Notes under the pieces: model-generated | Seen by the model: the letters and a program-made list of their open reading frames with translations, nothing else | The model's database searches: none | Told to the model about the DNA's origin: nothing | Part shown: one piece after another, positions 1-64,000 of the stretch | How the letters are laid out: the number at the start of each line of letters is the position of its first letter | How positions within the stretch are numbered: the first letter of the stretch is position 1 | Source: Candidatus Sericytochromatia bacterium | GTDB taxonomy: Bacteria; Cyanobacteriota; Sericytochromatia; UBA7694 | Direction: 5' to 3' | Assembly (NCBI GenBank): GCA_964229355.1 | Contig: CAXRDE010000023.1 | Coordinates: forward strand, 195,125 to 259,124 | DNA: 64,000 nucleotides | Translations under genes and position numbers: made by a program

Positions 1-1170
1 CAGACGGGCACCGGTAGCACCCAGAGGATGCCCCAGCGCAATCGCGCCACCATTGACGTTGAGTTTGTCACGATCAATTTCGCCAATGGGTGCAGACAGT
101 CCAATTTTATTGGCAAATTCTTGCGAACGGAAACACACTTCGTTGGCCAGCACCTGTGCGGCAAAGGCCTCGTTCATTTCAATCAGGTCAATGTCTTTAA
201 AGGCAACGTTGGCCAGTTCTAAGGCTTTGGGTGTGGCATACGCAGGCCCCAACCCCATGCGTTGGGCTTCTAAAGCCGCCGTGGCGTAAGAACGTACATA
301 ACCCAGAGGCTCCAGGCCCATTTCTTTGGCCAGCTCGGCCTCCATCATGAGCACCATGCCTGCGCCATCGGTCACCGGTGAGGCGTTCCCTGCGGTCACA
401 CTGCCAAAAGCCTTGTCAAAAACGGGCTTCAGTTTATTGAGCTTTTCAACACTGGTATCTGCACGGGGGCCAATATCTTCGGTTACTGCCAGACCACTTT
501 TTTTGTAGTCGGGAATCACCACGGGTAAAATTTCTTCAGCCAGCTTGTCTTTGGCCGCAATGGCGCGCTGGTGGCTGGTGTAAGCAAACGCATCCTGAGC
601 TTCCCGTGAAATCTTGTATTCTTTGGCCAGAATTTCAGCGGTGTGTCCCATGGTCATATCAATCAAGGGATCATTTTGGTTAATAACACTGGGTTTTAAG
701 TGGTTCGGACGCAACTGAGAAAGGGTTTGAATCCGTTGGGCCGGGGTTTTGGCTTTGGCTGCTTTCATAAGAATCGCGGTCAGCTCATCGCTGTAACCAA
801 ACACAGGGATACTGCTCATGGACTCAGCGCCACCCGCCAAAATCACTTTGGCTTGACCAAAACGGATTTTGTCAAAACCCTGGGCAATGGCCTCCATGCC
901 TGAGGCACAATTGCGGTTTACGGTCATGGCCGGAATATGATTAGGTAAGCCTCCCAGGATGGTGGCAATACGGGCCATATTCGCCCCTTCCACGTCCTGA
1001 ATCACGTTTCCGATGATCACTTCATCAATTTTTTCTGCAGGAAAATCTGTTTGGATCATGAGTTCGCGGATCACGCGGGCTGCCAGATCGTAAGCAGGAA
1101 AAGCTTTAAACGCATCATTTGCTTTCACAAAAGGGGTGCGTAAGCCTGCGACAATAACGACTTCTTTCAT
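1..1170 (-). CDS. acetyl-CoA C-acetyltransferase / 3-ketoacyl-CoA thiolase (3' end truncated by window edge)
   Basis: Reverse-strand translation from the ATG at 1168-1170 gives MKEVVIVAGLRTPFVKANDAFKAFPAYDLAARVI...NRNCASGMEAIAQGF. This matches the thiolase N-terminus with the active-site Cys region NRxCxSG. The frame stays open to position 1. Confidence 0.85.
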   Translation of the reverse strand, partial: MKEVVIVAGLRTPFVKANDAFKAFPAYDLAARVIRELMIQTDFPAEKIDEVIIGNVIQDVEGANMARIATILGGLPNHIPAMTVNRNCASGMEAIAQGFDKIRFGQAKVILAGGAESMSSIPVFGYSDELTAILMKAAKAKTPAQRIQTLSQLRPNHLKPSVINQNDPLIDMTMGHTAEILAKEYKISREAQDAFAYTSHQRAIAAKDKLAEEILPVVIPDYKKSGLAVTEDIGPRADTSVEKLNKLKPVFDKAFGSVTAGNASPVTDGAGMVLMMEAELAKEMGLEPLGYVRSYATAALEAQRMGLGPAYATPKALELANVAFKDIDLIEMNEAFAAQVLANEVCFRSQEFANKIGLSAPIGEIDRDKLNVNGGAIALGHPLGATGARL

Positions 1171-1183
1171 ATCAAGCCTCTTT

Positions 1184-2992
1184 CTATGATTCTAATTCCG
1201 TATTTTCGGTATTGAGTTGTTCTAATTGCACGACCCAGTCTTCTAAGACCGCAAAGGCAGATGCGTAGAACGTAGGGTCTTCTAAGTCCAGATCCAACAA
1301 AGCCAACAGCTCCCGCGCGGGGAGGCTTCCACCAGCTTTTAAAAAGCGCTGATAGCGCTCCAAAAAGGCCTCACGTTGATGCTGGTATTGATGCACCAGC
1401 GCCAGGACAATCAAGCCACTTAAGGTGTAGTTGTAGCAATAAAAAGGATACATAAACAGATGGGGAATACGACTCCAGCCACTGGCCTCGGTATCAAGGA
1501 CCTCAATGGCATCTCCGGCACGCTCGCGGGCCAGCTCAAGCCATTGGGTATTGAGTGCGTCTGCATTCAGGGGCTGCTCTGCCCCTTGCTCATGGGCAAA
1601 CACTTCAAAGGCCGTGATTTGCGATTGGCGATACGTGCCATTCATAAAACGCTGTAAGAGATCGCTCAACAGGTAGCGCCTGCTTTGAGGGGCTGGGTTT
1701 TCATCAAGCAAATGCATGGCCAGTAAATACTCATTAAAAGTAGACGCCGTCTCCGCCAGGAACAGCGGGGGCATCATATGCAGAATATTTTCATGGCCAG
1801 CCGTTTGATAAAAATGCACGCCATGCCCCAGCTCGTGGGCCAGGGTATTTAGAGCATTCAGGCTGTCGTTCCAATTCATCAAAATATAAGGATGTGTGTG
1901 GGCTGTAGGCGCACAGAAGGCCCCTGAGGATTTGCCTTTCCCAGGCACCGCATGAATCCAACGCTGACGAAAGAAGCTTTCTGTTTGCGTCAGTAGGTCC
2001 TCACCCAGAGGGGCCAGCGCCTGAAGCAAGGTCTCGCGGCCCGCTTCCCAGCTGACTTCCCAATTGCTTTCTCGCAGGGGCGCATTCACATCGCAAGAGC
2101 GCAGGGTCTCAAGACCCAGCCCTTTTTTTAAGGCCCGGTAATAACGCTGGTAGAGGTCAAAGCGCTGCGAAATCTCATCAAGCAGTTGGTGAATGTGGTG
2201 GGGTTGGAGCTCTTGCTCAAAGGTCTGCTGTCGCAAGGTGCTTTCAAAACCCCGCAAACGGGCTTCTTGAGCGTACTCTTGCAAGAGCGTGTTGTAAATG
2301 TACGTAATAAAGGCGCTGTTTTCACCGTAGGTACCATAGAGCACATCGTAAGCGGTTTTACGCTGGACAGGATCCGATTGTCGTGTGAGATCGGACACCT
2401 GATCTTCGGTCAAATCTGCTTGTGCACCCACTGAAAAACTCCAGGTGGAGGTGGTTTGGGTGTAAAAGTCTAACCACCGTTGACGGCTATAAGGCTGTGT
2501 CAATTGCAGCATACGCTCTTCGGCCGTCGACAATAAGAAGGGTTGAAAAGCACTGGTTTTTCTTAAAAAGTTTGCATAGGGCTTCAGTTCAGGCTGGGTG
2601 GTCAGGGCTTCTACCGTCTCAGGAGAAAGATGGGCAATCCCCTGACGAAAGAATTCGAGTTCGGCACCGGTTTCTGCCAATAAGCGCTGGATTTTGTCTC
2701 GCAGGCGATTGCAGGCTGCGTCCTGGGTCTGAATGCTCCATTCTAAATTCACATAGGTACCCAGGTTATGCAGACGCCCCACCAACTGGGCGTAGAGCCC
2801 TAAAGCCGTAGCCAAAGCGGCAGCATCCGTGTAGATCGCTGGCTGTGCAGAATAGGTGTCGACAAACTGCTGAATGTCGCGCTTTAATTGTTCACAATCC
2901 TTAGCAATGGTCGGGTCATCAAGGCCCTGGTATAGATCTTGCAGGTCCCAAATTTGTTCTTTGAAGTGTTGATTTTTAGTAAGTGTCATCAT
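1184..2992 (-). CDS. pepF: M3B family oligoendopeptidase F
   Basis: 602-aa ORF. It carries the HEXXH zinc motif in the context TLAHELGHGVHFYQ and overall PepF-like length. It lies 13 nt upstream of the thiolase on the same strand. Confidence 0.8.
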   Translation of the reverse strand: MMTLTKNQHFKEQIWDLQDLYQGLDDPTIAKDCEQLKRDIQQFVDTYSAQPAIYTDAAALATALGLYAQLVGRLHNLGTYVNLEWSIQTQDAACNRLRDKIQRLLAETGAELEFFRQGIAHLSPETVEALTTQPELKPYANFLRKTSAFQPFLLSTAEERMLQLTQPYSRQRWLDFYTQTTSTWSFSVGAQADLTEDQVSDLTRQSDPVQRKTAYDVLYGTYGENSAFITYIYNTLLQEYAQEARLRGFESTLRQQTFEQELQPHHIHQLLDEISQRFDLYQRYYRALKKGLGLETLRSCDVNAPLRESNWEVSWEAGRETLLQALAPLGEDLLTQTESFFRQRWIHAVPGKGKSSGAFCAPTAHTHPYILMNWNDSLNALNTLAHELGHGVHFYQTAGHENILHMMPPLFLAETASTFNEYLLAMHLLDENPAPQSRRYLLSDLLQRFMNGTYRQSQITAFEVFAHEQGAEQPLNADALNTQWLELARERAGDAIEVLDTEASGWSRIPHLFMYPFYCYNYTLSGLIVLALVHQYQHQREAFLERYQRFLKAGGSLPARELLALLDLDLEDPTFYASAFAVLEDWVVQLEQLNTENTELES

Positions 2993-3125
2993 GATTTTGG
3001 TATTTTATCACGTTTACCATGTTTTTTGACGCAGTGCGTGATGAGGCTTTTTAAGCTGCCTGACGCAAGTTCCCCGACCATCTGCCGATAATAAAAACAG
3101 CACTAGATATTAAGGAACGGGACTT

Positions 3126-3818
3126 ATGGGAAACAACAGCGTCAATACGGGTAATCCCTTGCTTTCACCCCAACAATTGTGGAGCAAGCCCGCGCCACCT
3201 CGCCCCCAAACCCAACTCCCTGGAACCCTTCCCGTGACGCCCCCCGCCGGACAAAAAGCACCCTCTGCTTTACCCGGCCAAATTCCCACTCAGTTGCCCG
3301 GTACTTTGCCCAGCGCCTCACCTCAGGGTATTACCCCCACCTATACTCCCCCGGTAGACACTCTTGGCGCCCCTCCGCCTCAGGGCAGCTCAATTCCCCA
3401 GGTTCCCTTTACCCAACAGGGGTTACCCCAGGCCCCCGCTACAGCCCCTCCCTCATTGGGACAACTGACGCAGATGTTTCGTTCAGGAGATGACAGTCTG
3501 CTGGGCAAGTACGGGGTACAATTGGCCAAAGATCAACAGGGACAAATTACCGGTTATTTTGTTAACGGTCAACAGGTGACCCAACCCCAACTCCAGCAAC
3601 ATCTTCTGCCCCATGCCAGCTTTTTACATCAGGAACTTGAAAATCTAAAAACGAATGTAGATCAAAGTTACACCGCCGTCTACGGCCAGATGCAAAAAGC
3701 GTTCCCCACCATGACACCGGCTGAGCAGCAATCCATTCAGATTCAAATGCAAGCCGTACACGTGATCTACGAAAGTTTTGTGAACCGCCTAAATCAAATT
3801 GATGGACTGATACGCTAA
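3126..3818 (+). CDS. hypothetical Pro/Gln-rich protein
   Basis: 230-aa ORF with an AAGGAA SD 8 nt upstream of the ATG. The N-terminal half is low-complexity P/Q/T-rich with a duplicated TQLPGTLP motif. The C-terminal ~90 aa is non-repetitive. Confidence 0.5.
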   Translation: MGNNSVNTGNPLLSPQQLWSKPAPPRPQTQLPGTLPVTPPAGQKAPSALPGQIPTQLPGTLPSASPQGITPTYTPPVDTLGAPPPQGSSIPQVPFTQQGLPQAPATAPPSLGQLTQMFRSGDDSLLGKYGVQLAKDQQGQITGYFVNGQQVTQPQLQQHLLPHASFLHQELENLKTNVDQSYTAVYGQMQKAFPTMTPAEQQSIQIQMQAVHVIYESFVNRLNQIDGLIR

Positions 3819-6154
3819 TGCTGAACAATCGCCTTGGAACCCAACCCCTTGATCCCAACATCCTGTTAAAACTTGAAAAAGGAGCTTCAGCCGCCAGTGT
3901 TGCAAAAACCCAGCCGCTGAGTGCCCCTGAAGGCTTGCTCAACCCGGGCTTGCTGGGCGATGCTTTTCGTCAACCACCCAGCACCCAGGGAAGTGTTCCA
4001 GCGCAAACCGGTGCTGTACGCGAGGCCTTAAAGCCCATCGAAATGAAGCCCCTTAGCGCCCCCGTCTCAGCGCCCACTCTGGGCTCCCCTGGCATACAGG
4101 GTCCCAACCTGAGCGACACCGAAGCCACCTTATTGCTGGATCTGTCCGCAAAGCTCGGCGATATGCGCTACCAGAGTCCCATTAATTTTTCACAGGCGGT
4201 CAGTGCTCTACAAAAAATCAACCTGACGGGTAGTCAGGGATTTGCCCAGCTCACCCCCAGCCAACGTCAAATTTTAGACAACCTGGGCATTACCCCTGAA
4301 AACAGCAATAATATTTTGCAAAAACTGTATCAGGTGATCTTACCCGACAGTCAGGGCGGCAATACCTCCAATAGCTTCCAACAGGCAAAAAGCTCCGTGA
4401 ACAGCTTTTTGTCGGGACTGAACCTGCAAGAGCAAGCCATGAGCGTGATTCGCAACGCTGAAGATCTCAATCAGGTGGCCCAACTGGTAGACGGCTTGTC
4501 CGCGGGCGGCATCAGCAGCCTGCTCGCAGATCGCGCTATTGTGGTCAACGATTTGGCCGTGGGCGAAATCAACAGTCAAAACTTTCAGATCACCACCCCC
4601 ATGGACTTTACCGTGGGTCAGGTGTTTGTCAATGCGCAAAACGCACCTGAAAAATTAGATGGTGTGGCCAGCATTCTGCAAAAGGTGAAGCAAAGTTCCC
4701 CCTTAAACCGTGAAGAAACACTGCTCCTGGGTGAGTACGGCCTGTTTGTAAACAAAGACAAACAGCTGCAAACCATGAATGCAGAAAGCCCTTTGCCAGA
4801 ACAATCCATTGCCCAGCTTGAGCAAATGTTAAACACTGTGAAAAGCTCCAGCAACACCGAAATGTACAATCAGGTGATTGGTCAAAGCATTGCCTTACTG
4901 CAATCTTCAGAACAGTATCTGGCGCTATCTGAAAAAGCCCGCACGATGGCTCTGGAATTGGTCAAAGAAACCGATCAAGTGGCCGATAACACAGTGCTTT
5001 TAGATCAGCAGCGCCAACAGGCCAATATTTTGCAAGCCAAGCTGAATACCGAGCAAGACAAGGCCCAAAATCTCGTCAACGCCAGCGCGGTCGTGGATGC
5101 CATTAACGTGGGCTCAACCCAGGGCGGTGGTCCCGTAGGCTTTGGCATCACCAGCGTGACCGCTCCCGCTCTTGGAAGCATGTCTGCGGGGGTATCCGCT
5201 TTCCAAAAGCCTGATTTGAGTCCCGCAGAAATTGCAGACGTCTTTGAAAAAATTGGCATTCAAGTGCAAGAGGGCGCTGGAGGCTACCAGTTTTTCTTAA
5301 ACGGCCGCCAATTGTCCCGCGAAGAAGTTAAAAGCTATGTCACCCAATCGCTCAGCCAGGTGAGTCAGGATCTGGGCAATACGGCCAATGCGTTAAAGCA
5401 TCAGCAAAACAAAGTGAATGCCACCAGTGAAGAAGTCAAAGCAGGCCAACAGCGTGTACGCTCACGTCAGGAAGAACTGGATGTCGTCGAAAGTGAACTG
5501 GCAGCTGCCGAACAGCAATACACCCAAAACCTGAAAACCTATCAGGATATTCGCGACAAAGCCCGCCTGGAATTGCCGCCCGATGAATTGGCCCAATTGG
5601 ATCAGGTTTTGGATCCGATGGTAACGCGCGTGGCCACTGAGGCCTTTATGCATCGCGCCCAAACCCAGGTCATCATTAACGCCGCCGAAGCACGGGCCAC
5701 GCAGGTGATCGCTGAGGCAGATCGCGCCCTCGCGGATCTGGCCCGGGATCAGGAGCAGTGGGACAGCAGTTTAAAAGCAGCCGAAGCCAGCCTCACGGAC
5801 TTGCAAAGCTATTTAAACACCAGCACACCCCTCAAGTCGGATGCTTCAACTGCAGAGACCGATAAGGGAATGCCTGCCCCTGAGGCCCGTCATGAAAGAC
5901 GAGGTTATAACCCGCTAGAACGTCCGGCAAAGTCAGGCACCGCACCACTCAATCCGGTATGGCTGGATCGCCATAGCGCAGAGCTAACCCAAAAAGCCCA
6001 GGAAAAAGCCCAGGCCCAAACACGCAACGAACAAATGTATTTTGAGAACTTGCAAAACGAAAAGCGCTTTGATGCAGACATGCAAAAACAGCGAGAAGCC
6101 GTTGATGCACAACGTCTGGAAGCAAATCGTCGCCGTGCTACTGAAGAGATCTAA
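3818..6154 (+). CDS. hypothetical 778-aa alpha-helical/coiled-coil protein
   Basis: Its start overlaps the upstream stop as TAATG, indicating translational coupling. The protein is Q/A/L/E-rich with long predicted coiled-coil stretches, and I recognise no catalytic motif. Confidence 0.5.
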   Translation: MLNNRLGTQPLDPNILLKLEKGASAASVAKTQPLSAPEGLLNPGLLGDAFRQPPSTQGSVPAQTGAVREALKPIEMKPLSAPVSAPTLGSPGIQGPNLSDTEATLLLDLSAKLGDMRYQSPINFSQAVSALQKINLTGSQGFAQLTPSQRQILDNLGITPENSNNILQKLYQVILPDSQGGNTSNSFQQAKSSVNSFLSGLNLQEQAMSVIRNAEDLNQVAQLVDGLSAGGISSLLADRAIVVNDLAVGEINSQNFQITTPMDFTVGQVFVNAQNAPEKLDGVASILQKVKQSSPLNREETLLLGEYGLFVNKDKQLQTMNAESPLPEQSIAQLEQMLNTVKSSSNTEMYNQVIGQSIALLQSSEQYLALSEKARTMALELVKETDQVADNTVLLDQQRQQANILQAKLNTEQDKAQNLVNASAVVDAINVGSTQGGGPVGFGITSVTAPALGSMSAGVSAFQKPDLSPAEIADVFEKIGIQVQEGAGGYQFFLNGRQLSREEVKSYVTQSLSQVSQDLGNTANALKHQQNKVNATSEEVKAGQQRVRSRQEELDVVESELAAAEQQYTQNLKTYQDIRDKARLELPPDELAQLDQVLDPMVTRVATEAFMHRAQTQVIINAAEARATQVIAEADRALADLARDQEQWDSSLKAAEASLTDLQSYLNTSTPLKSDASTAETDKGMPAPEARHERRGYNPLERPAKSGTAPLNPVWLDRHSAELTQKAQEKAQAQTRNEQMYFENLQNEKRFDADMQKQREAVDAQRLEANRRRATEEI

Positions 6155-6184
6155 GTCTTTTTAGCACCTAACCAAAGGCATAAT

Positions 6185-6219
6185 AAAAGCCAGGGCGCGA
6201 ATCGCGCTCTGGCTTTTTA
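6185..6219. terminator. bidirectional intrinsic terminator between convergent genes
   Basis: AGCCAGGGCGCG-aatc-GCGCTCTGGCT forms an 11-bp stem with one mismatch and is followed by TTTTT. It is flanked by an A-run on the other side and lies between the 3' ends of the 3818..6154 (+) and 6241..7044 (-) genes. Confidence 0.45.
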
Positions 6220-6240
6220 AATCAAGTAGCGAAAAAAGAA

Positions 6241-7044
6241 CTAACGAGCGGTAAACTCAGCCAGGGCTGTACCCCCGTAGTTTGCGGTCGGCTGACCGGA
6301 ATCCACGTTGGCGTCACGCTTCAGACTTGCGGTAACCAGGTAATAGTACTTTTGGCCAGGCACAAGGCGTTTGCCGCTGTTGCTGCCCTGGTTACCGGTC
6401 AGGTCATCCCAGGTAAAGCGGTTATTGGTAAGGTTCCCTGATTTATAAAAAGGGTTGTTTTGACCATCACGCACGTCTAAAGAATAAGATACAGCGCCAT
6501 CTACGGTTCCCCAGGAAAAGTTAACGGGTGTACTGACATTCACAGACTCTTTGTGGGGAGAAAGGCTAGATACCCAACCCACATCCATTTGAGGAACCTG
6601 GTAACTTGAGGCGTTATCACCGTCATAGTCAAAAGGTGAAGTGGTAATGAAAGAGAAGTAACGACCGGTTTGCGCGTCTTCTACAGGATCATAGTACTTG
6701 GTGGTTCCTTGCTCGCGCTCAAGCTCGCTCTGGAGCACAAAAGCAATCCGGTACTGACCGGCAGGAATATTGCTAAAACGGTAGGTCCCTGCACTGTCTG
6801 TGCGGACGATTTGCGCATCAGAATCGCTGCCATTGGCACGACGAATGAGAACCATGGTCGCGTTTTCAGCGGCTGAGCCGTCGGCCTTCACCACAGAACC
6901 TGAGATGCTGGCTTCCTCAGCTCCGGCTCCAGGAGGTAAACCGGTGGTTCCGCCGGGTAAAGTCCCGGGATTACAACTGGTTAAAACAGCACCGGCTAAA
7001 ATAGCCAGGCCCAAAGAGGCGACTTTAAGATGTTTCAGTGTCAT
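6241..7044 (-). CDS. lipoprotein with carboxypeptidase-regulatory-like (CarboxypepD_reg) domain
   Basis: Signal peptide plus lipobox (LAGAVLTSC). The segment GSVVKADGSAAENATMVLIRR...TDSAGTYRFSNIPAGQYRI is typical of CarboxypepD_reg beta-sandwiches. The start was moved to the internal ATG (MTLKHL), which has a GGAG 9 nt upstream; the track start is 7065. Confidence 0.55.
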   Translation of the reverse strand: MTLKHLKVASLGLAILAGAVLTSCNPGTLPGGTTGLPPGAGAEEASISGSVVKADGSAAENATMVLIRRANGSDSDAQIVRTDSAGTYRFSNIPAGQYRIAFVLQSELEREQGTTKYYDPVEDAQTGRYFSFITTSPFDYDGDNASSYQVPQMDVGWVSSLSPHKESVNVSTPVNFSWGTVDGAVSYSLDVRDGQNNPFYKSGNLTNNRFTWDDLTGNQGSNSGKRLVPGQKYYYLVTASLKRDANVDSGQPTANYGGTALAEFTAR

Positions 7045-7288
7045 AGTATTTTGCTCCATAATCATATTAAATTACATGCACAGCTTAACATAATTGAATA
7101 TATTCAACTATCAGCTATACATCCTAAACAGACGCGAAAGCATCAATTTTGTTCATTTTTTTATACGCAGCACCTTCCCCTGAAGTCAGAAATGCCCCCT
7201 GAGAACCGGGCTCTATGCCTTGCCCCGCAGCCCCACAAAGCAGTATGATAGGGAGCACTACACTGAACAGGATCACCTTACCCTAACC

Positions 7289-10200
7289 ATGCGTGCACAC
7301 CTTCTTGAAGCTTTAAAACACCGTATTTTGATATTAGATGGAGCCATGGGCACCATGATCCAAACCTACGGACTCGAAGAAAAAGATTTTCGAGGAGACA
7401 CTTACCTCCATCACCCAACTCCCCTCAAAGGATGCAATGATTTACTTGCATTGACTCGTCCCGACGTCATTTTAGATATTCACACCCGCTTTTTAGAGGC
7501 AGGTGCTGATATTATCGAAACCAATACCTTTAACGCCAATGCCATCAGCATGCTGGATTATGATCTGGTGAATGAAGTGTATCGCCTCAATAAACGCAGT
7601 GCTGAGCTCGCGGTACAAGCCGCCCAAAACGTCAGTCAAAAAACGGGATCTCACCGTTGGGTGGCAGGTTCTATCGGCCCCACCAACCGCACAGCCTCCC
7701 TTTCACCGGACGTGAATGATCCGGCCTTGCGCAATGTCTCTTTTGAAGAACTTGTGCAAGCCTACGCAGAGCAGACACGAGGCCTCATGGATGGCGGCGT
7801 CGACCTCTTATTGCCCGAAACCACCTTTGATACCCTCAATCTAAAAGCCGCTCTTTTTGCCATTGAACAGGTGTTTGAAGAAAAAGGACGCCGACTTCCG
7901 GTCGTTGCGTCGGTTACCATTACGGATGCCAGTGGTCGGACCCTATCCGGGCAGACCCTTTCCGCTTTTTTAACCTCCATCTCTCATCAAGATCTATTGG
8001 GCGTTTCTCTCAACTGCGCCCTCGGCGCCGATGAGATTCGTCCCTTTTTGCAAGAACTGGCCCAGGACGCCGCCATTTACACCGCCTGTTTTCCAAACGC
8101 CGGGCTCCCCAACGCCTTTGGGGGCTACGATGACAGCCCTGAACGCATGGCAGCTCTGCTTCAAGAATACGCAAATCTTGGCTGGCTCAATATTGTGGGA
8201 GGATGCTGTGGCACCCGTCCAGAACACATTCAATACATTGCAGAAGCGGTCAAAGGCATCCCGCCGCGTGTCCCTGCTGCTCCCGCCAAATATCCGCAAT
8301 TCAGTGGCTTAGAACGCCTGGAGGTGCGCCCTGAAAGCAACTTCCTATTGGTGGGAGAACGCACAAATATTACCGGCTCACGGAAATTTGCTCGCCTGAT
8401 CCGCGATGGGGATTTTGAAGCGGCCGTTCAGGTGGCCCGTCAACAGGTAGAAAGCGGCGCGAATATTTTAGATGTCAATATGGACGAAGGCCTGATTGAT
8501 TCCGTGGCGGCCATGAAGACCTTTCTCAATTTAATTGCCACAGAACCCGAAATCACACGAATTCCCGTCATGATTGACTCTTCGCGCTGGGAAGTGTTAG
8601 AAGCAGGTCTACAATGCTTACAAGGCAAATGTATTGTCAATTCGATTTCCCTTAAGGACGGGGAAGAACTCTTTTTAGAACGGGCCCGTAAAATTCAGCG
8701 CTATGGTGCTGCCGCAGTGGTCATGGCCTTTGATGAAACCGGTCAGGCCACCCGTACCGAAGACAAAATAAGCATTTGCCAACGGGCGTATCGTCTGCTT
8801 ACCGGCATCGGCTTTTCGCCCCAAAATATTATTTTTGACCCCAATATTTTGACCGTGGCTACAGGTATGGAAGAGCACAACGGATACGCTTTGGCCTTCT
8901 TTGAAGCCCTGGCACCCATTAAAGCGAGCTGCCCAGGGGCTTTAATTAGCGGTGGCGTGAGCAACGTTTCCTTCTCGTTTCGAGGCAATGATTTTGTGCG
9001 CGAAGCCATGCACGCGGTCTTTCTTTACCATGCCATTCAACAGGGCTTAGACATGGGCATTGTCAACGCGGGTCAATTACAGGTTTACGCAGATATTCCG
9101 ACGGTGCTGCGCGACGCCATTGAAGATGTGTACTTCGACCGCCATCCCCAGGCCACCGAAAACCTCTTAACCCTTTCAGAGCAATATCAAAATGCGGCGC
9201 AAAAGCAGCAGCAACTCAGTCCTGAATGGCGCAAAGAAGCCCTGGCAAAACGCCTGGCCTATGCCCTTCGCCATGGGATTACGGAGTTTTTGATCACCGA
9301 TTTAGAAGAGGCTCTGGCACAAGACATGAGCCCACTGGCCATTATTGAAGGTCCCATGATGGACGGCATGAATGAAGTGGGAGACCTGTTTGGAGCCGGT
9401 AAAATGTTTTTGCCCCAGGTGGTTAAAAGTGCGCGAGTGATGAAACAGGCGGTCGCCTTTTTAGAACCCCTGATGAAAAAAGAGGATCAGCAACGCCATA
9501 CCAAGGGCAAAATTTTAATGGCCACGGTGAAAGGCGACGTCCACGACATCGGCAAAAATATTGTGGGCGTGGTCATGGCTTGTAATCACTACGATGTCAT
9601 TGATATCGGGGTGATGGTGCCCGCTGAGAAAATCCTGGCGGAAGCGAAGGCCCACCAGGTGGACGTCATCGGCTTAAGTGGACTGATTACACCTTCTTTA
9701 GATGAAATGGTGCATGTGGCACAAGAAATGGAACGCCAACAGTTTAAGGTCCCCTTGCTCATTGGGGGCGCCACCACCAGTAAAAAACATACCGCCGTCA
9801 AAATTGCCCCGGCCTATGGCAATGAAGTGGTGCATGTCAGCGATGCATCTCGCTCAGTGGGCACCTTGCGCGATCTGCTCACCCCTGAGTTCAGAGAGCG
9901 CTTCTTAAGCAATTTACAAAAAGACCAACAGCATTTGAGAGAACGTTTTGCTGCCCAGCAAAAAGACACCGCTTACCGCAGCCTTAGCGAAGCCCGTGAA
10001 CACGCTCCCGAGCTGGATTGGTCTAACTATACCCCACCCCTCCCCGCCTTTACAGGGGTGAAACAGCTACGGGATATTCCCATCAAAGAAATTGTGCCCT
10101 TTATTGACTGGACACCCTTTTTCATCACCTGGGAACTTCACGGCGTCTATCCGCGTATTCTGGAAGACGCAACCGTGGGCCAGGCGGCCCGCGACTTGTT

Positions 10201-10918
10201 TGCTCAGGCCCAAACCATGTTGGACCAAATTGTCGACGAGGGTTGGCTCAAAGCCCACGCCGCTTTTGGTTTTTTTAGCGCCCAACGCCAGGGCGATGAT
10301 ATTCAAATTCAAACGGAACAGGGACCGGTGGTCATTCATACGCTACGTCAACAGCACGCCAAAAAAGGCCCGAACTATGCCCTGGCCGACTTTATTGCGC
10401 CTTCAGGCCATCAGGATCACCTGGGTGCTTTTGTGGTAACGACCGGAGACGGTATTGAAACCCATTTACAACGCTTTCGGGCTGCGCAGGATGACTTTAG
10501 TGCGATCATGCTGCAGGCCCTGGCGGATCGTCTGGCAGAAGCGCTCGCCGAAAAGTTGCACAAAGAGGTCCGTGAACAATGGGGCACGCCAGACAGTCCC
10601 GATTTAAGCCTTCACGATCTGATCAAAGAGCGCTATCCGGGCATTCGACCCGCCCCGGGTTATCCCGCATGCCCGGATCATACCGAAAAGCGCACCCTCT
10701 TCACCTTGCTAGGCGCCGAGGCATTGGGCGTACATTTAACCGAACATTGTGCCATGTACCCCACCGCCTCGGTGAGTGGTTGGTATTTTTCGCATCCTGA
10801 AAGTCGCTATTTTAGCCTGGGTAAAATTCTCAATGATCAGCTAACAGAGTATGCACAACGGAAAGGCTGGTCGGCCACAGAGGCCCGACAGTGGCTCCGA
10901 CCTAACCTGGATCTTTAA
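7289..10918 (+). CDS. metH: cobalamin-dependent methionine synthase
   Basis: Four-module architecture. It begins with an Hcy-binding module ([25 protein letters not shown]) and a pterin-binding module. The B12 domain carries the DxHxxG motif ([11 protein letters not shown]), and a C-terminal AdoMet-activation domain completes it. The track start at 7220 is a TTG extension; the canonical ATG is at 7289. Confidence 0.9.
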
Positions 10919-11376
10919 GCTTTTCCAGAGCTGCCAAAACCCTTGTCTCCCCGAGGGTTTTGGGGTTCAAAGGCCGCGGCAACCTCTACCACTTCGGTGA
11001 TGCGCGCGCACACCTGAAATACCAATTGCGCAATTTTATCCCCCGCATCAAAGTGACGCTTCTCTTGACCGTGGTTATATAGCTTGATCATAAGTTCACC
11101 GGTGTAGTTGGGGTCAACCACACCAGCTCCTTTTTCAATATTGCTTTTGACAGACAAACCCGACTTGGACCAGACAAAACACCCCAGTTGAAAATGGGTT
11201 TGCCAGGCCTCGGGTAAAGGGGGAATATGGACTTGCAAACCTGTATTTACCACCGTAGAATCCTGGGGTTCTAACGTAAAAGCGTGTAAACAATGCACAT
11301 CCACCCCCAGGTCCCCGGCATAGGCTATCCGGGGAATAATCGCTTCAGGATGAAGCTTATGAAAAGCAATTTTCAT
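10915..11376 (-). CDS. dut: dUTP diphosphatase
   Basis: 153 aa with the dUTPase motifs [18 protein letters not shown] and C-terminal [10 protein letters not shown]. Its stop shares the TTAA at 10915-10918 with the metH stop. Confidence 0.9.
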
Positions 11377-11495
11377 GACGATTCCTCACTCTGTGTTTTA
11401 ACGAAGTATAAAGTAAGTCTCTCTGTTTTTCGTGCTAAAATTGCTTACAGAAGTCGTCACATCATAGAAATTTAAATTTTCAGAAACAAGGCTAC

Positions 11496-12248
11496 ATGTT
11501 CAAACTATTCCGAGCAATCTCCGAAAACAAGCAACTTACTCTTCTGGTACAACGGCTTAAAATAGAGAACAAAAACGCATTGGAAAAAGTTGAGCAACTC
11601 CAAAAAGAGCTCAACCAAACCCGGGCGACCCTGGGCAAAGTGCAAATTCGTCAAGCCGAGGCCCTTTCTCAACAACGCAGCCTTGAAGAACGCATGGGCA
11701 AAGCCCGCAAAGGCTATCGTGAAATGCAGTTGCGTCTGCAAACCTCTGAGCAAAACCTGCTGGCAGCCAAAGAAGAAATTCTTAAGCTAAAAGCCGAAAC
11801 GCCCCCTGCAGATGAAGTGACACCTCAAGCTACTGCTTCCGCGCTTAAACAACCGCGTCCTGTGAAAGCCCCGAAAGAAACCCACATTCTTCTGGTGGAC
11901 GACTCTTTGACCACACAAACGCTGATGAAACGCATCTTAGAAGCTGCTCAATATACCGTCACCGTGGCCAAAGATGGTCCTGAAGGTCAGGATTTAACCG
12001 AACAATTGCGTCCTGATCTGATTATTGCTGACGAAAAAATGCCCCAAATGAATGGTTTTGAACTCAATACCTGGCTAAAAACCCAGGAGACCATTGCAGA
12101 CACCCCCTTGCTTCTGATGACGTCTCACGCCGATGATGCCTTCAAAGAAAAAGTCACCACTGCCGATATTCAGGGCTATATCAACAAAGCCAACTTTAAC
12201 CAGGAAAAATTTTTAAAAGTCGTGAAAGAAACCCTTTCGCATACTTGA
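11496..12248 (+). CDS. response-regulator receiver (CheY-like REC) protein with N-terminal coiled-coil
   Basis: The C-terminal ~120 aa is HILLVDDSLTTQTLMKRIL...DLIIADEKMPQMNGFEL...LLLMTSH..., a REC-domain pattern with the phospho-acceptor Asp in context. The N-terminal ~110 aa is a heptad-rich coiled coil. There is no output domain and no adjacent kinase. Confidence 0.65.
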   Translation: MFKLFRAISENKQLTLLVQRLKIENKNALEKVEQLQKELNQTRATLGKVQIRQAEALSQQRSLEERMGKARKGYREMQLRLQTSEQNLLAAKEEILKLKAETPPADEVTPQATASALKQPRPVKAPKETHILLVDDSLTTQTLMKRILEAAQYTVTVAKDGPEGQDLTEQLRPDLIIADEKMPQMNGFELNTWLKTQETIADTPLLLMTSHADDAFKEKVTTADIQGYINKANFNQEKFLKVVKETLSHT

Positions 12249-12274
12249 TTCCTAAAATTCAAAGATGATATGAT
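12245..12274 (+). promoter_or_regulatory. candidate sigma70-type promoter for the flagellin gene
   Basis: TTGATT at 12245-12250, an 18-nt spacer, then TATGAT at 12269-12274. This is about 55 nt upstream of the flagellin ATG, and a GGAGG SD sits at 12319-12323. No TAAA-N15-GCCGATAA (sigma28) match was seen. Confidence 0.25.
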
Positions 12275-12329
12275 GCTTTTATGACACAGGACGTGTCTAT
12301 CTTTTTAATCGTTTCATGGAGGAAACACA

Positions 12330-13541
12330 ATGCCTATTCGCATTAATACCAATATTGCGTCTTTGAACGCACAGCGGAATCTGGGCCGTACCAACCAGAT
12401 GCTCAACAAAACCCTCGAAAGACTGTCTTCTGGCTTACGCATTAATAAAGCAGCTGATGACGCCGCAGGTCTGGCCGTAGCCGAAAAGCTGAACACCCAG
12501 GTGCGGGGCTTTTCTCAGGGTATTGCCAACGGCCAAGATGCCATCAACCTCATTGCCACTGCAGAATCAGGGATCGATCAAACCACCCAGATTCTACAGC
12601 GTATGCGCGAGCTGTCCATTCAAGCTGCCAGCGATACCTTAGTCAACAAGGACCGCGAAAAAATCCAGGTAGAAATCGACGAACTGCGGGAAGAACTGAC
12701 CCGTATTGCAGAAAGCACCGAGTTCAACACCCGCTCACTGCTAGATGGTTCAATTGCGAGCTCAGCTTACGCTGAAGACGCCAGCATTGACATTGAGCAG
12801 AACGCACGCGTGGGCTCTACCAGCTTAAATGACGCCATTACCTCTGCAACCGTTTTAACCACCGCCAATGCAGACGCAGCCTTCCAATTCAAATTTGTCG
12901 CCACCCAGGCCAGTGCCACGGCACCGATTTCTGTGGGTCTGGAAATCCGTTCTTCTGACGGGGGTATTCTCACCACCATTGCTGATGTAAGTGGCGCAAG
13001 TGCTGTAGCGCTGACCGTTAACGGAACCGTCATGGGAACCGTTAACCTGTCTACGGCTAACGTTACCCTGTCCGATATCGGTAAGACGGCACTTGTCCAG
13101 TTGACCTCTCAGCGCGCGGCGGTTACTGCAGACAATGCCTTAACCTTCCACGTGGGCGCCAACGAAGGCCAGTTCCTCAAAATGGGTGTACAAGACCTGC
13201 GGGCTTCTGCGCTGCGTCTGGAAACCATCAGCATTGAGGGAACCACCGACGAAGATAGCCGTGTGAAAGCACAAAATGCTATCGGAGTAGTAGATGCCGC
13301 TCTGGACTACGTCAACACCGTACGCTCTCGTCTCGGAGCCTTCCAGAACCGCGTGGAGTACAGCATTTCTAACATGCAGGTGGCTCGCGAGAACCTGGCA
13401 GCTTCTGAATCCCGCATTCGCGACGCTGACATTGCTGCTGAAACCGCAAACCTGACCCGTGCACAAATTCTGGTTCAGGCCGGTACCGCCGTACTGACCC
13501 AGGCCAATATCACGCCACAGTCAGCCCTCAACCTGCTCTAA
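12330..13541 (+). CDS. fliC: flagellin
   Basis: The N-terminus MPIRINTNIASLNAQRNLGRTNQMLNKTLERLSSGLRINKAADDAAGLAVAEKL and the C-terminus ...LTQANITPQSALNLL match the flagellin D0/D1 domains, with a variable T/S/A-rich centre. A strong GGAGG SD precedes it. Confidence 0.85.
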   Translation: MPIRINTNIASLNAQRNLGRTNQMLNKTLERLSSGLRINKAADDAAGLAVAEKLNTQVRGFSQGIANGQDAINLIATAESGIDQTTQILQRMRELSIQAASDTLVNKDREKIQVEIDELREELTRIAESTEFNTRSLLDGSIASSAYAEDASIDIEQNARVGSTSLNDAITSATVLTTANADAAFQFKFVATQASATAPISVGLEIRSSDGGILTTIADVSGASAVALTVNGTVMGTVNLSTANVTLSDIGKTALVQLTSQRAAVTADNALTFHVGANEGQFLKMGVQDLRASALRLETISIEGTTDEDSRVKAQNAIGVVDAALDYVNTVRSRLGAFQNRVEYSISNMQVARENLAASESRIRDADIAAETANLTRAQILVQAGTAVLTQANITPQSALNLL

Positions 13542-13558
13542 AGAACAGCGTATAAATA

Positions 13559-13596
13559 AAAGCCTGGTGCCACGAATTAGCATCAGGCTTTTTTAA
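13559..13596 (+). terminator. rho-independent terminator after flagellin
   Basis: GCCTGGTGC-cacgaatta-GCATCAGGC forms a 9-bp stem with one G·U wobble, followed by TTTTTT. It sits 20 nt after the fliC stop. Confidence 0.6.
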
Positions 13597-13606
13597 TGGA
13601 ATGCCT

Positions 13607-14017
13607 TCAGGTTTGCTCCCGTAAAAACCGCGGCAAATCGTCTTGAATCACACACCACTTGCGCGCCTGGATGGTGTAAATGTGATAAGTGGGAGAGACC
13701 CGATCGGGCTGATCTAAAGAGGCAATCGCCAGGGTTAAATAGTCGGGGTGTTGCACATGGCGAAAAGTCAGGGTGGAACCACACTGCCCACAGAACCCAC
13801 GACGCACGTCTGATGAAGAGGCATATTCCCGAGGTTGGGAGCTCAACCACAGCACATCTTTGTGTAAAAAGTCCATCCAGGCCATAACCGGTGCACCGGC
13901 GATCTTTTGGCAATGCCGACAATGACAATAGTCCGCCGCAAAGGGCAAGCCCTGCACCTGATAACGGATCGCCCCACAGAGACATCCACCATGTAAAATA
14001 TCCGTCACCACTTCCAC
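13607..14017 (-). CDS. GFA (glutathione-dependent formaldehyde-activating / CENP-V) family protein
   Basis: Has the Zn-binding Cys cluster CLCGAIRYQV...CHCRHCQKIAGAP...RRGFCGQCGSTLTF characteristic of the GFA domain. Confidence 0.7.
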   Translation of the reverse strand: MEVVTDILHGGCLCGAIRYQVQGLPFAADYCHCRHCQKIAGAPVMAWMDFLHKDVLWLSSQPREYASSSDVRRGFCGQCGSTLTFRHVQHPDYLTLAIASLDQPDRVSPTYHIYTIQARKWCVIQDDLPRFLREQT

Positions 14018-14090
14018 CTGTTTTTCCTCCCAGAAGAAAAGCCCGTTCCACCTGGATGGAATGGGCTTTTAAATCTTGTTTTAAATGTGA

Positions 14091-15407
14091 TTAACAGAGC
14101 ACAAGATTATTGCTCTCTTCAGGCTTTTCCGCCTGAACAGTCACCCGGCAAATATTTGCACCCAGACCGGCCAATTTATGTTCAAAGTTTTCATAGCCGC
14201 GGTCTAGATAGTGCAGGTTAGACACTGAAGTTTCACCATCAGCAATCAAGCCCGCTAAAACAAGCGCAGCAGCAGCGCGCAAATCAGTGCCCTGAACGGG
14301 TGCACCAGAGAGTTCCGCATTGCCTAAAATGGTAACGGTACGTCCTTCGACGCGCATCTGAGATCCCATGCGCAGCATTTCATCCACATACATAAAGCGG
14401 TTTTCAAAAACGGTTTCCGTAATGGAACTGGTACCGTCAGCAACCGCCAGTAATACAGCCATTTGCGCCTGCATATCGGTCGGAAAACCGGGGTGAGGCA
14501 TGGTGCGAATATGTACAGGGCGAATAGGCTGGTTGCCACGCACGCGCAAGGTTTCTTGATCCAGCACGTCGATGGTTACATTGGCTTCTCTTAAGGTTGC
14601 AATCAGTGAGTCCATGGCGGTTACAGGGGCTTTTTCAACAATGACATCGCCCTGGGTGATGGCTGCTGCCACCATAAAGGTACCAGCTTCAATGCGGTCA
14701 GGCATAACCGAATAACGAATGGGTTGCTTTAAAGCTTTCACGCCTTCGATCACGATGGTATCGCTACCAGCACCGGAAATCTGAGCACCCATGGCGTTTA
14801 AGAAATTCGCCAAATCTTCAATCTCAGGCTCACGGGCGACGTTGCGCAAGTGGGTTTGGCCTTCTGCCAGACAGGCAGCCATCATCAGGTTTTCAGTGGC
14901 GCCCACACTGGGGAAAGAAAGGGTGATATCAGCGCCTTTTAAGGGACCCTGGGTTTCAACAATAACATTACCGTGTTCAATCTCAATGCTGGCACCCATG
15001 GCTTCTAAGCCTTTTAAATGGATGTCTACGGGACGAGAGCCAATGGCACAACCACCGGGGAGCGCCACTTCAGCACGTCCCATACGGGCCACAAGGGGTC
15101 CTAAAACGAAGAAAGAAGCACGCATCTGGGTCACCAAATCATAGGGTGCTTTACTGGCGTTTAAACCACGAGCGTCAACTTCAAGGGTATGGTGACTGGT
15201 AAACGTTGCTTTCGCACCCAGACTCTGTAAGACTTCGGCCATGATTTCGATGTCTGCCAGACGGGGTACATTGTCTAAGATGATAATATCCTGGGTTCCC
15301 AGTAAGGAAGCGGCCATCAGGACGAGGGCAGAATTTTTCGCTCCGTTAATCGTAACTTTTCCCTTGAGGGTGTTGCCACCCTGTATAAGTAAACGCTCAA
15401 GACTCAT
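14091..15407 (-). CDS. murA: UDP-N-acetylglucosamine 1-carboxyvinyltransferase
   Basis: [36 protein letters not shown] matches the MurA N-terminus, and the catalytic Cys sits in the context [13 protein letters not shown]. The start is taken at the internal Met (MSLERL); the track start is 15428. Confidence 0.9.
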
Positions 15408-15574
15408 TTTGCTCTTTATTCCATTCAATTTCTAATTCAGCTGCTGTACTCTTCATCATGCTGAATATTGGGGTGATTCTCAGTGATTATAACCACAACA
15501 CATAAAGATTTTTTTATTTTGCTAAATCCTGTTAAACATCAAAAATGTGGTTAAGAATGAGTTAAACTAAGGCT

Positions 15575-15583
15575 ATTATACCA
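15575..15583 (-). promoter_or_regulatory. candidate extended -10 promoter (TGGTATAAT) upstream of murA
   Basis: On the minus strand, TGGTATAAT is the reverse complement of 15575-15583. It lies inside a 250-bp AT-rich intergenic region, about 170 nt upstream of the murA start. Confidence 0.3.
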
Positions 15584-15680
15584 TAAAATTGCTGAAACCA
15601 CGCAGTGCGTCAAGAGGTTTCGTAACAATTATTAATATCATCCCATCCAGCGCGAGATAAAACAAGAAGATCGCGGGGAT

Positions 15681-16211
15681 CTAAGGCTTAAAACACGAAG
15701 GTTTCAGGGGTTTCATACCTTGCTGGGCCGTGCGAGACAGCTTTAAAAAACCATGGGTTTCTGTTTTTAAAAGGGTAAAAAACCGGGTGGGCTGCAATTG
15801 CTTTTCGCCCTGGCAATTTTGCGCCAAAAGACGGTTGAATTGCCCCAGAGAAACCTTTTGCTCTGCGTATTGCGAAAGCAACGCCAGAAAAATGCGCTGA
15901 CGTAAATACTCAGGCATATCCAGACGCCATTTTAATAAGACACTATGTACCTGACGATTTTTTACCGCAAACTCTAGCACTGCCCACTCGGCATGAGACT
16001 GGGGGTCATAGAAATAAAGATGGGGGTCACGCGCGGTTAAGGGGGCCCCTTGCCAGGTGGCGCGGGTTACAAAACCCTGTTCTACAAAGGGCAGTAAGGT
16101 TTCCAGACGATAGGGATCTCCCAGGCGGGCCTGAGCTGAACCACACACAAAAAACGCAAAAAGCGCCCAAAGCCAGACATATCGACTTACTTTGGACGCT
16201 TTAAACATCAC
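15681..16211 (-). CDS. hypothetical secreted protein
   Basis: 176 aa with an N-terminal signal peptide (VWLWALFAFFVCGSAQA). Its start is 7 nt downstream of the atpC stop on the same strand, so it is probably co-transcribed with the atp cluster. Confidence 0.4.
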   Translation of the reverse strand: MMFKASKVSRYVWLWALFAFFVCGSAQARLGDPYRLETLLPFVEQGFVTRATWQGAPLTARDPHLYFYDPQSHAEWAVLEFAVKNRQVHSVLLKWRLDMPEYLRQRIFLALLSQYAEQKVSLGQFNRLLAQNCQGEKQLQPTRFFTLLKTETHGFLKLSRTAQQGMKPLKPSCFKP

Positions 16212-16217
16212 GTAAAC

Positions 16218-16655
16218 TTAGCGTGTGGGACGGCTTTTGCGATGCTTCAACAGTTCAGCAACACGCAAGCGCATCCGCGCTCTTTGTAATGACGCCATGG
16301 AACGGGCACGATCCACAGCCTCAGAACCGGCAGATTCGCTCAGACGAACCTGGGCACGATCTGCGGCCTGTTTGGCACGTAACTCGTCCAGGTCGCCCGA
16401 TTGCTCAGCGCTTTCGGTCAGCACTGTCGCATGGTTGTTATGAAATTCGAGAATGCCACCCATGGTGGTGATAAAATCACGCTGGCCGTTTTTTTGGTAC
16501 TCAAGGTAACCAATATCCACCAGCATAAACACGGGCACGTGACCCGGCAGAATTCCCAATGAGCCGCTGGGGCCCATTACAGACAAGAAATCTACCGTTT
16601 CACTTAAGAGTGCACCAGTGGGGGTGACCACGTCTAACTGAATGCTTCGACTCAT
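16218..16655 (-). CDS. atpC: F-type ATP synthase subunit epsilon
   Basis: 145 aa. The N-terminal beta-sandwich region (LDVVTPTGALLSETVDFLSVMGPSGSLGILPGHVP) and the C-terminal helical hairpin match epsilon. It follows atpD. Confidence 0.8.
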   Translation of the reverse strand: MSRSIQLDVVTPTGALLSETVDFLSVMGPSGSLGILPGHVPVFMLVDIGYLEYQKNGQRDFITTMGGILEFHNNHATVLTESAEQSGDLDELRAKQAADRAQVRLSESAGSEAVDRARSMASLQRARMRLRVAELLKHRKSRPTR

Positions 16656-16663
16656 GTCACCTA

Positions 16664-18969
<2,306 letters not shown>

Positions 18970-18972
18970 AAT

Positions 18973-20490
18973 TTACCCCTTATAAACGCTTTCTTTAAAC
19001 GCTTTCAGGGCTTGTTTTAATTTGTCTTCGGTTTCTTCGCCGTGAAGGGCACCGGTTTCAGTGATTTTTGCTTCGATATCAGGGTGGTTGGTATCGAGGT
19101 AAGCAAAGAATTGCTTACGGAAAGCGTCGATTTGTTTGTAATCCACGTCATCGGTATAACCCTGAGTGACCGCGTAAATTTGAATCACCATTTTACCCAA
19201 AGAGTAAGGTGCGTTTACGGGCTGTTTCAGAATCTCGGTCAAACGCTGTCCCCGAGCCAATTGGTTCTGGGTGGCTTTGTCAAGGTCAGAAGCAAACTGT
19301 GCGAAAGCAGCCAGCTCACGGAACTGAGCCAATTCCAGACGCATGGGACCTGAAATCTTCTTCATGGCTTTGGTTTGCGCAGCACCCCCTACCCGTGATA
19401 CCGAAATACCGGAGTTGATCGCAGGACGGATACCGGCGTTAAACAAGTCTGTTTCTAAGAAGATCTGACCATCGGTAATCGAAATAACGTTGGTGGGAAT
19501 AAAGGCAGTTACGTCGTTGGCCTGGGTTTCAACGATAGGCAGCGCGGTCAAAGAACCGGCGCCTTCTTTATCGCTCAACTTGGCAGCGCGCTCAAGCAGA
19601 CGAGAGTGCAGATAGAAAACGTCACCAGGATACGCTTCACGTCCGGGAGGACGACGCATCAGCAGAGACATTTCACGATAAGCCGCAGCTTGCTTGGTTA
19701 AGTCATCATACACACACAGCACGTGGCCGCCTTTGTACATGAAGTACTCACCCATCGCGCAACCGGCGTAAGGAGAAAGGAACTGCAGTGCAGGGGCATC
19801 GTTTGCGTTTGCAGCCACAACGATGGTGTACTCCATGGCACCGTGATCTTCGAGGGTTTTAATCACGTTGGCAACGTTAGAGGCCCGTTGACCGATCGCC
19901 ACGTAAACGCAGATACAATTTTGACCTTTTTGGTTCAGGATCGCGTCTACGGCCACAGAGGTTTTACCGGTTTGACGGTCACCAATGATCAGCTCCCGTT
20001 GACCGCGGCCAATGGGAATCATTGAGTCTACAGCGGTAATACCGGTTTGCAGGGGTTCGTGAACGGATTTACGGGCAATAATACCCGGTGCAGGGGATTC
20101 AACTTTGCGGTATTCGGCAGCTTCAATCGGGCCTTTACCATCTAAAGGGTTACCCAAACAGTCCACCACACGACCCAGCAGGGCTTCACCCACAGGAACT
20201 TCGACCACGCGGCCGGTGGTTTTGACCACGTGACCTTCTTTAATGTCGCGGCCAGTACCAAAAATTACGGATCCGACACTGTCTTCTTCTAAGTTAAACA
20301 CCATTCCCACGGTGCCGTTGCCGAAGTCTAACAGTTCACCCGCCATGGCTTTTTCTAAACCATGAATACGGGCAATACCGTCGCCTACGCTGAGAACGGT
20401 TCCGGTGGAAGAGTCACTGAGTTGTTGTTCATAATTTGCAATTTGCTGCTTTAAAATATTGGTAATTTCATCGGGTTGAATGCTCAACAT
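18973..20490 (-). CDS. atpA: F-type ATP synthase subunit alpha
   Basis: 505 aa with the Walker A motif GDRQTGKT and the conserved blocks of subunit alpha. Confidence 0.95.
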
Positions 20491-20525
20491 ACTAGAAATG
20501 TGCCTTTCTTTGATTAAATATCACC

Positions 20526-21059
20526 CTACACCAGAGCCTGGGCGAGGTTATTCAGCTGAGTTTTGAGAGAACCATCAATCATACGATCACCAATTTTGAT
20601 GGTGACGCCCCCAAGCAATGCGGGGTCAGTATGACAGTTCATGACGACTTGCTGTCCAAGGTATTCTTCAAGCTGCTGCTTGAGAATTGCTTCGGTTTTT
20701 TTGAACATGGGAACCGCTGTTACCACGTCCGTAATCACGGTCTTATTGCTGGCATTGAGTAAGCGTGTGTACTCGGCTGCAATTTCAGCCAGGTGATCTT
20801 CACGTTTTTTGTCCACCAGCAGACACAAAAAATGCAAAAGTTGGTCAGGAATTTTTCCTGAGAACAATTGCTGAATCATCTGCTTTTTATCTTCTTTTCT
20901 CACCACAGGGTGATGCAAGATGCGACCAAAATCAGGATGTTCTTTCATCATCTCCAGGATATCATCGAGGATACCGCCAAATTTGGCTTCCTGACGCTGC
21001 TCCTGAGCCAGTTGAAAAAGTGCCTGGGCGTAGCGCTCTGCTACGACTTTATTTTTCAT
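20526..21059 (-). CDS. atpH: F-type ATP synthase subunit delta (OSCP)
   Basis: 177 aa starting MKNKVVAERYAQALFQLA, an OSCP-like N-terminus. It lies between b and alpha. Confidence 0.8.
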   Translation of the reverse strand: MKNKVVAERYAQALFQLAQEQRQEAKFGGILDDILEMMKEHPDFGRILHHPVVRKEDKKQMIQQLFSGKIPDQLLHFLCLLVDKKREDHLAEIAAEYTRLLNASNKTVITDVVTAVPMFKKTEAILKQQLEEYLGQQVVMNCHTDPALLGGVTIKIGDRMIDGSLKTQLNNLAQALV

Positions 21060-21553
21060 GAGGTGTACTCCTTGAAGCCCTTAAGCGTATAAGCAAAGTC
21101 CTCGACCAGCTCAGAGTGTCCAAGCTTGTTGAGATCTTGCTCAATTAAGTTTTGTGCGTTGGCCATGACTTGTTCCACAAGCTCCTGGCGCAGGTTCAAT
21201 CGCAAGTTATTGACTTCTTGTTCAATTTGACGATCAACGCGCACTCTTAAGGCTGCAATTTCAGCAGTGGTATCTGCCTTCATTTTTTCAGCAGCAGCCT
21301 TACCACGGGCTTCGGCTTCATCACGGATTGCCTGAATCTGAGGCGCTGCGTCACGAATTTGTGCACGGACAGCGTCCAGTTCGGCAGACATATCTGCCAG
21401 ATTTTTTTCTGTCTCTTCAATCGTCTGTACGATATCTTTGTGTTTATTCCCGATACCCTCTGACAAACGAGGCACCAGCAGTTTCCATAACAAGAAGGCC
21501 AGGATACCAAAGTTCAAAAGGTTTGAAATCACCATTAAAAGAAGGGGGCTCAT
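21056..21553 (-). CDS. atpF: F-type ATP synthase subunit b
   Basis: 165 aa with a single N-terminal TM helix followed by a long charged helix. It overlaps the atpH start by 4 nt. Confidence 0.65.
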   Translation of the reverse strand: MSPLLLMVISNLLNFGILAFLLWKLLVPRLSEGIGNKHKDIVQTIEETEKNLADMSAELDAVRAQIRDAAPQIQAIRDEAEARGKAAAEKMKADTTAEIAALRVRVDRQIEQEVNNLRLNLRQELVEQVMANAQNLIEQDLNKLGHSELVEDFAYTLKGFKEYTS

Positions 21554-21556
21554 TGT

Positions 21557-21997
21557 CTAAACACCTACTTCCTGGGTGGCTTTGGGAGTCAATTTAGCCA
21601 CGATTTGGTTTGCCAAAGGGGCAATCTGCGCGTTTAAGACTTTGCGCAGTTCAATTTCCTGCTGAGCCAATTGCTCGCGGGTTTCATTCATCTTAATATC
21701 TAGTTCTGCCTGAACGGCAGCCAGTTGCGCTTCACGCTCCTGATTTGCCTTTTCAATCTGGGCCGCTACCAGTTCAAAAGCATCCTGACGGGCCTGATCC
21801 AATTGTTGCTGGTGATCAGCACGCAGTTTTTTAAGTTCTGCGTGTTTGGCTTCCGTTTGTTGGATAGCCTGATCGAGACCGGACTGGCGTTCTTTTTGGA
21901 TCTTAATAATCGGCTGAAAGAAGATTTTGTTAAGAATAAATAAAAAGAAGAGAAAATTAATAAGTTGTATTACTATAGTTGCATCAAAAGAAACCAC
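21557..21997 (-). CDS. atpF2: F-type ATP synthase subunit b' (second b-type stator subunit)
   Basis: Begins VVSFDATIVIQLINFLFFLFIL (TM helix) and continues as a charged coiled coil. This is a second, distinct b-type subunit. The start is moved to the in-frame GTG, which has GGAG 7 nt upstream; the track start is 22015. Confidence 0.6.
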   Translation of the reverse strand: MVSFDATIVIQLINFLFFLFILNKIFFQPIIKIQKERQSGLDQAIQQTEAKHAELKKLRADHQQQLDQARQDAFELVAAQIEKANQEREAQLAAVQAELDIKMNETREQLAQQEIELRKVLNAQIAPLANQIVAKLTPKATQEVGV

Positions 21998-22030
21998 GTG
22001 TCTTCTCCATATCACATAAGTGGATGGTAA

Positions 22031-22039
22031 ATTATAACA
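22031..22039 (-). promoter_or_regulatory. candidate extended -10 promoter (TGTTATAAT) for the atp cluster
   Basis: On the minus strand, TGTTATAAT is the reverse complement of 22031-22039. It is about 30 nt upstream of the atpF' GTG. Confidence 0.3.
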
Positions 22040-22081
22040 CTAATCTTCGCTCGCTTGAGGGGTTTAAAACCTCCGAAACGC

Positions 22082-22109
22082 AAATAACCCCGTTTTTACG
22101 AGGTTATTT
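22082..22109. other. stable hairpin between the flgE-like gene and the atp promoter (possible terminator/insulator)
   Basis: AAATAACC-C-CGT-tttt-ACG-A-GGTTATTT forms an 8+3-bp stem. It has a T-run on the plus side and an A-run on the minus side. It lies 34 nt downstream of the 634-aa flgE-like stop. Confidence 0.25.
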
Positions 22110-22142
22110 TATGTTTTTATTTAGTTCAGGTTAAAGAAAAGC

Positions 22143-24047
22143 CTAGCGGATCAAGCTGTTCAAATCGTCAGTGATTAAATTATGGGTACTGATAATTTTT
22201 GAGATCGACGAGAATACTTTCTGGGCAATGCTCAACATGGGAATATATTCTGTGAGGGAAGCCTCAGAAGCTTCCAGGGCGTTTTGCGTCACAAAGGTGC
22301 GCGGGCGTTTGCCATGCACCGTATTCGATAACTCTACGTTACCCACATCAGAGACTCCCACGGATACCATTTCACCGGTGGTTTGGGTATTGGTGGTGTT
22401 CTTAAAGTCGGCATAAAGGCTTTCTGCACGCAGAATATTTCCACCGTTACGCAGCGTTAAAAATCCAGCCAGATTTTCGCCTGAAGAAGTCACATTAAAG
22501 GTGGCCACTGGACCGTTATCGATGCTGATTGAGATCTGCTGGTTACGATCCAGGCGAATCGCCACGCGATGCGAGGCTGCAGCATCTAAGTCAGCACTGG
22601 TGACACCCGCACCAATTGCTCCGATGTTAACTGCGGCGGCCAGAGGAACAGCAACTAAACCGGGGCCATATCCATCGGGACGCTGGCGGAGCACGACGTT
22701 ACCTGTGTTGGGGTTATATTGCAGCTCATACCCTCCCGAGTTAAACGAGTGCGGGTCATTTTGTCCAAACCCGAAGGTCACAATCCCGCCGTTGGTTACT
22801 TTCAAGTCCATAACCACATCAAACTGCTCGGTAGAAGAGGACTCTGAGATAATCATACTTCCGCCTGCAAAAGGTGCTACGGCTTCAGATTGAACATAAC
22901 CCGCCGTTTTGTTATGGGTATAAACAGGCAATGGATTAACGATCTGCTGTAAGGTCGGAGCCACAGCCCCCAGCATATTTTGACCGAATTGGTTAGCAGC
23001 CGGATTGCTAGAAATATCTTTAATATAGTTTTCAGCGCTGTTGTCAATGTCATCGCGACTGCGTATAAAGCGGCTGTCATTTCCCCCAAAAGCATAAACA
23101 TCTTGATAGGGATTGTCCAACTTAAAGAAACGGGCCAGAGCCAGTCCATTGGTTCCACTAAAAGCAATACGGTTATTAGCACCACCAGCTACAGTATTCT
23201 CAATAGAAAGACGGTCAGTGACCTCATCATAGGTAGCCGTTACGCCTGCCACACCGTTCAGCAACGTCAGAATATCATCAAGGGTTTGGCTGGGTACATC
23301 AGGAATAACCAGGGAACCATTTGCACCAAAATCAATGGTAGCGTCCGCATCAAGAACACTCGGTGGCAAAGCAGTAGAATAAATAAAACCCGGATCATCT
23401 ACAGTGGGAATAAAAATAGGATCATCATACACAAAGGTAATCCCATCGGTTCCGATGGAAAAGTCGTTTTTCACACGGGTGGTCAAATTGCCATCAATTT
23501 CAAACACGGTGGAGCCATACTGAGACATGCGCAGGTTATCGCGGTTCGCAAAGTCCAAAAGCAAAAAGTTTTTATTGCCATAGGTATCCAGCTCAGCAGA
23601 ATAACCGTCTTTATGAAAAATATCGCTTTGATCTTGCGGATCAAAACGAATGTAGTCGCGCCCGGCAGAAACCACTTTGAGTCCAGCGCTATTGACCAGA
23701 TACCCTTCGTTATCCCAGTGAAACTCACCGTCACGACTGACGTAATATTTATTGGAGCTTTCATTGTGCAAAACGAAGAAACCGTCGCCATTTAAAGCAA
23801 AGTGAGTGGACGCGTCAGAATTAACAACCGAACCCTGCCCCCACTCCACCTGGGTAGACTGAACGGTTAGGGTTGAAGGCGGAATCTGTAGATTCCCGGC
23901 AACGGAGTTAATCCCCAGACCGTCGGTAAAATTCGCTCGGGTGGTCTTGTAACCGGTGCGATTTGCACTTTGTAAATTTCCGTTAATCACGCCAATCCAT
24001 TGATTAACCGCAACCAGAGAATTAATCCCTATTCTATCGAGTGACAT
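22143..24047 (-). CDS. flagellar hook/rod family protein (FlgE-like, 634 aa)
   Basis: N-terminus GINSLVAVNQWIGVINGNLQSANRTGYKTTRANF matches the flg_bb_rod motif. The next block (STQVEWGQGSVVNSDASTHFALNGDGFFVL) follows the usual FlgE/FlgG spacing from the N-terminal motif. C-terminus LEASEASLTEYIPMLSIAQKVFSSISKIISTHNLITDDLNSLIR matches the FlgE/FlgG C-terminal helix. There is a large central insertion. Confidence 0.7.
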   Translation of the reverse strand: MSLDRIGINSLVAVNQWIGVINGNLQSANRTGYKTTRANFTDGLGINSVAGNLQIPPSTLTVQSTQVEWGQGSVVNSDASTHFALNGDGFFVLHNESSNKYYVSRDGEFHWDNEGYLVNSAGLKVVSAGRDYIRFDPQDQSDIFHKDGYSAELDTYGNKNFLLLDFANRDNLRMSQYGSTVFEIDGNLTTRVKNDFSIGTDGITFVYDDPIFIPTVDDPGFIYSTALPPSVLDADATIDFGANGSLVIPDVPSQTLDDILTLLNGVAGVTATYDEVTDRLSIENTVAGGANNRIAFSGTNGLALARFFKLDNPYQDVYAFGGNDSRFIRSRDDIDNSAENYIKDISSNPAANQFGQNMLGAVAPTLQQIVNPLPVYTHNKTAGYVQSEAVAPFAGGSMIISESSSTEQFDVVMDLKVTNGGIVTFGFGQNDPHSFNSGGYELQYNPNTGNVVLRQRPDGYGPGLVAVPLAAAVNIGAIGAGVTSADLDAAASHRVAIRLDRNQQISISIDNGPVATFNVTSSGENLAGFLTLRNGGNILRAESLYADFKNTTNTQTTGEMVSVGVSDVGNVELSNTVHGKRPRTFVTQNALEASEASLTEYIPMLSIAQKVFSSISKIISTHNLITDDLNSLIR

Positions 24048-24195
24048 ACATGACCCTTCCGTGTGCGAAAATACATTTCCATCATCATAACATTTCTTTT
24101 ATCATAGCAATTTTATACAGGATAACTCACCAGAAGAAAACCATTATTTAACACAATAACAACGTAAACAACGATTTTTAATCATTTTTTAAAAA

Positions 24196-26535
24196 TTAAC
24201 GGATTAAGCTGTTCATATCGTCCTGCATGGCGTTGCTGACACTAATGATTTTTGAAATGGAACCAAACACTTTCTGCGCCAGCCCCAACATGGGCAAATA
24301 CTCCGTTAAAGAAGCAGTAGAGCTCTCTAAAGCAGACTGAATGACACGGGTACTACTCTGGTTGTAAATGGCGTCATTGACTTCTTTGCGGGCATAAGCT
24401 TTAACACTGGTAGATATCATGGCCCCCGTGGCGTAGTGGTTGTATTGGGATTTGAAATCCGCATACATATTGTAGAGTTCGAGACGGTTCTGATAATGCC
24501 CCAGCGTCAAATAACCAATGCGGTCTGAAATATCGCCCAACAGCGAAAAAGACTGACTCACCCCGTCCACAGAGAAACTGAGTTCCCCGGCCTTGTCTAA
24601 TCGCACAGCAAAACGGTGCGGAGAGCCCCCCAGACCACTAATCACCGGTAAAGCCCCGGGAGCGCTATTGATTAAAACCGGAACGCCATTGGGATCCAGT
24701 TCTCGCTGAAAGAGGTAGACATCACCGGTTCCTGGATGATACTGCAAGGTGAAACCACCTGAATCTATCTGCCCCGGACGCTTCTGACCAAAATGCAATT
24801 CAATGAAAGACGCGTCGGTTTGCAAGTCCATGACCAGATCAAACTGCCCTGTGGCCTGGGCATGAGAAATCCCGAGAAAGCTGCGCTCTCCGTCAGCGAT
24901 CACCACATTGTTGAGTTTGTCATGGGTATAAGTGGCCGGAATACCCGAAGGATCAAAAACAGGCGTTGTATTGTCCGTCAGGTTGAGATGTTGATTAAAG
25001 GATCGTGTGGGCACCATCGCTGCCGTAATATCTAAACTGTGCTCACCGGGCACCGCTGAGTCCAGTACCCGAGAATTATCAATATCCTGGGTGCTGAGCA
25101 AACGGGAGCCAAAGAATACACCCTGTGATTCGAATTGTGGCGTTGCTCTATCCAGTTGAAAGAATTGTGCCAGAGCCTGGCCATTAGGCCCTTCAAAGAT
25201 AATACGTGTGTCTGGACGAATCATTTGCGCCAGAGGCATACTGGCCGCATCTTGCGGTGTAATTTGCGCAAAGGTGTTGGCAGAGGGTGGACTGTTATCG
25301 ATATTGCTCGTGCTGGTGATATTCTGCGCTCCGCCCCCGGTACTGGCAGAAAAAGGTGCCACATTAAAAAAGTCGGCGATGGCATCTCCGTTAATGCCAT
25401 CAAAACGGATACTATTATCTCCAATGGCCCCCGTGGTGTTGTTGAGCACCAACTGACGGGTCACCGTATTAAAACTGGCAGTAACATTCACGCCGTTCAC
25501 CGTAGCATAACGGTTAATTTCCTGCACAATCTGGTCAATGGTGGTGCGCTGGGGATCAAAACCCTGAAAGGTAAAAAAGCCGTTGTCTCCAAAATCAATG
25601 GCAAAATTACCCAGACGAAAATTGGGGTCCGCCACTTTGGGCTCTGCCAGATTCCGAATCTCTAAGCGATCGCTCACGGGGTCATAATCGGCGGTAATGG
25701 GGACATTGTTTGAAGTCCCGTAGAGATCAATGGCATTTTCCACATCGCGAATGGTGTGAACGGCAGGATCAAATTCAGACCCAAACACCGTTGCAAAGTC
25801 AAAAACACCGTTATTGCCCAAACGAATCCGAAAATTGGAAGACTCTGGCAACAAGGGATTAAAAGGTGCAAAACGGGGAATTTCCCGATTCCCCACATAA
25901 GGCAATTGCTTGGGGTCACTGTAAATAAACGTGAGGCCATCCGTACTGGTGTCAAAATTATTGTCAACCCGTAGGGGCAAGTCCCCGTCCACCTCAAACA
26001 CCGTGGCCCCATATTTTGAAAAACGCAGGCCGTCACGATTGGCCACGTCCACCACCATCAGGCTTTTATCGCCATAGCGCGCCAGTTGTTGTGATTCGCC
26101 GTCCGGGTCAAACAGATCAGATAAATCCTGGTTTCCTTTGCGCACAAAGTCCTGGCCGTTCGATAAGACGCGCAAGCCATTGCTGTTGCGTAAATAACCC
26201 TGGCCATCCCAGTGAAACTCGCCATCTCGGGTCAAAAAATATTTTCCGAGATCATCCACGAGCACAAAGAACCCCTGACCCTGTAATGCAAAATGGGCAG
26301 AAGAGTCTGAATTGCGCACCGAACCCTGCGCCCACTCTAAAGTGGTGGCTTGCACCCGCAAGGTGGGCGAGGGCACCTGAAAATTGGCCCATGTATTCAC
26401 GCTGCTATCCAGTAAAGAAACGCGGGTGGGCTTATAGGCAGTGCGGGAGGCGCCGTTCATATTGGCGCTGATTGTACTCATCCAGGAGTTAACGGCCAAT
26501 AGCCCGTTGACTCCAAGTTGTCCAAGGGTCCCCAT
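24196..26535 (-). CDS. flagellar hook/rod family protein (FlgE-like paralog, 779 aa)
   Basis: Same N-terminal (GVNGLLAVNSWMSTISANMNGASRTAYKPTRVSL ... AHFALQGQGFFVL) and C-terminal (LESSTASLTEYLPMLGLAQKVFGSISKIISVSNAMQDDMNSLIR) blocks as the neighbouring paralog. Its central region is even larger. Confidence 0.7.
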   Translation of the reverse strand: MGTLGQLGVNGLLAVNSWMSTISANMNGASRTAYKPTRVSLLDSSVNTWANFQVPSPTLRVQATTLEWAQGSVRNSDSSAHFALQGQGFFVLVDDLGKYFLTRDGEFHWDGQGYLRNSNGLRVLSNGQDFVRKGNQDLSDLFDPDGESQQLARYGDKSLMVVDVANRDGLRFSKYGATVFEVDGDLPLRVDNNFDTSTDGLTFIYSDPKQLPYVGNREIPRFAPFNPLLPESSNFRIRLGNNGVFDFATVFGSEFDPAVHTIRDVENAIDLYGTSNNVPITADYDPVSDRLEIRNLAEPKVADPNFRLGNFAIDFGDNGFFTFQGFDPQRTTIDQIVQEINRYATVNGVNVTASFNTVTRQLVLNNTTGAIGDNSIRFDGINGDAIADFFNVAPFSASTGGGAQNITSTSNIDNSPPSANTFAQITPQDAASMPLAQMIRPDTRIIFEGPNGQALAQFFQLDRATPQFESQGVFFGSRLLSTQDIDNSRVLDSAVPGEHSLDITAAMVPTRSFNQHLNLTDNTTPVFDPSGIPATYTHDKLNNVVIADGERSFLGISHAQATGQFDLVMDLQTDASFIELHFGQKRPGQIDSGGFTLQYHPGTGDVYLFQRELDPNGVPVLINSAPGALPVISGLGGSPHRFAVRLDKAGELSFSVDGVSQSFSLLGDISDRIGYLTLGHYQNRLELYNMYADFKSQYNHYATGAMISTSVKAYARKEVNDAIYNQSSTRVIQSALESSTASLTEYLPMLGLAQKVFGSISKIISVSNAMQDDMNSLIR

Positions 26536-26546
26536 GGTTGTATCCT

Positions 26547-27956
26547 TTATATCTTATGATCGAACCGCGAAGAGGGTCTCTGTTTTATCTTTTCTTCCGT
26601 TAAAACCGGTGGCGAGGGCACAGAAGCAACAGTATCCAGCCGTTCCAGATGCCAAAGTGGGTTGACCCGTTGATCACTGCTGAGCATCCACTGGTCAAGA
26701 ACATCTAAAAAGCCAGACAAGGCCTTCGTCCATGCTTCACCATCGGTCTGGAAAAGCCGTTCCTGTTGGGTAAGGGTTTCTAAAGCCGCCTGCAAATCCG
26801 GCTCTACCGTTAGCAAAGGAATGTACTGCCGCGCTAACCCTAACCATTCAGCAAGCTGCTCAATGTTCTTATTATACTCCACCTCAGGAGATTCCAGATC
26901 CAAAGGCGTTAAGCCCAAATAATGTGCTGCATGAGGGGAGACTTCAGACAGCTTTAGGGAGGTTTCAAGATCTTGAGCCTGAATACACAACGCCCCGTTT
27001 ACCAGTTCAAAGGAAATCCCCTGAGCGTTCACCTGAGGCTCAAGCAAAGCGAGCCATTCAGTCACAGAATTTACGCCTTCAAAACCCGTATAATGTTGAC
27101 CGTTTAAAGAAAATGAAATATCCATTTTTTGCTTCATATCTTGCAAATTCAAGGTATAAATGGGGGTTCCTGTTAAAGACTGAGGCAAGGGCTTTACCGA
27201 AAGGCCCATGGGAAACTCCAGCTGCAAACGGCCATCTTCCCACAGGATAGGCTCTGCAAACCCCTGACGGCGCAACTCATTTTCAAAAAGGTTTTGAACC
27301 TCAGCCTCCGTCAATGAGGCCACATAGGGAATCTGACATCCATAAACCCGCGACCCGATCTCGTAAGGTCCCCAAATCAAAAAAGGGGTTTCTCCTGCCT
27401 CATACTCCCAGGAGCTAAAGGTAGCGGGTAAGGGTAACTCCCCTTCACTTGTCGCCGTAAACGCACCGGTTATATTCCAGCCCGCCCTGGGAGCCATCGC
27501 ACTCAGCAAAATGCCCGAACCTTGCACCTGGACATCCCAGCCCAGCATTTGGAGATCACACTGCAGTAAGGCTGCCCAATAGTTCAAGACTTGCTTATAA
27601 GCCCGACCCTGTGCAAAAGTTTGACACACGGCACCCGGTAGTATCAGCTCCAGGGCATCAGATTCCCCCGGCGGGAAAAACGAGAGATTTAAATCAGGCA
27701 AGCGATAGGCTGCACTATTTTCGAGCCGCCAATGGGAAAGGTCGATATAAGCCTGGGCACAACGCCCCTGTAAAGGCGGCAACTCAAAGGCTTCAGAGGA
27801 CTTTACCCGATAGGTTTTCTGCGCAGGCCATTGCACAGGAGACGAAAAACAATATGCCACAGGAACCCGTGCGTGCCGCATCTGAAGCTCCGATAAAAGC
27901 TGATGACCTTTATGGAGTAAAATTAACAGTCGTGGACGAAGTGAAAAACTACTCAT
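26547..27956 (-). CDS. hypothetical protein translationally coupled to the FlgE-like gene
   Basis: 469 aa with no recognisable motif. Its stop is 11 nt upstream of the flgE-like ATG, and an AAGGA SD for the downstream gene lies inside its 3' end. An extended -10 (TGTTATAAT) sits 8 nt upstream of its ATG. Confidence 0.45.
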   Translation of the reverse strand: MSSFSLRPRLLILLHKGHQLLSELQMRHARVPVAYCFSSPVQWPAQKTYRVKSSEAFELPPLQGRCAQAYIDLSHWRLENSAAYRLPDLNLSFFPPGESDALELILPGAVCQTFAQGRAYKQVLNYWAALLQCDLQMLGWDVQVQGSGILLSAMAPRAGWNITGAFTATSEGELPLPATFSSWEYEAGETPFLIWGPYEIGSRVYGCQIPYVASLTEAEVQNLFENELRRQGFAEPILWEDGRLQLEFPMGLSVKPLPQSLTGTPIYTLNLQDMKQKMDISFSLNGQHYTGFEGVNSVTEWLALLEPQVNAQGISFELVNGALCIQAQDLETSLKLSEVSPHAAHYLGLTPLDLESPEVEYNKNIEQLAEWLGLARQYIPLLTVEPDLQAALETLTQQERLFQTDGEAWTKALSGFLDVLDQWMLSSDQRVNPLWHLERLDTVASVPSPPVLTEEKIKQRPSSRFDHKI

Positions 27957-28004
27957 TGCTTATGATTATAACAAGTTCGCCAAAAAAAATGGCAAAATAA
28001 AGCT

Positions 28005-29342
28005 ATGCAGCATTTATGGATTCTACAGGTCAATCCAGACCAGCTTTCTCTGGCTCTGTGGCTTGAACAAATACAACAGGGGCAACACCCCGCCGAAGGC
28101 ACGTGGCGACTTTCTCGGTTTCGCGATCACATCAACGCAGGAGATATACTCTGGTTCTGGCAGTCCGGTGAAGGCCTCATCGCGCAGGCAGAGTGCTTGA
28201 CAACAGCCCATCGCAGCCACGAAGATCCCGAGTTCAATTGGGAAATCGGCTACCGTTTGACCCACCAATGTATCCCTGTGCTTTCCCGTGCTTTCTTTCA
28301 GGAACTGGCGTCTCTTTCTCACATCAACTTTTTTAAGCGTCCCCAGGGCAATATCTTCAAAGTCCCCCCCGAATACACTCAGCTTTTAAGAGACAAAGCA
28401 CACCCCCATCTCCACAAGCTGAGCGTGCCCACTTCTGTTTTTTGGCCCGAGATCGCCCAGACCCTTCGCAAAACAGGCCTGGACCTTGAGGATCGGTCTG
28501 TAAGGCAGTACCATATGGCGCTAAAGAGCCATAGCCTGGTCATTTTGACCGGCCGCAGTGGCGTGGGAAAAAGCTGGCTCACGCGGGCTTACGCGCAGGC
28601 CGCCGGTGCGGCCTATCTTTTGGTGCCTGTGGCGCCGAATTGGATGGGGCCTGAGGATTTTTTAGGCTATTATAATGCGGTGAGCAGCGAATTTATACCC
28701 ACCGTCAGCAGTCAGTTTATTACCCAGGCCGCTCAAGAGTGGCATCAAGCCCAGCAAGAAGAAAGGCCTCCCCGGGCCTATCACCTGGTGCTTGACGAAA
28801 TGAACCTGGCCCGTACCGAATCTTACTTTGCTCCTTTGCTGTCCCTTTTAGAGGTGCGCCGCAGAGGAGAACAGACGTTTTACCAGCGCCTGGGGGCTGA
28901 AGACCTCGAAATTCCGCCAAATCTCTTTTGCATTGGCACCGCCAACACCGAAGACCAACGTCTCCATTTTTCAGAACGCATTGCCGATCGAGCTTTTGTG
29001 ATTACCCTTGTACCTTCAGCCATTCGTTTAGCGGACTTTTTTACCCCCCCTGAAGTGGCTTTGCTTCAAAATTTTTGGCAACCCCTAAGTCAATGTTTTC
29101 ACTTGAGTTACCGTACCTTGACGGATATACAAACTTACCTGCATCAGGCCCGTATCCATCAGGTGCCCCTCTCAGAAGCCCTGGATGAAGTCCTGGCCCA
29201 GAAAGTTTTTCATCGCCTTTCAACGGTGCCTGTGCATAGGCTACAGGCGTTAAAACATGCCTTGCCCCAGTCTTTTACGCTGTCCCATTTCGCGTTAAAC
29301 CAGCAACAACAGGGCCATTTTTCTTTGTATGCTGAACCTTAA
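28005..29342 (+). CDS. PUA/EVE-like domain fused to McrB-family AAA+ GTPase
   Basis: N-terminal ~130 aa: HLWILQVNP...GTWRLSRFRDHINAGDILWFWQSGEGLIAQAECL, an EVE/PUA-like pattern. The core aligns block-by-block with the E. coli McrB GTPase. Walker A is LTGRSGVGKS. VPVAPNWMGPEDFLGYY aligns with QFHQSYSYEDFI. LVLDEMNLARTESYFAPLLSLLE aligns with IIDEINRANLSKVFGE. IGTANTEDQR aligns with IGLMNTADRS. DRAF aligns with RRRF. Confidence 0.75.
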   Translation: MQHLWILQVNPDQLSLALWLEQIQQGQHPAEGTWRLSRFRDHINAGDILWFWQSGEGLIAQAECLTTAHRSHEDPEFNWEIGYRLTHQCIPVLSRAFFQELASLSHINFFKRPQGNIFKVPPEYTQLLRDKAHPHLHKLSVPTSVFWPEIAQTLRKTGLDLEDRSVRQYHMALKSHSLVILTGRSGVGKSWLTRAYAQAAGAAYLLVPVAPNWMGPEDFLGYYNAVSSEFIPTVSSQFITQAAQEWHQAQQEERPPRAYHLVLDEMNLARTESYFAPLLSLLEVRRRGEQTFYQRLGAEDLEIPPNLFCIGTANTEDQRLHFSERIADRAFVITLVPSAIRLADFFTPPEVALLQNFWQPLSQCFHLSYRTLTDIQTYLHQARIHQVPLSEALDEVLAQKVFHRLSTVPVHRLQALKHALPQSFTLSHFALNQQQQGHFSLYAEP

Positions 29343-30858
29343 ACTCTCATGGTTCGATGAGCGCGCACGCGTGATGTTGCACCCGGCCCCCTGGCAAAGC
29401 GCCCATCTTGAACTGGCAGATATTCCAGATCATTATGCCTGGCAAGATCTCCGCTTGTATACGCATCCCCTCAGTGCCGAAGCAACCCCTGTTTATCTCA
29501 AAAAGAAGCAAAAGCCCTACTTTCACCTGCACGCCGACTGGATGGCTGCAGAACCCGGCATGCATCATATGCGTCTGGTACACACCGCTCAACCCCAGGT
29601 TCCTCTCTGGGAAACCCATTTTTTTCTCGCAGCTCCGCCTTTAACGGAGGATCTGTGGTTAAAAATCCTGCAAGAGACCTATGAGCAAAGCCACCTGCGG
29701 TTTCAGCCTCAGCCACGGGTCCCCTTTCATGCGCAACCTGCTTTGAAACATACGCCCCCCAATATTATAAGCGAGTTCCACACCCTTTTTTCTCTCCTCG
29801 CTTATGAGCCAGGCTTACAAAACAGCCTAAAGCACCTTCCTTTTAACCCCGCGTTACAGTGGACGCCATTGTATCGCCTGCAAAAAGTATCACCTGCTCT
29901 CTTGTTTCGTCACGTGTCTGCGCAACCCTTACATACAACGGTTTTAGAAACCCGAACACGACCCGAAGTGCCACTGGCAAACTATGTAAGTTTTCTTGTT
30001 CAGGCTTTACTTTCTCGCCTTAAACATCTCTGTTATTTGCTTCCCCAATCCTTAAAAACCCATCCTTTTTTAATCGAGCACCTTCAGAGCATGGGGCGGC
30101 AGGGCACGCTACTCTGGCAAGCCTGGCAACACCATCCTTATGCCAAAGCGTTGCCCCAATGGGGGCCCCATGCCCTCGCTGAATTAGAAGCCCTGGTAGC
30201 CCAAACCCCGGCCCTGAAGGTCTGGGTACACTGCGCCCAATGTCTCACAATGAGCGTCAGGCCCGATTTAGCCCCCCATTATATCGCCATGGGTTATCAG
30301 GGATTTGGATATGTCTATCAAAGCTGGTGTACCGCTTTGCTTAAAAGCAGCTTACACAACGCCCTGCTACCCAGAGGCTGGCAAAGCGTAGCGGTACACC
30401 ACGACCCCAAAACCCTGTGCTGGGAACACATCGAAACGGGTCAGCGTCTGGCGTTACGGGCAGAGCAACGCTTTTTACCTGAAGGCCCCGGGCAAAGTGG
30501 CCCCTTCAGTATCAGTCGGGGTCAACAGCCCGATGTGTGTTTGCTCTGGTTTAAAGACATAGACCACTGGCTGCGGTTTTCACCCCACAAGGGCCTGGTG
30601 TTTGAAATTAAGTTTCGGCAAGAGGGACTTCGTCCTCGCAAAATCGATTTGGACCGACTGCATGCTTATCGCGATGCGATATACACACAAATAGACGGCA
30701 ACAACACCCCACTTTTCAGGGGCGGTGCCCTCCTTTATCCGGGACAGCACGAAAATTACCCTCCCGGCCTACAGGCACTGACCTGTTTACCCGCGAAGGA
30801 ACTCAAGCTAGAATACCTGCTCGCTTTACTGCTTACTCCAATTACTGCTCAAACCTAA
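29329..30858 (+). CDS. McrC-like PD-(D/E)xK nuclease partner
   Basis: 509 aa. It overlaps the upstream McrB-like gene by 14 nt. The C-terminal region QQPDVCLLWFKDIDHWLRFSPHKGLVFEIKFRQ has a PD...D...ExK arrangement like the McrC nuclease core. The N-terminal ~400 aa has no other recognisable domain. Confidence 0.55.
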   Translation: MLNLKLSWFDERARVMLHPAPWQSAHLELADIPDHYAWQDLRLYTHPLSAEATPVYLKKKQKPYFHLHADWMAAEPGMHHMRLVHTAQPQVPLWETHFFLAAPPLTEDLWLKILQETYEQSHLRFQPQPRVPFHAQPALKHTPPNIISEFHTLFSLLAYEPGLQNSLKHLPFNPALQWTPLYRLQKVSPALLFRHVSAQPLHTTVLETRTRPEVPLANYVSFLVQALLSRLKHLCYLLPQSLKTHPFLIEHLQSMGRQGTLLWQAWQHHPYAKALPQWGPHALAELEALVAQTPALKVWVHCAQCLTMSVRPDLAPHYIAMGYQGFGYVYQSWCTALLKSSLHNALLPRGWQSVAVHHDPKTLCWEHIETGQRLALRAEQRFLPEGPGQSGPFSISRGQQPDVCLLWFKDIDHWLRFSPHKGLVFEIKFRQEGLRPRKIDLDRLHAYRDAIYTQIDGNNTPLFRGGALLYPGQHENYPPGLQALTCLPAKELKLEYLLALLLTPITAQT

Positions 30859-30869
30859 GGAACAGCACC

Positions 30870-31787
30870 ATGAATACCCCCTCAACCCGACACAGTTTTA
30901 CCCTTCAAGTCCCCGCCACCACAGCGAACCTGGGGGCCGGCTATGATCTCCTGGGTGTGGCCCTGCAATACTATAATCAGCTGCATTTTCAGCTCAGCGA
31001 TCACTATGCCATGACCTTATCAGGACCTTATGGCAAGTCTCGTTTTCAGCTAGATGAAAAAAGTCTCATCTGGAAAGGCGTGGAACGGGTCTACCGCGCC
31101 GTCCAACGTCCCATGCCCTGTTTTAAGGTTGAGCAGCACATTGCCATTCCCCCATCCCGCGGTCTGGGCAGCAGTTCAAGCGCAATTGTGGCAGGACTCT
31201 ATGCGGCCAATCTCTGGTTAGACGAACCTTTCCGCAAAGAAGAGCTGCTGGTTTTCGCGACCGAAATCGAAGGGCATGCGGACAACGTGGCTCCCGCGTT
31301 ATTGGGGGGAGCCATCCTAAATTTCCCCGGTCAAACCCAGCCTTTTACCCGCCTGCCGGTGCCTGAACACTTGCACTGGGGGGTGTGTATTCCTGACTTC
31401 ACTTTAGAAACCCGTGTGGCCCGTGAAGTGATTCCCACCCATATTCCCCTGGCCGACGCCATTACCAACCTCAGCTATTTAAGTGCGTTTCTTGTGGGGC
31501 TACACACCGGGCAACCCGCACTCATCGCTCAGGGGATGCACGATCGCTTACACCAACCCTATCGACAGACTCTGGTACCGGGCATGCAGGCGGTGATGGA
31601 GACCGCCTGTGCCTCAGGTGCCCTGGGTTGCGTGCTCAGCGGTGCGGGCCCCAGCCTTTTGGTACTGGGGACTGAGCCCCTGACATCTGTGGGTCATAAG
31701 ATGTGCCAAATCTGGAAAAAACACCAAATCGAAGCACAGTTTGTGACCTGTCTTATTGACCTGAATGGGGTTGTCTGTCTAGACTGA
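30870..31787 (+). CDS. thrB: homoserine kinase
   Basis: N-terminal PATTANLGAGYDLLGVAL and the GHMP motif PPSRGLGSSSSAIVAG. An AAGGAA SD is present. It starts 11 nt after the McrC-like stop. Confidence 0.85.
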   Translation: MNTPSTRHSFTLQVPATTANLGAGYDLLGVALQYYNQLHFQLSDHYAMTLSGPYGKSRFQLDEKSLIWKGVERVYRAVQRPMPCFKVEQHIAIPPSRGLGSSSSAIVAGLYAANLWLDEPFRKEELLVFATEIEGHADNVAPALLGGAILNFPGQTQPFTRLPVPEHLHWGVCIPDFTLETRVAREVIPTHIPLADAITNLSYLSAFLVGLHTGQPALIAQGMHDRLHQPYRQTLVPGMQAVMETACASGALGCVLSGAGPSLLVLGTEPLTSVGHKMCQIWKKHQIEAQFVTCLIDLNGVVCLD

Positions 31788-31844
31788 TAGCGATACTTTT
31801 CGTTAAGTAAAAGTAAAAAACCTTAAATCGAAGTAAAACCGACT

Positions 31845-33071
31845 ATGAGCATCGTTGTACAAAAATTTGGGGGTACCTCAGTGGCTGACACTGAGCGTAT
31901 TCGTCGGGTTGCAGCCCGCGTTGCTGCAACCAAAGCAGATCATCCAGAGGGTGTCGTGGTGGTGGTTTCAGCCATGGGAAAAACCACGGATCACCTGGTC
32001 AACATGGCCCATGAACTCAGTAGCCAACCCAGCGCCCGCGAAATGGACATGCTATTATCTACCGGAGAACAAATTTCTATTGCCCTTTTATGTATGGCAC
32101 TGCAGGAATTGGGCTATAAAGCCGTGTCTCTCACAGGCGGACAAGCTGGTATTGTCACCGAAAGCTTACACACCAAAGCCAAAATACTCCACATCAACAC
32201 TGAAGTTCTCCATAAGCATTTGGCTGAGGACTATATTGTCGTGGTTGCAGGATTTCAGGGCGTTACCGCCGATCAACAAATCACCACCCTCGGTCGCGGG
32301 GGCTCCGACACCACCGCAGTGGCCCTGGCGGGCGCTCTGGAAGCCCCCGTTTGTGAAATTTATACCGACGTGGACGGTGTTTACACCACAGACCCCAACA
32401 GTGTACCCGCTGCCCAGAAGCTCAGTGAAATCTCTTACGAAGAAATGCTAGAGCTGGCTCACCTGGGTGCCAAGGTGCTCCACCCCCGCTCCGTAGAATG
32501 TGCAAAAAAATACGGAACAGCGCTTCATGTGCGCTCAAGTTTTAACACTGAAAAAGGAACACTGGTGAAAGCCATGAAAGATCTTGAAATTCAACGCCCC
32601 GTAACCGGGATTACCTCTGACTCGAACCAGGCCAAAGTAGCCATTCGCAGGGTGCCCGATCAACCCGGCATCGCGGCCCAGCTTTTTGGGGCTCTGGCTG
32701 ATGCCCATATTTCTGTGGACATGATCATTCAATCGGTGCAAGACGATATGAGCAACGATATCGCATTTACCGTCACCCAGGATGACCTCAACAAAGCGGT
32801 TGAAATCACCCAGGCCATGAGCCAGGAGATGGGCGCGGGCGAAGTGGTTTTTGACAAAGACATTGCCAAGGTGTCGATTGTAGGTGTAGGCATGATCGGC
32901 ACCCCAGGGATTGCCGCCAGTATGTTTGACGCGCTGGCCGCAGCCAATATTAATATTCAAATGATTTCCACTTCAGAAATTAAGGTCTCTTGCGTGGTGC
33001 ACAAAGAACAAGCGCCCAAAGCACTGGCCATTATTCACGAGCGCTTTATTGGTGCTGAAGTCGAAGTCTAA
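31845..33071 (+). CDS. lysC: aspartate kinase (two C-terminal ACT domains)
   Basis: [26 protein letters not shown] matches the aspartokinase N-terminus. [11 protein letters not shown] is present. Tandem ACT repeats follow ([30 protein letters not shown] and ...[27 protein letters not shown]). Confidence 0.9.
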
Positions 33072-33083
33072 ACCGTTTTTATT

Positions 33084-33132
33084 GTATTATGACTTAGAAT
33101 TTAACCAAAAAAGCATTTTAATGTCATAATAC
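33084..33132. promoter_or_regulatory. 10-bp perfect inverted repeat GTATTATGAC-N29-GTCATAATAC upstream of the histidine kinase gene
   Basis: The arms are at 33084-33093 and 33123-33132, with the spacer AT-rich. It lies between the lysC stop and the HK start codon at 33138. Confidence 0.3.
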
Positions 33133-33137
33133 AAAGA

Positions 33138-34805
33138 ATGAACGACATTAAGTACAAAAAGAATAATTTTGGATCTTACTTACAGCGCTTTCCGGCCTTA
33201 GCCGTCACCGGTATATATATTACCTTTGGTTTACTTTGGATCATTTTCTCTGATCGGTTTCTGGAAGCCAGCTTTTCAAGCACCGCCCAGCCGCTGCTGC
33301 AAACCCTAAAAGGTTTTGCTTATGTACTCATAACCGGTTTACTCTTATACGGACTCATCCGTTATTTCACCCGTACCCTACGGCAACAAAACAAACGCTA
33401 TCGCTTACTGTTTGACGAAAATCCCTTACCCATGTGGATCTGCGATACCGAAACCTTAGCCATTCAAGACGTCAATCTTTCTGCCTGCCGACATTATGGT
33501 TATGAGCAAGGGCACTTTTTAACCCTCCGCATGGGGGATTTAGAGGCCGCCTCACCCCCTTTAATTCTCAAGCAACTCAATCAGCACTTACCCTCAGGCA
33601 CCCTGAAGCACTTTGATAAATACCAAAATCCCATGGACATTTGGATCAGCTACCGGCAGTTGCCTCAGGAACTTTTGATTGCCGCCCACGATATTACCCA
33701 ACAAAAAAACACCGAGCGTGCCCTGAGAGAAGCCAAAGACCATCTTGAAGTGTTCCACTCAGCTATCGACTCAGCCTTTATTTTGTTAACCCTCGATAGC
33801 AATCTCCGTATTCAAGACAGCAATACCCATGCGCGTAAAGCCCTGAAAGTTCAGAACACTGATGTCGCACCTCCTCTCAAGGCCTATGTACGCATCAGTT
33901 CACCCCCTCTGGATGCGTTACCCCCACTGTTGCGACCCAAAGCCCAGATTCCCTTAACCCTGCAGACCGACCAGGTGTGGATTCAAGGGATACTGATCTG
34001 CGGTTATGCCGATGAAGATCGGGATCCGCTCTACCTCTTTATTGGACAGGACATTACTGAACAAGAGCGTTTAAGACATAACCAGGCCCACATGCAAAAA
34101 AGCCTGATTCAACAAAACCAGGATCTTCAACAGTTCACTTACATCGTTTCACACAATTTGAGAGCACCCGTTGCCAATCAACTGGGACTTCTGCAATTGT
34201 TCAATCAAGAAAACCCAGAAGATCCCTTTAATCAAGAGTTATTAGACAAACTCAAAACCTCTGCTGAACGCATTGATAAAACCTTGCAAGATCTGAATAA
34301 TATTCTCAGCAGTCGCGGAGATATAGAACGGCAACAGGAGTGCATGATGCTGGATCTCTTATGCCAGGATATCTGGAAGCATTGCACGTCACTGATGCCC
34401 CATAAAAACGCCGCCTTAACGCTAGACTTAGAAGAAAATGAGGTGTGGAGCGCGCGGGCCTATTTGACCAGCATCTTTAATAATATTATTTCCAATGCCA
34501 TCAAGTACAGAAGCCCTGAGCGCCCCCTGCAATTGCACATTCACAGCACCCGTGTAGATCAGCAGATTAAAATCACCTTCCAGGACAACGGAAGGGGCAT
34601 CGACCTGGAGCGTTACGGTAACAAAATTTTTGGCTTTTATCAGCGCTTTCATCACGAGATCGAAGGGCGCGGCATGGGACTTTACCTGGTAAAAAATCAT
34701 GCTGAAAACCTCGGTGGCAGCATAGAGGTCGACAGCACGCCCGATGAAGGAACTTGCTTTACCCTCTGGCTACCGGCCAGGGGTAAACCCGCTAGCCGGG
34801 ATTGA
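33138..34805 (+). CDS. PAS-domain sensor histidine kinase
   Basis: N-terminal TM helices. The H-box is VSHNLRAPVANQ. The HATPase_c region has the N box (NNIISNAIKY), G1 (FQDNGRGID) and G2 (GRGMGLYLV) motifs. Confidence 0.8.
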   Translation: MNDIKYKKNNFGSYLQRFPALAVTGIYITFGLLWIIFSDRFLEASFSSTAQPLLQTLKGFAYVLITGLLLYGLIRYFTRTLRQQNKRYRLLFDENPLPMWICDTETLAIQDVNLSACRHYGYEQGHFLTLRMGDLEAASPPLILKQLNQHLPSGTLKHFDKYQNPMDIWISYRQLPQELLIAAHDITQQKNTERALREAKDHLEVFHSAIDSAFILLTLDSNLRIQDSNTHARKALKVQNTDVAPPLKAYVRISSPPLDALPPLLRPKAQIPLTLQTDQVWIQGILICGYADEDRDPLYLFIGQDITEQERLRHNQAHMQKSLIQQNQDLQQFTYIVSHNLRAPVANQLGLLQLFNQENPEDPFNQELLDKLKTSAERIDKTLQDLNNILSSRGDIERQQECMMLDLLCQDIWKHCTSLMPHKNAALTLDLEENEVWSARAYLTSIFNNIISNAIKYRSPERPLQLHIHSTRVDQQIKITFQDNGRGIDLERYGNKIFGFYQRFHHEIEGRGMGLYLVKNHAENLGGSIEVDSTPDEGTCFTLWLPARGKPASRD

Positions 34806-35979
34806 TATCATCATCTACCAGTTGGCTGCTACACTCTCGGTTATCGTAAGGAGGGGGCGTATTGTTTTGGGCCGCCTGCCTCAGGCGCTGATGCTCTTGT
34901 TCGTAGAAAGCGGCAATCTTGGGGGCGTTAATAATCAACGTGTTTTCGTTGTTGCGTTCTTCAGCACTCATCGAAAAATTATACGACCCTGTAATCACCA
35001 CCCGACGATCCACAATAAACGTCTTGCTATGGAGCAAAGCCTGGTTCCCGTCAATCATGACCGGAATATTTCGGGTGAGCAAATCCTGGTAAACGGAGTA
35101 TTGGCTGATCATACAGCCGTCGAAAATACCCTCTACAGCCACGCCCGCTCGCGCCTTTTGCACCAATAATTTTTGAATGTCTTTATCGGTGACCGAAAAA
35201 ACCGCAAAGCGAATACTTTTCTGCGCTTTGCTCAGGGTCTCAAGAATGGCCTGTTTAGTCCCCCCCTTGGGAGAGAAGTACGTCCGAAGGGTTCCCCCAT
35301 CGACTTTTACCACAGGATAAGGAATCAGATGATCATTGGGTCCTAAAAGCCCCTGCTCGAACATCCGATTAAATTCAGCCTGGTAATTTGCGGCCAATTG
35401 CGGAGACGAAATTTTCAGGGAGTTATTGTTATCGCGGTACAGGGAGTTATGGGTTAAATTGAGTGAGCCTGTCACCAACTCAACGCCGTCCATAATCATA
35501 AATTTATGATGCATAAGCGCGGTGCGGTCATCGCCCTTCACGGGAATGCCAGCTGCCATCAGAGACTGAATCGTGGCTGCACTGTGGCGGCCCCCACTTA
35601 GGCTATCGCTGTCTGTTAAAATCCGTACGCGCACACCCCGTTGATGGGCCTGAATTAAAGCCTCAATAATGCTGGGTTCGGTAATATCATAGACCGCCAG
35701 GTCTAAGCTTTTCTGGGCCCGCTGTACCAGTTCCACAAAAATCTTGTCGGGATTCTGAGGATCCTGGCGGCCCGCTTTTTCGTTGTTGACGTAAAGCTCA
35801 TGGTAGGCATTGTTGAATTTCACCGCGATATCACCATACTCCACAGGAGCATTAAAAGCCTGGAGGCCTGGGGCGGGATTCAAAGCCCGGCCATTCATGA
35901 GCGGCCCCTGCAGCGCGCGGGACTGGCATGCCACCAGTGGAATGAAGCCAAGAGCAAGAAGAGAACGAAGTAAAGTCAT
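34792..35979 (-). CDS. secreted phospholipase D / HKD-family protein (two HKD motifs)
   Basis: Signal peptide MTLLRSLLALGFIPLVACQ. The first HKD motif is HHKFMIMDGVELVTGSLNLT and the second is HSKTFIVDRRVVITGSYNFS. Its 3' end overlaps the convergent HK gene by 14 nt. Confidence 0.75.
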   Translation of the reverse strand: MTLLRSLLALGFIPLVACQSRALQGPLMNGRALNPAPGLQAFNAPVEYGDIAVKFNNAYHELYVNNEKAGRQDPQNPDKIFVELVQRAQKSLDLAVYDITEPSIIEALIQAHQRGVRVRILTDSDSLSGGRHSAATIQSLMAAGIPVKGDDRTALMHHKFMIMDGVELVTGSLNLTHNSLYRDNNNSLKISSPQLAANYQAEFNRMFEQGLLGPNDHLIPYPVVKVDGGTLRTYFSPKGGTKQAILETLSKAQKSIRFAVFSVTDKDIQKLLVQKARAGVAVEGIFDGCMISQYSVYQDLLTRNIPVMIDGNQALLHSKTFIVDRRVVITGSYNFSMSAEERNNENTLIINAPKIAAFYEQEHQRLRQAAQNNTPPPYDNRECSSQLVDDDINPG

Positions 35980-36147
35980 GAAAAGTTTCCTGGTAGTGCT
36001 TAAGATCCTTGTCGTACCATTTAAACAGAACTTGCTTAAAATTTAAACTTCACCAGAAATCTAAAAAAAAGTTTGTGTCCCTTTGAACACTTCGGCAGTC
36101 CTCCGGGTCTTTTAAGAGACATACCAAAATAATCCAGGAGTCTTTTT

Positions 36148-37917
36148 ATGTTTTTATCTCGTTCTTACCGTTATTTAGCAGCCCTTGGCCTCAGCACGGC
36201 TTTGAGTCTGAGCGTCTGGAGCTGTGCCAGCAATTCTCGTGCCCCTGAGGAATCCCAGGAAGCGCAGGAAGTACAGGTCCACGCCGAAACCGAGCTCAAA
36301 AAAGAAAAAGACATGTACAGCCGCGCCGATCAGACGCTTAACACGCCTCCAGGTCCTCCCGCTTCAGCCCCCCTACAACGGGCAAAAGTAGGGGGTGGAG
36401 AAGCCCCTTATGGCAATGCCCTAATCCAAAAGCCTGTCCCTCAGCCTGCGCTCACTGACGAAGCGTCACCCCACCACACCGTACCAGAAGGCAACACCGA
36501 AGACTATGATCGCATTTATGAGAACCCTTTCCTCAATAGCCAAAATAACCCGCTGTCCACTTTTTCGATTGACGTAGATACCGCCTCTTATAGCAATATG
36601 CGCCGCTATATCGAACAAAATCAACTGCCACCTGCTGACGCCATTCGCATAGAGGAACTGGTGAATTACTTCCCTTATCATTACGCGCCGCCCAAAAACA
36701 ACGCCCCCTTTGCCGTGTATAGCGATGTGGCTGTGTGCCCCTGGGAGCCTAAACATCAGTTGCTCCGAATTGCCATGAAAGGAAAACCCGTAGAGATTGA
36801 TCGGCTGCCCGCCAGCAATTTGGTGTTTTTGCTGGATGTCTCTGGTTCGATGAATAGTCCCAATAAACTCCCCTTACTCAAGCGTTCTTTAAAGCTCCTG
36901 GTGGATCGCATGCGTGAGCAAGACCATGTGTCCGTGGTGGTCTATGCCGGTGCCGCAGGCGTGGTTTTACCTCCCACTTCAGGCGAGAACAAAGAAGCCA
37001 TTATTGCGGCCCTCGACAAACTAGAGGCTGGAGGATCCACAGCGGGTGGAGCTGGCCTTGAGTTGGCTTATAAAATGGCGCAGCAGCATTTTAAGGCCAA
37101 TGGCAACAACCGGATTATTTTGGCTACCGATGGCGATTTTAACGTGGGACCTTCAAGTGATGCAGCGTTAACCCGCATGGTTGAGGAAAAACGCAAAGCG
37201 GGTATTTATCTCACCGTATTGGGTTTTGGCATGGGCAACTACAAAGACAATAAAATGGAAAAGCTGGCCGACAAAGGCAACGGCAATTACGCATATATTG
37301 ACAATTTAATGGAAGCCCGCAAGGTGTTGGTGACAGAGATGGGCAGTACGCTGCTCACCCTGGCCAAAGACGTTAAACTGCAGTTGGAATTTAACCCGGC
37401 CAAAGTCGCCTCTTATCGCCTGATTGGTTATGAAAACCGTCTGCTGCGCAACGAAGATTTTGATGACGATACCAAAGACGCTGGCGAGCTGGGGGCAGGA
37501 ACGACCGTTACCGCCCTCTATGAGTTAATTCCTGGGGATGCGCGTCAGACCGGTACCCCCCTGAAATACCAGAACGCCCACACCAAAGCCTCGGCCGGAG
37601 AAAGTGATGAACTGCTGACGGTCAAGCTGCGTTATAAAGCACCCAATCAGGACAAAAGTCAGCTGATTTCTCAGGTGGTGAAAGACACGATAATTCCCTG
37701 GAATCAGGTGTCCTCAGATTTTCGTTTTGCTGCGGCGGTGGCAAACTTTGGCATGCAACTGAGAGATTCTGAGTATAAAGGGCAATGGCGTTTTGAAGAC
37801 GTGATTACCCAGGCCCGCTCAGCCCAGGGCAAAGACACAGAATCTTACCGCCAAAACTTTGTGAATTTGGCCCGTCAGGCCATGTTACTAAAGCAAACCC
37901 AACCGGCTCAAGACTAG
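36148..37917 (+). CDS. von Willebrand factor A domain lipoprotein (YfbK-like)
   Basis: Lipobox LSLSVWSCAS. The VWA MIDAS motif is LVFLLDVSGSMNSPNKLPLLK. The C-terminal ~250 aa resembles the YfbK-type extension. An AGGAG SD is present. Confidence 0.75.
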   Translation: MFLSRSYRYLAALGLSTALSLSVWSCASNSRAPEESQEAQEVQVHAETELKKEKDMYSRADQTLNTPPGPPASAPLQRAKVGGGEAPYGNALIQKPVPQPALTDEASPHHTVPEGNTEDYDRIYENPFLNSQNNPLSTFSIDVDTASYSNMRRYIEQNQLPPADAIRIEELVNYFPYHYAPPKNNAPFAVYSDVAVCPWEPKHQLLRIAMKGKPVEIDRLPASNLVFLLDVSGSMNSPNKLPLLKRSLKLLVDRMREQDHVSVVVYAGAAGVVLPPTSGENKEAIIAALDKLEAGGSTAGGAGLELAYKMAQQHFKANGNNRIILATDGDFNVGPSSDAALTRMVEEKRKAGIYLTVLGFGMGNYKDNKMEKLADKGNGNYAYIDNLMEARKVLVTEMGSTLLTLAKDVKLQLEFNPAKVASYRLIGYENRLLRNEDFDDDTKDAGELGAGTTVTALYELIPGDARQTGTPLKYQNAHTKASAGESDELLTVKLRYKAPNQDKSQLISQVVKDTIIPWNQVSSDFRFAAAVANFGMQLRDSEYKGQWRFEDVITQARSAQGKDTESYRQNFVNLARQAMLLKQTQPAQD

Positions 37918-37935
37918 TCCACATAAGGTGAAAGA

Positions 37936-37983
37936 CCCTCTGAAATAACTCTTTTCAGAGGGCCTTCTATTTTGTCATTTCTT
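37936..37983 (+). terminator. rho-independent terminator after the VWA gene
   Basis: CCCTCTGAAA-taactct-TTTCAGAGGG is a perfect 10-bp stem, followed by CCTTCTATTTTGTCATTTCTT. Confidence 0.55.
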
Positions 37984-38047
37984 AGACATCTTTTTTATAT
38001 CAGATATGGTTTAATGGGCGCACATCCTGTGACCGATGAGGTGCCTC

Positions 38048-40672
38048 ATGCCTTGGCATATATTATCTCCTGAAGAAGTCCTGAGCAAAATCCAATCTAC
38101 GCCTCAGGGACTATCGCAACACGAAGTCGAAGCACGGCAAAAAGAGCACGGCGAAAACGCACTGGTAGAAAAAGGCGTTAAAAGCCCCTGGGCCATTTTA
38201 TGGGAACAGCTCAGTTCAATTATGGTACTTATTTTGGTGGTGGCCGCCGGTCTCTCTGCGGTATTGGGCGATTATCAGGACGCCGTGGTGATTTTGGCCA
38301 TCATTGTCTTTTTTGTCTCACTGGGCGTTTTTCAGGAGTATCAGGCCGAACAAGCCATTGCAGCCCTGAAAAGCTTAGCGGTTCCAGATATTAAAACCCG
38401 GCGCGCAGGTCAATCACAAAAAGTGCCTGCTCCCCGGTTGGTGCCGGGAGATATTGTTTTATTAGAAGCTGGAGACCAGGTCCCCGCAGACTTACGACTC
38501 ATCGAAGCCCACCATCTCAAGGTGGAAGAAGCCGCTTTGACCGGCGAATCCCATGCGGTAGAAAAAAGCAGCGCGGCCATAGACGATAAAAGTGCGGCCC
38601 TTGCTGAGCGTTACAATATGCTCTACATGGGAACCCAGGTCACCTATGGCCGAGGCGTTGGTGTCGTGGTGGACACAGGCATGAATACAGAGCTCGGGCA
38701 CATTGCGGACATGATCCAAAATGTCGAAGAGCGCAAGACCCCCTTACAGAACCGCTTAGACCACGTGGGCAAAGTCCTGGCCGGTGTAGCTGTTGCTTTC
38801 TCCACCTTGATCTGTATGATCGGACTCTGGCGGGGAGAAGCTTTAAAAACCATGCTGTTAAGCGCTATTTCTGTGGCAGTAGCGGCCGTCCCCGAAGGCT
38901 TGCCTGCGGTGTTGACGGTTACCCTGGCTTTTGGAGCCCAACGCATGCTGAAACGCCATGCTCTGGTGCGTAAACTCACCGGCATTGAAACCTTAGGCTC
39001 GGTCTCTGTTATTTGCTCCGACAAAACGGGGACTCTCACTCAAAACAAAATGACCGTTACGCACCTTCTGGACTTAGAACAATGCCTGAATTTGGACAGC
39101 GTAAAGCCCCTGAATCGTTTAAGCCCCAACCTGCAACTAATGCTGCTTTGTGCAGCCCTGTGTAACGATGCAGAGATCCATGGCGAGACAAGCCAGGGGG
39201 ATCCCACAGAAATTGCCTTACTCCAGGCTGTCCTCACGCAGGGCTGGTCTTTAGAAAGCCTTCTGAGTGCGTTTCCTCGCGTCAATGAACTCCCCTTTGA
39301 CTCCGAACGCAAATGCATGACGACGCTTCATCAGATTACGTCTATCCCCGATTTTCTCACCCCGCTGGCAGAAGCCTATCCCGAATTTCAGGAAGGTGCC
39401 TATCTTCGTTTAACCAAGGGCTCCATTGATAGTCTTTTGGTGCGTGCAAGTGAAGCCCCAGAAACCCAATGGCAGTCTCAAAATAAAGCCCGCGCAGGCG
39501 AAGGTGAGCGGGTGTTGGCTTTTGGCTACCGTTGGCTCGAACAAGCTCCTGAAACAATAGATGAAGATCAATTGCAATTGCTCGGGCTGATGTCCATGAT
39601 CGATCCCCCACGCCCTGAAGCCAAAGAGGCCGTACAAACCTGTCTTGCGGCAGGTATTCGCCCCATTATGATTACGGGCGATCACCCCCTCACCGCTTCG
39701 AATATCGCTCGCCAGCTGGGAATTACCCAGGAAGAGCACGTCTTAACGGGACGAGAATTAGAGCCCCTTTCAGAAAGCCAATTGCAAGAAAAGCTCAAGA
39801 CCTACCAGGTTTTTGCGCGGGTCTCACCCGAGCACAAATTACGGATTGTGAAAGCCTTACAGGCTCAACATAAAATCGTAGCCATGACCGGTGACGGTGT
39901 CAACGATGCTCCCGCTCTGAAGCAAGCCGATATTGGTGTGGCCATGGGCATTACAGGAACCGATGTTTCAAAAGAAGCGGCCGACATGGTTTTACAAGAC
40001 GATAATTTTGCCACCATTGTGGCCGCCGTAGAGGAAGGCCGCATTATTTACGATAATCTGCGTAAGTTCATTAAATTTTCTGTGGCGGGTAATATGGGCA
40101 AAATTGGTGTCATGCTGGTCGCTCCGCTACTGGGCATGCCCCTGGCACTGGCTCCCATTCAAATGCTCTGGCTCAATTTGCTTACCGATGGCTTACTGGG
40201 CTTTGGCCTGGGGCTAGAAAAAGCCGAAGGCCAAATTATGCAGCGTCCCCCAACACCGCCTGATGAAAGTATTTTGGGCAACGGTATGACCCGTCAAATT
40301 CTGTGGATGGGCAGCCTCATTACGCTCATTTCAATGGGTCTGGGGGCCTGGGTGTGGATCCAAGAAGGTCCTGAAGCGCCCTGGCAATCGGTGCTGTTTA
40401 CCTCTTTGGCCTTTGCGCAAATTTTTCAGGCCCTGGGTATGCGCTCCAGTCGCGAACACCTCTGGGAAGTGGGCCTGACGAGTAACCCCACCTTACTGGG
40501 CATGATAGGGGTTGTCTTGCTGTTGCAATTGGGCGTCATTTATTTGCCGTTCTTGCAGCAGTATTTTCATACCCAGGCGCTCTCTTTGCCTTTGTTATTG
40601 ACGATTTTTTCCGTCAACGCCCTGATCCTTTGCATTGCAGAAGGACTCAAAGCCCTTGGCAAAGAAGTTTAA
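38048..40672 (+). CDS. P2-type cation-transporting ATPase (Ca2+/Mg2+-type)
   Basis: Phosphorylation motif ICSDKTGTLTQN, TGES, and the hinge MTGDGVNDAPALKQADIGVAMG, with 10 predicted TM segments. The start is the ATG that has a GAGGTG SD; the track start is 38036. Confidence 0.9.
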   Translation: MPWHILSPEEVLSKIQSTPQGLSQHEVEARQKEHGENALVEKGVKSPWAILWEQLSSIMVLILVVAAGLSAVLGDYQDAVVILAIIVFFVSLGVFQEYQAEQAIAALKSLAVPDIKTRRAGQSQKVPAPRLVPGDIVLLEAGDQVPADLRLIEAHHLKVEEAALTGESHAVEKSSAAIDDKSAALAERYNMLYMGTQVTYGRGVGVVVDTGMNTELGHIADMIQNVEERKTPLQNRLDHVGKVLAGVAVAFSTLICMIGLWRGEALKTMLLSAISVAVAAVPEGLPAVLTVTLAFGAQRMLKRHALVRKLTGIETLGSVSVICSDKTGTLTQNKMTVTHLLDLEQCLNLDSVKPLNRLSPNLQLMLLCAALCNDAEIHGETSQGDPTEIALLQAVLTQGWSLESLLSAFPRVNELPFDSERKCMTTLHQITSIPDFLTPLAEAYPEFQEGAYLRLTKGSIDSLLVRASEAPETQWQSQNKARAGEGERVLAFGYRWLEQAPETIDEDQLQLLGLMSMIDPPRPEAKEAVQTCLAAGIRPIMITGDHPLTASNIARQLGITQEEHVLTGRELEPLSESQLQEKLKTYQVFARVSPEHKLRIVKALQAQHKIVAMTGDGVNDAPALKQADIGVAMGITGTDVSKEAADMVLQDDNFATIVAAVEEGRIIYDNLRKFIKFSVAGNMGKIGVMLVAPLLGMPLALAPIQMLWLNLLTDGLLGFGLGLEKAEGQIMQRPPTPPDESILGNGMTRQILWMGSLITLISMGLGAWVWIQEGPEAPWQSVLFTSLAFAQIFQALGMRSSREHLWEVGLTSNPTLLGMIGVVLLLQLGVIYLPFLQQYFHTQALSLPLLLTIFSVNALILCIAEGLKALGKEV

Positions 40673-40762
40673 GGGCCTTGTCCAGTAAAAAGTCTGAGAG
40701 TTTGCTACAATTTTGAAAAGGGTTCGTCCCTGGAGTTTTGTCACCCATGGAGTCGGTTTATT

Positions 40763-43684
40763 ATGGTTTTTTCTCGTTCTCAGCGTGCGGTTAGCCTCGG
40801 TGCAGTCTCTCTTAGTGCCTGCCTTGCGGTAAGCTGTCAAAACCCATCGGAAACCCAGGGGCCTCAGCCTCGCCCGGCGGGGACGATTGCACCCACGGTC
40901 ACCTATACGGGAAACCCCGGTTCACCGGGCCAGGTTCCCCCCTCAGGCCTGCCCTCAGAACCGGGCCAACTCCGCTTTAAAATCAAAATTGATCGCCGCT
41001 TAATACAGGGCTTCGGCATTCAACAGCTGAGCAATTGCGCCCAGGATCTCAGTCAAATCGAAACCACAATAACCCTCTCTAGCCAGGTGTCGGCAGCCAC
41101 TCAAAGCGCTTTAGAACAGCAAGGCGTTGTGGTGGTCAACCAGGATGGGCAAAGCACGTTAACCTTTAACAATACCCTGGCCGAAGTGGATCCAGACACC
41201 CTGGAGATCAGCTACAGTTTTTCAGATCTTCCGCAGGGTGCCGCCATTGCCCAAACCCTGGTCAAAGGGGTCGAGAATGTAGCGTTCGGATTCGTTGATT
41301 ACAGTGTTACCGTGGATGACCAGGGCGGAAGTGTACTCAACGTCAGTCTCAACGCCACCGATAACCTCTCAAGTATCACCAGTTGCCCACAGCTGGAGGC
41401 CGAAGTGGAGGGCGGTGTACTCAGTGGGGCAGGGGGTAATATCGTGGTGCCCACACCCAGCCCCAGTCCCAGTCCCACACCCTCTCCCAGCGCCACGCCG
41501 GTCAACGCCACAGTACCCACCTTAAGCAGCATTAGCAAAACCCAGGGGCCACCGGCAAGTCAGGTGATCATTACAGGTACAGGTTTTGAAACCACCACCG
41601 CAGTCACCTTCGGCGGAGCGCCTGCCTTTGAATTTCGCATCGACAGTGATACCCAAATCACGGCCTACTCCACCAGTTCCAATCCGGTGGCAGGCACCGT
41701 CAAAGTTATCAATCCCGCAGGCGAAGCAGAGTCCAGCGCCATCTTTACCCCTCAAGTTGTCGCCAATCGTCGCATTTTTATTGCCCCCAACGGAAACGGA
41801 GATGGCTCCTCATGGTCACAAGCCCTTTCGCTCCGTTACGGTTTGGCCACCGCTCAGCCGGGTGATGAAGTGTGGGTACAGGCGGGTACCCATACGCCAG
41901 CAGCACCCGATGGGAATCGCAGCCACAGTTTTATCACCAATCCCAACGTTAAAATTTACGGTGGATTCTCAGGGAATGAGACGGCCCTCGACCAACGGGA
42001 TTCAGTCAGTAATCCCACCATTTTAAGCGGCGATCTCAACGGCAACGACAATTACACCGACAGCAGCATCGATGACTTAAACGATAATGCCTATCACGTT
42101 TTTATTGCCGCAGATCAGGTACATCTGGAAGGTGTCACCCTGCAAGGTGGCTATGCCAACGGGCCAGAAGTATCAGACCGACAGGGAGCGGGGCTTTACC
42201 TGAACCAGGGCAACTTAACCCTGGTTAACGTGCGTTTTGAGAACAATGTCAGCGCTTTTGCCGGAGGCGGTATTTATCAAACCCAGGGACAATTACAACT
42301 GGATACCGTGCACTTTGAAAACAACAACGCCGCTTTCTTAGGTGGGGGTCTGTTTAGCACCCGCAATGCCAGCGGCACCGGCAGTCAGGTTACCTTTGTG
42401 CGCAACACCGCCAAGCAGGGCGGTGGCATTGCCAATGACGGCAGCGGCATTGACTTGAATGGCTTTACCTTTGACGATAATGGCGCTCTTTACAGCGGCG
42501 GTGCCCTTTATAATCGTTCCGGTGCCAGCCCAGACTTTCAAAACGGGATCTTTAAAAACAATCGTGCCAGCAGTGGCGGCGCCGTCTACACCACAGATAC
42601 AAACACCCAACTGAAGCTCACAAGCGTGGTTTTTGAAAACAACGATGCCGATAACGGCGGAGCCATGTACAACTACAATTATGCATCTCCACAACTTGAA
42701 CAGGTACGCTTTACGGGCAATTTGGCAAACTTCTGGGGGGGGGCCCTCTACAATTACTTGCACGCCTCCCCCACCTTAAATCGTACAGCTTTTAACGACA
42801 ATGCAGCCCCCCGCGGCGGAGCAATATATAATCGCAGTCATGCTTCACCCCAAATTCAAAACAGCGTCTTCCATAACAATATCGCTTCTGATGGTGGGGG
42901 CGGTGCGATTTACAATTACAACGCCGCCTCGCCCAGCATGGTGCACCTCACCTTTTACAACAATCTTGCCAGCGCCGACAGTGGCGCAGATATTTTTTCC
43001 ACACTCTTGTGTCAACCCCGTCTGATCAACAGTATTGTCTGGAATGCCAATGCGAATCCGGTTTTTCAAGATGTGGATCGTCAAATTGAAATTTTAAACT
43101 CCACGGTGTTAAATATGGAGGGCGTCAACTCTATTGGCTTTTCAAATTTAGACATCAACCCACGCTTTGTGGATAGCGCCAACCCGCTGGGTCCAGACGG
43201 CATCTTAATGACGGCTGATGACGGGCTACGCCTGGCCAATAATAGCCCTGTTTCAGACTTTGCCAGTAGCACCTACACCTCGCCGCTGGATGTGCTGGGT
43301 GTTCCCCGTGTGGGAAATCCCGATCAGGGTGCTTACGAAGGCGAGTTTGACGCGGTTTTAGGCGTCTTACAAAGCGAAGACCTGGTCGTTGGCTCAGGCC
43401 CTGGTGCCACCAGCGGCGATGTACTGGTGGTAGACTATACGGGCGCTATTCAAGGGGGTGGGCAGTTCAATAACACCTATACCCAGGGCAGTCCTTTCCA
43501 GTTTATTTTGGGAACCGGTGCAGTCATTCAGGGTTGGGATCAGGGGCTCCAGGGCTTACAGGTGGGTGGAAAAAGACGCCTGATTGTGCCTTCTCATCTG
43601 GCCTATGGCGAACAAGGGCTAGGTCCTATACCACCCGGTTCAACCCTGGTATTTGAAATTGAGCTGCGCAGTATTAACCCTTGA
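40763..43684 (+). CDS. large lipoprotein: IPT/TIG domain + parallel beta-helix (Pmp-like GGAI/FxxN repeats) + C-terminal FKBP-type peptidyl-prolyl isomerase
   Basis: Lipoprotein signal (SLSACLAVSC). A PSPSPSPTPSPS linker is followed by an IPT/TIG-like segment. About 15 repeats of the type GGAIYN / GGALYN / FxxN appear over ~450 aa. The C-terminal 95 aa (GDVLVVDYTGAIQGGGQFNNTYTQGSPFQFILGTGAVIQGWDQGLQGLQVGGKRRLIVPSHLAYGEQGLGPIPPGSTLVFEIEL) aligns closely with FKBP12. Confidence 0.7.
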   Translation: MVFSRSQRAVSLGAVSLSACLAVSCQNPSETQGPQPRPAGTIAPTVTYTGNPGSPGQVPPSGLPSEPGQLRFKIKIDRRLIQGFGIQQLSNCAQDLSQIETTITLSSQVSAATQSALEQQGVVVVNQDGQSTLTFNNTLAEVDPDTLEISYSFSDLPQGAAIAQTLVKGVENVAFGFVDYSVTVDDQGGSVLNVSLNATDNLSSITSCPQLEAEVEGGVLSGAGGNIVVPTPSPSPSPTPSPSATPVNATVPTLSSISKTQGPPASQVIITGTGFETTTAVTFGGAPAFEFRIDSDTQITAYSTSSNPVAGTVKVINPAGEAESSAIFTPQVVANRRIFIAPNGNGDGSSWSQALSLRYGLATAQPGDEVWVQAGTHTPAAPDGNRSHSFITNPNVKIYGGFSGNETALDQRDSVSNPTILSGDLNGNDNYTDSSIDDLNDNAYHVFIAADQVHLEGVTLQGGYANGPEVSDRQGAGLYLNQGNLTLVNVRFENNVSAFAGGGIYQTQGQLQLDTVHFENNNAAFLGGGLFSTRNASGTGSQVTFVRNTAKQGGGIANDGSGIDLNGFTFDDNGALYSGGALYNRSGASPDFQNGIFKNNRASSGGAVYTTDTNTQLKLTSVVFENNDADNGGAMYNYNYASPQLEQVRFTGNLANFWGGALYNYLHASPTLNRTAFNDNAAPRGGAIYNRSHASPQIQNSVFHNNIASDGGGGAIYNYNAASPSMVHLTFYNNLASADSGADIFSTLLCQPRLINSIVWNANANPVFQDVDRQIEILNSTVLNMEGVNSIGFSNLDINPRFVDSANPLGPDGILMTADDGLRLANNSPVSDFASSTYTSPLDVLGVPRVGNPDQGAYEGEFDAVLGVLQSEDLVVGSGPGATSGDVLVVDYTGAIQGGGQFNNTYTQGSPFQFILGTGAVIQGWDQGLQGLQVGGKRRLIVPSHLAYGEQGLGPIPPGSTLVFEIELRSINP

Positions 43685-44871
43685 ACGCCCTCTTTTTTGT
43701 GGAATACTTCCCCGAGCCCTGGCAACATATAGCCGTTGATTTGCAAACGGCTCTGTTGATGCTGATCTCTGGATTAATAACCTACAGTTTAAGTCAACGC
43801 CTCCTTTTGCCCATGATTGCTCGTTTTGTGCGCAGCACCCAATTTAAATGGGATGATGTATTTTTTGAGCACCGGGTATTTCATATCATTCCTTATTTGG
43901 CAGGTCTTAGCGCCCTTTCGCCCTTCTCCTTTATGAACCCGCAGTTTAATACGGGCTTTAGCCGCAGCATTTTGATTCTGATTTTAATCGTGTTTTTGTT
44001 GACTTTGCACCGCATCTTAAACGCCATTGAGGCCATTTATAACAACTACGATGTTTCCCGAGAAAAGCCCATCAAAACCTACTTTCAGGTGATTATGTTG
44101 GTGCTATCTTTAGGGGTCGCCCTCATCAGTATCGGCATTATTTTTCAGCAATCTGTGCTCACCCTAATTAGTGGACTGGGTGCGATTACCGCAGTCTTAA
44201 TGCTCATTTTCAAAGATCCCATCAGCGGCTTCGTGGCGGGCATTCAACTCACGGTCAATCACATGATCCGCCTGGGAGACTGGATTGAAATGCCGGATTA
44301 CAAAGCCGATGGCGAAGTGATCGAAATTAACATGACCACCCTGAAAGTGCGCAATTGGGATTTCACCATTACCACCATTCCCGTCCAGGCACTCACCGCA
44401 GGCTCTTTTCGCAACTGGCGCGGCATGACCGAAATGGGGGGAAGGCGTATAAAGCGCAGCCTGCTGATTGATGTACGAAGTATTTCATTTTGCTCCGAAG
44501 CGTTGCTTTCTGATTTACAGCACATGCCCCGCTTACAAAATTACCTGACTGAGCGATGCGCCGAAATTCAACAGCACAATCAACACCACGGCTACGAAGA
44601 AATGCCCCAGCGGGGAGGTCGACACCTGACCAATATTGGTCTGTTTCGCCAATACACCTTAACTTACTTGCGTGAACAGTCCCAAATTCATCAAGACATG
44701 CCCCTCATGGTGAGACAACTTCAGCCCCATGAGTTTGGACTTCCCCTGGAGATTTATGCTTTCAGCCGCCAGACCGCCTGGATAGATTATGAAAACCTGC
44801 AAAGCGATATTTTTGACCATTTAATCGCCATGGTGCCCGCATTTGAACTCCGGCTGTATCAACGGCCCTGA
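43681..44871 (+). CDS. mechanosensitive ion channel (MscS family)
   Basis: TM helices are followed by the MscS beta-domain signature ISGFVAGIQLTVNHMIRLGDWIEM...GEVIEINMTTLKVRNWDFTITTIPV. The track start is a TTG overlapping the upstream stop, so the true start is uncertain. Confidence 0.75.
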   Translation: MNALFFVEYFPEPWQHIAVDLQTALLMLISGLITYSLSQRLLLPMIARFVRSTQFKWDDVFFEHRVFHIIPYLAGLSALSPFSFMNPQFNTGFSRSILILILIVFLLTLHRILNAIEAIYNNYDVSREKPIKTYFQVIMLVLSLGVALISIGIIFQQSVLTLISGLGAITAVLMLIFKDPISGFVAGIQLTVNHMIRLGDWIEMPDYKADGEVIEINMTTLKVRNWDFTITTIPVQALTAGSFRNWRGMTEMGGRRIKRSLLIDVRSISFCSEALLSDLQHMPRLQNYLTERCAEIQQHNQHHGYEEMPQRGGRHLTNIGLFRQYTLTYLREQSQIHQDMPLMVRQLQPHEFGLPLEIYAFSRQTAWIDYENLQSDIFDHLIAMVPAFELRLYQRP

Positions 44872-44879
44872 GGTAAGCC

Positions 44880-47870
44880 ATGGAAATTTTTACCTCTCCA
44901 ATATTTTTAAGCCTTCACAGTTTGTTTTTTTTAATCAGTCTGGCGGGCTTTATAGGCTTATCTTTTCGTCAGAACCGCAAGTTAAAGCGCATTATTGCTG
45001 AACAAAGCACCACTCTCCAACGCCTGGCTGACTCAGAAACTTTGCTACAGCGCATGTTTGACATCGTACCGGTAGGGATTTCACTCATGGATACCTTTGG
45101 CAATATTATCGATTGCAACGGGGCCTCAGAGCAATTGCTGGGACTCAGTAAAGATGAGCACAGCGGCAGACACATCACCTCTGAGGCCTGGGAGATCTAT
45201 GATGCCACAGGCCGGAAAATACCCGCCGAAGCTTATGCCAGCGTCCGCGCACTGCGCGCCCAAAAAGAAATAGTGGGTCAGGAAATAGAAGTACGCAAGC
45301 CCGATGGCGATAGCGTGTGGCTAAGCGTCAATGCCACGCCTTTTTTGCACTCCCGCTACGCCCTTTTGGTGAGCTACTACGATATTACGCCTCAAAAACA
45401 AGCTGAACAAGCCCGTCTCAATCATCAAAACTTCTTAAGCACCTTGATTCAGACCATCCCCGATCTCATGTGGTTTAAAGATCCCCAGGGAATCTACCTG
45501 CAATGTAACCGACGGTTTGAAGCTTTTTTTGGTAGATCTGCCTCGGGCATTATTGGCAAAACGGACCATGACTTTGTGTCAGCTTCTCAGGCGGACCTGT
45601 TTCGCCACTATGACCAGCTCGCCATGCACAGCGGCGAGCCCGTGGTGAACCAGGAATGGGTCACCTTTGCCAAAGACGGCCATCGAGAGTTGCTTGAGAC
45701 CACCAAGACTGCTGTGTATAACCCTCAAAAGCAGCTGATCGGTGTCCTGGGCATTGGTCACAATATTACCGACACCCATGCCCTGCAAGAAGCCCTGGAA
45801 CTCACCACCTCAAGTTACGAGGAGCTTTTTAACTCGGTGCTTGAATCGGTAGTCATTGAAGATGCCGAAGGGCGTATTGTGGCTGTCAATAAAAGCGTCA
45901 CCCGCTTATTGGGTTATGAAGAAGAGTGGTTAATCCATAAACCCATTGCAGAATTGGCTGCTCCGCGCAACAAAAACGCAGCACAAGCCCTGTTGCGCAC
46001 CAAGGCCTGGGAGGGCAGGCCTCAGGTCTATACCAGTTGGCTTCAGCACATAAATGGCAACGTTTTTCCAGTAGAAATTCATCAAACCAGCGGGATGTGG
46101 TTTGGTCAAAAAGCCCTCTTTACGATTATGACCGACATTTCAGAGCGTTGGTCTCATCAACAAGAGCTTGAGCTTATCGCCCACTATGATAGCTTAACGC
46201 ATTTGCCCAATCGTGTCCTGCTGAGTGATCGCATTTTACAAGCCATGGCCCAGAGTGAACGCACAAAAGGCTTACTGGGCGTTGTGTTTTTGGATCTCGA
46301 CGGTTTTAAACGTGTCAACGATACTTACGGCCACGCGGCGGGTGACCGTTTACTCGTCAAGCTGGCCGTAAGACTTAAGGCTGCATTACGCAAAGGAGAT
46401 ACCCTCGCACGTATTGGGGGAGACGAGTTTGTGGCGGTGATCCTCAATCTGGAGAGTGCCCAGGCTATCACCCCCATTTTAGAGCGCTTGCTGCAAGCCG
46501 CTGCGGAGCCTTTTCAATGGGACGCTGTCGAAGCCAGGGTCTCTGCGAGTCTGGGCGTTACGTTTTACCCCCAAAAGCATTTATTAGACGTGGATCAACT
46601 GCTGCGTCAGGCCGATCAAGCCATGTATCAGGCAAAGCAGTCGGGTAAAAACCGTTATCACATTTTTGACCCTGTTGAAGACCACGATATTCGCCAACAT
46701 CACCAGGATATGCAACGGCTGCAGGAAGCCTTTGAAAACCAGGAGTTTTGCCTGTATTATCAACCCAAAGTCAATATGTACACAGGCCAGGTGTTAGGTG
46801 CAGAAGCTTTAATTCGTTGGCAGCATCCTGAACGAGGGGTATTGGCACCCGTGTACTTTTTACCCACCCTCGGTGAAGGCCCCTTGAGTCTTTCTCTGGG
46901 AGACTGGGTGCTCGAAAGCGCGCTCAAACAATTGCAACAGTGGCAAGCCCAGGGGCTTCACCTTTCGGTTAGCGTTAATATTCAAGGCAATCACCTTCAA
47001 TCCCCTGATTTTGCCGAGCGCTTGCAAGCACTTCTGCAGGCACATCCAGAAATTTCCCCGGAAGACCTTGAGCTGGAAGTGTTAGAAACCCATCTGATTG
47101 AAGACTTAAAGCACACCTCGGCCATTATTCAAAAATGTCAGGAGTTAGGTGTGCAATTTGCCTTAGACGACTTTGGCACCGGCTATTCTTCACTGAGTTA
47201 TCTCAAGGAGCTTCCTGTGAACACTTTAAAAATTGATCAAAGTTTTGTGAGAGACATGCTCGAAACCCCTGAAGATCTTTCCATTTTAGAGAGCACGCTG
47301 GAGCTGGCAAAAACCTTTCACAAACACGTGATTGTCGAGGGCGTTGAAACTCTGGCTCACGGGCGAATTCTTTTGCAACTGGGCAGCCTCTGGGGTCAGG
47401 GTTACGGTATTGGACGCCCCATGCCGGCAGAAGCTTTCGAAAAATGGTGCCGAAGCTGGACATTACCAACCCTTTGGAAAGAAACGTATCCGGTCGCTAA
47501 AGGGCTTCGTCCCCTGCTCATCGCTATTGCCGAACACAAAGCCTGGTTTCAAGAGCTCAATCACCTGCTCAAACATACCGCTCCCACTGAAGACCTTAAG
47601 ATCTTTGATAAACTTTGCCGCCTACACCATTGGTTCTATCACACGTATTCCACAAAGGAAGCAGAAAGTCTACTTTTTCAAGAGGCTTCAGACCACCATG
47701 AAAAACTTCACCAGCGTGTACAACAGCTTTTTCCTGATATTTTAACGCGCTCTCCAGCTGAAAAAGAGGAGATTGCCCAGGAGCTGAATAAACAGTGGCA
47801 GATTATCGAAGATAAGCTGCAACACTGGCTCAATCAGCAAAGTAATCCCGGTATCTCAAAGATTTTATGA
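44880..47870 (+). CDS. PAS/PAC-GGDEF-EAL signalling protein (c-di-GMP turnover)
   Basis: N-terminal TM segment, then three PAS-like segments. GGDEF domain: LDLDGFKRVNDTYGH...RIGGDEFV. EAL domain: EALIRWQHPERG, ALDDFGTGYSSLSYL, KIDQSFV. An extra C-terminal ~130 aa has unknown function. A GAGGTAAG SD is present. Confidence 0.85.
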   Translation: MEIFTSPIFLSLHSLFFLISLAGFIGLSFRQNRKLKRIIAEQSTTLQRLADSETLLQRMFDIVPVGISLMDTFGNIIDCNGASEQLLGLSKDEHSGRHITSEAWEIYDATGRKIPAEAYASVRALRAQKEIVGQEIEVRKPDGDSVWLSVNATPFLHSRYALLVSYYDITPQKQAEQARLNHQNFLSTLIQTIPDLMWFKDPQGIYLQCNRRFEAFFGRSASGIIGKTDHDFVSASQADLFRHYDQLAMHSGEPVVNQEWVTFAKDGHRELLETTKTAVYNPQKQLIGVLGIGHNITDTHALQEALELTTSSYEELFNSVLESVVIEDAEGRIVAVNKSVTRLLGYEEEWLIHKPIAELAAPRNKNAAQALLRTKAWEGRPQVYTSWLQHINGNVFPVEIHQTSGMWFGQKALFTIMTDISERWSHQQELELIAHYDSLTHLPNRVLLSDRILQAMAQSERTKGLLGVVFLDLDGFKRVNDTYGHAAGDRLLVKLAVRLKAALRKGDTLARIGGDEFVAVILNLESAQAITPILERLLQAAAEPFQWDAVEARVSASLGVTFYPQKHLLDVDQLLRQADQAMYQAKQSGKNRYHIFDPVEDHDIRQHHQDMQRLQEAFENQEFCLYYQPKVNMYTGQVLGAEALIRWQHPERGVLAPVYFLPTLGEGPLSLSLGDWVLESALKQLQQWQAQGLHLSVSVNIQGNHLQSPDFAERLQALLQAHPEISPEDLELEVLETHLIEDLKHTSAIIQKCQELGVQFALDDFGTGYSSLSYLKELPVNTLKIDQSFVRDMLETPEDLSILESTLELAKTFHKHVIVEGVETLAHGRILLQLGSLWGQGYGIGRPMPAEAFEKWCRSWTLPTLWKETYPVAKGLRPLLIAIAEHKAWFQELNHLLKHTAPTEDLKIFDKLCRLHHWFYHTYSTKEAESLLFQEASDHHEKLHQRVQQLFPDILTRSPAEKEEIAQELNKQWQIIEDKLQHWLNQQSNPGISKIL

Positions 47871-47889
47871 GATATGAGATAATAGACTC

Positions 47890-49032
47890 ATGAGCACTGA
47901 ACCTCTTGATCCCGCTCTCAATGGGACCGCCCTTAATTTTGAGGATAACGATTTCGACAAAACCATCATTACCCAGGTGCCTGACGCCCTGAGAGTTTCA
48001 AGTGAAGGTCTGTTTTTAAAAGCTGCCGATCAAACCTATCCGCTTCCCCTGGGGCCCATGGTGATTGGCCGAGATGCCAGTTGTACCCTCACCTTGTCAT
48101 CGCGCATGATTTCCAGACACCATGCGGTGATTTACCGTCAGGGTAAGCATTATTTACTCAGAGATCTGCATTCGACCAACGGGGTTGTGGTGAACGACCA
48201 AAAGGTAGCCCAGACCCTCCTTCGCCCCGGAGATACCATCCAAATGGGCGATCAGAACTTTGAGATTATTGAAGGTCAGTTCCCTCCCGAAAAATACCAT
48301 AATGCTTGCATTGTTGTTTTTCTGGATCTGGCCGGGTCCACCCATCTGACCGAAAAGTACGGCGCCGCTTTTTCGGCATCTATTCGTGAGCTGATGCGCC
48401 GGGTCGAGGACGAAGTGCTTATTCACCGGGGGTGCCCTGTAAAGCTGCTGGGCGACGGACTCATGTGTGCCTTTGATCTCTTTGCGGTCAGAGAGTCTGG
48501 CTATCAGGCTTTTGATCGCGCCTTGCAGTTTGCCCAAAAAGCGGTCCGTATGTTTGCCGAAAGCAAGCAGTTTGAGCCGCTGCACCTGAGGGTCGGTTTG
48601 CACTATGGAGACGTCTTGCTCTCAGAAGTGCCTCACTTCGACCTGTTTGGCGATACGGTAAACACAGCGGCCCGCCTGGAATCCGCGAATAAGTACTATC
48701 ACACGCAAATTTTAGTTTCTGACGCTTTTTTTCAACGCACCCGCTTTCAAGCCTATTTACGCGAAGTGGATCAGGTCTTTGTCATGGGTAAAGACCAGCC
48801 CATTACTCTGTATACCTGGGATCATACCTTTTTAAAATCCAAAAATCATCAACACCGCGTTCCCTACGAAACGGGACTAAAAGCGTATCGAGAAGGCAAT
48901 TTTTCACAAGCGTTCAGCATTTGGAAGCAATACGCAACACAAGACCCGCTCTGTACTCCCATGCTAACCCGCCTTCAAGAGAATCCCGATGTTCCCGAGC
49001 ACTGGCAAGGAGTATGGGCCTTAGATAAGTAG
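47890..49032 (+). CDS. FHA domain-class III adenylate/guanylate cyclase fusion
   Basis: FHA domain: MVIGRDASCTLTLSSRMISRHHAVIYRQGKHYLLRDLHSTNGVVVN. Cyclase domain: VVFLDLAGSTHL and FGDTVNTAARLES. Confidence 0.8.
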   Translation: MSTEPLDPALNGTALNFEDNDFDKTIITQVPDALRVSSEGLFLKAADQTYPLPLGPMVIGRDASCTLTLSSRMISRHHAVIYRQGKHYLLRDLHSTNGVVVNDQKVAQTLLRPGDTIQMGDQNFEIIEGQFPPEKYHNACIVVFLDLAGSTHLTEKYGAAFSASIRELMRRVEDEVLIHRGCPVKLLGDGLMCAFDLFAVRESGYQAFDRALQFAQKAVRMFAESKQFEPLHLRVGLHYGDVLLSEVPHFDLFGDTVNTAARLESANKYYHTQILVSDAFFQRTRFQAYLREVDQVFVMGKDQPITLYTWDHTFLKSKNHQHRVPYETGLKAYREGNFSQAFSIWKQYATQDPLCTPMLTRLQENPDVPEHWQGVWALDK

Positions 49033-49049
49033 GCCTCAGCCATTAACCC

Positions 49050-49787
49050 ATGTACACTTTACTCACCATTCCTTACAGCCATTACTGCGAACGGGCGCGC
49101 TGGGCCCTGGACCTGAGTCAGCTCAGCTATCAAGAAGAAGGACATGCTCCTTTTTTTCATGCCTATTACAATCGCAAACGGGGCGCTCAGCGCATGGTGC
49201 CAGCCCTTGTTACCCCTGCACAAGTCATTAACGGTTCTGACCAGATTTTACGTTTTGTGCATCAACACCGTCCCCTCTACCCCACACATCTGGAGGCCAG
49301 CATTCTCAGTTGGGAAGATCGTTTTGACCGCGTCTTTGGGATAAAAAGCCGTGTCTGGGCCTATATTCACCTCCAAAAGGTCCCCGAACAACTTCATTCC
49401 ATTTTGCAAGAAGGCACGCCCGGGGAGTATGCGTTCATCAAGCCTTTTGTGCCTTATGCCCTGCAAAGCATTGTCTCGCTCTATAAGGCGTACCCCTATC
49501 GCCTTCGGCGTGTGGAGCAAGACCTTAACCACCTGCTCGACCAATGTGATTTTATGCTAAAAGACCAGCGCTCCTTCTTTATGGGAGAGACCTTCACCGC
49601 AGCGGACATTACCCTCTGTGCGCTGGCCAGCATTCTGGTCTTTCCACCGGAGCATGGCTTTGCTTACCCGGCCCTTGAAACTTTTCCTGAGGCCATGCAA
49701 ACCCAGATTTTACAGTGGCGCAAACGCCCCGTAGGACAATATATTTTGCGTATGTATGCCAACCACCGCACCCGCTTCGGTGTATAG
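49050..49787 (+). CDS. glutathione S-transferase-like protein
   Basis: The N-terminal thioredoxin-like pattern (LLTIPYSHYCERARWALDL...MVPALV...INGSDQILRFV) and the helical C-terminus are consistent with the GST superfamily. Motif match is weak. Confidence 0.45.
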   Translation: MYTLLTIPYSHYCERARWALDLSQLSYQEEGHAPFFHAYYNRKRGAQRMVPALVTPAQVINGSDQILRFVHQHRPLYPTHLEASILSWEDRFDRVFGIKSRVWAYIHLQKVPEQLHSILQEGTPGEYAFIKPFVPYALQSIVSLYKAYPYRLRRVEQDLNHLLDQCDFMLKDQRSFFMGETFTAADITLCALASILVFPPEHGFAYPALETFPEAMQTQILQWRKRPVGQYILRMYANHRTRFGV

Positions 49788-49824
49788 TGCATACATCAAC
49801 TCGTATCTCATATAGGAACAAAAA

Positions 49825-50955
49825 ATGACTGACAAAACATATCATGTAATCATTGCAGGCTCAGGTGGCATTGGAAGTGCCACAGCATTATTATTGCAAC
49901 AGGGTCTTATTCAAACCGAAGTGTATCTGGGAGACGCTTCTCTAGATGCCGCCCAGGCCGCTGCTGCCTGGGTAGAAGCTGGCTTTGATCATCCCGTACG
50001 TGTCCATGCTTTTGAAATGCCTCTGGAAGGAACCAGCGCCATCTTCGATCAGTATTTGGCCCAGGCAGATATTTTGTTGGACTGCTTGCCCGGTAGCGAA
50101 GCACCCCGCATGGCCCGTCTGGCCAAACAACACGGTCTGCATTACGCCAATGTCACCGAATACGTCAAAGAAACCGACGAGATCATGGCCCTGGGTCAGG
50201 GTATTGAGCAGGGGTTCATTTTGCAAACCGGCCTGGCCCCCGGCTTTATTAACGTCCTGGGCATGCAGTTGTTCCAACAATTTTGTCACACCTTCGGCGT
50301 TGAGAAAGCAGACACCGTCAAAATGCGCGTGGGTGCTTTAACCGATGAGATCGTTGCTCCCCATTACTATGGTTTTACCTGGAGTAAGGTGGGCGTGGCC
50401 ACCGAGTATCTCAAGCCGGCCATTGTGGTCAGAGACTTTGAAAAAACCGAGCGTCCTTCACTCACGGATCTTGAGACCTTAAACGTCAACGGCGTCGACT
50501 ATGAAGAAGCCTTAACCTCTGGCGGGGTTTCCGATCTGCCCGACGCTTTGGCCGGTCGTGTCCGTCATTTGGATTATAAAACCCTGCGCCACCCCGGCCA
50601 CTATCAATGGGTTATTAACGCCATTGAGAGCGAAGATTTACATACTCCTGATCAGCTGCAAAACTACATGGAAGAACATATTCCTGACTTTGAAGCTGAT
50701 TTTGTGGTGATTTATGCCTCTGTGGAGGGCAAAGACAGCACAGGTACCCCTCAAAAGCTGGAAAAATCCTATCATATTAAGCCTTCTCAGGTGGGCAAGC
50801 ACACCCTGCGGGCCATTCAATCCACCACTGCAGCGGGTCTTGCCGAGTCAGCGCGCATGTTGCTTGAAGGCCACGTCAAAGGCCCTATTTTACAAAGCGA
50901 TGTAAATCCTGATACCTTTATGCAAGGGCCCTTTGTGTCCGAAATTTATATCTAA
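49825..50955 (+). CDS. saccharopine dehydrogenase-family NAD(P)-binding oxidoreductase
   Basis: Rossmann N-terminus YHVIIAGSGGIGSATALLL and LLDCLPGSEAPRMARLAKQHGLHYANVTEY. Overall length fits Sacchrp_dh / LysDH / homospermidine-synthase-like enzymes. Confidence 0.5.
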   Translation: MTDKTYHVIIAGSGGIGSATALLLQQGLIQTEVYLGDASLDAAQAAAAWVEAGFDHPVRVHAFEMPLEGTSAIFDQYLAQADILLDCLPGSEAPRMARLAKQHGLHYANVTEYVKETDEIMALGQGIEQGFILQTGLAPGFINVLGMQLFQQFCHTFGVEKADTVKMRVGALTDEIVAPHYYGFTWSKVGVATEYLKPAIVVRDFEKTERPSLTDLETLNVNGVDYEEALTSGGVSDLPDALAGRVRHLDYKTLRHPGHYQWVINAIESEDLHTPDQLQNYMEEHIPDFEADFVVIYASVEGKDSTGTPQKLEKSYHIKPSQVGKHTLRAIQSTTAAGLAESARMLLEGHVKGPILQSDVNPDTFMQGPFVSEIYI

Positions 50956-50977
50956 GCACCATGCAAAGGAATTGAGA

Positions 50978-52270
50978 ATGAGAAACTTGAGATCCTTACC
51001 CTGGAAACGTTGGGGAAGCCTTGCCCTGCTGAGCAGTCTGGCTCTGGGCAGTTGTCAGGGTTCACGCCCTTTAACGGTACCGGTGAACCGCAGTTTCTCT
51101 TCTCAAACCACCGTAGGACCTCAGGCACCTACCCCTCAGGCGATTCCTGGCGAAGTTGTGGTACGCTTGCGCTCAGGCGTCCCGCCAGAAGACTATGCCC
51201 AACGCCATGGTTTACGTTTTAAAGAAGCCCTGGGGCTTCACATGTACGTCTTTGAAAGTGAGGTTCCTGTGGCTTTAAGTCATTTAAGCCAGGACCCCAG
51301 TACCCACTGGGTGGAACCCAACTATACCCTGAGCTTGCCTCCCGTATCGGGTCGCGAAGCCGCCCCCCCGCAACCCCATATGCCGGTCCGCAGTACACTG
51401 CCCAACGATCCGCTACTGCCCGCCCAATATGGCTTTAGCATTACTGGTATGGAGCAAGTCTGGCGACAGCACCCCGGACGCCCTGAAGTGGTGGTGGCCG
51501 TGATCGACTCAGGGATTGACGGCAGCCATCCGGAGTTTCAGGGACAACTGGTGGAAGGGTTTGATTTCACCTTAAAAACACCCGCTCCCGGGGGGACTAT
51601 AGACGGCTATGGCCACGGCACCCATGTGGCGGGCGTGATCGGTGCTCTCAGCAATAACGGCCAGGGCATCGCGGGCCTGGCCCCGGGATGTAAGCTCATG
51701 CCTGTGCGCATTTTTAACAACTGGGGTCAATCGGAGTCCGGCCGCTCTGCCAAAGCCGTCATCTGGGCCGTGGATCAGGGCGCAAAAGTCATTAACGCCA
51801 GTTGGGGAAGCCCCATGCTGGGCGAGGCTTCTAAAGCCGCCTACGAATATGCCCTTGCAAAAGATGTGGTCTTTGTGGCGGCCGTGGGCAATGCGGGCAA
51901 TGAAGATCCCAAATATCCTGGCGCCGTTGCTGAGGCGATTGGCGTGGCCGCTACCAATGCCGACGATCGCTGGGGGAGTTTTTCGACCTTTGGAGAATGG
52001 GTAGATCTGGGCGCACCCGGTGCCGGCATCTTGTCGACTTACCCCTTAGCAAAAGGCAACGGCTACCGTATTATGGACGGCACCTCAATGGCTGCTCCTT
52101 TTGTGAGTGCTGCAGCCGCTTTACTGCGTTCCCAACACCCTGACTGGAGCGTGGCACAGGTACGACAACGCCTGGAATCCACCGCCAAAGACGTGATTAT
52201 GGCCGGTAAAGATAAGTACTCAGGGTACGGTCGTGTAGATATTGCAGCGGCTCTGAACAACGAAAGATAG
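50978..52270 (+). CDS. subtilisin-like serine protease (S8), lipoprotein
   Basis: Catalytic triad contexts VVVAVIDSGID, HGTHVAGVIGA and GTSMAAPFVSAAAALL. Lipobox LALGSC. The start is moved to the Met that has an AGGAA SD; the track start at 50933 overlaps the previous gene. Confidence 0.85.
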   Translation: MRNLRSLPWKRWGSLALLSSLALGSCQGSRPLTVPVNRSFSSQTTVGPQAPTPQAIPGEVVVRLRSGVPPEDYAQRHGLRFKEALGLHMYVFESEVPVALSHLSQDPSTHWVEPNYTLSLPPVSGREAAPPQPHMPVRSTLPNDPLLPAQYGFSITGMEQVWRQHPGRPEVVVAVIDSGIDGSHPEFQGQLVEGFDFTLKTPAPGGTIDGYGHGTHVAGVIGALSNNGQGIAGLAPGCKLMPVRIFNNWGQSESGRSAKAVIWAVDQGAKVINASWGSPMLGEASKAAYEYALAKDVVFVAAVGNAGNEDPKYPGAVAEAIGVAATNADDRWGSFSTFGEWVDLGAPGAGILSTYPLAKGNGYRIMDGTSMAAPFVSAAAALLRSQHPDWSVAQVRQRLESTAKDVIMAGKDKYSGYGRVDIAAALNNER

Positions 52271-52278
52271 GTTCTGGT

Positions 52279-55200
52279 ATGATTTTTAATCTTTTATGGG
52301 TAAGTTCAGCCCCTCAGGATACCGCTGCCCTTGAGCTAATCACGGGCCTCTCTCAGGTTTTAACCCATGAAATCGCCCTGACCCGTGTGGCCTACGATGA
52401 GCGTAAAGGCCTCTTACCCTTTTACCAACAGGCACAAAAGTTAAGCCAGTCTGGCCCCTGTCTCTTACTCTTTGAAGGCGAGTCCCTTGAAAACACAGAT
52501 CTTTTAAAAAACCACCTGGATCAGGGTTTTACACCCATGGTCTATGCGCAAATCTACCACCCTGAACACATCGAATTGGCCCCACGGCTCTTTTTTAACA
52601 GTGAAGCCTTCCTTGAAGGATGCCGGTTTGTCAGCGATACCGTCCCACCCCCTGAGCACGTGCCATTATCTCTACAGGCAGAAGCCCACTGTGTTTATAC
52701 CCGACACTTTGCTCCCCACCAGAGCGAAGCAGCCCAGCAGAGCAACACCGATGATTATCGTTTTTGGAAAGCCTACCAGGACTTTAAAGCCATGCGCGAC
52801 CAGGAAGCGCTTTCGGGCTTTAAAGCGCTATTGACCTCTCCCCAAAGCTATTGGCGCCATAGCGCACAGGTTATGTACTTAAAAACCCTCTGGGAGACCC
52901 ATGAATACCAGCATTGCTTTGAAGAGCTGGAGCGCTTGCGGCAACAGCACGAAGCCCTCGAAAATTTTCCAGCCCTGTGGATTTTAAGGGCTGTTATTGC
53001 CCAACAGTTTCAAGCCATAGATACGGCCTTTGAATGCTTTAATATGGTAGAAACCCTGACAGAGCGAGGGCATTTTCCCTTAAAGCATTTCTTTTTAGAA
53101 CGGGCTGATATCACCTGGAAACCCCTTTTAGGCATCGCAGAGCTGGCCCTCAAAGAAGGTCTTTACCCCAAAGCCGCACAAGCCTTCAAGCAGGCTGCCA
53201 CATACCTGCCTGAACACGACTATGTGCTGAGCGGCTGGCTACAGAGTGCCTTTTTAACCCGCCGTTATAACGAAGTCATGCAGATCCTGGCAAAAGACAC
53301 GCCTTTGCGGGGCATTTCAGATCTGGCCCGTGAAAGTCTCGAAGCCATGCATCAGATTAAAGAAGCGCCGCAGCAAGAAAACACCTGGAAAAAGCTCGCT
53401 GATCTTGTGGAAAAAGAGCATACGGATCCCTTTGTGCTTTCCATTTGGATTGAGGTGGCGGTTTTGTGCCTGCAGCACCAGCACGTGGCACTGGCCCGCC
53501 AATTTTTGTTTCACATTCTGAAGTATCAGCCCCAGGAAGTCATGCTCTGGCACAATCTGGCCTATACGTACTTCGCAGAGCAAGACTATGCCCATGCCGA
53601 AAAATACTACCGCCAGGCCTTAAGTGTGGCCCCTCATTACCCCAACAGTCAATTTGACCTGGCCAAAACCCTGGTGATGCAACAGCAGCATGCAGAGGCG
53701 ATTCAGGTCTTACGCCAACTGCTCAAAGAACACCCCCGCTTTCAAGAGGCCCGCAAAGCCCTGCAAGAGCTTGAGGCCCTTGAAGCTTTTGAAGCCCAGG
53801 CCTTTTTGCCCGATCATCAAGGGCAATCCAAAGGCCTGAGTCTGGAAGACGCCCCCTTTGTCTTCGCCTTTCCGGGCTTACCCACCTGGCACCATGGCGT
53901 TGATCTCTTACTGAAAGCCTATTACGAAGAATTTAGTCCAGCAGACCGGGTGGTCCTCGCAATCCCGTTGACAGAGGAACAGTCCACAGACACCCTCAAT
54001 GCGGCACGAGAATGGGCTCTGAGCCATCTTGAAGAAGATTTTTTACCGCCCGTGGTTTTGCTAACAGAAGCTTTGCCTTTGATTCCCGATCTCGCCTGTT
54101 GGGTGTTTCCCTGGCGGGTTTCTCCATCCGCTGCCTTTATAACCGCTTTAGAAAAACAAAAATACGCCTGTATCACCCCCCAGCCCCTGGGAGATTTAAA
54201 GACCTTTGGAGAGGTGGATCCCGCCACCCATCAGGCCTGGCAGTCCGTCAGCGTTGAAGAACTCAAACAACAATTGCGCTTACACCTGACCCAGGCGCGG
54301 GCACAACAGGGATCACGTACAGAGCCCATCACCCAAATGGCTTCTACCCATGACTTCTTATCTCTGGCTTCAACAACTTCCCCTTTAAATACCCTCCCAA
54401 CAGGCGAGTCACCTGCCGCTGAAAGCCCACAACACCTTGAGGACCTGCTTGCACAAACCCCCTCCCTCGGGGTTTGCATGATCGTTAAGGACGAGGCGCA
54501 GGTCCTTCAAAAAGCCCTGGATAGCGTGCGCCAGGAAGCCCAGGAAATCATTGTGATAGACACAGGATCTACCGATGGCACCCTGGAGATACTCGCCCAA
54601 TACGCTGAGGTAAAAGTACACCCCTTCACGTGGTGCGATGACTTTGCGGCCGCCCGCAACGCTGCTTTTGAAAAAGCCAGCACCGATTGGGTATTATTTC
54701 TCGATGCCGATGAGTACGTAGAACCCGGCTTTATTTCGCGTCTGCGTCTGACCTTAAACCAGCATACTGCTGACGCTTATTGCTTTAGGGTCGTGGCCGT
54801 GCTCCCCGACGGTCGTATTGACCCCCAACACTCCCTGGGCGGGGTGCCCCGCTTGTTTCCCAACCAACCGGAGTACCGTTTTGAAGGGCGTATTCACGAA
54901 GTGGTTTACCACCAACAGAAAGCGGCGCTTCAATACATTTACCCCAAGGATCTACCCATTTACCACACAGGTTACCGCCCCGAAGTCATTGCCGCCAAAA
55001 ACAAGCAGCAACGCGACCGGGCCTTAATGGAACAGGCCATTCAAGAGAAGCCCACCGCCCGCAGCAGCAAACGCCTATACGGCATCTTAGCCAAAGACTT
55101 CTGGAACACTAACGAAAAAGACAAAGCCTTTCATTATCTCGCACAGGGGCTTGAACAAAGTCATGATGACACCCGTGTCCAGGAACAATTGTTTTATCAG

Positions 55201-55581
55201 CAGCAGCAGTGGCGTCTGGCGGAAGGTCAGATTGAGACGGTACTGAATACGCTTGAGTCTCACAATAACACAAGCTCGCGCTTTCTTTTGCTCTGGGGAC
55301 AGGTGCTGGCTCACCAACACCACTGGCGCGAAGCCTATGACAAACTCAAAGCAGCACTACACCAGTGGGATCATGAGCGAAGCCAGCCCGACCCGCTGGA
55401 CCTGCGTCCTGCCCTTGAAGACCTTTTGAGCCTCTTGATTGACGTATGCCAGGCCCTTGAAAAGCCCGAGGAAAGCTTCACCTATTTAAGCCGCTATCTG
55501 AAACAGGTAGAAACACCTGAAGCCAAATTTTGGAAACGCTACCAACAATTGCGACAACAGATGGCTCCCTTGCAATTTTAA
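52279..55581 (+). CDS. 1100-aa multidomain TPR-repeat / family-2 glycosyltransferase protein
   Basis: TPR-like helical repeats span roughly aa 160-520 and aa 960-1100. The GT2 domain is LGVCMIVKDEAQVLQKALDSV...EIIVIDTGSTDGTLEIL...CDDFAAARNAAFEKASTDWVLFLDADEYVEP. An unassigned segment lies between them. Confidence 0.65.
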   Translation: MIFNLLWVSSAPQDTAALELITGLSQVLTHEIALTRVAYDERKGLLPFYQQAQKLSQSGPCLLLFEGESLENTDLLKNHLDQGFTPMVYAQIYHPEHIELAPRLFFNSEAFLEGCRFVSDTVPPPEHVPLSLQAEAHCVYTRHFAPHQSEAAQQSNTDDYRFWKAYQDFKAMRDQEALSGFKALLTSPQSYWRHSAQVMYLKTLWETHEYQHCFEELERLRQQHEALENFPALWILRAVIAQQFQAIDTAFECFNMVETLTERGHFPLKHFFLERADITWKPLLGIAELALKEGLYPKAAQAFKQAATYLPEHDYVLSGWLQSAFLTRRYNEVMQILAKDTPLRGISDLARESLEAMHQIKEAPQQENTWKKLADLVEKEHTDPFVLSIWIEVAVLCLQHQHVALARQFLFHILKYQPQEVMLWHNLAYTYFAEQDYAHAEKYYRQALSVAPHYPNSQFDLAKTLVMQQQHAEAIQVLRQLLKEHPRFQEARKALQELEALEAFEAQAFLPDHQGQSKGLSLEDAPFVFAFPGLPTWHHGVDLLLKAYYEEFSPADRVVLAIPLTEEQSTDTLNAAREWALSHLEEDFLPPVVLLTEALPLIPDLACWVFPWRVSPSAAFITALEKQKYACITPQPLGDLKTFGEVDPATHQAWQSVSVEELKQQLRLHLTQARAQQGSRTEPITQMASTHDFLSLASTTSPLNTLPTGESPAAESPQHLEDLLAQTPSLGVCMIVKDEAQVLQKALDSVRQEAQEIIVIDTGSTDGTLEILAQYAEVKVHPFTWCDDFAAARNAAFEKASTDWVLFLDADEYVEPGFISRLRLTLNQHTADAYCFRVVAVLPDGRIDPQHSLGGVPRLFPNQPEYRFEGRIHEVVYHQQKAALQYIYPKDLPIYHTGYRPEVIAAKNKQQRDRALMEQAIQEKPTARSSKRLYGILAKDFWNTNEKDKAFHYLAQGLEQSHDDTRVQEQLFYQQQQWRLAEGQIETVLNTLESHNNTSSRFLLLWGQVLAHQHHWREAYDKLKAALHQWDHERSQPDPLDLRPALEDLLSLLIDVCQALEKPEESFTYLSRYLKQVETPEAKFWKRYQQLRQQMAPLQF

Positions 55582-55623
55582 GCGCCGCCTTTTAAAATAA
55601 AGGACATAAGGAGCGCACGCACC

Positions 55624-56139
55624 ATGATGATTCGTCCTACCACGCCCGGAATGAATACGGCCCCATTACAGGGTCCCCAACGCACGGAAGCCAAAGCCCC
55701 GCCCCCCAAAACCGAGGCTCCTGCTGCCAAAGAGCAAACGGAAGTTATTGCCCGAGACGAAGACAAGACCCAAAAATTTGGGGAACGGGATATGGACGTT
55801 AACGCCTTCCCCTTCGATATGGAGGCCGTGGAAGAAACCGAAGAGCCCGCAGACATTGAAGAGGTGGAATCCCTCGAAGAGGCCGGTGAAACCGAAGAAG
55901 CGGAAGAGCTAGAAGAAACCGAAGAAGCGGAAGAGCCCGAAGAAGCCGATGAGATCGAAAGCGATAATGAGGTTTCCGAAGAGGAAGAAGAAGGTGGCGT
56001 TGGAGACTTTGACGAAGAAGAAGGCGGGGTTGAGTTTGAACAAGCCCAAATCAACGTGCAGGCCCTTCTGGACTTGATCCCTGAGATGCGTGACTTGCCA
56101 CGATTCCGCCTGGAAGAAACCTGGGCGCTCTACCAATAA
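55624..56139 (+). CDS. hypothetical hyper-acidic protein
   Basis: 171 aa. The central ~90 aa is almost entirely E/D/A/T, for example ETEEAEELEETEEAEEPEEADEIESDNEVSEEEEE. An AAGGAG SD is present. Its stop is 4 nt from the stop of the convergent ABC permease. Confidence 0.45.
   Translation: MMIRPTTPGMNTAPLQGPQRTEAKAPPPKTEAPAAKEQTEVIARDEDKTQKFGERDMDVNAFPFDMEAVEETEEPADIEEVESLEEAGETEEAEELEETEEAEEPEEADEIESDNEVSEEEEEGGVGDFDEEEGGVEFEQAQINVQALLDLIPEMRDLPRFRLEETWALYQ
55888..55941 (+). repeat. tandem 27-bp direct repeat (2 copies, 25/27 identical) inside the acidic-protein gene
   Basis: GAAACCGAAGAAGCGGAAGAGCTAGAA followed by GAAACCGAAGAAGCGGAAGAGCCCGAA. These encode ETEEAEELE and ETEEAEEPE. Confidence 0.6.
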
Positions 56140-56143
56140 ACGC

Positions 56144-56929
56144 TTAAGAAGAGGCCGATTCATAGGCCCGCAAACCGCGTCGCCAAAGCCAGGCGATCAA
56201 AACCCATGAGAGGCCCAGGGCCACCGCAAAATGTAGCAAACGGTATCCCTGGCCTACGGGATCCATCAAAAAATGCACCGGCGCGCTCCCAATTAAAAGC
56301 ACGGGCAGGGCAAAGCCAAAGAGATAACGAGCGGTGCCCTGATAAACCACATCAGGCCAGCGCGAGACCTGCTGCAGCTGCATGCGTAAAAAGTTTACCC
56401 CCATCGACTCCACCGTATAAAACATGGACATGCTGAGCAAAATTTCAATCGAAGTCATCAGCGTCAATCCCGCCAGGACCAACAGGGGCAAAACCAGCCA
56501 TTGCCACCATACCAGACCGATCTGTTGACCAAAGTACACCAAATAAGCCCAGGGAAAAAAACCATTGAGCAAGGTGCCCGGCCGGATGGTGCGAAAAAAC
56601 ACCACAAACAGACTATTGGCAGGCTTTAACAAAATATAATCCAGTTGACCCATACGAAGATCATAAGAAAAATTCCAGAAGTTCTCGCTAATAAAAGTCA
56701 TATGCAGATGTTGAACCGCCAACATAAAAGCCATAAAGAACATGAAGTCTGCACGATTCCAGGGACCGATAGTATCCAAATGCAAGAATAAAAACTCCAC
56801 CGTTCCCATCACGCTCACATAAAAGAGCAGATCCATAATTACCAAAAGCACAAAGTGCAGACGATAACTCATGGCCTCTGCAAAACAGTTTTTCACAAAT
56901 TCGGTGTAAATCTGCCAATGATGTTTCAT
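56144..56929 (-). CDS. ABC-2 type transporter permease
   Basis: Six predicted TM helices. The start is moved to the internal ATG (MKHHWQIY), which overlaps the upstream permease stop as ATGA; the track start is 57004. Confidence 0.6.
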   Translation of the reverse strand: MKHHWQIYTEFVKNCFAEAMSYRLHFVLLVIMDLLFYVSVMGTVEFLFLHLDTIGPWNRADFMFFMAFMLAVQHLHMTFISENFWNFSYDLRMGQLDYILLKPANSLFVVFFRTIRPGTLLNGFFPWAYLVYFGQQIGLVWWQWLVLPLLVLAGLTLMTSIEILLSMSMFYTVESMGVNFLRMQLQQVSRWPDVVYQGTARYLFGFALPVLLIGSAPVHFLMDPVGQGYRLLHFAVALGLSWVLIAWLWRRGLRAYESASS

Positions 56930-57738
56930 ATGCCGGCCGCCGTGTAATTGCCAATGCCCTTTTGCCACAGTAAACGGCCCACCCAAAGCAAGACCAGCGT
57001 CCAAAAGCCCAGCATGCCATACGCCGTGAGCAAACTGCCGTCGTAAGCACCCATGAACAACTTCACCGGTACATGGGTTAAGTAGGGAAAGGGCAAAAAT
57101 GACAAGACCCGTTGTAAAGCCTCAGGAAAAATTTCCAGGGGTAGCAAAGCCCCCGAGAAAAATTGACTGATGGTTACCATCATCACCCGAATCACCCAGG
57201 TTTCCTCAAGCCAAAAAGCCATAATCCCAATGATATAACTCATTTGAAACCAGAAAAAGCCCACACACAAGGTATAGAGAAAACCCGAAAAAATAGCAAG
57301 GGCTGCCCCGGGTGAGTCCAGGGGCACCCAGCCCTGAATAACGACCGCAATAAGGGTCAACACCGAAACCAGGACTTGAATCCCTTGAAAAGCCAAAAAA
57401 TTGCCCGCGTGAAAGCGCCAAAAGCTAAAGGGGTAAATTAAGTAGGCTGAAATACGCCCCAAACGAATATCTTCAGCCAAATTTCGACCATTATATCCCT
57501 GTCCCAGAAAGCCAATGATCATTACCCACACCTGATAGGTCAGCATGGTGGGGAAATCATAACCCTGAAGCGTGGTAATGCCTTCAAGGGTGTAAATGGA
57601 TTTCCAGAGATTATAGCGAATGAAAAAAAACACCACCACCGGGCCAATAATCAGCAGTAAGAAATTCAATTTATAAGCCAAATACTGGGTCCAGCTGACC
57701 CGAAAGGTGGCCCACCACTTGCCCAGTTCGGCCCTCAT
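56926..57738 (-). CDS. ABC-2 type transporter permease
   Basis: 270 aa, polytopic. Its ATG overlaps the ATPase stop as ATGA. Confidence 0.6.
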   Translation of the reverse strand: MRAELGKWWATFRVSWTQYLAYKLNFLLLIIGPVVVFFFIRYNLWKSIYTLEGITTLQGYDFPTMLTYQVWVMIIGFLGQGYNGRNLAEDIRLGRISAYLIYPFSFWRFHAGNFLAFQGIQVLVSVLTLIAVVIQGWVPLDSPGAALAIFSGFLYTLCVGFFWFQMSYIIGIMAFWLEETWVIRVMMVTISQFFSGALLPLEIFPEALQRVLSFLPFPYLTHVPVKLFMGAYDGSLLTAYGMLGFWTLVLLWVGRLLWQKGIGNYTAAGI

Positions 57739-58763
57739 GGGTTCATCAACTCAGGGTTGCTCAATAGCTCGTTCATGACCCGTTCAATGGGCAGTTTTTC
57801 GGTACTAAAACCACTGACAGGATAATGCTGCAGCAAAAAAATTGCCTGGTCTCTTAGGCTGGCTTCAGGCATACGTAACTCCACCTGATTGCGCCTGGCG
57901 TTCCATACTGGATTTAAAGCCTGCCAAAAGTTGCTGTGGACCATCTCCTCTTGCGAAGATACCGAGCGTTCAAAGTCAACGCTTACGAATTTTTGTTGTC
58001 CCAGAATTTGCTCAAAGGCCTGAATGCCGTCGTCAAAACGTTTTTTGCCCCCCAAAATGAGCACAATGCGTTCACACAACGCCGCCACATCGGCCATATA
58101 ATGAGAGGTTAAAATGACCGTGGTCTGATGTTCCCGCTGCCAGCGTAAAATAAACTCGCGGATGGCTTTCTGAGCCACCACATCTAAACCAATGGTGGGC
58201 TCATCCAAAAAAAGCACTTCGGGCTGATGCATCAAACTGGCCATCAATTCCATTTTCATGCGTTCTCCCAGCGACAGCTTGCGCACATGCACCTGAAGCA
58301 GGCGCTTAACGTCTAAGAGTTCCGCCAGCGCATACAGACGTTCTTGAAAAACGCCATCTTCTACTTCGTAGTACTTTTGTAAGAGCAAAAATGAATCCAT
58401 GGCCGGAATATCCCACCAAAGTTGGGACTTTTGCCCCATGACCAGGGCGATTTTTCGACGAAAGAGCATATGGCGTTCATGAGGCGTATACCCCGCAATG
58501 CGCAAAGTGCCTCGCGAGGGTACAATAATACCGGTGAACATTTTCATGAGGGTGGTTTTACCGGCACCATTGGGGCCCAATAAACCAACAATTTCACCTT
58601 TATGAATGCGTAAGTCAAAGGCGTCTACAGCGGCTTTACGCTCATGCTGACGCTGAAAAAAAGCCTGCAGCGAGCCTTTGAAGCCTGGCGCCTTATGATA
58701 AATTAAAAAATCTTTGCCGAGCCCCTGGCTCTCGATCATCAACGGTAAATCAGAATGTGACAT
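57735..58763 (-). CDS. ABC transporter ATP-binding protein
   Basis: Walker A motif GPNGAGKTT, the Q-loop, the signature LSLGERMK, Walker B LFLDEPT and the H-loop TSHYM. The start is taken at the internal Met (MSHSDL) to avoid overlapping the upstream phosphatase; the track start is 58835. There is no clear SD either way. Confidence 0.8.
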   Translation of the reverse strand: MSHSDLPLMIESQGLGKDFLIYHKAPGFKGSLQAFFQRQHERKAAVDAFDLRIHKGEIVGLLGPNGAGKTTLMKMFTGIIVPSRGTLRIAGYTPHERHMLFRRKIALVMGQKSQLWWDIPAMDSFLLLQKYYEVEDGVFQERLYALAELLDVKRLLQVHVRKLSLGERMKMELMASLMHQPEVLFLDEPTIGLDVVAQKAIREFILRWQREHQTTVILTSHYMADVAALCERIVLILGGKKRFDDGIQAFEQILGQQKFVSVDFERSVSSQEEMVHSNFWQALNPVWNARRNQVELRMPEASLRDQAIFLLQHYPVSGFSTEKLPIERVMNELLSNPELMNP

Positions 58764-58779
58764 GGGCGAATTATAGCAC

Positions 58780-59454
58780 TCAGAAGCAATAAATCTGTTG
58801 ATAAACCTGCGCCGCGGAGACCTGAAATAACTCATCGGTTTCTATGAGATAGCCCGTCAGCTTTTTACCATAGACACACCCCGTGTCCAGACCAATAATA
58901 TATGGACGATCGTGCTTGCGCGTATACACCAATCCACCCCGGGCGTCATGGCCAAAGATAACGCCTTTTTCTCCGGTATAAAGTTCGTGCCAGTGGGGAG
59001 CACTCAATTTGCCAATGGGCCAGTGGCGCATCAGCAAGGCCATTTCTTCGGTGGTATCCGCCAGAGAACCATTGGGATTTAAACCCGCGTGCACAATAAT
59101 AAAGCCCTGTTCTTCGCGGTGCAAAGGAAGCGCTCGCAGCCAATCTTCCCAACCGGGTGCTTTTTGCGCCATGATATCGAGCACTTTGCGGTGCTTGGGC
59201 TTGGGGCGCACCTCCCCATCGAGAATTTTCAAAAGCCAGGCATCGTGATTGCCCATGACCGCCTGAATATCGTACGTTTGGATCAGCTCCCAAACCCCTG
59301 CCGGGTCAGGGCCTTTGGTAAATAAATCTCCCACAAGTATAATGCGTGTCGGTTGCATATTGCGAATCAGACGGGCCAATTCACGGGCGCAGCCATGGAC
59401 GTCCCCAATGACGGCGGTTCGTTGTTGTGTTTCTGCATTCATATTCTGTATCAT
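58780..59454 (-). CDS. metallophosphoesterase (ApaH / PrpE-like, bis(5'-nucleosyl)-tetraphosphatase-type)
   Basis: Motifs GDVHG, GDLFTKGPD and GNHD in the canonical order. 224 aa. Confidence 0.75.
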   Translation of the reverse strand: MIQNMNAETQQRTAVIGDVHGCARELARLIRNMQPTRIILVGDLFTKGPDPAGVWELIQTYDIQAVMGNHDAWLLKILDGEVRPKPKHRKVLDIMAQKAPGWEDWLRALPLHREEQGFIIVHAGLNPNGSLADTTEEMALLMRHWPIGKLSAPHWHELYTGEKGVIFGHDARGGLVYTRKHDRPYIIGLDTGCVYGKKLTGYLIETDELFQVSAAQVYQQIYCF

Positions 59455-60356
59455 ACCTGATGTTGGGGTTCATAAGCGCAGAGATGCGTCACAAGCGCGT
59501 CAAGGGTGTGAGGATTCGCTTCACAGCTGACGGCGCCCAGATGTGCACGAATGGCCGCTGAGGTCACAGGTCCAATGCTGTGATACTGCGTTTGTTTTGC
59601 AAGTTCTTGTTGTAGCAAGGGTGTCAAACAATCTGCAAAATGCTGCACACTCGAAGGACTTGTAAAAATAATCCCTGAGGGCAGAGAAGGCTGTAAGAGC
59701 TGTTCAAGGGCCTGGGTATTGCAGCTGGCAGGCTTAACGGTCTCGTATACCCGATGGGTAGATACCGCATAACCCGCTTGCTGAAGCATCTGTTGCAAGG
59801 TGTGCCGCCCCGCTTTCGCCTGCCAAACCTGAACGGTGTCTCCGGGATTTAAACGTGCCTTAAGCCCTTCCGCTAGCGCCTCTGCGTGATGTGTGGCGGG
59901 AATCCACTGGGTTGACACTCCATAATGGGCCAGACGAGATGCCGTTTGCGGCCCCACGCAGGCAATAGGGAAGGAACGTTCAGGAGCACACAATGCCGTT
60001 TGCTCAGCAACGCTCAACTGTTGCCAAAGGGCGTCGACTCCATTGGCGCTGTTAAACACCCACCACTGTGCAGGCAAACGCTCCTTTAACGAAGCCGTTA
60101 CCAGGGCTTGCCCTTCGGCAGACAGGGGTAAAAAGCGTATTTCGAGGGTCGGAAACACCAGGACCTGGGCCCCGGAATCAGACAATTGTTGCGCGAGACG
60201 TTTCACCTGATGCAAGGCACGGGTCAGCAAATAGGTTTTGCCGGCCAAAGGCAAGGCAGAGGGGGGGTTATTCACTGGTAACCCAGGCCTCAGAACGCTC
60301 AAGAGATTCCGCCTGATAAGCCTGAATAGCTCCGGTATTGCCGTCGAGTCGTACAA
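59451..60356 (-). CDS. uroporphyrinogen-III synthase (HemD)-like protein
   Basis: LAGKTYLLTRA...GAQVLVFPTLEI...WWVFNSANGV and a second half-domain, consistent with the HEM4 fold. The track start is a TTG that overlaps the upstream gene by 89 nt, so the true start is probably further downstream. Confidence 0.5.
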   Translation of the reverse strand: MYDSTAIPELFRLIRRNLLSVLRPGLPVNNPPSALPLAGKTYLLTRALHQVKRLAQQLSDSGAQVLVFPTLEIRFLPLSAEGQALVTASLKERLPAQWWVFNSANGVDALWQQLSVAEQTALCAPERSFPIACVGPQTASRLAHYGVSTQWIPATHHAEALAEGLKARLNPGDTVQVWQAKAGRHTLQQMLQQAGYAVSTHRVYETVKPASCNTQALEQLLQPSLPSGIIFTSPSSVQHFADCLTPLLQQELAKQTQYHSIGPVTSAAIRAHLGAVSCEANPHTLDALVTHLCAYEPQHQV

Positions 60357-62823
60357 TCAGGCCATCTTTCAAACGGCTAAGCGCACCATTGACGCCGGCT
60401 GCCGCTGGCAGTTGATATTGTCGAGCCAGCATGGCACCATGAGAAAGCACGCCACCCAGCTCCAGAATCAATCCACCCGCCTGTGTCAATGCCTGCTCCC
60501 AAAAGGGCTCAAAATAGTCGGTGACAATAATTTCTCCGGCTTGCAGATACTTTAAATCCTCAGAGCGACGAATGCAGCGGACTTTGCCCAGGGCTTCACC
60601 CTGACTGGCCGCATAGCCTGACAGCTCAATGGCTTCAAGACGATTCTTGTCTTCGGTTCCCAGGCGGTGGGCGATCCGACGCTTGTACTTACGGGATTGG
60701 ATAAACTCCCGCAAAGCTTTAATTTTGTAAGCATTCATCGTGTTTTGGGTCATCTCACGAATTTCAGAAATTTTCAGGTAGAAAATATCCTGGGGCGAAT
60801 CCAGAGGCAGATAACGGGACATCGCCAATAAAAGGCTACGCAAGCGCGGCATCAACATGTTTAAATAATACGGTTCTTCTGCCACGGTACTTTGGTAACT
60901 CTGACTCAGATGTAAAAGCGTGACAAACGTCAATTTTTGCAGGGTTTGCTGCCAGGTAAAGCCGTTCATTAAAGTTTCCGTCAGATCCTGGCGTTCCTGG
61001 GTTTGTGCTTCCTGCCAAAAAGGGCGGTTTTCATGAATGGCTTCAAGTAAGGTTTGGGTCACCATCTGAGGCGCATCAAGAAAGCTGCTGTACAAAGGTT
61101 CAAGGTGTACCTTATCAAAGCCCAGATGGCTCAACTGCTCAAGAGCCTGATCCAACCAGTGACGGGTGGGCTCTTTCAGCATCAACTGCTGTACCACATA
61201 AAAGGCGGAGCCATTCACCTGGTTGGCAGATTTAAACAGTTCTAAAAGCTCAGGCGTCGCCACAATCTCCTGGCGCAAACGCTCCAAATAGCGCAGGGCT
61301 TCACTGTGGCGATTGTCCAGGTTTTGAAACAACATTCGGTAATCATAATCCTCAGGCAGGTTGTGTTGCGCAAAATCCACAAACAACACGCTGATCACAT
61401 GGCTCATACTGCGCACATGCAAGGCCTGAGTCATAAAGTCCTGGGCCAGCGTCATCATTTGCTCCAGAGTCTCTAACAATGCTTTAACGCCCCAGGTGCT
61501 ATAGTCGTGCTCCCAGGCCTGACGCATGGTCTCGCTCAATTGGCGGTACACCCGATACCACACCTGTTGTTGGGCAAAAATCTGCCGCAGCAGCTGAGGG
61601 TAACGCTGATACACAGGCTGTTCCGCAAGCTCAGCCCATAAACCTTGCCAACGCTGATCCAGATAGGCCACAAACAAAGGGTTTAGCATCGGGCGATCAT
61701 TGTTCAATTGGACCCAATGACTTTGGGGCTCAGGATGAATATCAGCGGCCGCCAAAGCCTGGGGCAAGACTTGATTCAATACCGGCTCCCATAAAGACCA
61801 TCCCAAAGGAGAAAACGGCTTTTCAAAATAGGGGATTTTTTGCTGCAAATCATCCCATTGCAATTCTTCCGTGTAGTAAGAGGTGGGCGCTTTAATCGCC
61901 ATTAACTGGTTGACCACAAAGCCCTGGGGCCCTTTAAACCACTCAATTTCAAGGGGGTATTTATAGCCTTTGAGCAAGGCTTCGGCCATCGCCGCCAACT
62001 GCCCCACCTCGGTGTCTGAAATCGCGGCCTGATGCCGTTGATCTTTATCGATGGGCACTTCAGCCACCGCCCAGGGTTCAGCAAACACAAAGCGCAGGGG
62101 TTTTTCGGCAATCTGACGGTGGGTAACTTTCTGCATTTCACGATGCCATACCAGGTGATCGGGCAACATCACGCCACGGCTAACCGCTTCATTTAATCCA
62201 CGGGCCGCTTCAATGACGAAGGATTGATCATTGGCCTGGGGAGCATAGGTCAGCAAACTTCCCGAAGCATAAGGCGTTTCGAGCACTTGCACCAGCACGG
62301 CGGCATCGACCCAGTTTTTATGCAAACGTTCTTCGCTAAAACGGTACTGAATAATATCGTCGAGCCAGAGATAGGCCCAGGCCATTTTCAGGGCTTTTTC
62401 AAAATCAATGAGGCTTTTAACCCCCAGAATTGGCCGTAAGCGCTTGGCAAAATCTGCGCCATGGCCAGAACTCATGGACGGCCGCAAAACCAGCGCTCCG
62501 GGCTTTTCAGGAAACAATTCACGATACGCAGCCCGCAACTCGGTCAGTACGGGCGAAGGCACCGCTTGCTTGAACAGATAATGCTGAATGGTGCGGGCGG
62601 CGTCAAGGGCTTCATCATAGCTCATATGGGGCAGCTGAGCAGGGTGCAATCCGGTTTGTTCGAGAGCCAATTGGTATGCCGCCGTGGTAATGACAAAGCC
62701 TTTCATCACAGGCTGCTCTAAGCGTTTGGCCACAGCCAGGTTTAACGCTTTATAGCCCACCAATGACACATGCTTGGGGTGCACATCGTCCAGCCAAATG
62801 ATATGAGGCAATTCTGTAGTCAC
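60268..62823 (-). CDS. PEP synthase / pyruvate-phosphate dikinase-like two-domain protein (rifampin-phosphotransferase-like architecture)
   Basis: N-terminal PPDK_N/ATP-grasp pattern VSLVGYKALNLAVAKRLEQPVMKGFVITTAAY. C-terminal PEP-utilising mobile His domain GGLILELGGVLSHGAMLARQYQLPAAAGV. A ~450-aa central region of unknown function lies between them. The start is GTG with AGGAG 7 nt upstream. Confidence 0.65.
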   Translation of the reverse strand: MTTELPHIIWLDDVHPKHVSLVGYKALNLAVAKRLEQPVMKGFVITTAAYQLALEQTGLHPAQLPHMSYDEALDAARTIQHYLFKQAVPSPVLTELRAAYRELFPEKPGALVLRPSMSSGHGADFAKRLRPILGVKSLIDFEKALKMAWAYLWLDDIIQYRFSEERLHKNWVDAAVLVQVLETPYASGSLLTYAPQANDQSFVIEAARGLNEAVSRGVMLPDHLVWHREMQKVTHRQIAEKPLRFVFAEPWAVAEVPIDKDQRHQAAISDTEVGQLAAMAEALLKGYKYPLEIEWFKGPQGFVVNQLMAIKAPTSYYTEELQWDDLQQKIPYFEKPFSPLGWSLWEPVLNQVLPQALAAADIHPEPQSHWVQLNNDRPMLNPLFVAYLDQRWQGLWAELAEQPVYQRYPQLLRQIFAQQQVWYRVYRQLSETMRQAWEHDYSTWGVKALLETLEQMMTLAQDFMTQALHVRSMSHVISVLFVDFAQHNLPEDYDYRMLFQNLDNRHSEALRYLERLRQEIVATPELLELFKSANQVNGSAFYVVQQLMLKEPTRHWLDQALEQLSHLGFDKVHLEPLYSSFLDAPQMVTQTLLEAIHENRPFWQEAQTQERQDLTETLMNGFTWQQTLQKLTFVTLLHLSQSYQSTVAEEPYYLNMLMPRLRSLLLAMSRYLPLDSPQDIFYLKISEIREMTQNTMNAYKIKALREFIQSRKYKRRIAHRLGTEDKNRLEAIELSGYAASQGEALGKVRCIRRSEDLKYLQAGEIIVTDYFEPFWEQALTQAGGLILELGGVLSHGAMLARQYQLPAAAGVNGALSRLKDGLIVRLDGNTGAIQAYQAESLERSEAWVTSE

Positions 62824-62863
62824 GCACTTGCTCCTTTTGTGAATGGTATTCTATCATGACAGC

Positions 62864-63589
62864 ATGTGTAATATTCTGGACTATCCCCATCCCGCCTTAA
62901 CAGTAGATATCGTACTTTTTACCATCATGGACGACGACTTAAAAGTCCTTCTGGTACAGCGCTCTGTGGCCCCCTTTGCACAAATGTGGACCTTGCCGGG
63001 GGGATTTGTCCACCGCCACCAAAGTCTAGAAGAAGCCGCCTTGCACAAACTCAAAGAAAAAACCAATGTGGATCACATCTATCTAGAGCAGCTCTACACC
63101 TTTGGTGACCCTGGTCGCGATCCGCGAACCCACGTGGTGACCATTGCCTATTACGCCCTGGTAAGCTCAGAAAATTTTCAACTCAAACCGTCCGCTGCCG
63201 TCAGCGAGGTGCGTTGGCACTCCATTTATGAGTTACCCGCCCTGGGTTTTGACCATGAGCGCATTCTTGGCTATGCTCTGCAACGCTTACGCAATAAACT
63301 CAGTTACACCACCGTGGGCTCGCAGCTCTTGCCCGAAAAATTTACGCTGCCTGAACTCTGCCGCATGTATGAAGTGATTTTAGACAGCCAGATCGATAAA
63401 CGCAACTTCCGCAAGAAGATCGCCTTACTGGATATTCTCGAAGAGACCGACGAAACCACACAGAAATACTCAAAAAAGCCCGCCCGATTGTACCGCTTTA
63501 AAAACTCCGATATCGTGGATCTCCCGCAAACCAGCTTACAGGGTATTCAAGGTAAATTGTCTCAAAGCCTGTCGGGGCGACCCAGCTAA
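62864..63589 (+). CDS. NrtR-like Nudix-domain transcriptional regulator
   Basis: N-terminal Nudix fold LTVDIVLFT...LLVQR...WTLPGGFVHRHQSLEEAALHKLKEKT with a degenerate Nudix box. The C-terminal winged-helix FTLPELCRMYEVILDSQIDKRNFRKKIALLDILEETDE...KKPARLYRF matches the NrtR wHTH. An alternative ATG lies at 62843. Confidence 0.55.
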   Translation: MCNILDYPHPALTVDIVLFTIMDDDLKVLLVQRSVAPFAQMWTLPGGFVHRHQSLEEAALHKLKEKTNVDHIYLEQLYTFGDPGRDPRTHVVTIAYYALVSSENFQLKPSAAVSEVRWHSIYELPALGFDHERILGYALQRLRNKLSYTTVGSQLLPEKFTLPELCRMYEVILDSQIDKRNFRKKIALLDILEETDETTQKYSKKPARLYRFKNSDIVDLPQTSLQGIQGKLSQSLSGRPS

Positions 63590-63591
63590 AG

Positions 63592-64000
63592 ATGGGTTCA
63601 CTGAACGACCACATCCCCGAAAATTTTCTTGCCTACTTGAGCCAAAGTCTGGGTTGGACAGCGCAGCAAATCCACACCTACACCCGCGAATGGAAGGCCG
63701 CACGCCAGGAATTATTAGCTCCTCTCACGGGGAAATGGCTTGGCCCCAATCGCTCTGGTCAATTAAGCCTCATCAGTTTTCCTGAGGAGGTACCCCTTGA
63801 AACCCTGCGGATTCAAACCGATCAAGGACGCGTGGGCACACGCCGGATTCAATACTTTGACAGCAATGCCGGTAAACCCGGCGCAGAAGAGCTATTGCCC
63901 GCGGACGCACGCCCGGGGGTTTTGTTTACGGAGCAGGGGTGCTTTTTATTTGACGAGGCCTTAAAGCAAAGTCCCCACTTGCCCGAAATTGAGTCCTTTA
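63592..64000 (+). CDS. hypothetical protein (5' part; runs off window)
   Basis: Open frame from an ATG 3 nt after the NrtR stop to the window end (MGSLNDHIPENFLAYLSQSLGW...). No family recognised. Confidence 0.3.
   Translation, partial: MGSLNDHIPENFLAYLSQSLGWTAQQIHTYTREWKAARQELLAPLTGKWLGPNRSGQLSLISFPEEVPLETLRIQTDQGRVGTRRIQYFDSNAGKPGAEELLPADARPGVLFTEQGCFLFDEALKQSPHLPEIESF

What the first reader, a model, noticed from the sequence alone, without database searches (positions are those of the whole stretch)
28005..30858. EVE/PUA-like reader fused to McrB-type GTPase plus McrC-like PD-ExK nuclease: candidate modification-dependent restriction module
- The core of the first gene matches the hallmark McrB GTPase blocks one by one.
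- Its N-terminus is not the canonical McrB DNA-binding domain. It is a ~130-aa domain with an EVE/PUA-like signature (WIL.VNP ... GDILWFWQSG ... IAQAEC).
- The second gene overlaps by 14 nt and ends in a PD...D...EIK nuclease-like motif, as expected for McrC.
- EVE-McrB fusions have been described as a class of predicted modified-base sensors. To my knowledge this particular pair is uncharacterised, and it would be the only defence-like cassette in the window.
- The GTP-specificity element appears as ANTED rather than NTAD.
Basis: partly seen in the sequence, partly recalled or inferred. Interest (0 to 1): 0.7.

Follow-up and report, generated by a model that had tools for sequence, protein, structure and literature searches.

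The report
EVE-McrB plus McrC restriction pair
Two overlapping genes encode a modified-base reader fused to a McrB-type motor and its McrC-type nuclease partner, which is a divergent but ordinary member of a predicted class of modification-dependent restriction systems, unusual mainly because related bacteria keep it at the same housekeeping locus.

Summary
ORF A (28005-29342, 445 aa) and ORF B (29329-30858, 509 aa) overlap by 14 nt, and every quoted motif is present.

A is an EVE domain (aa 1-140) fused to a McrB-like AAA+ core. The window protein has no Pfam EVE hit of its own. However, 25 of 32 orthologs do, the family profile hits PDB 2eve (3.6e-8), and a confident model (pLDDT 93) matches EVE structures first. 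McrB GTPases are the best solved matches for the core.

The McrB core belongs to the experimentally uncharacterised "NxD" branch of Bell et al. 2024. Here the motif reads N-x-E.

Both genes are under purifying selection (dN/dS 0.10 and 0.21). They sit at the same housekeeping locus in Sericytochromatia-like relatives whose A proteins are only about 40% identical.

This is a new member of a computationally known kind, of modest interest.

The parts
28005..29342 (+). Gene A: EVE-McrB-like fusion protein, 445 aa
   Evidence: ORF. AAA_5 hit. PDB McrB hits. 315 homologs. dN/dS 0.10 against L094.
28005..28424 (+). EVE (PUA-like) predicted modified-base reader domain, aa 1-140
   Evidence: 25 of 32 orthologs hit PF01878. 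Profile hits 2eve at 3.6e-8. AF2 pLDDT 92.9. Foldseek top five hits are all EVE structures, TM 0.66-0.73. Domain dN/dS 0.18.
28452..29009 (+). McrB-like AAA+ NTPase core, about aa 150-335
   Evidence: AAA_5 aa 179-329. PADLOC PDC-M26A 5.6e-34. Aligned to T. gammatolerans and E. coli McrB. Domain dN/dS 0.05.
28551..28574 (+). Walker A, GRSGVGKS (aa 183-190)
   Evidence: G183, G186, G188 and K189 are invariant in 32 orthologs. Aligned to GPPGTGKT of T. gammatolerans McrB.
28785..28805 (+). Walker B, LVLDEMN (aa 261-267)
   Evidence: L263, D264, E265 and N267 are invariant. Aligned to IIDEIN of McrB.
28944..28955 (+). McrB signature motif N314-T-E316-D317, an NxE variant of the NxD-branch motif
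   Evidence: N314 is invariant. 108 of 120 homologs read NxD, 104 of them NxDE. 11 read NxE, including the window's subclade. Motif classes as in Bell et al. 2024.
29329..30858 (+). Gene B: McrC-type partner, 509 aa (Ig-like sandwich + DUF2357-like helical region + PD-(D/E)xK nuclease)
29329..29628 (+). N-terminal Ig-like beta-sandwich of B, about aa 1-100
29641..30378 (+). Helical, DUF2357-like McrB-interacting region of B, about aa 105-350
   Evidence: Helices 107-349 with a predicted beta-hairpin at 172-212. DUF2357 hits in 76 of 85 family representatives, but not in the window protein alone. Boundaries are approximate.
30406..30798 (+). PD-(D/E)xK nuclease domain of B, about aa 360-490. 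Catalytic D402 is at nt 30532-30534 and E426-I-K428 at nt 30604-30612.
   Evidence: PDDEXK_7 aa 362-474, E 8.4e-4, below the gathering score. P401, D402, K428, H445, Y447 and D449 are invariant in 85 representatives. E426 is invariant apart from one D among the orthologs.
29329..29342 (+). 14-nt overlap between the end of A and the start of B
   Evidence: Orthologous pairs also overlap in L003, L005, L086, L087 and L088.
30856..30872 (+). Junction between B and thrB: stop codon TAA, an 11-nt spacer, then the thrB ATG. An AAGGA Shine-Dalgarno-like sequence spans the stop codon.
   Evidence: Sequence. No terminator-like site between B and thrB. The same tight junction occurs in L002-L004 and L095.

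Best explanation
The two genes encode a McrBC-type, modification-dependent (Type IV) restriction enzyme.

Proposed mechanism:
- The N-terminal EVE domain of protein A recognises a modified base, probably flipped out of foreign DNA.
- The McrB-like AAA+ core of A assembles into a ring. It hydrolyses nucleotide (GTP by analogy with McrB) when protein B inserts its DUF2357-type N-terminal region.
- The C-terminal PD-(D/E)xK domain of B (D402, E426, K428) then cuts the DNA.

Shown here: domain identities, conservation of catalytic residues, the conserved operon pairing, and purifying selection.

Inferred: the substrate (DNA rather than RNA), which modification is read, GTP use, ring assembly, and the defence role.

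The pair belongs to the NxD branch of McrB GTPases but is not a CoCoNuT. In this Sericytochromatia-like lineage it is inherited mostly vertically at one housekeeping locus.
For: Protein A:
- AAA_5 hit, 1.3e-11.
- Best solved relatives are McrB GTPases from T. gammatolerans and E. coli.
- Walker A, Walker B, N314 and D328-R329 are conserved in 32 orthologs.

EVE domain:
- Family-level Pfam hits in 25 of 32 orthologs.
- Profile hit to 2eve, 3.6e-8.
- High-confidence model whose top five fold matches are EVE structures, followed by 5mC-bound THYN1 and VcaM4I.

Protein B:
- 85 of 85 family representatives hit PDDEXK_7 and 76 of 85 hit DUF2357. Bell et al. 2024 used both as McrC models.
- P401, D402 and K428 are invariant, with an acidic residue at 426.
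- The Ig-like N-terminal sandwich matches what Bell et al. describe for partners of NxD-branch McrB.

Pairing and selection:
- A and B are adjacent or overlapping in every locus examined, in three different genomic contexts, and in a Deinococcus plasmid homolog.
- dN/dS is 0.10 for A and 0.21 for B.
- In relatives the same AAA+ core is fused to other N-terminal modules (TPR, DUF3578), the modular pattern typical of McrB.
Against: - The window proteins themselves fail three direct HMM tests: Pfam EVE and PF10117 McrBC do not hit, and NCBIfam McrB scores 24 bits against a cutoff of 637.
- B hits no PADLOC model.
- The B structural model is poor in the nuclease region (pLDDT 65.8 overall), so the McrC fold match rests on 125 aligned residues.
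- According to Bell et al. 2024, no NxD-branch McrB has been characterised. Here the D of that motif is E.
- The genomic setting is atypical for defence genes. Neighbours are housekeeping genes, the position is conserved across deep divergence, B is tightly joined to thrB-ask, and no methyltransferase, integrase or other defence gene was seen nearby.
- The nearly invariant Y69 of the EVE domain is H in the window protein.
Confidence: 0.75

Rival explanations
1. The pair is a McrBC descendant co-opted for a host, non-defence function. Examples would be surveillance or processing of the cell's own modified DNA, or a chromosome- or cell-cycle-linked role. It would have been retained as a core gene pair and expressed together with thrB-ask.
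For: - The chromosomal position is the same in the window, L002-L005 and L086, although A falls to 38-41% identity and B to 26-27%.
- Flanking genes are housekeeping: ATP synthase, thrB and aspartate kinase.
- The B-thrB spacer is 11 nt, the SD-like sequence overlaps the stop codon, and there is no terminator.
- Both genes are under purifying selection.
- There is a precedent for a co-opted McrB-family protein: PcdA of S. aureus (abstract listed).
Against: - The nuclease triad and all NTPase motifs are intact.
- The pair also occurs alone in unrelated contexts (L087, L088).
- It is absent from the otherwise syntenic locus L089. That patchiness fits an accessory gene pair.
- B and the EVE domain evolve much faster than their neighbours, as expected for defence specificity modules.
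Confidence: 0.1
2. The system targets modified RNA rather than DNA, as Bell et al. proposed for the CoCoNuT members of the same NxD branch. The EVE domain would act as a reader of RNA modifications, as YTH domains do.
For: - The McrB core carries the NxD-type motif shared with the CoCoNuTs.
- B has the Ig-like N-terminal domain typical of that branch.
- The EVE model also matches m6A-RNA-binding YTH domains, though more weakly (E about 1e-3, TM about 0.5).
Against: - No coiled-coil, cold-shock, HEPN or other RNA-linked domain is present.
- B retains an intact PD-(D/E)xK nuclease.
- The closest fold matches are EVE proper, DNA-bound THYN1 and the VcaM4I restriction endonuclease, all ahead of YTH.
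Confidence: 0.08
3. The pair is a decaying or inactive relic. The diverged EVE domain (no direct Pfam hit, Y69H) and the altered signature motif (NxE) would indicate loss of function.
For: - The window's subclade has lost direct Pfam EVE detectability.
- The motif D is replaced by E.
- Y69 is replaced by H in the window protein.
Against: - Both ORFs are full length in all orthologs that are not cut by a contig end.
- dN/dS is 0.05-0.21 in every domain.
- Catalytic residues are invariant.
- D-to-E keeps the carboxylate and is conserved within the subclade.
- The EVE model is very confident.
Confidence: 0.05

Closest known systems
EVE-McrB fusions with McrC (class defined computationally by Bell, Wolf and Koonin 2020, PMC7641849)
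   Same: N-terminal EVE reader fused to a McrB-like GTPase, followed by a PD-(D/E)xK McrC gene. The paper describes this as the commonest EVE architecture in defence systems, found in nearly 300 genera.
   Different: The paper reports the class as most abundant in Firmicutes and Bacteroidetes. This member comes from a Sericytochromatia-like lineage. Its EVE domain is too diverged for a direct Pfam hit.
NxD-branch, non-CoCoNuT McrBC systems (Bell et al. 2024, eLife, PMC11090510)
   Same: The signature motif is of the N-x-D(E) type across the core family. The McrC partner has an Ig-like N-terminal sandwich, then DUF2357, then PD-(D/E)xK.
   Different: The window's subclade reads N-x-E instead of N-x-D. 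No methyltransferase was seen next to the pair, and no two-component genes lie in the A-B operon. The nearest is a histidine-kinase-like ORF at 33138-34805, beyond thrB-ask. It lacks the coiled-coils and extra nucleases that define CoCoNuTs.
E. coli K-12 McrBC
   Same: A two-gene operon with McrB first. It has an AAA+ core with Walker A, Walker B, a signature Asn and an Arg-finger region, and a partner carrying a PD-(D/E)xK nuclease.
Thermococcus gammatolerans McrBC (YTH-McrB, PDB 6ut3/6ut5)
   Different: It has a canonical NTAD (NxxD) motif and a YTH rather than an EVE reader. Its McrC is shorter (329 aa) and lacks the Ig-like domain.
PADLOC candidate system PDC-M26 (component A)
   Same: The A core matches PDC-M26A at 5.6e-34.
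   Different: Only aa 150-287 align, to positions 306-434 of a 724-position profile. B matches no PADLOC model.

Membership tests
McrB-like GTPase (AAA_5 branch of AAA+) | Walker A and Walker B motifs | tested here: met
   GRSGVGKS (aa 183-190) and LVLDEMN (aa 261-267). G183, G186, G188, K189, D264, E265 and N267 are invariant in 32 orthologs.
McrB-like GTPase (AAA_5 branch of AAA+) | Nx(xx)D signature motif with an invariant Asn | tested here: met
   N314 is invariant. The motif is N-T-E-D. The core family reads NxD(E) in 108 of 120 homologs. The window's subclade keeps the acid as E316. This is a variant form, and the activity of NxE is untested.
McrB-like GTPase (AAA_5 branch of AAA+) | Sequence similarity to characterised McrB GTPases above other AAA+ proteins | tested here: met
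   The top PDB hits are T. gammatolerans and E. coli McrB. Midasin (AAA_5) comes only after the McrB and EVE hits. A is not an equivalog of E. coli McrB (NCBIfam 24 bits against a cutoff of 637).
McrB-like GTPase (AAA_5 branch of AAA+) | Hexamer formation and McrC-stimulated GTP hydrolysis | not testable with these tools
   Needs biochemistry or a structure.
EVE domain (PF01878, PUA-like) | Match to the Pfam EVE model | tested here: inconclusive
   The window protein has no hit at E up to 1. 25 of 32 aligned orthologs hit, best 3.3e-10.
EVE domain (PF01878, PUA-like) | Homology and fold shared with the solved EVE structures (2eve and relatives) | tested here: met
   The profile hits 2eve (3.6e-8), 2gbs, 2g2x, 2ar1 and 1zce. 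The AF2 model (pLDDT 92.9) has those five as its top Foldseek hits, TM 0.66-0.73.
EVE domain (PF01878, PUA-like) | Binding of a modified base | not testable with these tools
   Conserved aromatic residues W5, W34, W52 and F118 and the FWQSG motif fit a binding pocket, but this was not tested.
McrC (DUF2357 + PD-(D/E)xK nuclease) | C-terminal PD-(D/E)xK nuclease with catalytic D...(D/E)xK | tested here: met
   P401, D402 and K428 are invariant in 85 representatives, with E or D at position 426. PDDEXK_7 hits 85 of 85 representatives. The window protein's own hit is 8.4e-4, just under the cutoff.
McrC (DUF2357 + PD-(D/E)xK nuclease) | N-terminal DUF2357 (PF09823) McrB-interacting domain | tested here: inconclusive
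   The window protein has no direct hit. 76 of 85 full-length family representatives hit, best 9.7e-34. The model shows a helical region with a beta-hairpin.
McrC (DUF2357 + PD-(D/E)xK nuclease) | Match to the Pfam McrBC model PF10117 (E. coli-type McrC) | tested here: not met
   The window protein has no hit. Only 3 of 85 family representatives hit. B is therefore a DUF2357/PDDEXK_7-type McrC, not the E. coli type.
McrC (DUF2357 + PD-(D/E)xK nuclease) | Structural similarity to solved McrC | tested here: inconclusive
McrC (DUF2357 + PD-(D/E)xK nuclease) | Encoded immediately downstream of mcrB in one operon | tested here: met
   14-nt overlap in the window. The pairing is kept in all orthologous loci.
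CoCoNuT systems (Bell et al. 2024) | Long coiled-coils fused to or associated with the McrB GTPase, plus tandem extra nucleases or RNA-binding domains | tested here: not met
   A is only EVE plus the AAA+ core (445 aa). No extra domain hits were found, and no additional system genes are conserved with the pair. Only the NxD-type motif and the Ig-like McrC N-terminus are shared.

The most novel reading that the evidence does not exclude
The most novel reading not excluded is this. In this Sericytochromatia-like lineage, a McrBC-type machine with an NxE signature motif has become a vertically inherited, near-core gene pair. It would be co-transcribed with thrB-ask and would serve a host function, reading a modified base in the cell's own nucleic acid, rather than or in addition to phage restriction.
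Probability: 0.1. Interest if true: 0.7.

Novelty: new member of a known kind. Interest (0 to 1): 0.3.

Why it matters
EVE-McrB/McrC systems are a large class of modified-base sensors that exists only as a prediction. According to Bell et al. 2024, no McrB of the NxD branch has been studied experimentally.

This pair is a compact representative of that branch: two genes, 445 and 509 aa, with no accessory domains. It has a confidently modelled EVE domain and intact catalytic motifs, so it would be a reasonable candidate for biochemistry.

Its stable position in a housekeeping neighbourhood across deep divergence is a minor evolutionary curiosity. It could help show how restriction systems become fixed in a lineage. 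Otherwise the finding is ordinary, because the architecture has already been catalogued.

Tried and rejected
1. Direct HMM assignment of the window proteins. There was no Pfam EVE, PF10117 or DUF2357 hit, and the NCBIfam McrB score was far below cutoff. I used family-level scans and profiles instead.

2. Sequence search of B, and of the 85-member B profile, against PDB sequences. Nothing was found.

3. Deepening the B alignment through the word-indexed protein search with a profile. It returned the same 11 proteins, so the B structure model stayed shallow and poor.

4. The idea that the divergent upstream 469-aa protein (26547-27956, -) is a third component of the system. It co-occurs with the pair at the syntenic locus. 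However, the unknown neighbour of the pair in L087 is unrelated (hhalign probability 0.4%), L088 has no counterpart, and the protein sits in the hook-gene operon. Rejected.

5. A metagenome scan anchored on the hook protein, meant to count occupied and empty sites. It gave only one informative locus, L089, which is empty. That is too few for a frequency.

6. The genome-contig scan.

7. Cluster look-ups for organism names. None were returned. Taxonomy rests on the names attached to L005 and P0026 (Candidatus Sericytochromatia), L086 (Cyanobacteria_JACYMC01) and P0018 (Obscuribacterales).

8. PADLOC hits elsewhere in the window (DrmC, subtilase, PycC and others). These are generic-domain matches and do not form a second system.
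Full report
**Observation.** The window holds two same-strand ORFs exactly where reported. Gene A is 28005-29342 (445 aa) and gene B is 29329-30858 (509 aa). They overlap by 14 nt.

**Gene A, core.**
- Pfam gives AAA_5 (1.3e-11, aa 179-329) and nothing else specific.
- NCBIfam's E. coli McrB equivalog scores 24 bits against a cutoff of 637. A is therefore not an ortholog of E. coli McrB.
- The best solved relatives are nevertheless McrB GTPases. For the single protein, T. gammatolerans gives 4e-8 and E. coli 1e-6. With a 32-ortholog profile these improve to 2e-12 and 2e-9, ahead of midasin.
- In the 32-ortholog alignment, Walker A (G183, G186, G188, K189), Walker B (D264, E265, N267), the signature Asn N314 and D328 are invariant, and R329 is nearly invariant.
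- PADLOC's candidate-system model PDC-M26A matches the core at 5.6e-34.

**Gene A, signature motif.** Bell et al. 2024 divide McrB GTPases by the Nx(xx)D motif into NxD, NxxD and NxxxD branches. They state that no NxD enzyme has been characterised, and that the D is usually followed by E or D.
- Among the 120 listed homologs of A, 108 read N-x-D, and 104 of those read N-x-D-E. Eleven read N-x-E and one reads N-x-P-E.
- The window protein reads N-T-E-D. Its closest orthologs read NAED, NTES, NREQ, NREH and NQEH.
- The conserved acid is therefore E316, which aligns with the D of NxD. D317 is not conserved.
It is better described as an NxE variant of the NxD branch.

**Gene A, N-terminal domain.**
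- The window protein has no Pfam EVE hit even at E up to 1.
- Orthologs at about 40% identity carry PF01878, and 25 of 32 aligned family members hit it, best 3.3e-10.
- A profile of aa 1-140 hits the founding EVE structure 2eve (3.6e-8, full length), and also 2gbs, 2g2x, 2ar1 and 1zce.
- An AlphaFold2 model of aa 1-140 is confident (pLDDT 92.9, pTM 0.87).
- Its Foldseek matches in PDB are those five EVE structures first (TM 0.66-0.73). Next come human THYN1 bound to 5mC DNA, the VcaM4I restriction endonuclease, and then YTH domains.
- The EVE assignment is therefore solid. The ligand is unknown.
- The nearly invariant Y69 is H in the window protein.

**Gene B.**
- Pfam gives only a sub-threshold PDDEXK_7 hit (8.4e-4, aa 362-474). 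There is no PF10117 McrBC hit, no PADLOC or NCBIfam hit, and no sequence match to any solved structure.
- The word-indexed search finds only 11 orthologs.
- An exhaustive profile search of 1.84 billion representatives finds 387 relatives at E up to 1e-3, many of them full length.
- Of 85 sampled relatives, all hit PDDEXK_7 (best 4e-35), 76 hit DUF2357 (best 1e-33) and 3 hit PF10117.
- Bell et al. 2024 used PF04411/COG1700 and PF09823 as the McrC nuclease and McrC N-terminal models. B is therefore a divergent McrC of the DUF2357/PDDEXK_7 type.
- P401, D402, K428, H445, Y447 and D449 are invariant across the 85 representatives. Position 426 is E in the orthologs (D in one) and D in the wider consensus. 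The catalytic D...(D/E)xK motif is intact.
- The AF2 model is mediocre (pLDDT 65.8, and poor across much of the nuclease region). It is good for an N-terminal beta-sandwich (aa 1-100) and for the helical region.
- Bell et al. report an Ig-like N-terminal sandwich, absent from E. coli McrC, in McrC partners of NxD-branch GTPases, including non-CoCoNuT ones. This independently agrees with the motif-based placement of A.

**Selection.**
- Against the closest available DNA orthologs, dN/dS is 0.10 for A (L094) and 0.21 for B (L095).
- Within A it is 0.18 for the EVE domain, 0.05 for the AAA+ core and 0.11 for the C-terminal region.
- Both genes are maintained by purifying selection, so a relic is unlikely.

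**Genomic context.** The window is otherwise housekeeping: ATP synthase, EPSP synthase, methionine synthase, aspartate kinase and similar genes.
- Upstream and divergent, 48 bp away, lies an operon of an unknown 469-aa protein and two large FlgE-like hook proteins, followed by atpF'/F/H/A.
- Downstream, thrB starts 11 nt after B's stop codon. A Shine-Dalgarno-like AAGGA spans that stop codon and no terminator-like site intervenes. Aspartate kinase follows.
- The same arrangement appears in L002-L004 (A 59-60% identical), in L086 ('Cyanobacteria_JACYMC01', A 41%), and on the upstream side in L005 (NCBI 'Candidatus Sericytochromatia', A 38%).
- Identity gradients are broadly congruent with vertical descent. 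Window against L003: aspartate kinase 92%, atpH 91%, hook proteins 67-69%, thrB 68%, A 59%, B 45%, unknown protein 39%. Window against L086: aspartate kinase 74%, atpH 54%, hook proteins 47-51%, A 41%, B 27%.
- The pair is not universal at this site, however. L087 and L088 carry it alone in unrelated neighbourhoods. L089 has the hook genes and ATP synthase without the pair or the 469-aa gene.
- The 469-aa protein is not a conserved third component.
- Relatives of the AAA+ core are fused to other N-terminal modules: TPR in Nostoc, and DUF3578 on a Salinibacter plasmid. They are paired with 'DUF2357 domain-containing' proteins on a Deinococcus megaplasmid. This is the modular pattern typical of McrB.

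**Interpretation.** The best-supported reading (confidence about 0.75) is a McrBC-type, modification-dependent restriction enzyme.
- The EVE domain reads a modified base.
- The McrB-like ring hydrolyses nucleotide when engaged by the DUF2357 region of B.
- B's PD-(D/E)xK domain then cleaves.
- Domain identities, catalytic-residue conservation, operon pairing and selection are shown here. Substrate, specificity, nucleotide preference, ring assembly and the defence role are inferred from E. coli and T. gammatolerans McrBC and from the EVE literature.

Rivals are a co-opted host function (about 0.10), RNA targeting as proposed for CoCoNuTs (about 0.08), and an inactive relic (about 0.05). The co-option reading is suggested by the stable housekeeping locus and the thrB junction. 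It is weakened by the intact nuclease and the patchy distribution.

**Comparison and novelty.** The architecture is already catalogued. Bell et al. 2020 call EVE-McrB the commonest EVE defence architecture. Bell et al. 2024 describe NxD-branch McrBC with Ig-DUF2357-nuclease partners.
- The pair is not a CoCoNuT: it has no coiled-coils and no extra nucleases.
- It is not an E. coli-type McrBC: there is no DUF3578 reader and no PF10117 hit.
- What is particular here is the lineage, the diverged EVE domain, the NxE motif, and the long-term syntenic retention next to thrB-ask.

I rate it a new member of a known kind, interest 0.3.

Noticed in passing
window 22143-27956 (-): An operon of an unknown 469-aa protein and two large FlgE/LlgE_F_G_D1-like 'hook' paralogs (779 and 634 aa) sits directly upstream of the ATP synthase b'/b/delta/alpha genes. 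The unknown protein has an invariant C-terminal FDHKI and evolves fast. The arrangement is conserved in L002-L005 and L086. L089 has the two hook genes but not the 469-aa gene. The function of this cluster is unknown.
   Followed up: partly
window 30856-30872, and L002-L004, L095: The stop codon of B and the start codon of thrB are only 11 nt apart in the window (11-17 nt in the relatives). In the window a Shine-Dalgarno-like AAGGA spans the stop codon and there is no terminator-like site. The restriction-like pair may therefore be co-transcribed with thrB and aspartate kinase. A sigma-70-like site at 30786-30814 could also drive thrB separately.
   Followed up: partly
window 34792-35979 (-): A two-domain PLD-family protein with a lipoprotein-like signal peptide (MTLLRSLLALGFIPLVAC) hits many PADLOC DrmC models, best 2e-26. 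It is syntenic and 79-81% identical in L002-L004. It is probably a secreted PLD nuclease or phospholipase rather than part of a DISARM system.
   Followed up: partly
window 28209-28211 (A residue 69): The nearly invariant Tyr of the EVE 'AY' motif is His in the window protein only. The 80%-identical ortholog P0002 keeps Tyr. This could alter ligand specificity.
   Followed up: no
P0025/P0026 (L005) and the window subclade P0001-P0009: The D-to-E change in the McrB signature motif (NxE) occurs in two groups of orthologs that are each only about 38% identical to the other. The syntenic L086 ortholog keeps NxD. The change may have arisen twice.
   Followed up: no
P0032-P0069 (Nostoc, Coleofasciculus), L093 (Salinibacter plasmid pSR76), L092 (Deinococcus sp. 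QL22 plasmid): The same NxDE-type AAA+ core is fused to TPR repeats in filamentous cyanobacteria, to DUF3578 in a very long Salinibacter protein, and to a 1175-aa 'AAA family ATPase' in Deinococcus. The Deinococcus gene is followed by a DUF2357 protein and, about 2 kb further downstream, a tubulin-like protein gene.
   Followed up: no
L089 1-10000: A related metagenomic contig (atpA 83% identical) has the two hook genes and ATP synthase. Ordinary housekeeping genes occupy the place of the 469-aa gene and the A-B pair. It is an 'empty site' for the cassette.
   Followed up: partly

Follow-up and report, generated by a model that had tools for sequence, protein, structure and literature searches.

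A predicted lipoprotein of a Sericytochromatia bacterium combines a Pmp-like beta-helix with a C-terminal FKBP domain in a rare, conserved architecture

Introduction

There is no ATP for protein folding outside the cytoplasm, and therefore bacteria depend there on tethered or periplasmic chaperones with peptidyl-prolyl isomerase (PPIase) activity. The known extracytoplasmic PPIases Mip, FkpA, SurA and BamJ/K are small. Mip has also been reported to bind collagen, and both chlamydial polymorphic membrane proteins (Pmps) and Gram-positive Ig-fold adhesins bind ligands. Carbohydrate-active enzymes are common among right-handed beta-helices. The Sericytochromatia are an uncultured, non-photosynthetic sister class of the oxygenic cyanobacteria, their deepest-branching relatives, and the biology of their envelope is essentially unstudied.

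[quoted passage not shown] The periplasmic PaFkbA requires its non-FKBP module for chaperone activity (PMC8113782). BamJ is a surface lipoprotein of the BAM dome in Bacteroidota; it carries FKBP_C and works outside the cytoplasm, where it belongs to a proposed chaperone cage (PMC12578637). Here we analysed a 64,000-nucleotide stretch of a Candidatus Sericytochromatia genome (the window), in which one gene combines an FKBP domain with modules of another kind.

Results

The gene and its family

The open reading frame at 40763..43684 of the plus strand starts with ATG, ends with a stop codon at 43682-43684 and encodes 973 aa. The product is 100% identical to P0001 in the protein collection. Its features are listed in Table 1. 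The promoter/terminator scan of positions 40500-44000 gave no convincing candidate exceeding the shuffle expectation. No RNA family was matched in the Rfam scan of the window, and therefore no leader or riboswitch is indicated.

Table 1. Features of the lipoprotein gene in the window.
Feature	Residues	Position	Strand	Basis
GGAG ribosome-binding-like motif		40749..40752	+	10 nt 5' of ATG, read from sequence
Lipoprotein signal peptide	1-25	40763..40837	+	Lipobox L-A-V-S-C, Cys25
Disordered Pro/Gly/Gln/Thr-rich tether	26-65	40838..40957	+	Composition, pLDDT
N-terminal beta-sandwich domain	66-232	40958..41458	+	AF2 model; Cys92, Cys208
Pro/Ser/Thr-rich linker	233-251	41459..41515	+	Composition, low pLDDT
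IPT/TIG Ig-like domain	252-333	41516..41761	+	Pfam TIG, all-beta model
Right-handed parallel beta-helix	334-790	41762..43132	+	Chlam_PMP, POMP_repeat, motif spacing, model
C-terminal helix cap and flexible linker	791-865	43133..43357	+	Conservation, choice-of-anchor-Q-like
FKBP-type peptidyl-prolyl isomerase domain	866-973	43358..43681	+	Pfam, PDB, Foldseek

The whole architecture, with the lipobox and the FKBP pocket, recurs in fifteen full-length relatives, whose identity to the window protein is about 37-80%. They come from separate samples and from several sources (NCBI, JGI, ENA, Logan), and the gene calls at six independent loci agree on a product of 962-1010 aa. The fusion could in principle be an artefact, a beta-helix gene and a small FKBP gene having been joined by a frameshift or in a chimeric contig. 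This is extremely improbable: the frame is single and unbroken, and it runs on through the junction between helix and FKBP (..GAYEGEFD.V..), which all 15 sequences conserve. Because these relatives from separate samples all conserve the fusion, we regard the 3' frameshift, which the initial annotation had named as a possible artefact, as effectively refuted. The gene is thus genuine and conserved, and it encodes a predicted cell-envelope lipoprotein.

We searched 1.84 billion representatives with the segment spanning the helix cap and the FKBP domain. Among the best 150 matches, which reach down to about 238 bits and are filled up by multi-FKBP proteins, about eight clusters (50% identity) match the whole segment, in proteins of 950-1000 aa. 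Judged by these matches, the architecture is rare and the family is small. That the architecture is confined to this family is unproven, because unrelated beta-helix proteins with one FKBP would score beneath about 238 bits, outside the best 150. The architecture had been called unusual from the first reading. It is so as a rare combination, but PPIases carried on a scaffold outside the cytoplasm are found elsewhere too, because FKBPs are also embedded in big extracellular cadherin-FKBP and Ig-like/CARDB-FKBPx4 proteins. The protein is a rare combination of well-known domains, and it is not revolutionary. A scan of genome contigs with the full-length alignment retained 80 loci, which were ordinary single-domain FKBPs (Pseudomonas, others), one of the two patterns being the FKBP core; L053 and L004, whose matches appeared longer, were both small FKBPs, and the scan therefore says nothing about the family.

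Public records name one relative simply 'FKBP-type peptidyl-prolyl cis-trans isomerase', and a second one is entered as 'outer membrane repeat protein'. Each label covers just a part of the protein, and correcting this is of practical use.

The N-terminal half

Under the PROSITE-type lipobox rule, a basic N-region and a hydrophobic stretch precede the motif [LVI..][..][AGS]-C, which lies within positions 15-35. The window protein matches it at Cys25 and also at a second lipobox-like site, Cys20. Cys25 is invariant in 15/15 aligned family members, and 14 of the 15 match the rule, the exception being a truncated start call. This bears out the proposed lipoprotein signal. Lipid anchoring outside the cytoplasm is the sole localisation feature that is supported by the sequence. 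The tether that follows (P24% G16% Q11% T11%) is weakly conserved and differs in length between family members; in the model of the protein, residues 1-60 have a pLDDT of 21-26.

Next comes a separate domain of about 165 aa, on which the initial annotation was silent. It was modelled with AF2 as a beta-sandwich of 11 strands and 2 helices (pLDDT 87.4, pTM 0.82). Its two cysteines are invariant in the family alignment and probably form a disulfide, Cys92-Cys208; two such cysteines are what is expected for a location outside the cytoplasm. The domain matched nothing in Pfam and nothing among the PDB sequences. The fold search against the PDB gave no convincing neighbour, the best being the collagen-binding N2 domain of Cnm (TM 0.27-0.29). 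A word-index homology search with the domain profile returned zero matches and also missed the family members themselves, so that absence cannot be inferred from it. The pattern scan of metagenome contigs gave 193 pattern matches and 0 confirmed ones.

The linker is 32% Pro, 26% Ser and 16% Thr, in agreement with the PS-rich linker noted initially. Its length differs among members, and residues 232-247 have a pLDDT <50. The TIG domain passes the Pfam cutoff marginally (PF01833, residues 252-319, 23.1 bits vs 20.9, E 7.5e-5). It was also assigned in five relatives (P0004, P0007, P0009, P0223, P0232), its region is modelled as all-beta (pLDDT about 70-89), and its core S-x-T-x-I-T-A, within the DSDTQITA motif, is invariant. 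The IPT/TIG segment proposed earlier is therefore upheld by the cutoff, the five relatives and the model together.

The beta-helix

The helix opens with the cap motifs GDGSSW...PGDEVWV...YGGFSGNE...TILSGD and continues with about 15 coils in total, of which 10 are canonical, with 26-28 aa each and the pattern F-x-N-N...GGA[ILM]Y...ASP. The Pfam Chlam_PMP repeats score 61.9 bits against a cutoff of 20.6 (E 1.9e-17), and TIGR01376 (POMP_repeat) is also above its cutoff. We counted 9 GG[AG][ILMV] motifs at a spacing of 26-28 aa, 6 of them strict GGA[ILMV], and 12 FxxN motifs. In 2000 shuffles of the segment the means were 0.3 for GG[AG][ILMV] and 3.1 for FxxN, with maxima of 3 and 10, and the strict motif occurred 0.15 times. 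The regular spacing, the profile score and the excess over shuffles establish the Pmp-like beta-helix that had been recognised in the initial annotation. The 'about 15 repeats' of that reading are fair as a count of motifs or coils, but canonical coils number only 10. The model is all-beta, with pLDDT >90 across about residues 380-700. More than 100 relatives of the helix were found, many with Pfam Beta_helix (PF13229), and the segment matched no PDB sequence.

The C-terminal cap carries the motif NPxFVD...GPDG...T.DDGLRL...D..G..R....D.GAYEG. NCBIfam choice_anch_Q (NF041518) reaches 17.5 bits over residues 823-860, with a cutoff of 25. The Pfam search of the protein revealed neither an autotransporter barrel nor a Pmp middle domain at E<=1; the C-terminus is the FKBP domain, and the initial statement that a barrel is lacking agrees with this.

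Eight charged or aromatic residues are invariant near the N-terminus of the helix: D368, W371, E406, R412, D424, D429, Y431 and H445. Since right-handed beta-helices are often carbohydrate-active, these residues could belong to a catalytic domain of the polysaccharide lyase or hydrolase type, to which the FKBP would be an accessory. We consider such an envelope enzyme highly improbable: no enzyme family was matched in Pfam or NCBIfam, the PDB search gave no sequence relative, and by reading the invariant residues lie in the cap motifs GDGSSW, PGDE.WV, YGGF.G.E and TILSGD. These motifs look typical of the non-enzymatic PMP/choice-of-anchor-Q-type proteins, the broad family that supplies the helix relatives.

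The FKBP domain

Pfam FKBP_C (PF00254) matches residues 882-968 with 100.8 bits against a cutoff of 21.1 (E 5.5e-29), covering profile positions 5-93 of 94. The C-terminal ~100 residues are 38% identical to human FKBP12 with just three one-residue gaps, and so the likeness to FKBP12 noted at the outset holds. The identity is 50% to the Mip-like BpMIP/BpML1 of Burkholderia, and with FkpA of E. coli it is about 41-42%; the best PDB sequence matches have an E of about 2e-26. Foldseek assigned the FKBP fold, in which a five-stranded sheet wraps a short helix, with TM 0.72-0.82 (normalised to target) and an rmsd of 2.3-2.4 A to BpMIP, FKBP12 and FKBP13. The model of this region was built on a 10-sequence alignment and its pLDDT is patchy, about 40-84.

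The substrate cavity of FKBP12 is lined by Y26, F36, D37, F46, V55, I56, W59, Y82 and F99 (PMC8530231). In the window protein Y26, F36, F46, F48, V55, I56, W59, Y82 and F99 are present (FKBP12 numbering), so that all pocket aromatics, whose loss had been named as the point to check, are retained. The sole notable change in the pocket is D37, which is N903 here and had escaped the initial annotation. In TtSlyD the equivalent substitution D23A leaves 78% of kcat/KM (PMC5034536), and therefore D37N is unlikely to be inactivating. Across the family (n=15) there is no variation at Y26, F48, V55, I56, Y82 and F99, and W59 is kept in 14/15 and D37 in 13/15. The mean pairwise identity is highest in the FKBP domain with the C-terminal cap (0.56 vs 0.41-0.50 for the other domains). 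On this alignment, the substrate pocket is under purifying selection. It could be that the predicted domain serves as a binding module instead of a catalyst.

The initial annotation suggested that the protein might chaperone itself. The FKBP domain would then isomerise, in cis, the conserved prolines of the coils (..ASP..) and speed the folding of its own helix outside the cytoplasm, in a compartment that lacks ATP-dependent chaperones. It would be well placed for this, being joined by a flexible linker directly after the helix in a strictly conserved fusion, and the prolines lie in successive coils, P643, P670 and P696 being invariant and P590 and P724 at least 90% conserved. However, the proline-bearing coil motif is about equally common in relatives that have no FKBP (0.41 of coils in 50 such relatives vs 0.56 in the family), which weakens the claim. 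FKBP_C is found in 10 of the 120 helix relatives listed, and because so few carry it, such helices generally fold without a built-in PPIase. A C-terminal foldase would also leave the Sec channel later than its presumed substrate. We therefore find self-chaperoning quite doubtful.

Gene neighbourhood and divergence

No conserved operon partner was found across the examined loci. The upstream P-type ATPase gene is common only to the close relative L081, the downstream MscS/GGDEF-EAL genes are absent at L081, and the distant loci have unrelated neighbours; neither was accepted as part of a functional operon. The gene for prolyl-tRNA synthetase (ProRS) lies directly 3' in two divergent loci and is absent from four other contexts, so that a functional link was rejected and the arrangement was taken as ancestral synteny. 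The neighbouring genes give no pointer to another role.

The protein evolves faster than most of its neighbours: its identity is 65%, against 68-92% for 7/8 syntenic neighbours, and in a second comparison 44% for the family protein against 80% for the adjacent ProRS. Such a rate would suit a surface adhesin or matrix-binding protein, whose beta-helix, TIG domain and beta-sandwich would bind polysaccharide or protein, the FKBP being an extra ligand-binding head for proline-rich targets and not a general foldase. Adhesins typically have PMP-type repeats and TIG domains, the only, weak fold neighbours of the N-terminal domain are collagen-binding or MSCRAMM Ig-like domains, and relatives of the helix bear surface-sorting signals, for example the Por tail of T9SS. 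However, those fold matches are not significant (TM <0.3), the difference in rate is modest, with the neighbour TPR-GT2 diverging still faster (60%), and conservation extends beyond the surface to the catalytic pocket of the FKBP. An adhesin is an unlikely explanation, though one to be taken seriously.

Discussion

Among the functional readings, we infer that a foldase tethered to a scaffold, the other suggestion of the initial annotation, fits the evidence best. We tentatively favour an envelope-anchored foldase or chaperone whose FKBP is held on a rigid beta-helix stalk, a Mip-like design with another spacer, although we put its probability slightly short of even. The conserved fusion, the invariant lipobox cysteine and the pocket, which appears to be under selection, all fit it, and so does the linker between helix and FKBP, predicted to be flexible (residues 852-867, pLDDT <50). 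After export and lipidation the protein would project from the membrane, with the FKBP placed at the distal end of the stalk, whose length the number of coils puts at about 7-8 nm. In this position it may bind other exported proteins at segments that are unfolded or contain proline, catalyse the prolyl cis/trans isomerisation of these segments, and thus act as an ATP-independent anchored foldase or chaperone. Because about 800 conserved aa far exceed the needs of a spacer, the beta-helix, TIG and N-terminal domains together suggest a binding function of their own.

A more specific idea is that of a lineage-specific extracytoplasmic folding station, in which the lipid-anchored stalk keeps the PPIase at a set height above the membrane and the protein folds PMP-type helices or aids outer-membrane or surface assembly. 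This appears very doubtful to us. If true, the helices served would be its own and those of others, with a conserved proline per coil, and the deepest-branching cyanobacterial relatives would have, in this protein, a stand-alone equivalent of the PPIases in the BAM dome of Bacteroidota.

What we describe is a domain architecture that is uncharacterised and not a new mechanism; comparable fusions of FKBPs with extracellular modules are known. Among extracytoplasmic PPIases, a 100-kDa lipoprotein that presents its FKBP on a beta-helical rod would be a new type of scaffold, and it would offer an entry point to the study of the Sericytochromatia cell envelope.

With the chlamydial Pmps, which are type V autotransporters, the protein shares the repeated GGA(I/L/V) and FxxN motifs, from which a right-handed beta-helix passenger is built. 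It does not belong to the chlamydial Pmps, however: the Pmp middle domain and beta-barrel are missing, the lipid anchor is N-terminal and the C-terminus is an FKBP. The closest relatives of the helix are environmental proteins of the PMP-like/'choice-of-anchor Q' type, at 28-40% identity in alignments that cover 30-55% of the query; at least one of them, P0064, bears the latter name. By reading, they share with the window protein the cap motifs and a terminal D..G..R...D.GAYE element, but they end in Por_Secre_tail, cadherin, SLH or other modules and not in FKBP. The metagenomic proteins P0249, P0201, P0234 and P0274 also carry FKBP_C within long proteins, composed of cadherin, HYDIN/ASH Ig-like and CARDB modules. 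Unlike the window protein, they have two to four tandem internal FKBPs and no PMP-type beta-helix, and they are unrelated beyond the FKBP.

BamJ is likewise a lipoprotein with FKBP_C, but a small single-domain one that docks on BamH/BamI in a different phylum. The window protein scores 53.6 bits with the BamJ model NF053689 (cutoff 100), and it does not have the acidic lipoprotein-export signal of Bacteroidota, there being one acidic residue among the first six after the Cys. The FKBPs of the Mip/FkpA type (Mip of Legionella, Neisseria and Chlamydia, FkpA of E. coli, FkbA of P. aeruginosa) are extracytoplasmic, several are lipid-anchored, and they share the C-terminal FKBP12-like PPIase domain with a rigid spacer separating it from the anchor. 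In contrast to them, the window protein has no FKBP_N dimerisation domain (Pfam) and no long connecting alpha-helix, and beta-sandwich, TIG and beta-helix make up its spacer of about 800 aa. Its matches to the FkpA/FklB models (NF008150, 80.7 bits vs 215; NF008602, 56.2 vs 198) are limited to the FKBP domain. Since the protein falls short of the FkpA, FklB and BamJ models and the dimerisation domain of Mip is absent, the analogy is architectural only. The design would follow the principle of Mip, FkpA and BamJ, that is, an anchor, a spacer and an FKBP, with an array of beta-helix and Ig domains as the spacer in place of a dimerising alpha-helix.

Domain architecture of the predicted lipoprotein

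The gene studied occupies positions 40763..43684 on the + strand of the window, begins with an ATG codon with a GGAG motif 10 nt 5' of it, and encodes a protein of 973 aa. Using Pfam, we found an FKBP_C domain at residues 882-968 (100.8 bits, E 5.5e-29) and Chlam_PMP repeats (61.9 bits, E 1.9e-17), both above the curated cutoffs, together with an IPT/TIG domain spanning residues 252-319, whose 23.1 bits exceed the cutoff of 20.9. NCBIfam also matched a POMP repeat in the protein and gave a weak, sub-threshold match to choice-of-anchor-Q at residues 823-860. The initial annotation had described an open reading frame with a lipoprotein signal, an IPT/TIG segment and a Pro/Ser-rich linker. The lipobox cysteine, the TIG match and the composition of the linker bear this out.

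Segments of the 973-aa protein, as determined from the family alignment, composition and two AlphaFold models
Segment	Residues	Observations
Lipoprotein signal peptide	1-25	Lipobox Cys25 invariant in the family
Disordered Pro/Gly/Gln/Thr tether	26-65	pLDDT ~21-26 across residues 1-60
Beta-sandwich domain	66-232	pLDDT 87 and pTM 0.82 when modelled alone; Cys92 and Cys208 invariant
Pro/Ser/Thr linker	233-251	P 32%, S 26%, T 16%
TIG Ig-like domain	252-333	Pfam TIG; model all-beta
Right-handed beta-helix	334-790	pLDDT >90 over most of its length; ~15 coils by period
Conserved cap (NPxFVD..GPDG..DDGLRL..D.LG..R...D.GAYEG)	791-865	Low-confidence linker at its end, 852-867
FKBP domain	866-973	Pfam FKBP_C; pocket intact

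The helix contains nine GG[AG][ILMV] motifs (six of them strict GGA[ILMV]) at a spacing of 26-28 aa and 12 FxxN motifs. In shuffled sequences these numbers were 0.3 and 3.1, so both motifs occur far above chance. Taken together, they mark 10 coils as canonical, all within residues 486-757. Thus, the proposed number of about 15 Pmp-like repeats agrees with the period of the helix, but only 10 coils are canonical. No sequence relative of the helix was found in the PDB. It is very unlikely that the helix bears an enzyme, since neither Pfam and NCBIfam nor the PDB sequences gave a match to an enzyme family. The beta-sandwich domain has no match in Pfam or among PDB sequences and no convincing fold relative; the top match was a collagen-binding adhesin domain with a TM of 0.27-0.29.

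The FKBP domain

The FKBP domain shares 50% identity with a Burkholderia Mip-like FKBP; with human FKBP12 the identity is 38%, and that alignment has three single-residue gaps. Its model superimposes on FKBP structures with a TM of 0.72-0.82 and an rmsd of ~2.4 A. We compared it with the list of FKBP12 substrate-cavity residues (PMC8530231). It turned out that Y26, F36, F46, F48, V55, I56, W59, Y82 and F99 (FKBP12 numbering) are all kept. The sole exception is D37, which is Asn903 in the window protein; the closest relative has Asn as well, and the remaining 13 of the 15 family members have Asp. In TtSlyD, the equivalent change D23A retains 78% of the catalytic efficiency (PMC5034536). Therefore, the substitution is no argument for an inactive domain. 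The C-terminal FKBP assignment thus stands, including the active-site aromatic residues, whose loss had been named as the evidence against it.

The family and the reality of the fusion

A homology search revealed nine further full-length proteins (962-1010 aa, 36-80% identity, 98-100% coverage), all nine with FKBP_C. Five additional full-length members and one fragment emerged from an exhaustive profile search with the helix-cap and FKBP segment. The assemblies behind these sequences, from NCBI, JGI, ENA and Logan, represent different samples. Across the 15 aligned members, the lipobox Cys, the two cysteines of the N-terminal domain, the S-x-T-x-I-T-A core of the DSDTQITA motif in the TIG domain, the helix-FKBP junction motif and the FKBP core are invariant, and the glycines and asparagines of the coils are mostly so. 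Mean pairwise identity is highest in the FKBP domain and cap (0.56), followed by TIG (0.50), the helix (0.46) and the N-terminal domain (0.41). The possibility that the gene is an artefact fusion, raised earlier as a frameshift at the 3' end, is negligible: the reading frame is unbroken at the junction and all 15 members keep the architecture. Judging from these sequences, a frameshift or chimera is excluded for practical purposes. The gene call of one member, P0005, apparently starts too late, as it lacks the signal-peptide N-region and has its Cys at position 13; P0121, from the same cluster, is longer by 19 aa.

Clustering at 50% identity puts the helix-cap and FKBP combination into about eight clusters, against a total of 1.84 billion representatives; this count covers the best 150 matches of the profile search, where unrelated fusions of a helix with a single FKBP would score lower and thus be absent. 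On this sequence evidence the combination is rare, and every component domain is already known. No description of it was found in the searchable literature.

Host and gene neighbourhood

The aspartate kinase encoded in the window (31845-33071, +) shares 74-77% identity with proteins of Candidatus Sericytochromatia/Blackallbacteria MAGs but no more than 56-60% with those of oxygenic cyanobacteria; the family member P0008 bears a Sericytochromatia label. Therefore, by sequence identity, the host is a member of Sericytochromatia, the non-photosynthetic diderm sister class of cyanobacteria. Two ORFs of 634 and 779 aa (22143-24047 and 24196-26535, both -), each with a flagellar hook FlgE/F/G D1 domain, suggest that this lineage has flagellar genes; in the distant locus L084, FliD is encoded close to the target homologue. 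Elsewhere in the window are a complete cobalamin-dependent methionine synthase MetH (7220-10918, +; 1232 aa, all five domains, listed with a TTG start) and two ORFs of 778 and 509 aa (3818-6154 and 29329-30858, both +) for which Pfam gives nothing at E<=1e-5; the latter of these comes after an AAA_5 (MoxR/dynein-type) ATPase ORF (28005-29342).

The target is one of a long series of genes that all point in the same direction: VWA/YfbK, P-type cation ATPase, target, MscS-like channel, PAS-GGDEF-EAL, FHA-cyclase, GST, saccharopine dehydrogenase, subtilase and TPR-glycosyltransferase. With the listed TTG as its start, the MscS-like gene overlaps the stop codon of the target by 4 nt (43681-43699 region), and an alternative in-frame GTG start is at 43699. 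The same block is found in the close syntenic locus L081, where a porin (Porin_O_P) gene separates the ATPase from the target and one further glycosyltransferase is present. L081 is without the MscS-like channel (window 43681-44871), the PAS-GGDEF-EAL protein with its C-terminal CZB zinc-binding domain (44880-47870) and the subtilase (50933-52270). In four more distant loci the neighbours are unrelated. Thus, there is no conserved operon partner.

A prolyl-tRNA synthetase (ProRS) gene stands directly 3' of the beta-helix-FKBP gene, on the same strand, in L084 (13258-14724) and L089 (11018-12484), next to the divergent members P0010 and P0006, respectively. The window, L081, L086 and L087 lack it; probably ProRS next to the target is the ancestral order. 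Most of the neighbouring genes diverge more slowly than the target (60-92% identity across the syntenic block, against 65%), and P0010 and P0006 share 44% identity, versus 80% between their two adjacent ProRS. Such divergence, as read from sequence, fits an exposed envelope protein but is non-diagnostic.

Possible function

The window protein has predicted export and lipidation signals and a modular, rod-like extracytoplasmic body, as well as a conserved, flexibly tethered FKBP domain whose predicted pocket is intact. Together, the tether and the sandwich, Ig and helix domains would keep the FKBP domain some distance off the membrane, where it would act on exported polypeptides. By analogy, we tentatively regard the protein as an anchored, ATP-independent foldase or chaperone. 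That it is instead an adhesin with the FKBP domain as a ligand-binding head seems unlikely. Still less probable is self-chaperoning, in which the FKBP domain would act on the conserved coil prolines P590, P643, P670, P696 and P724 of its own helix: in 50 relatives that lack an FKBP, the proline motif is found almost as often (0.41 of coils, against 0.56 in the family), which weakens this explanation, and only 10 of the 120 helix relatives among the matches listed have an FKBP. The anchored foldase is a plausible, unproven mechanism that implies no new principle, and the protein offers a testable architecture in an uncultured lineage.

Comparison with known systems

[quoted passage not shown] The anchor-spacer-FKBP logic of these proteins may apply to the window protein too. 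However, it lacks the FKBP_N domain of Mip (Pfam), and it scores far under the NCBIfam cutoffs of the FkpA, FklB and BamJ models, with matches limited to the FKBP domain. Membership of the Mip or BamJ family was therefore rejected.

FKBP domains also occur in other large extracellular proteins, such as cadherin proteins with two FKBPs and Ig-like/CARDB proteins with four. Thus, a scaffold-borne extracytoplasmic PPIase is not unprecedented, and the architecture, called unusual in the initial annotation, is rare but not the only one of its kind. In four metagenomic proteins outside the family (P0249, P0201, P0234 and P0274; 829-2863 aa), between two and four FKBP_C domains are set among extracellular modules, including cadherin, HYDIN/ASH Ig-like and CARDB. 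These proteins seem to form a class of scaffold-borne FKBPs of their own, one that is apparently uncharacterised.

With the chlamydial Pmp proteins the window protein shares the Pmp repeats. Identity with them was rejected, since Pfam detected neither the autotransporter barrel, whose absence had been noted from the start, nor the Pmp middle domain. Judged by its sequence, the helix probably falls into the broad environmental PMP-like/choice-of-anchor-Q class. C-terminal sorting signals are usual in that class, whereas the window protein has a predicted lipid anchor at its N-terminus and an FKBP domain at its C-terminus instead.
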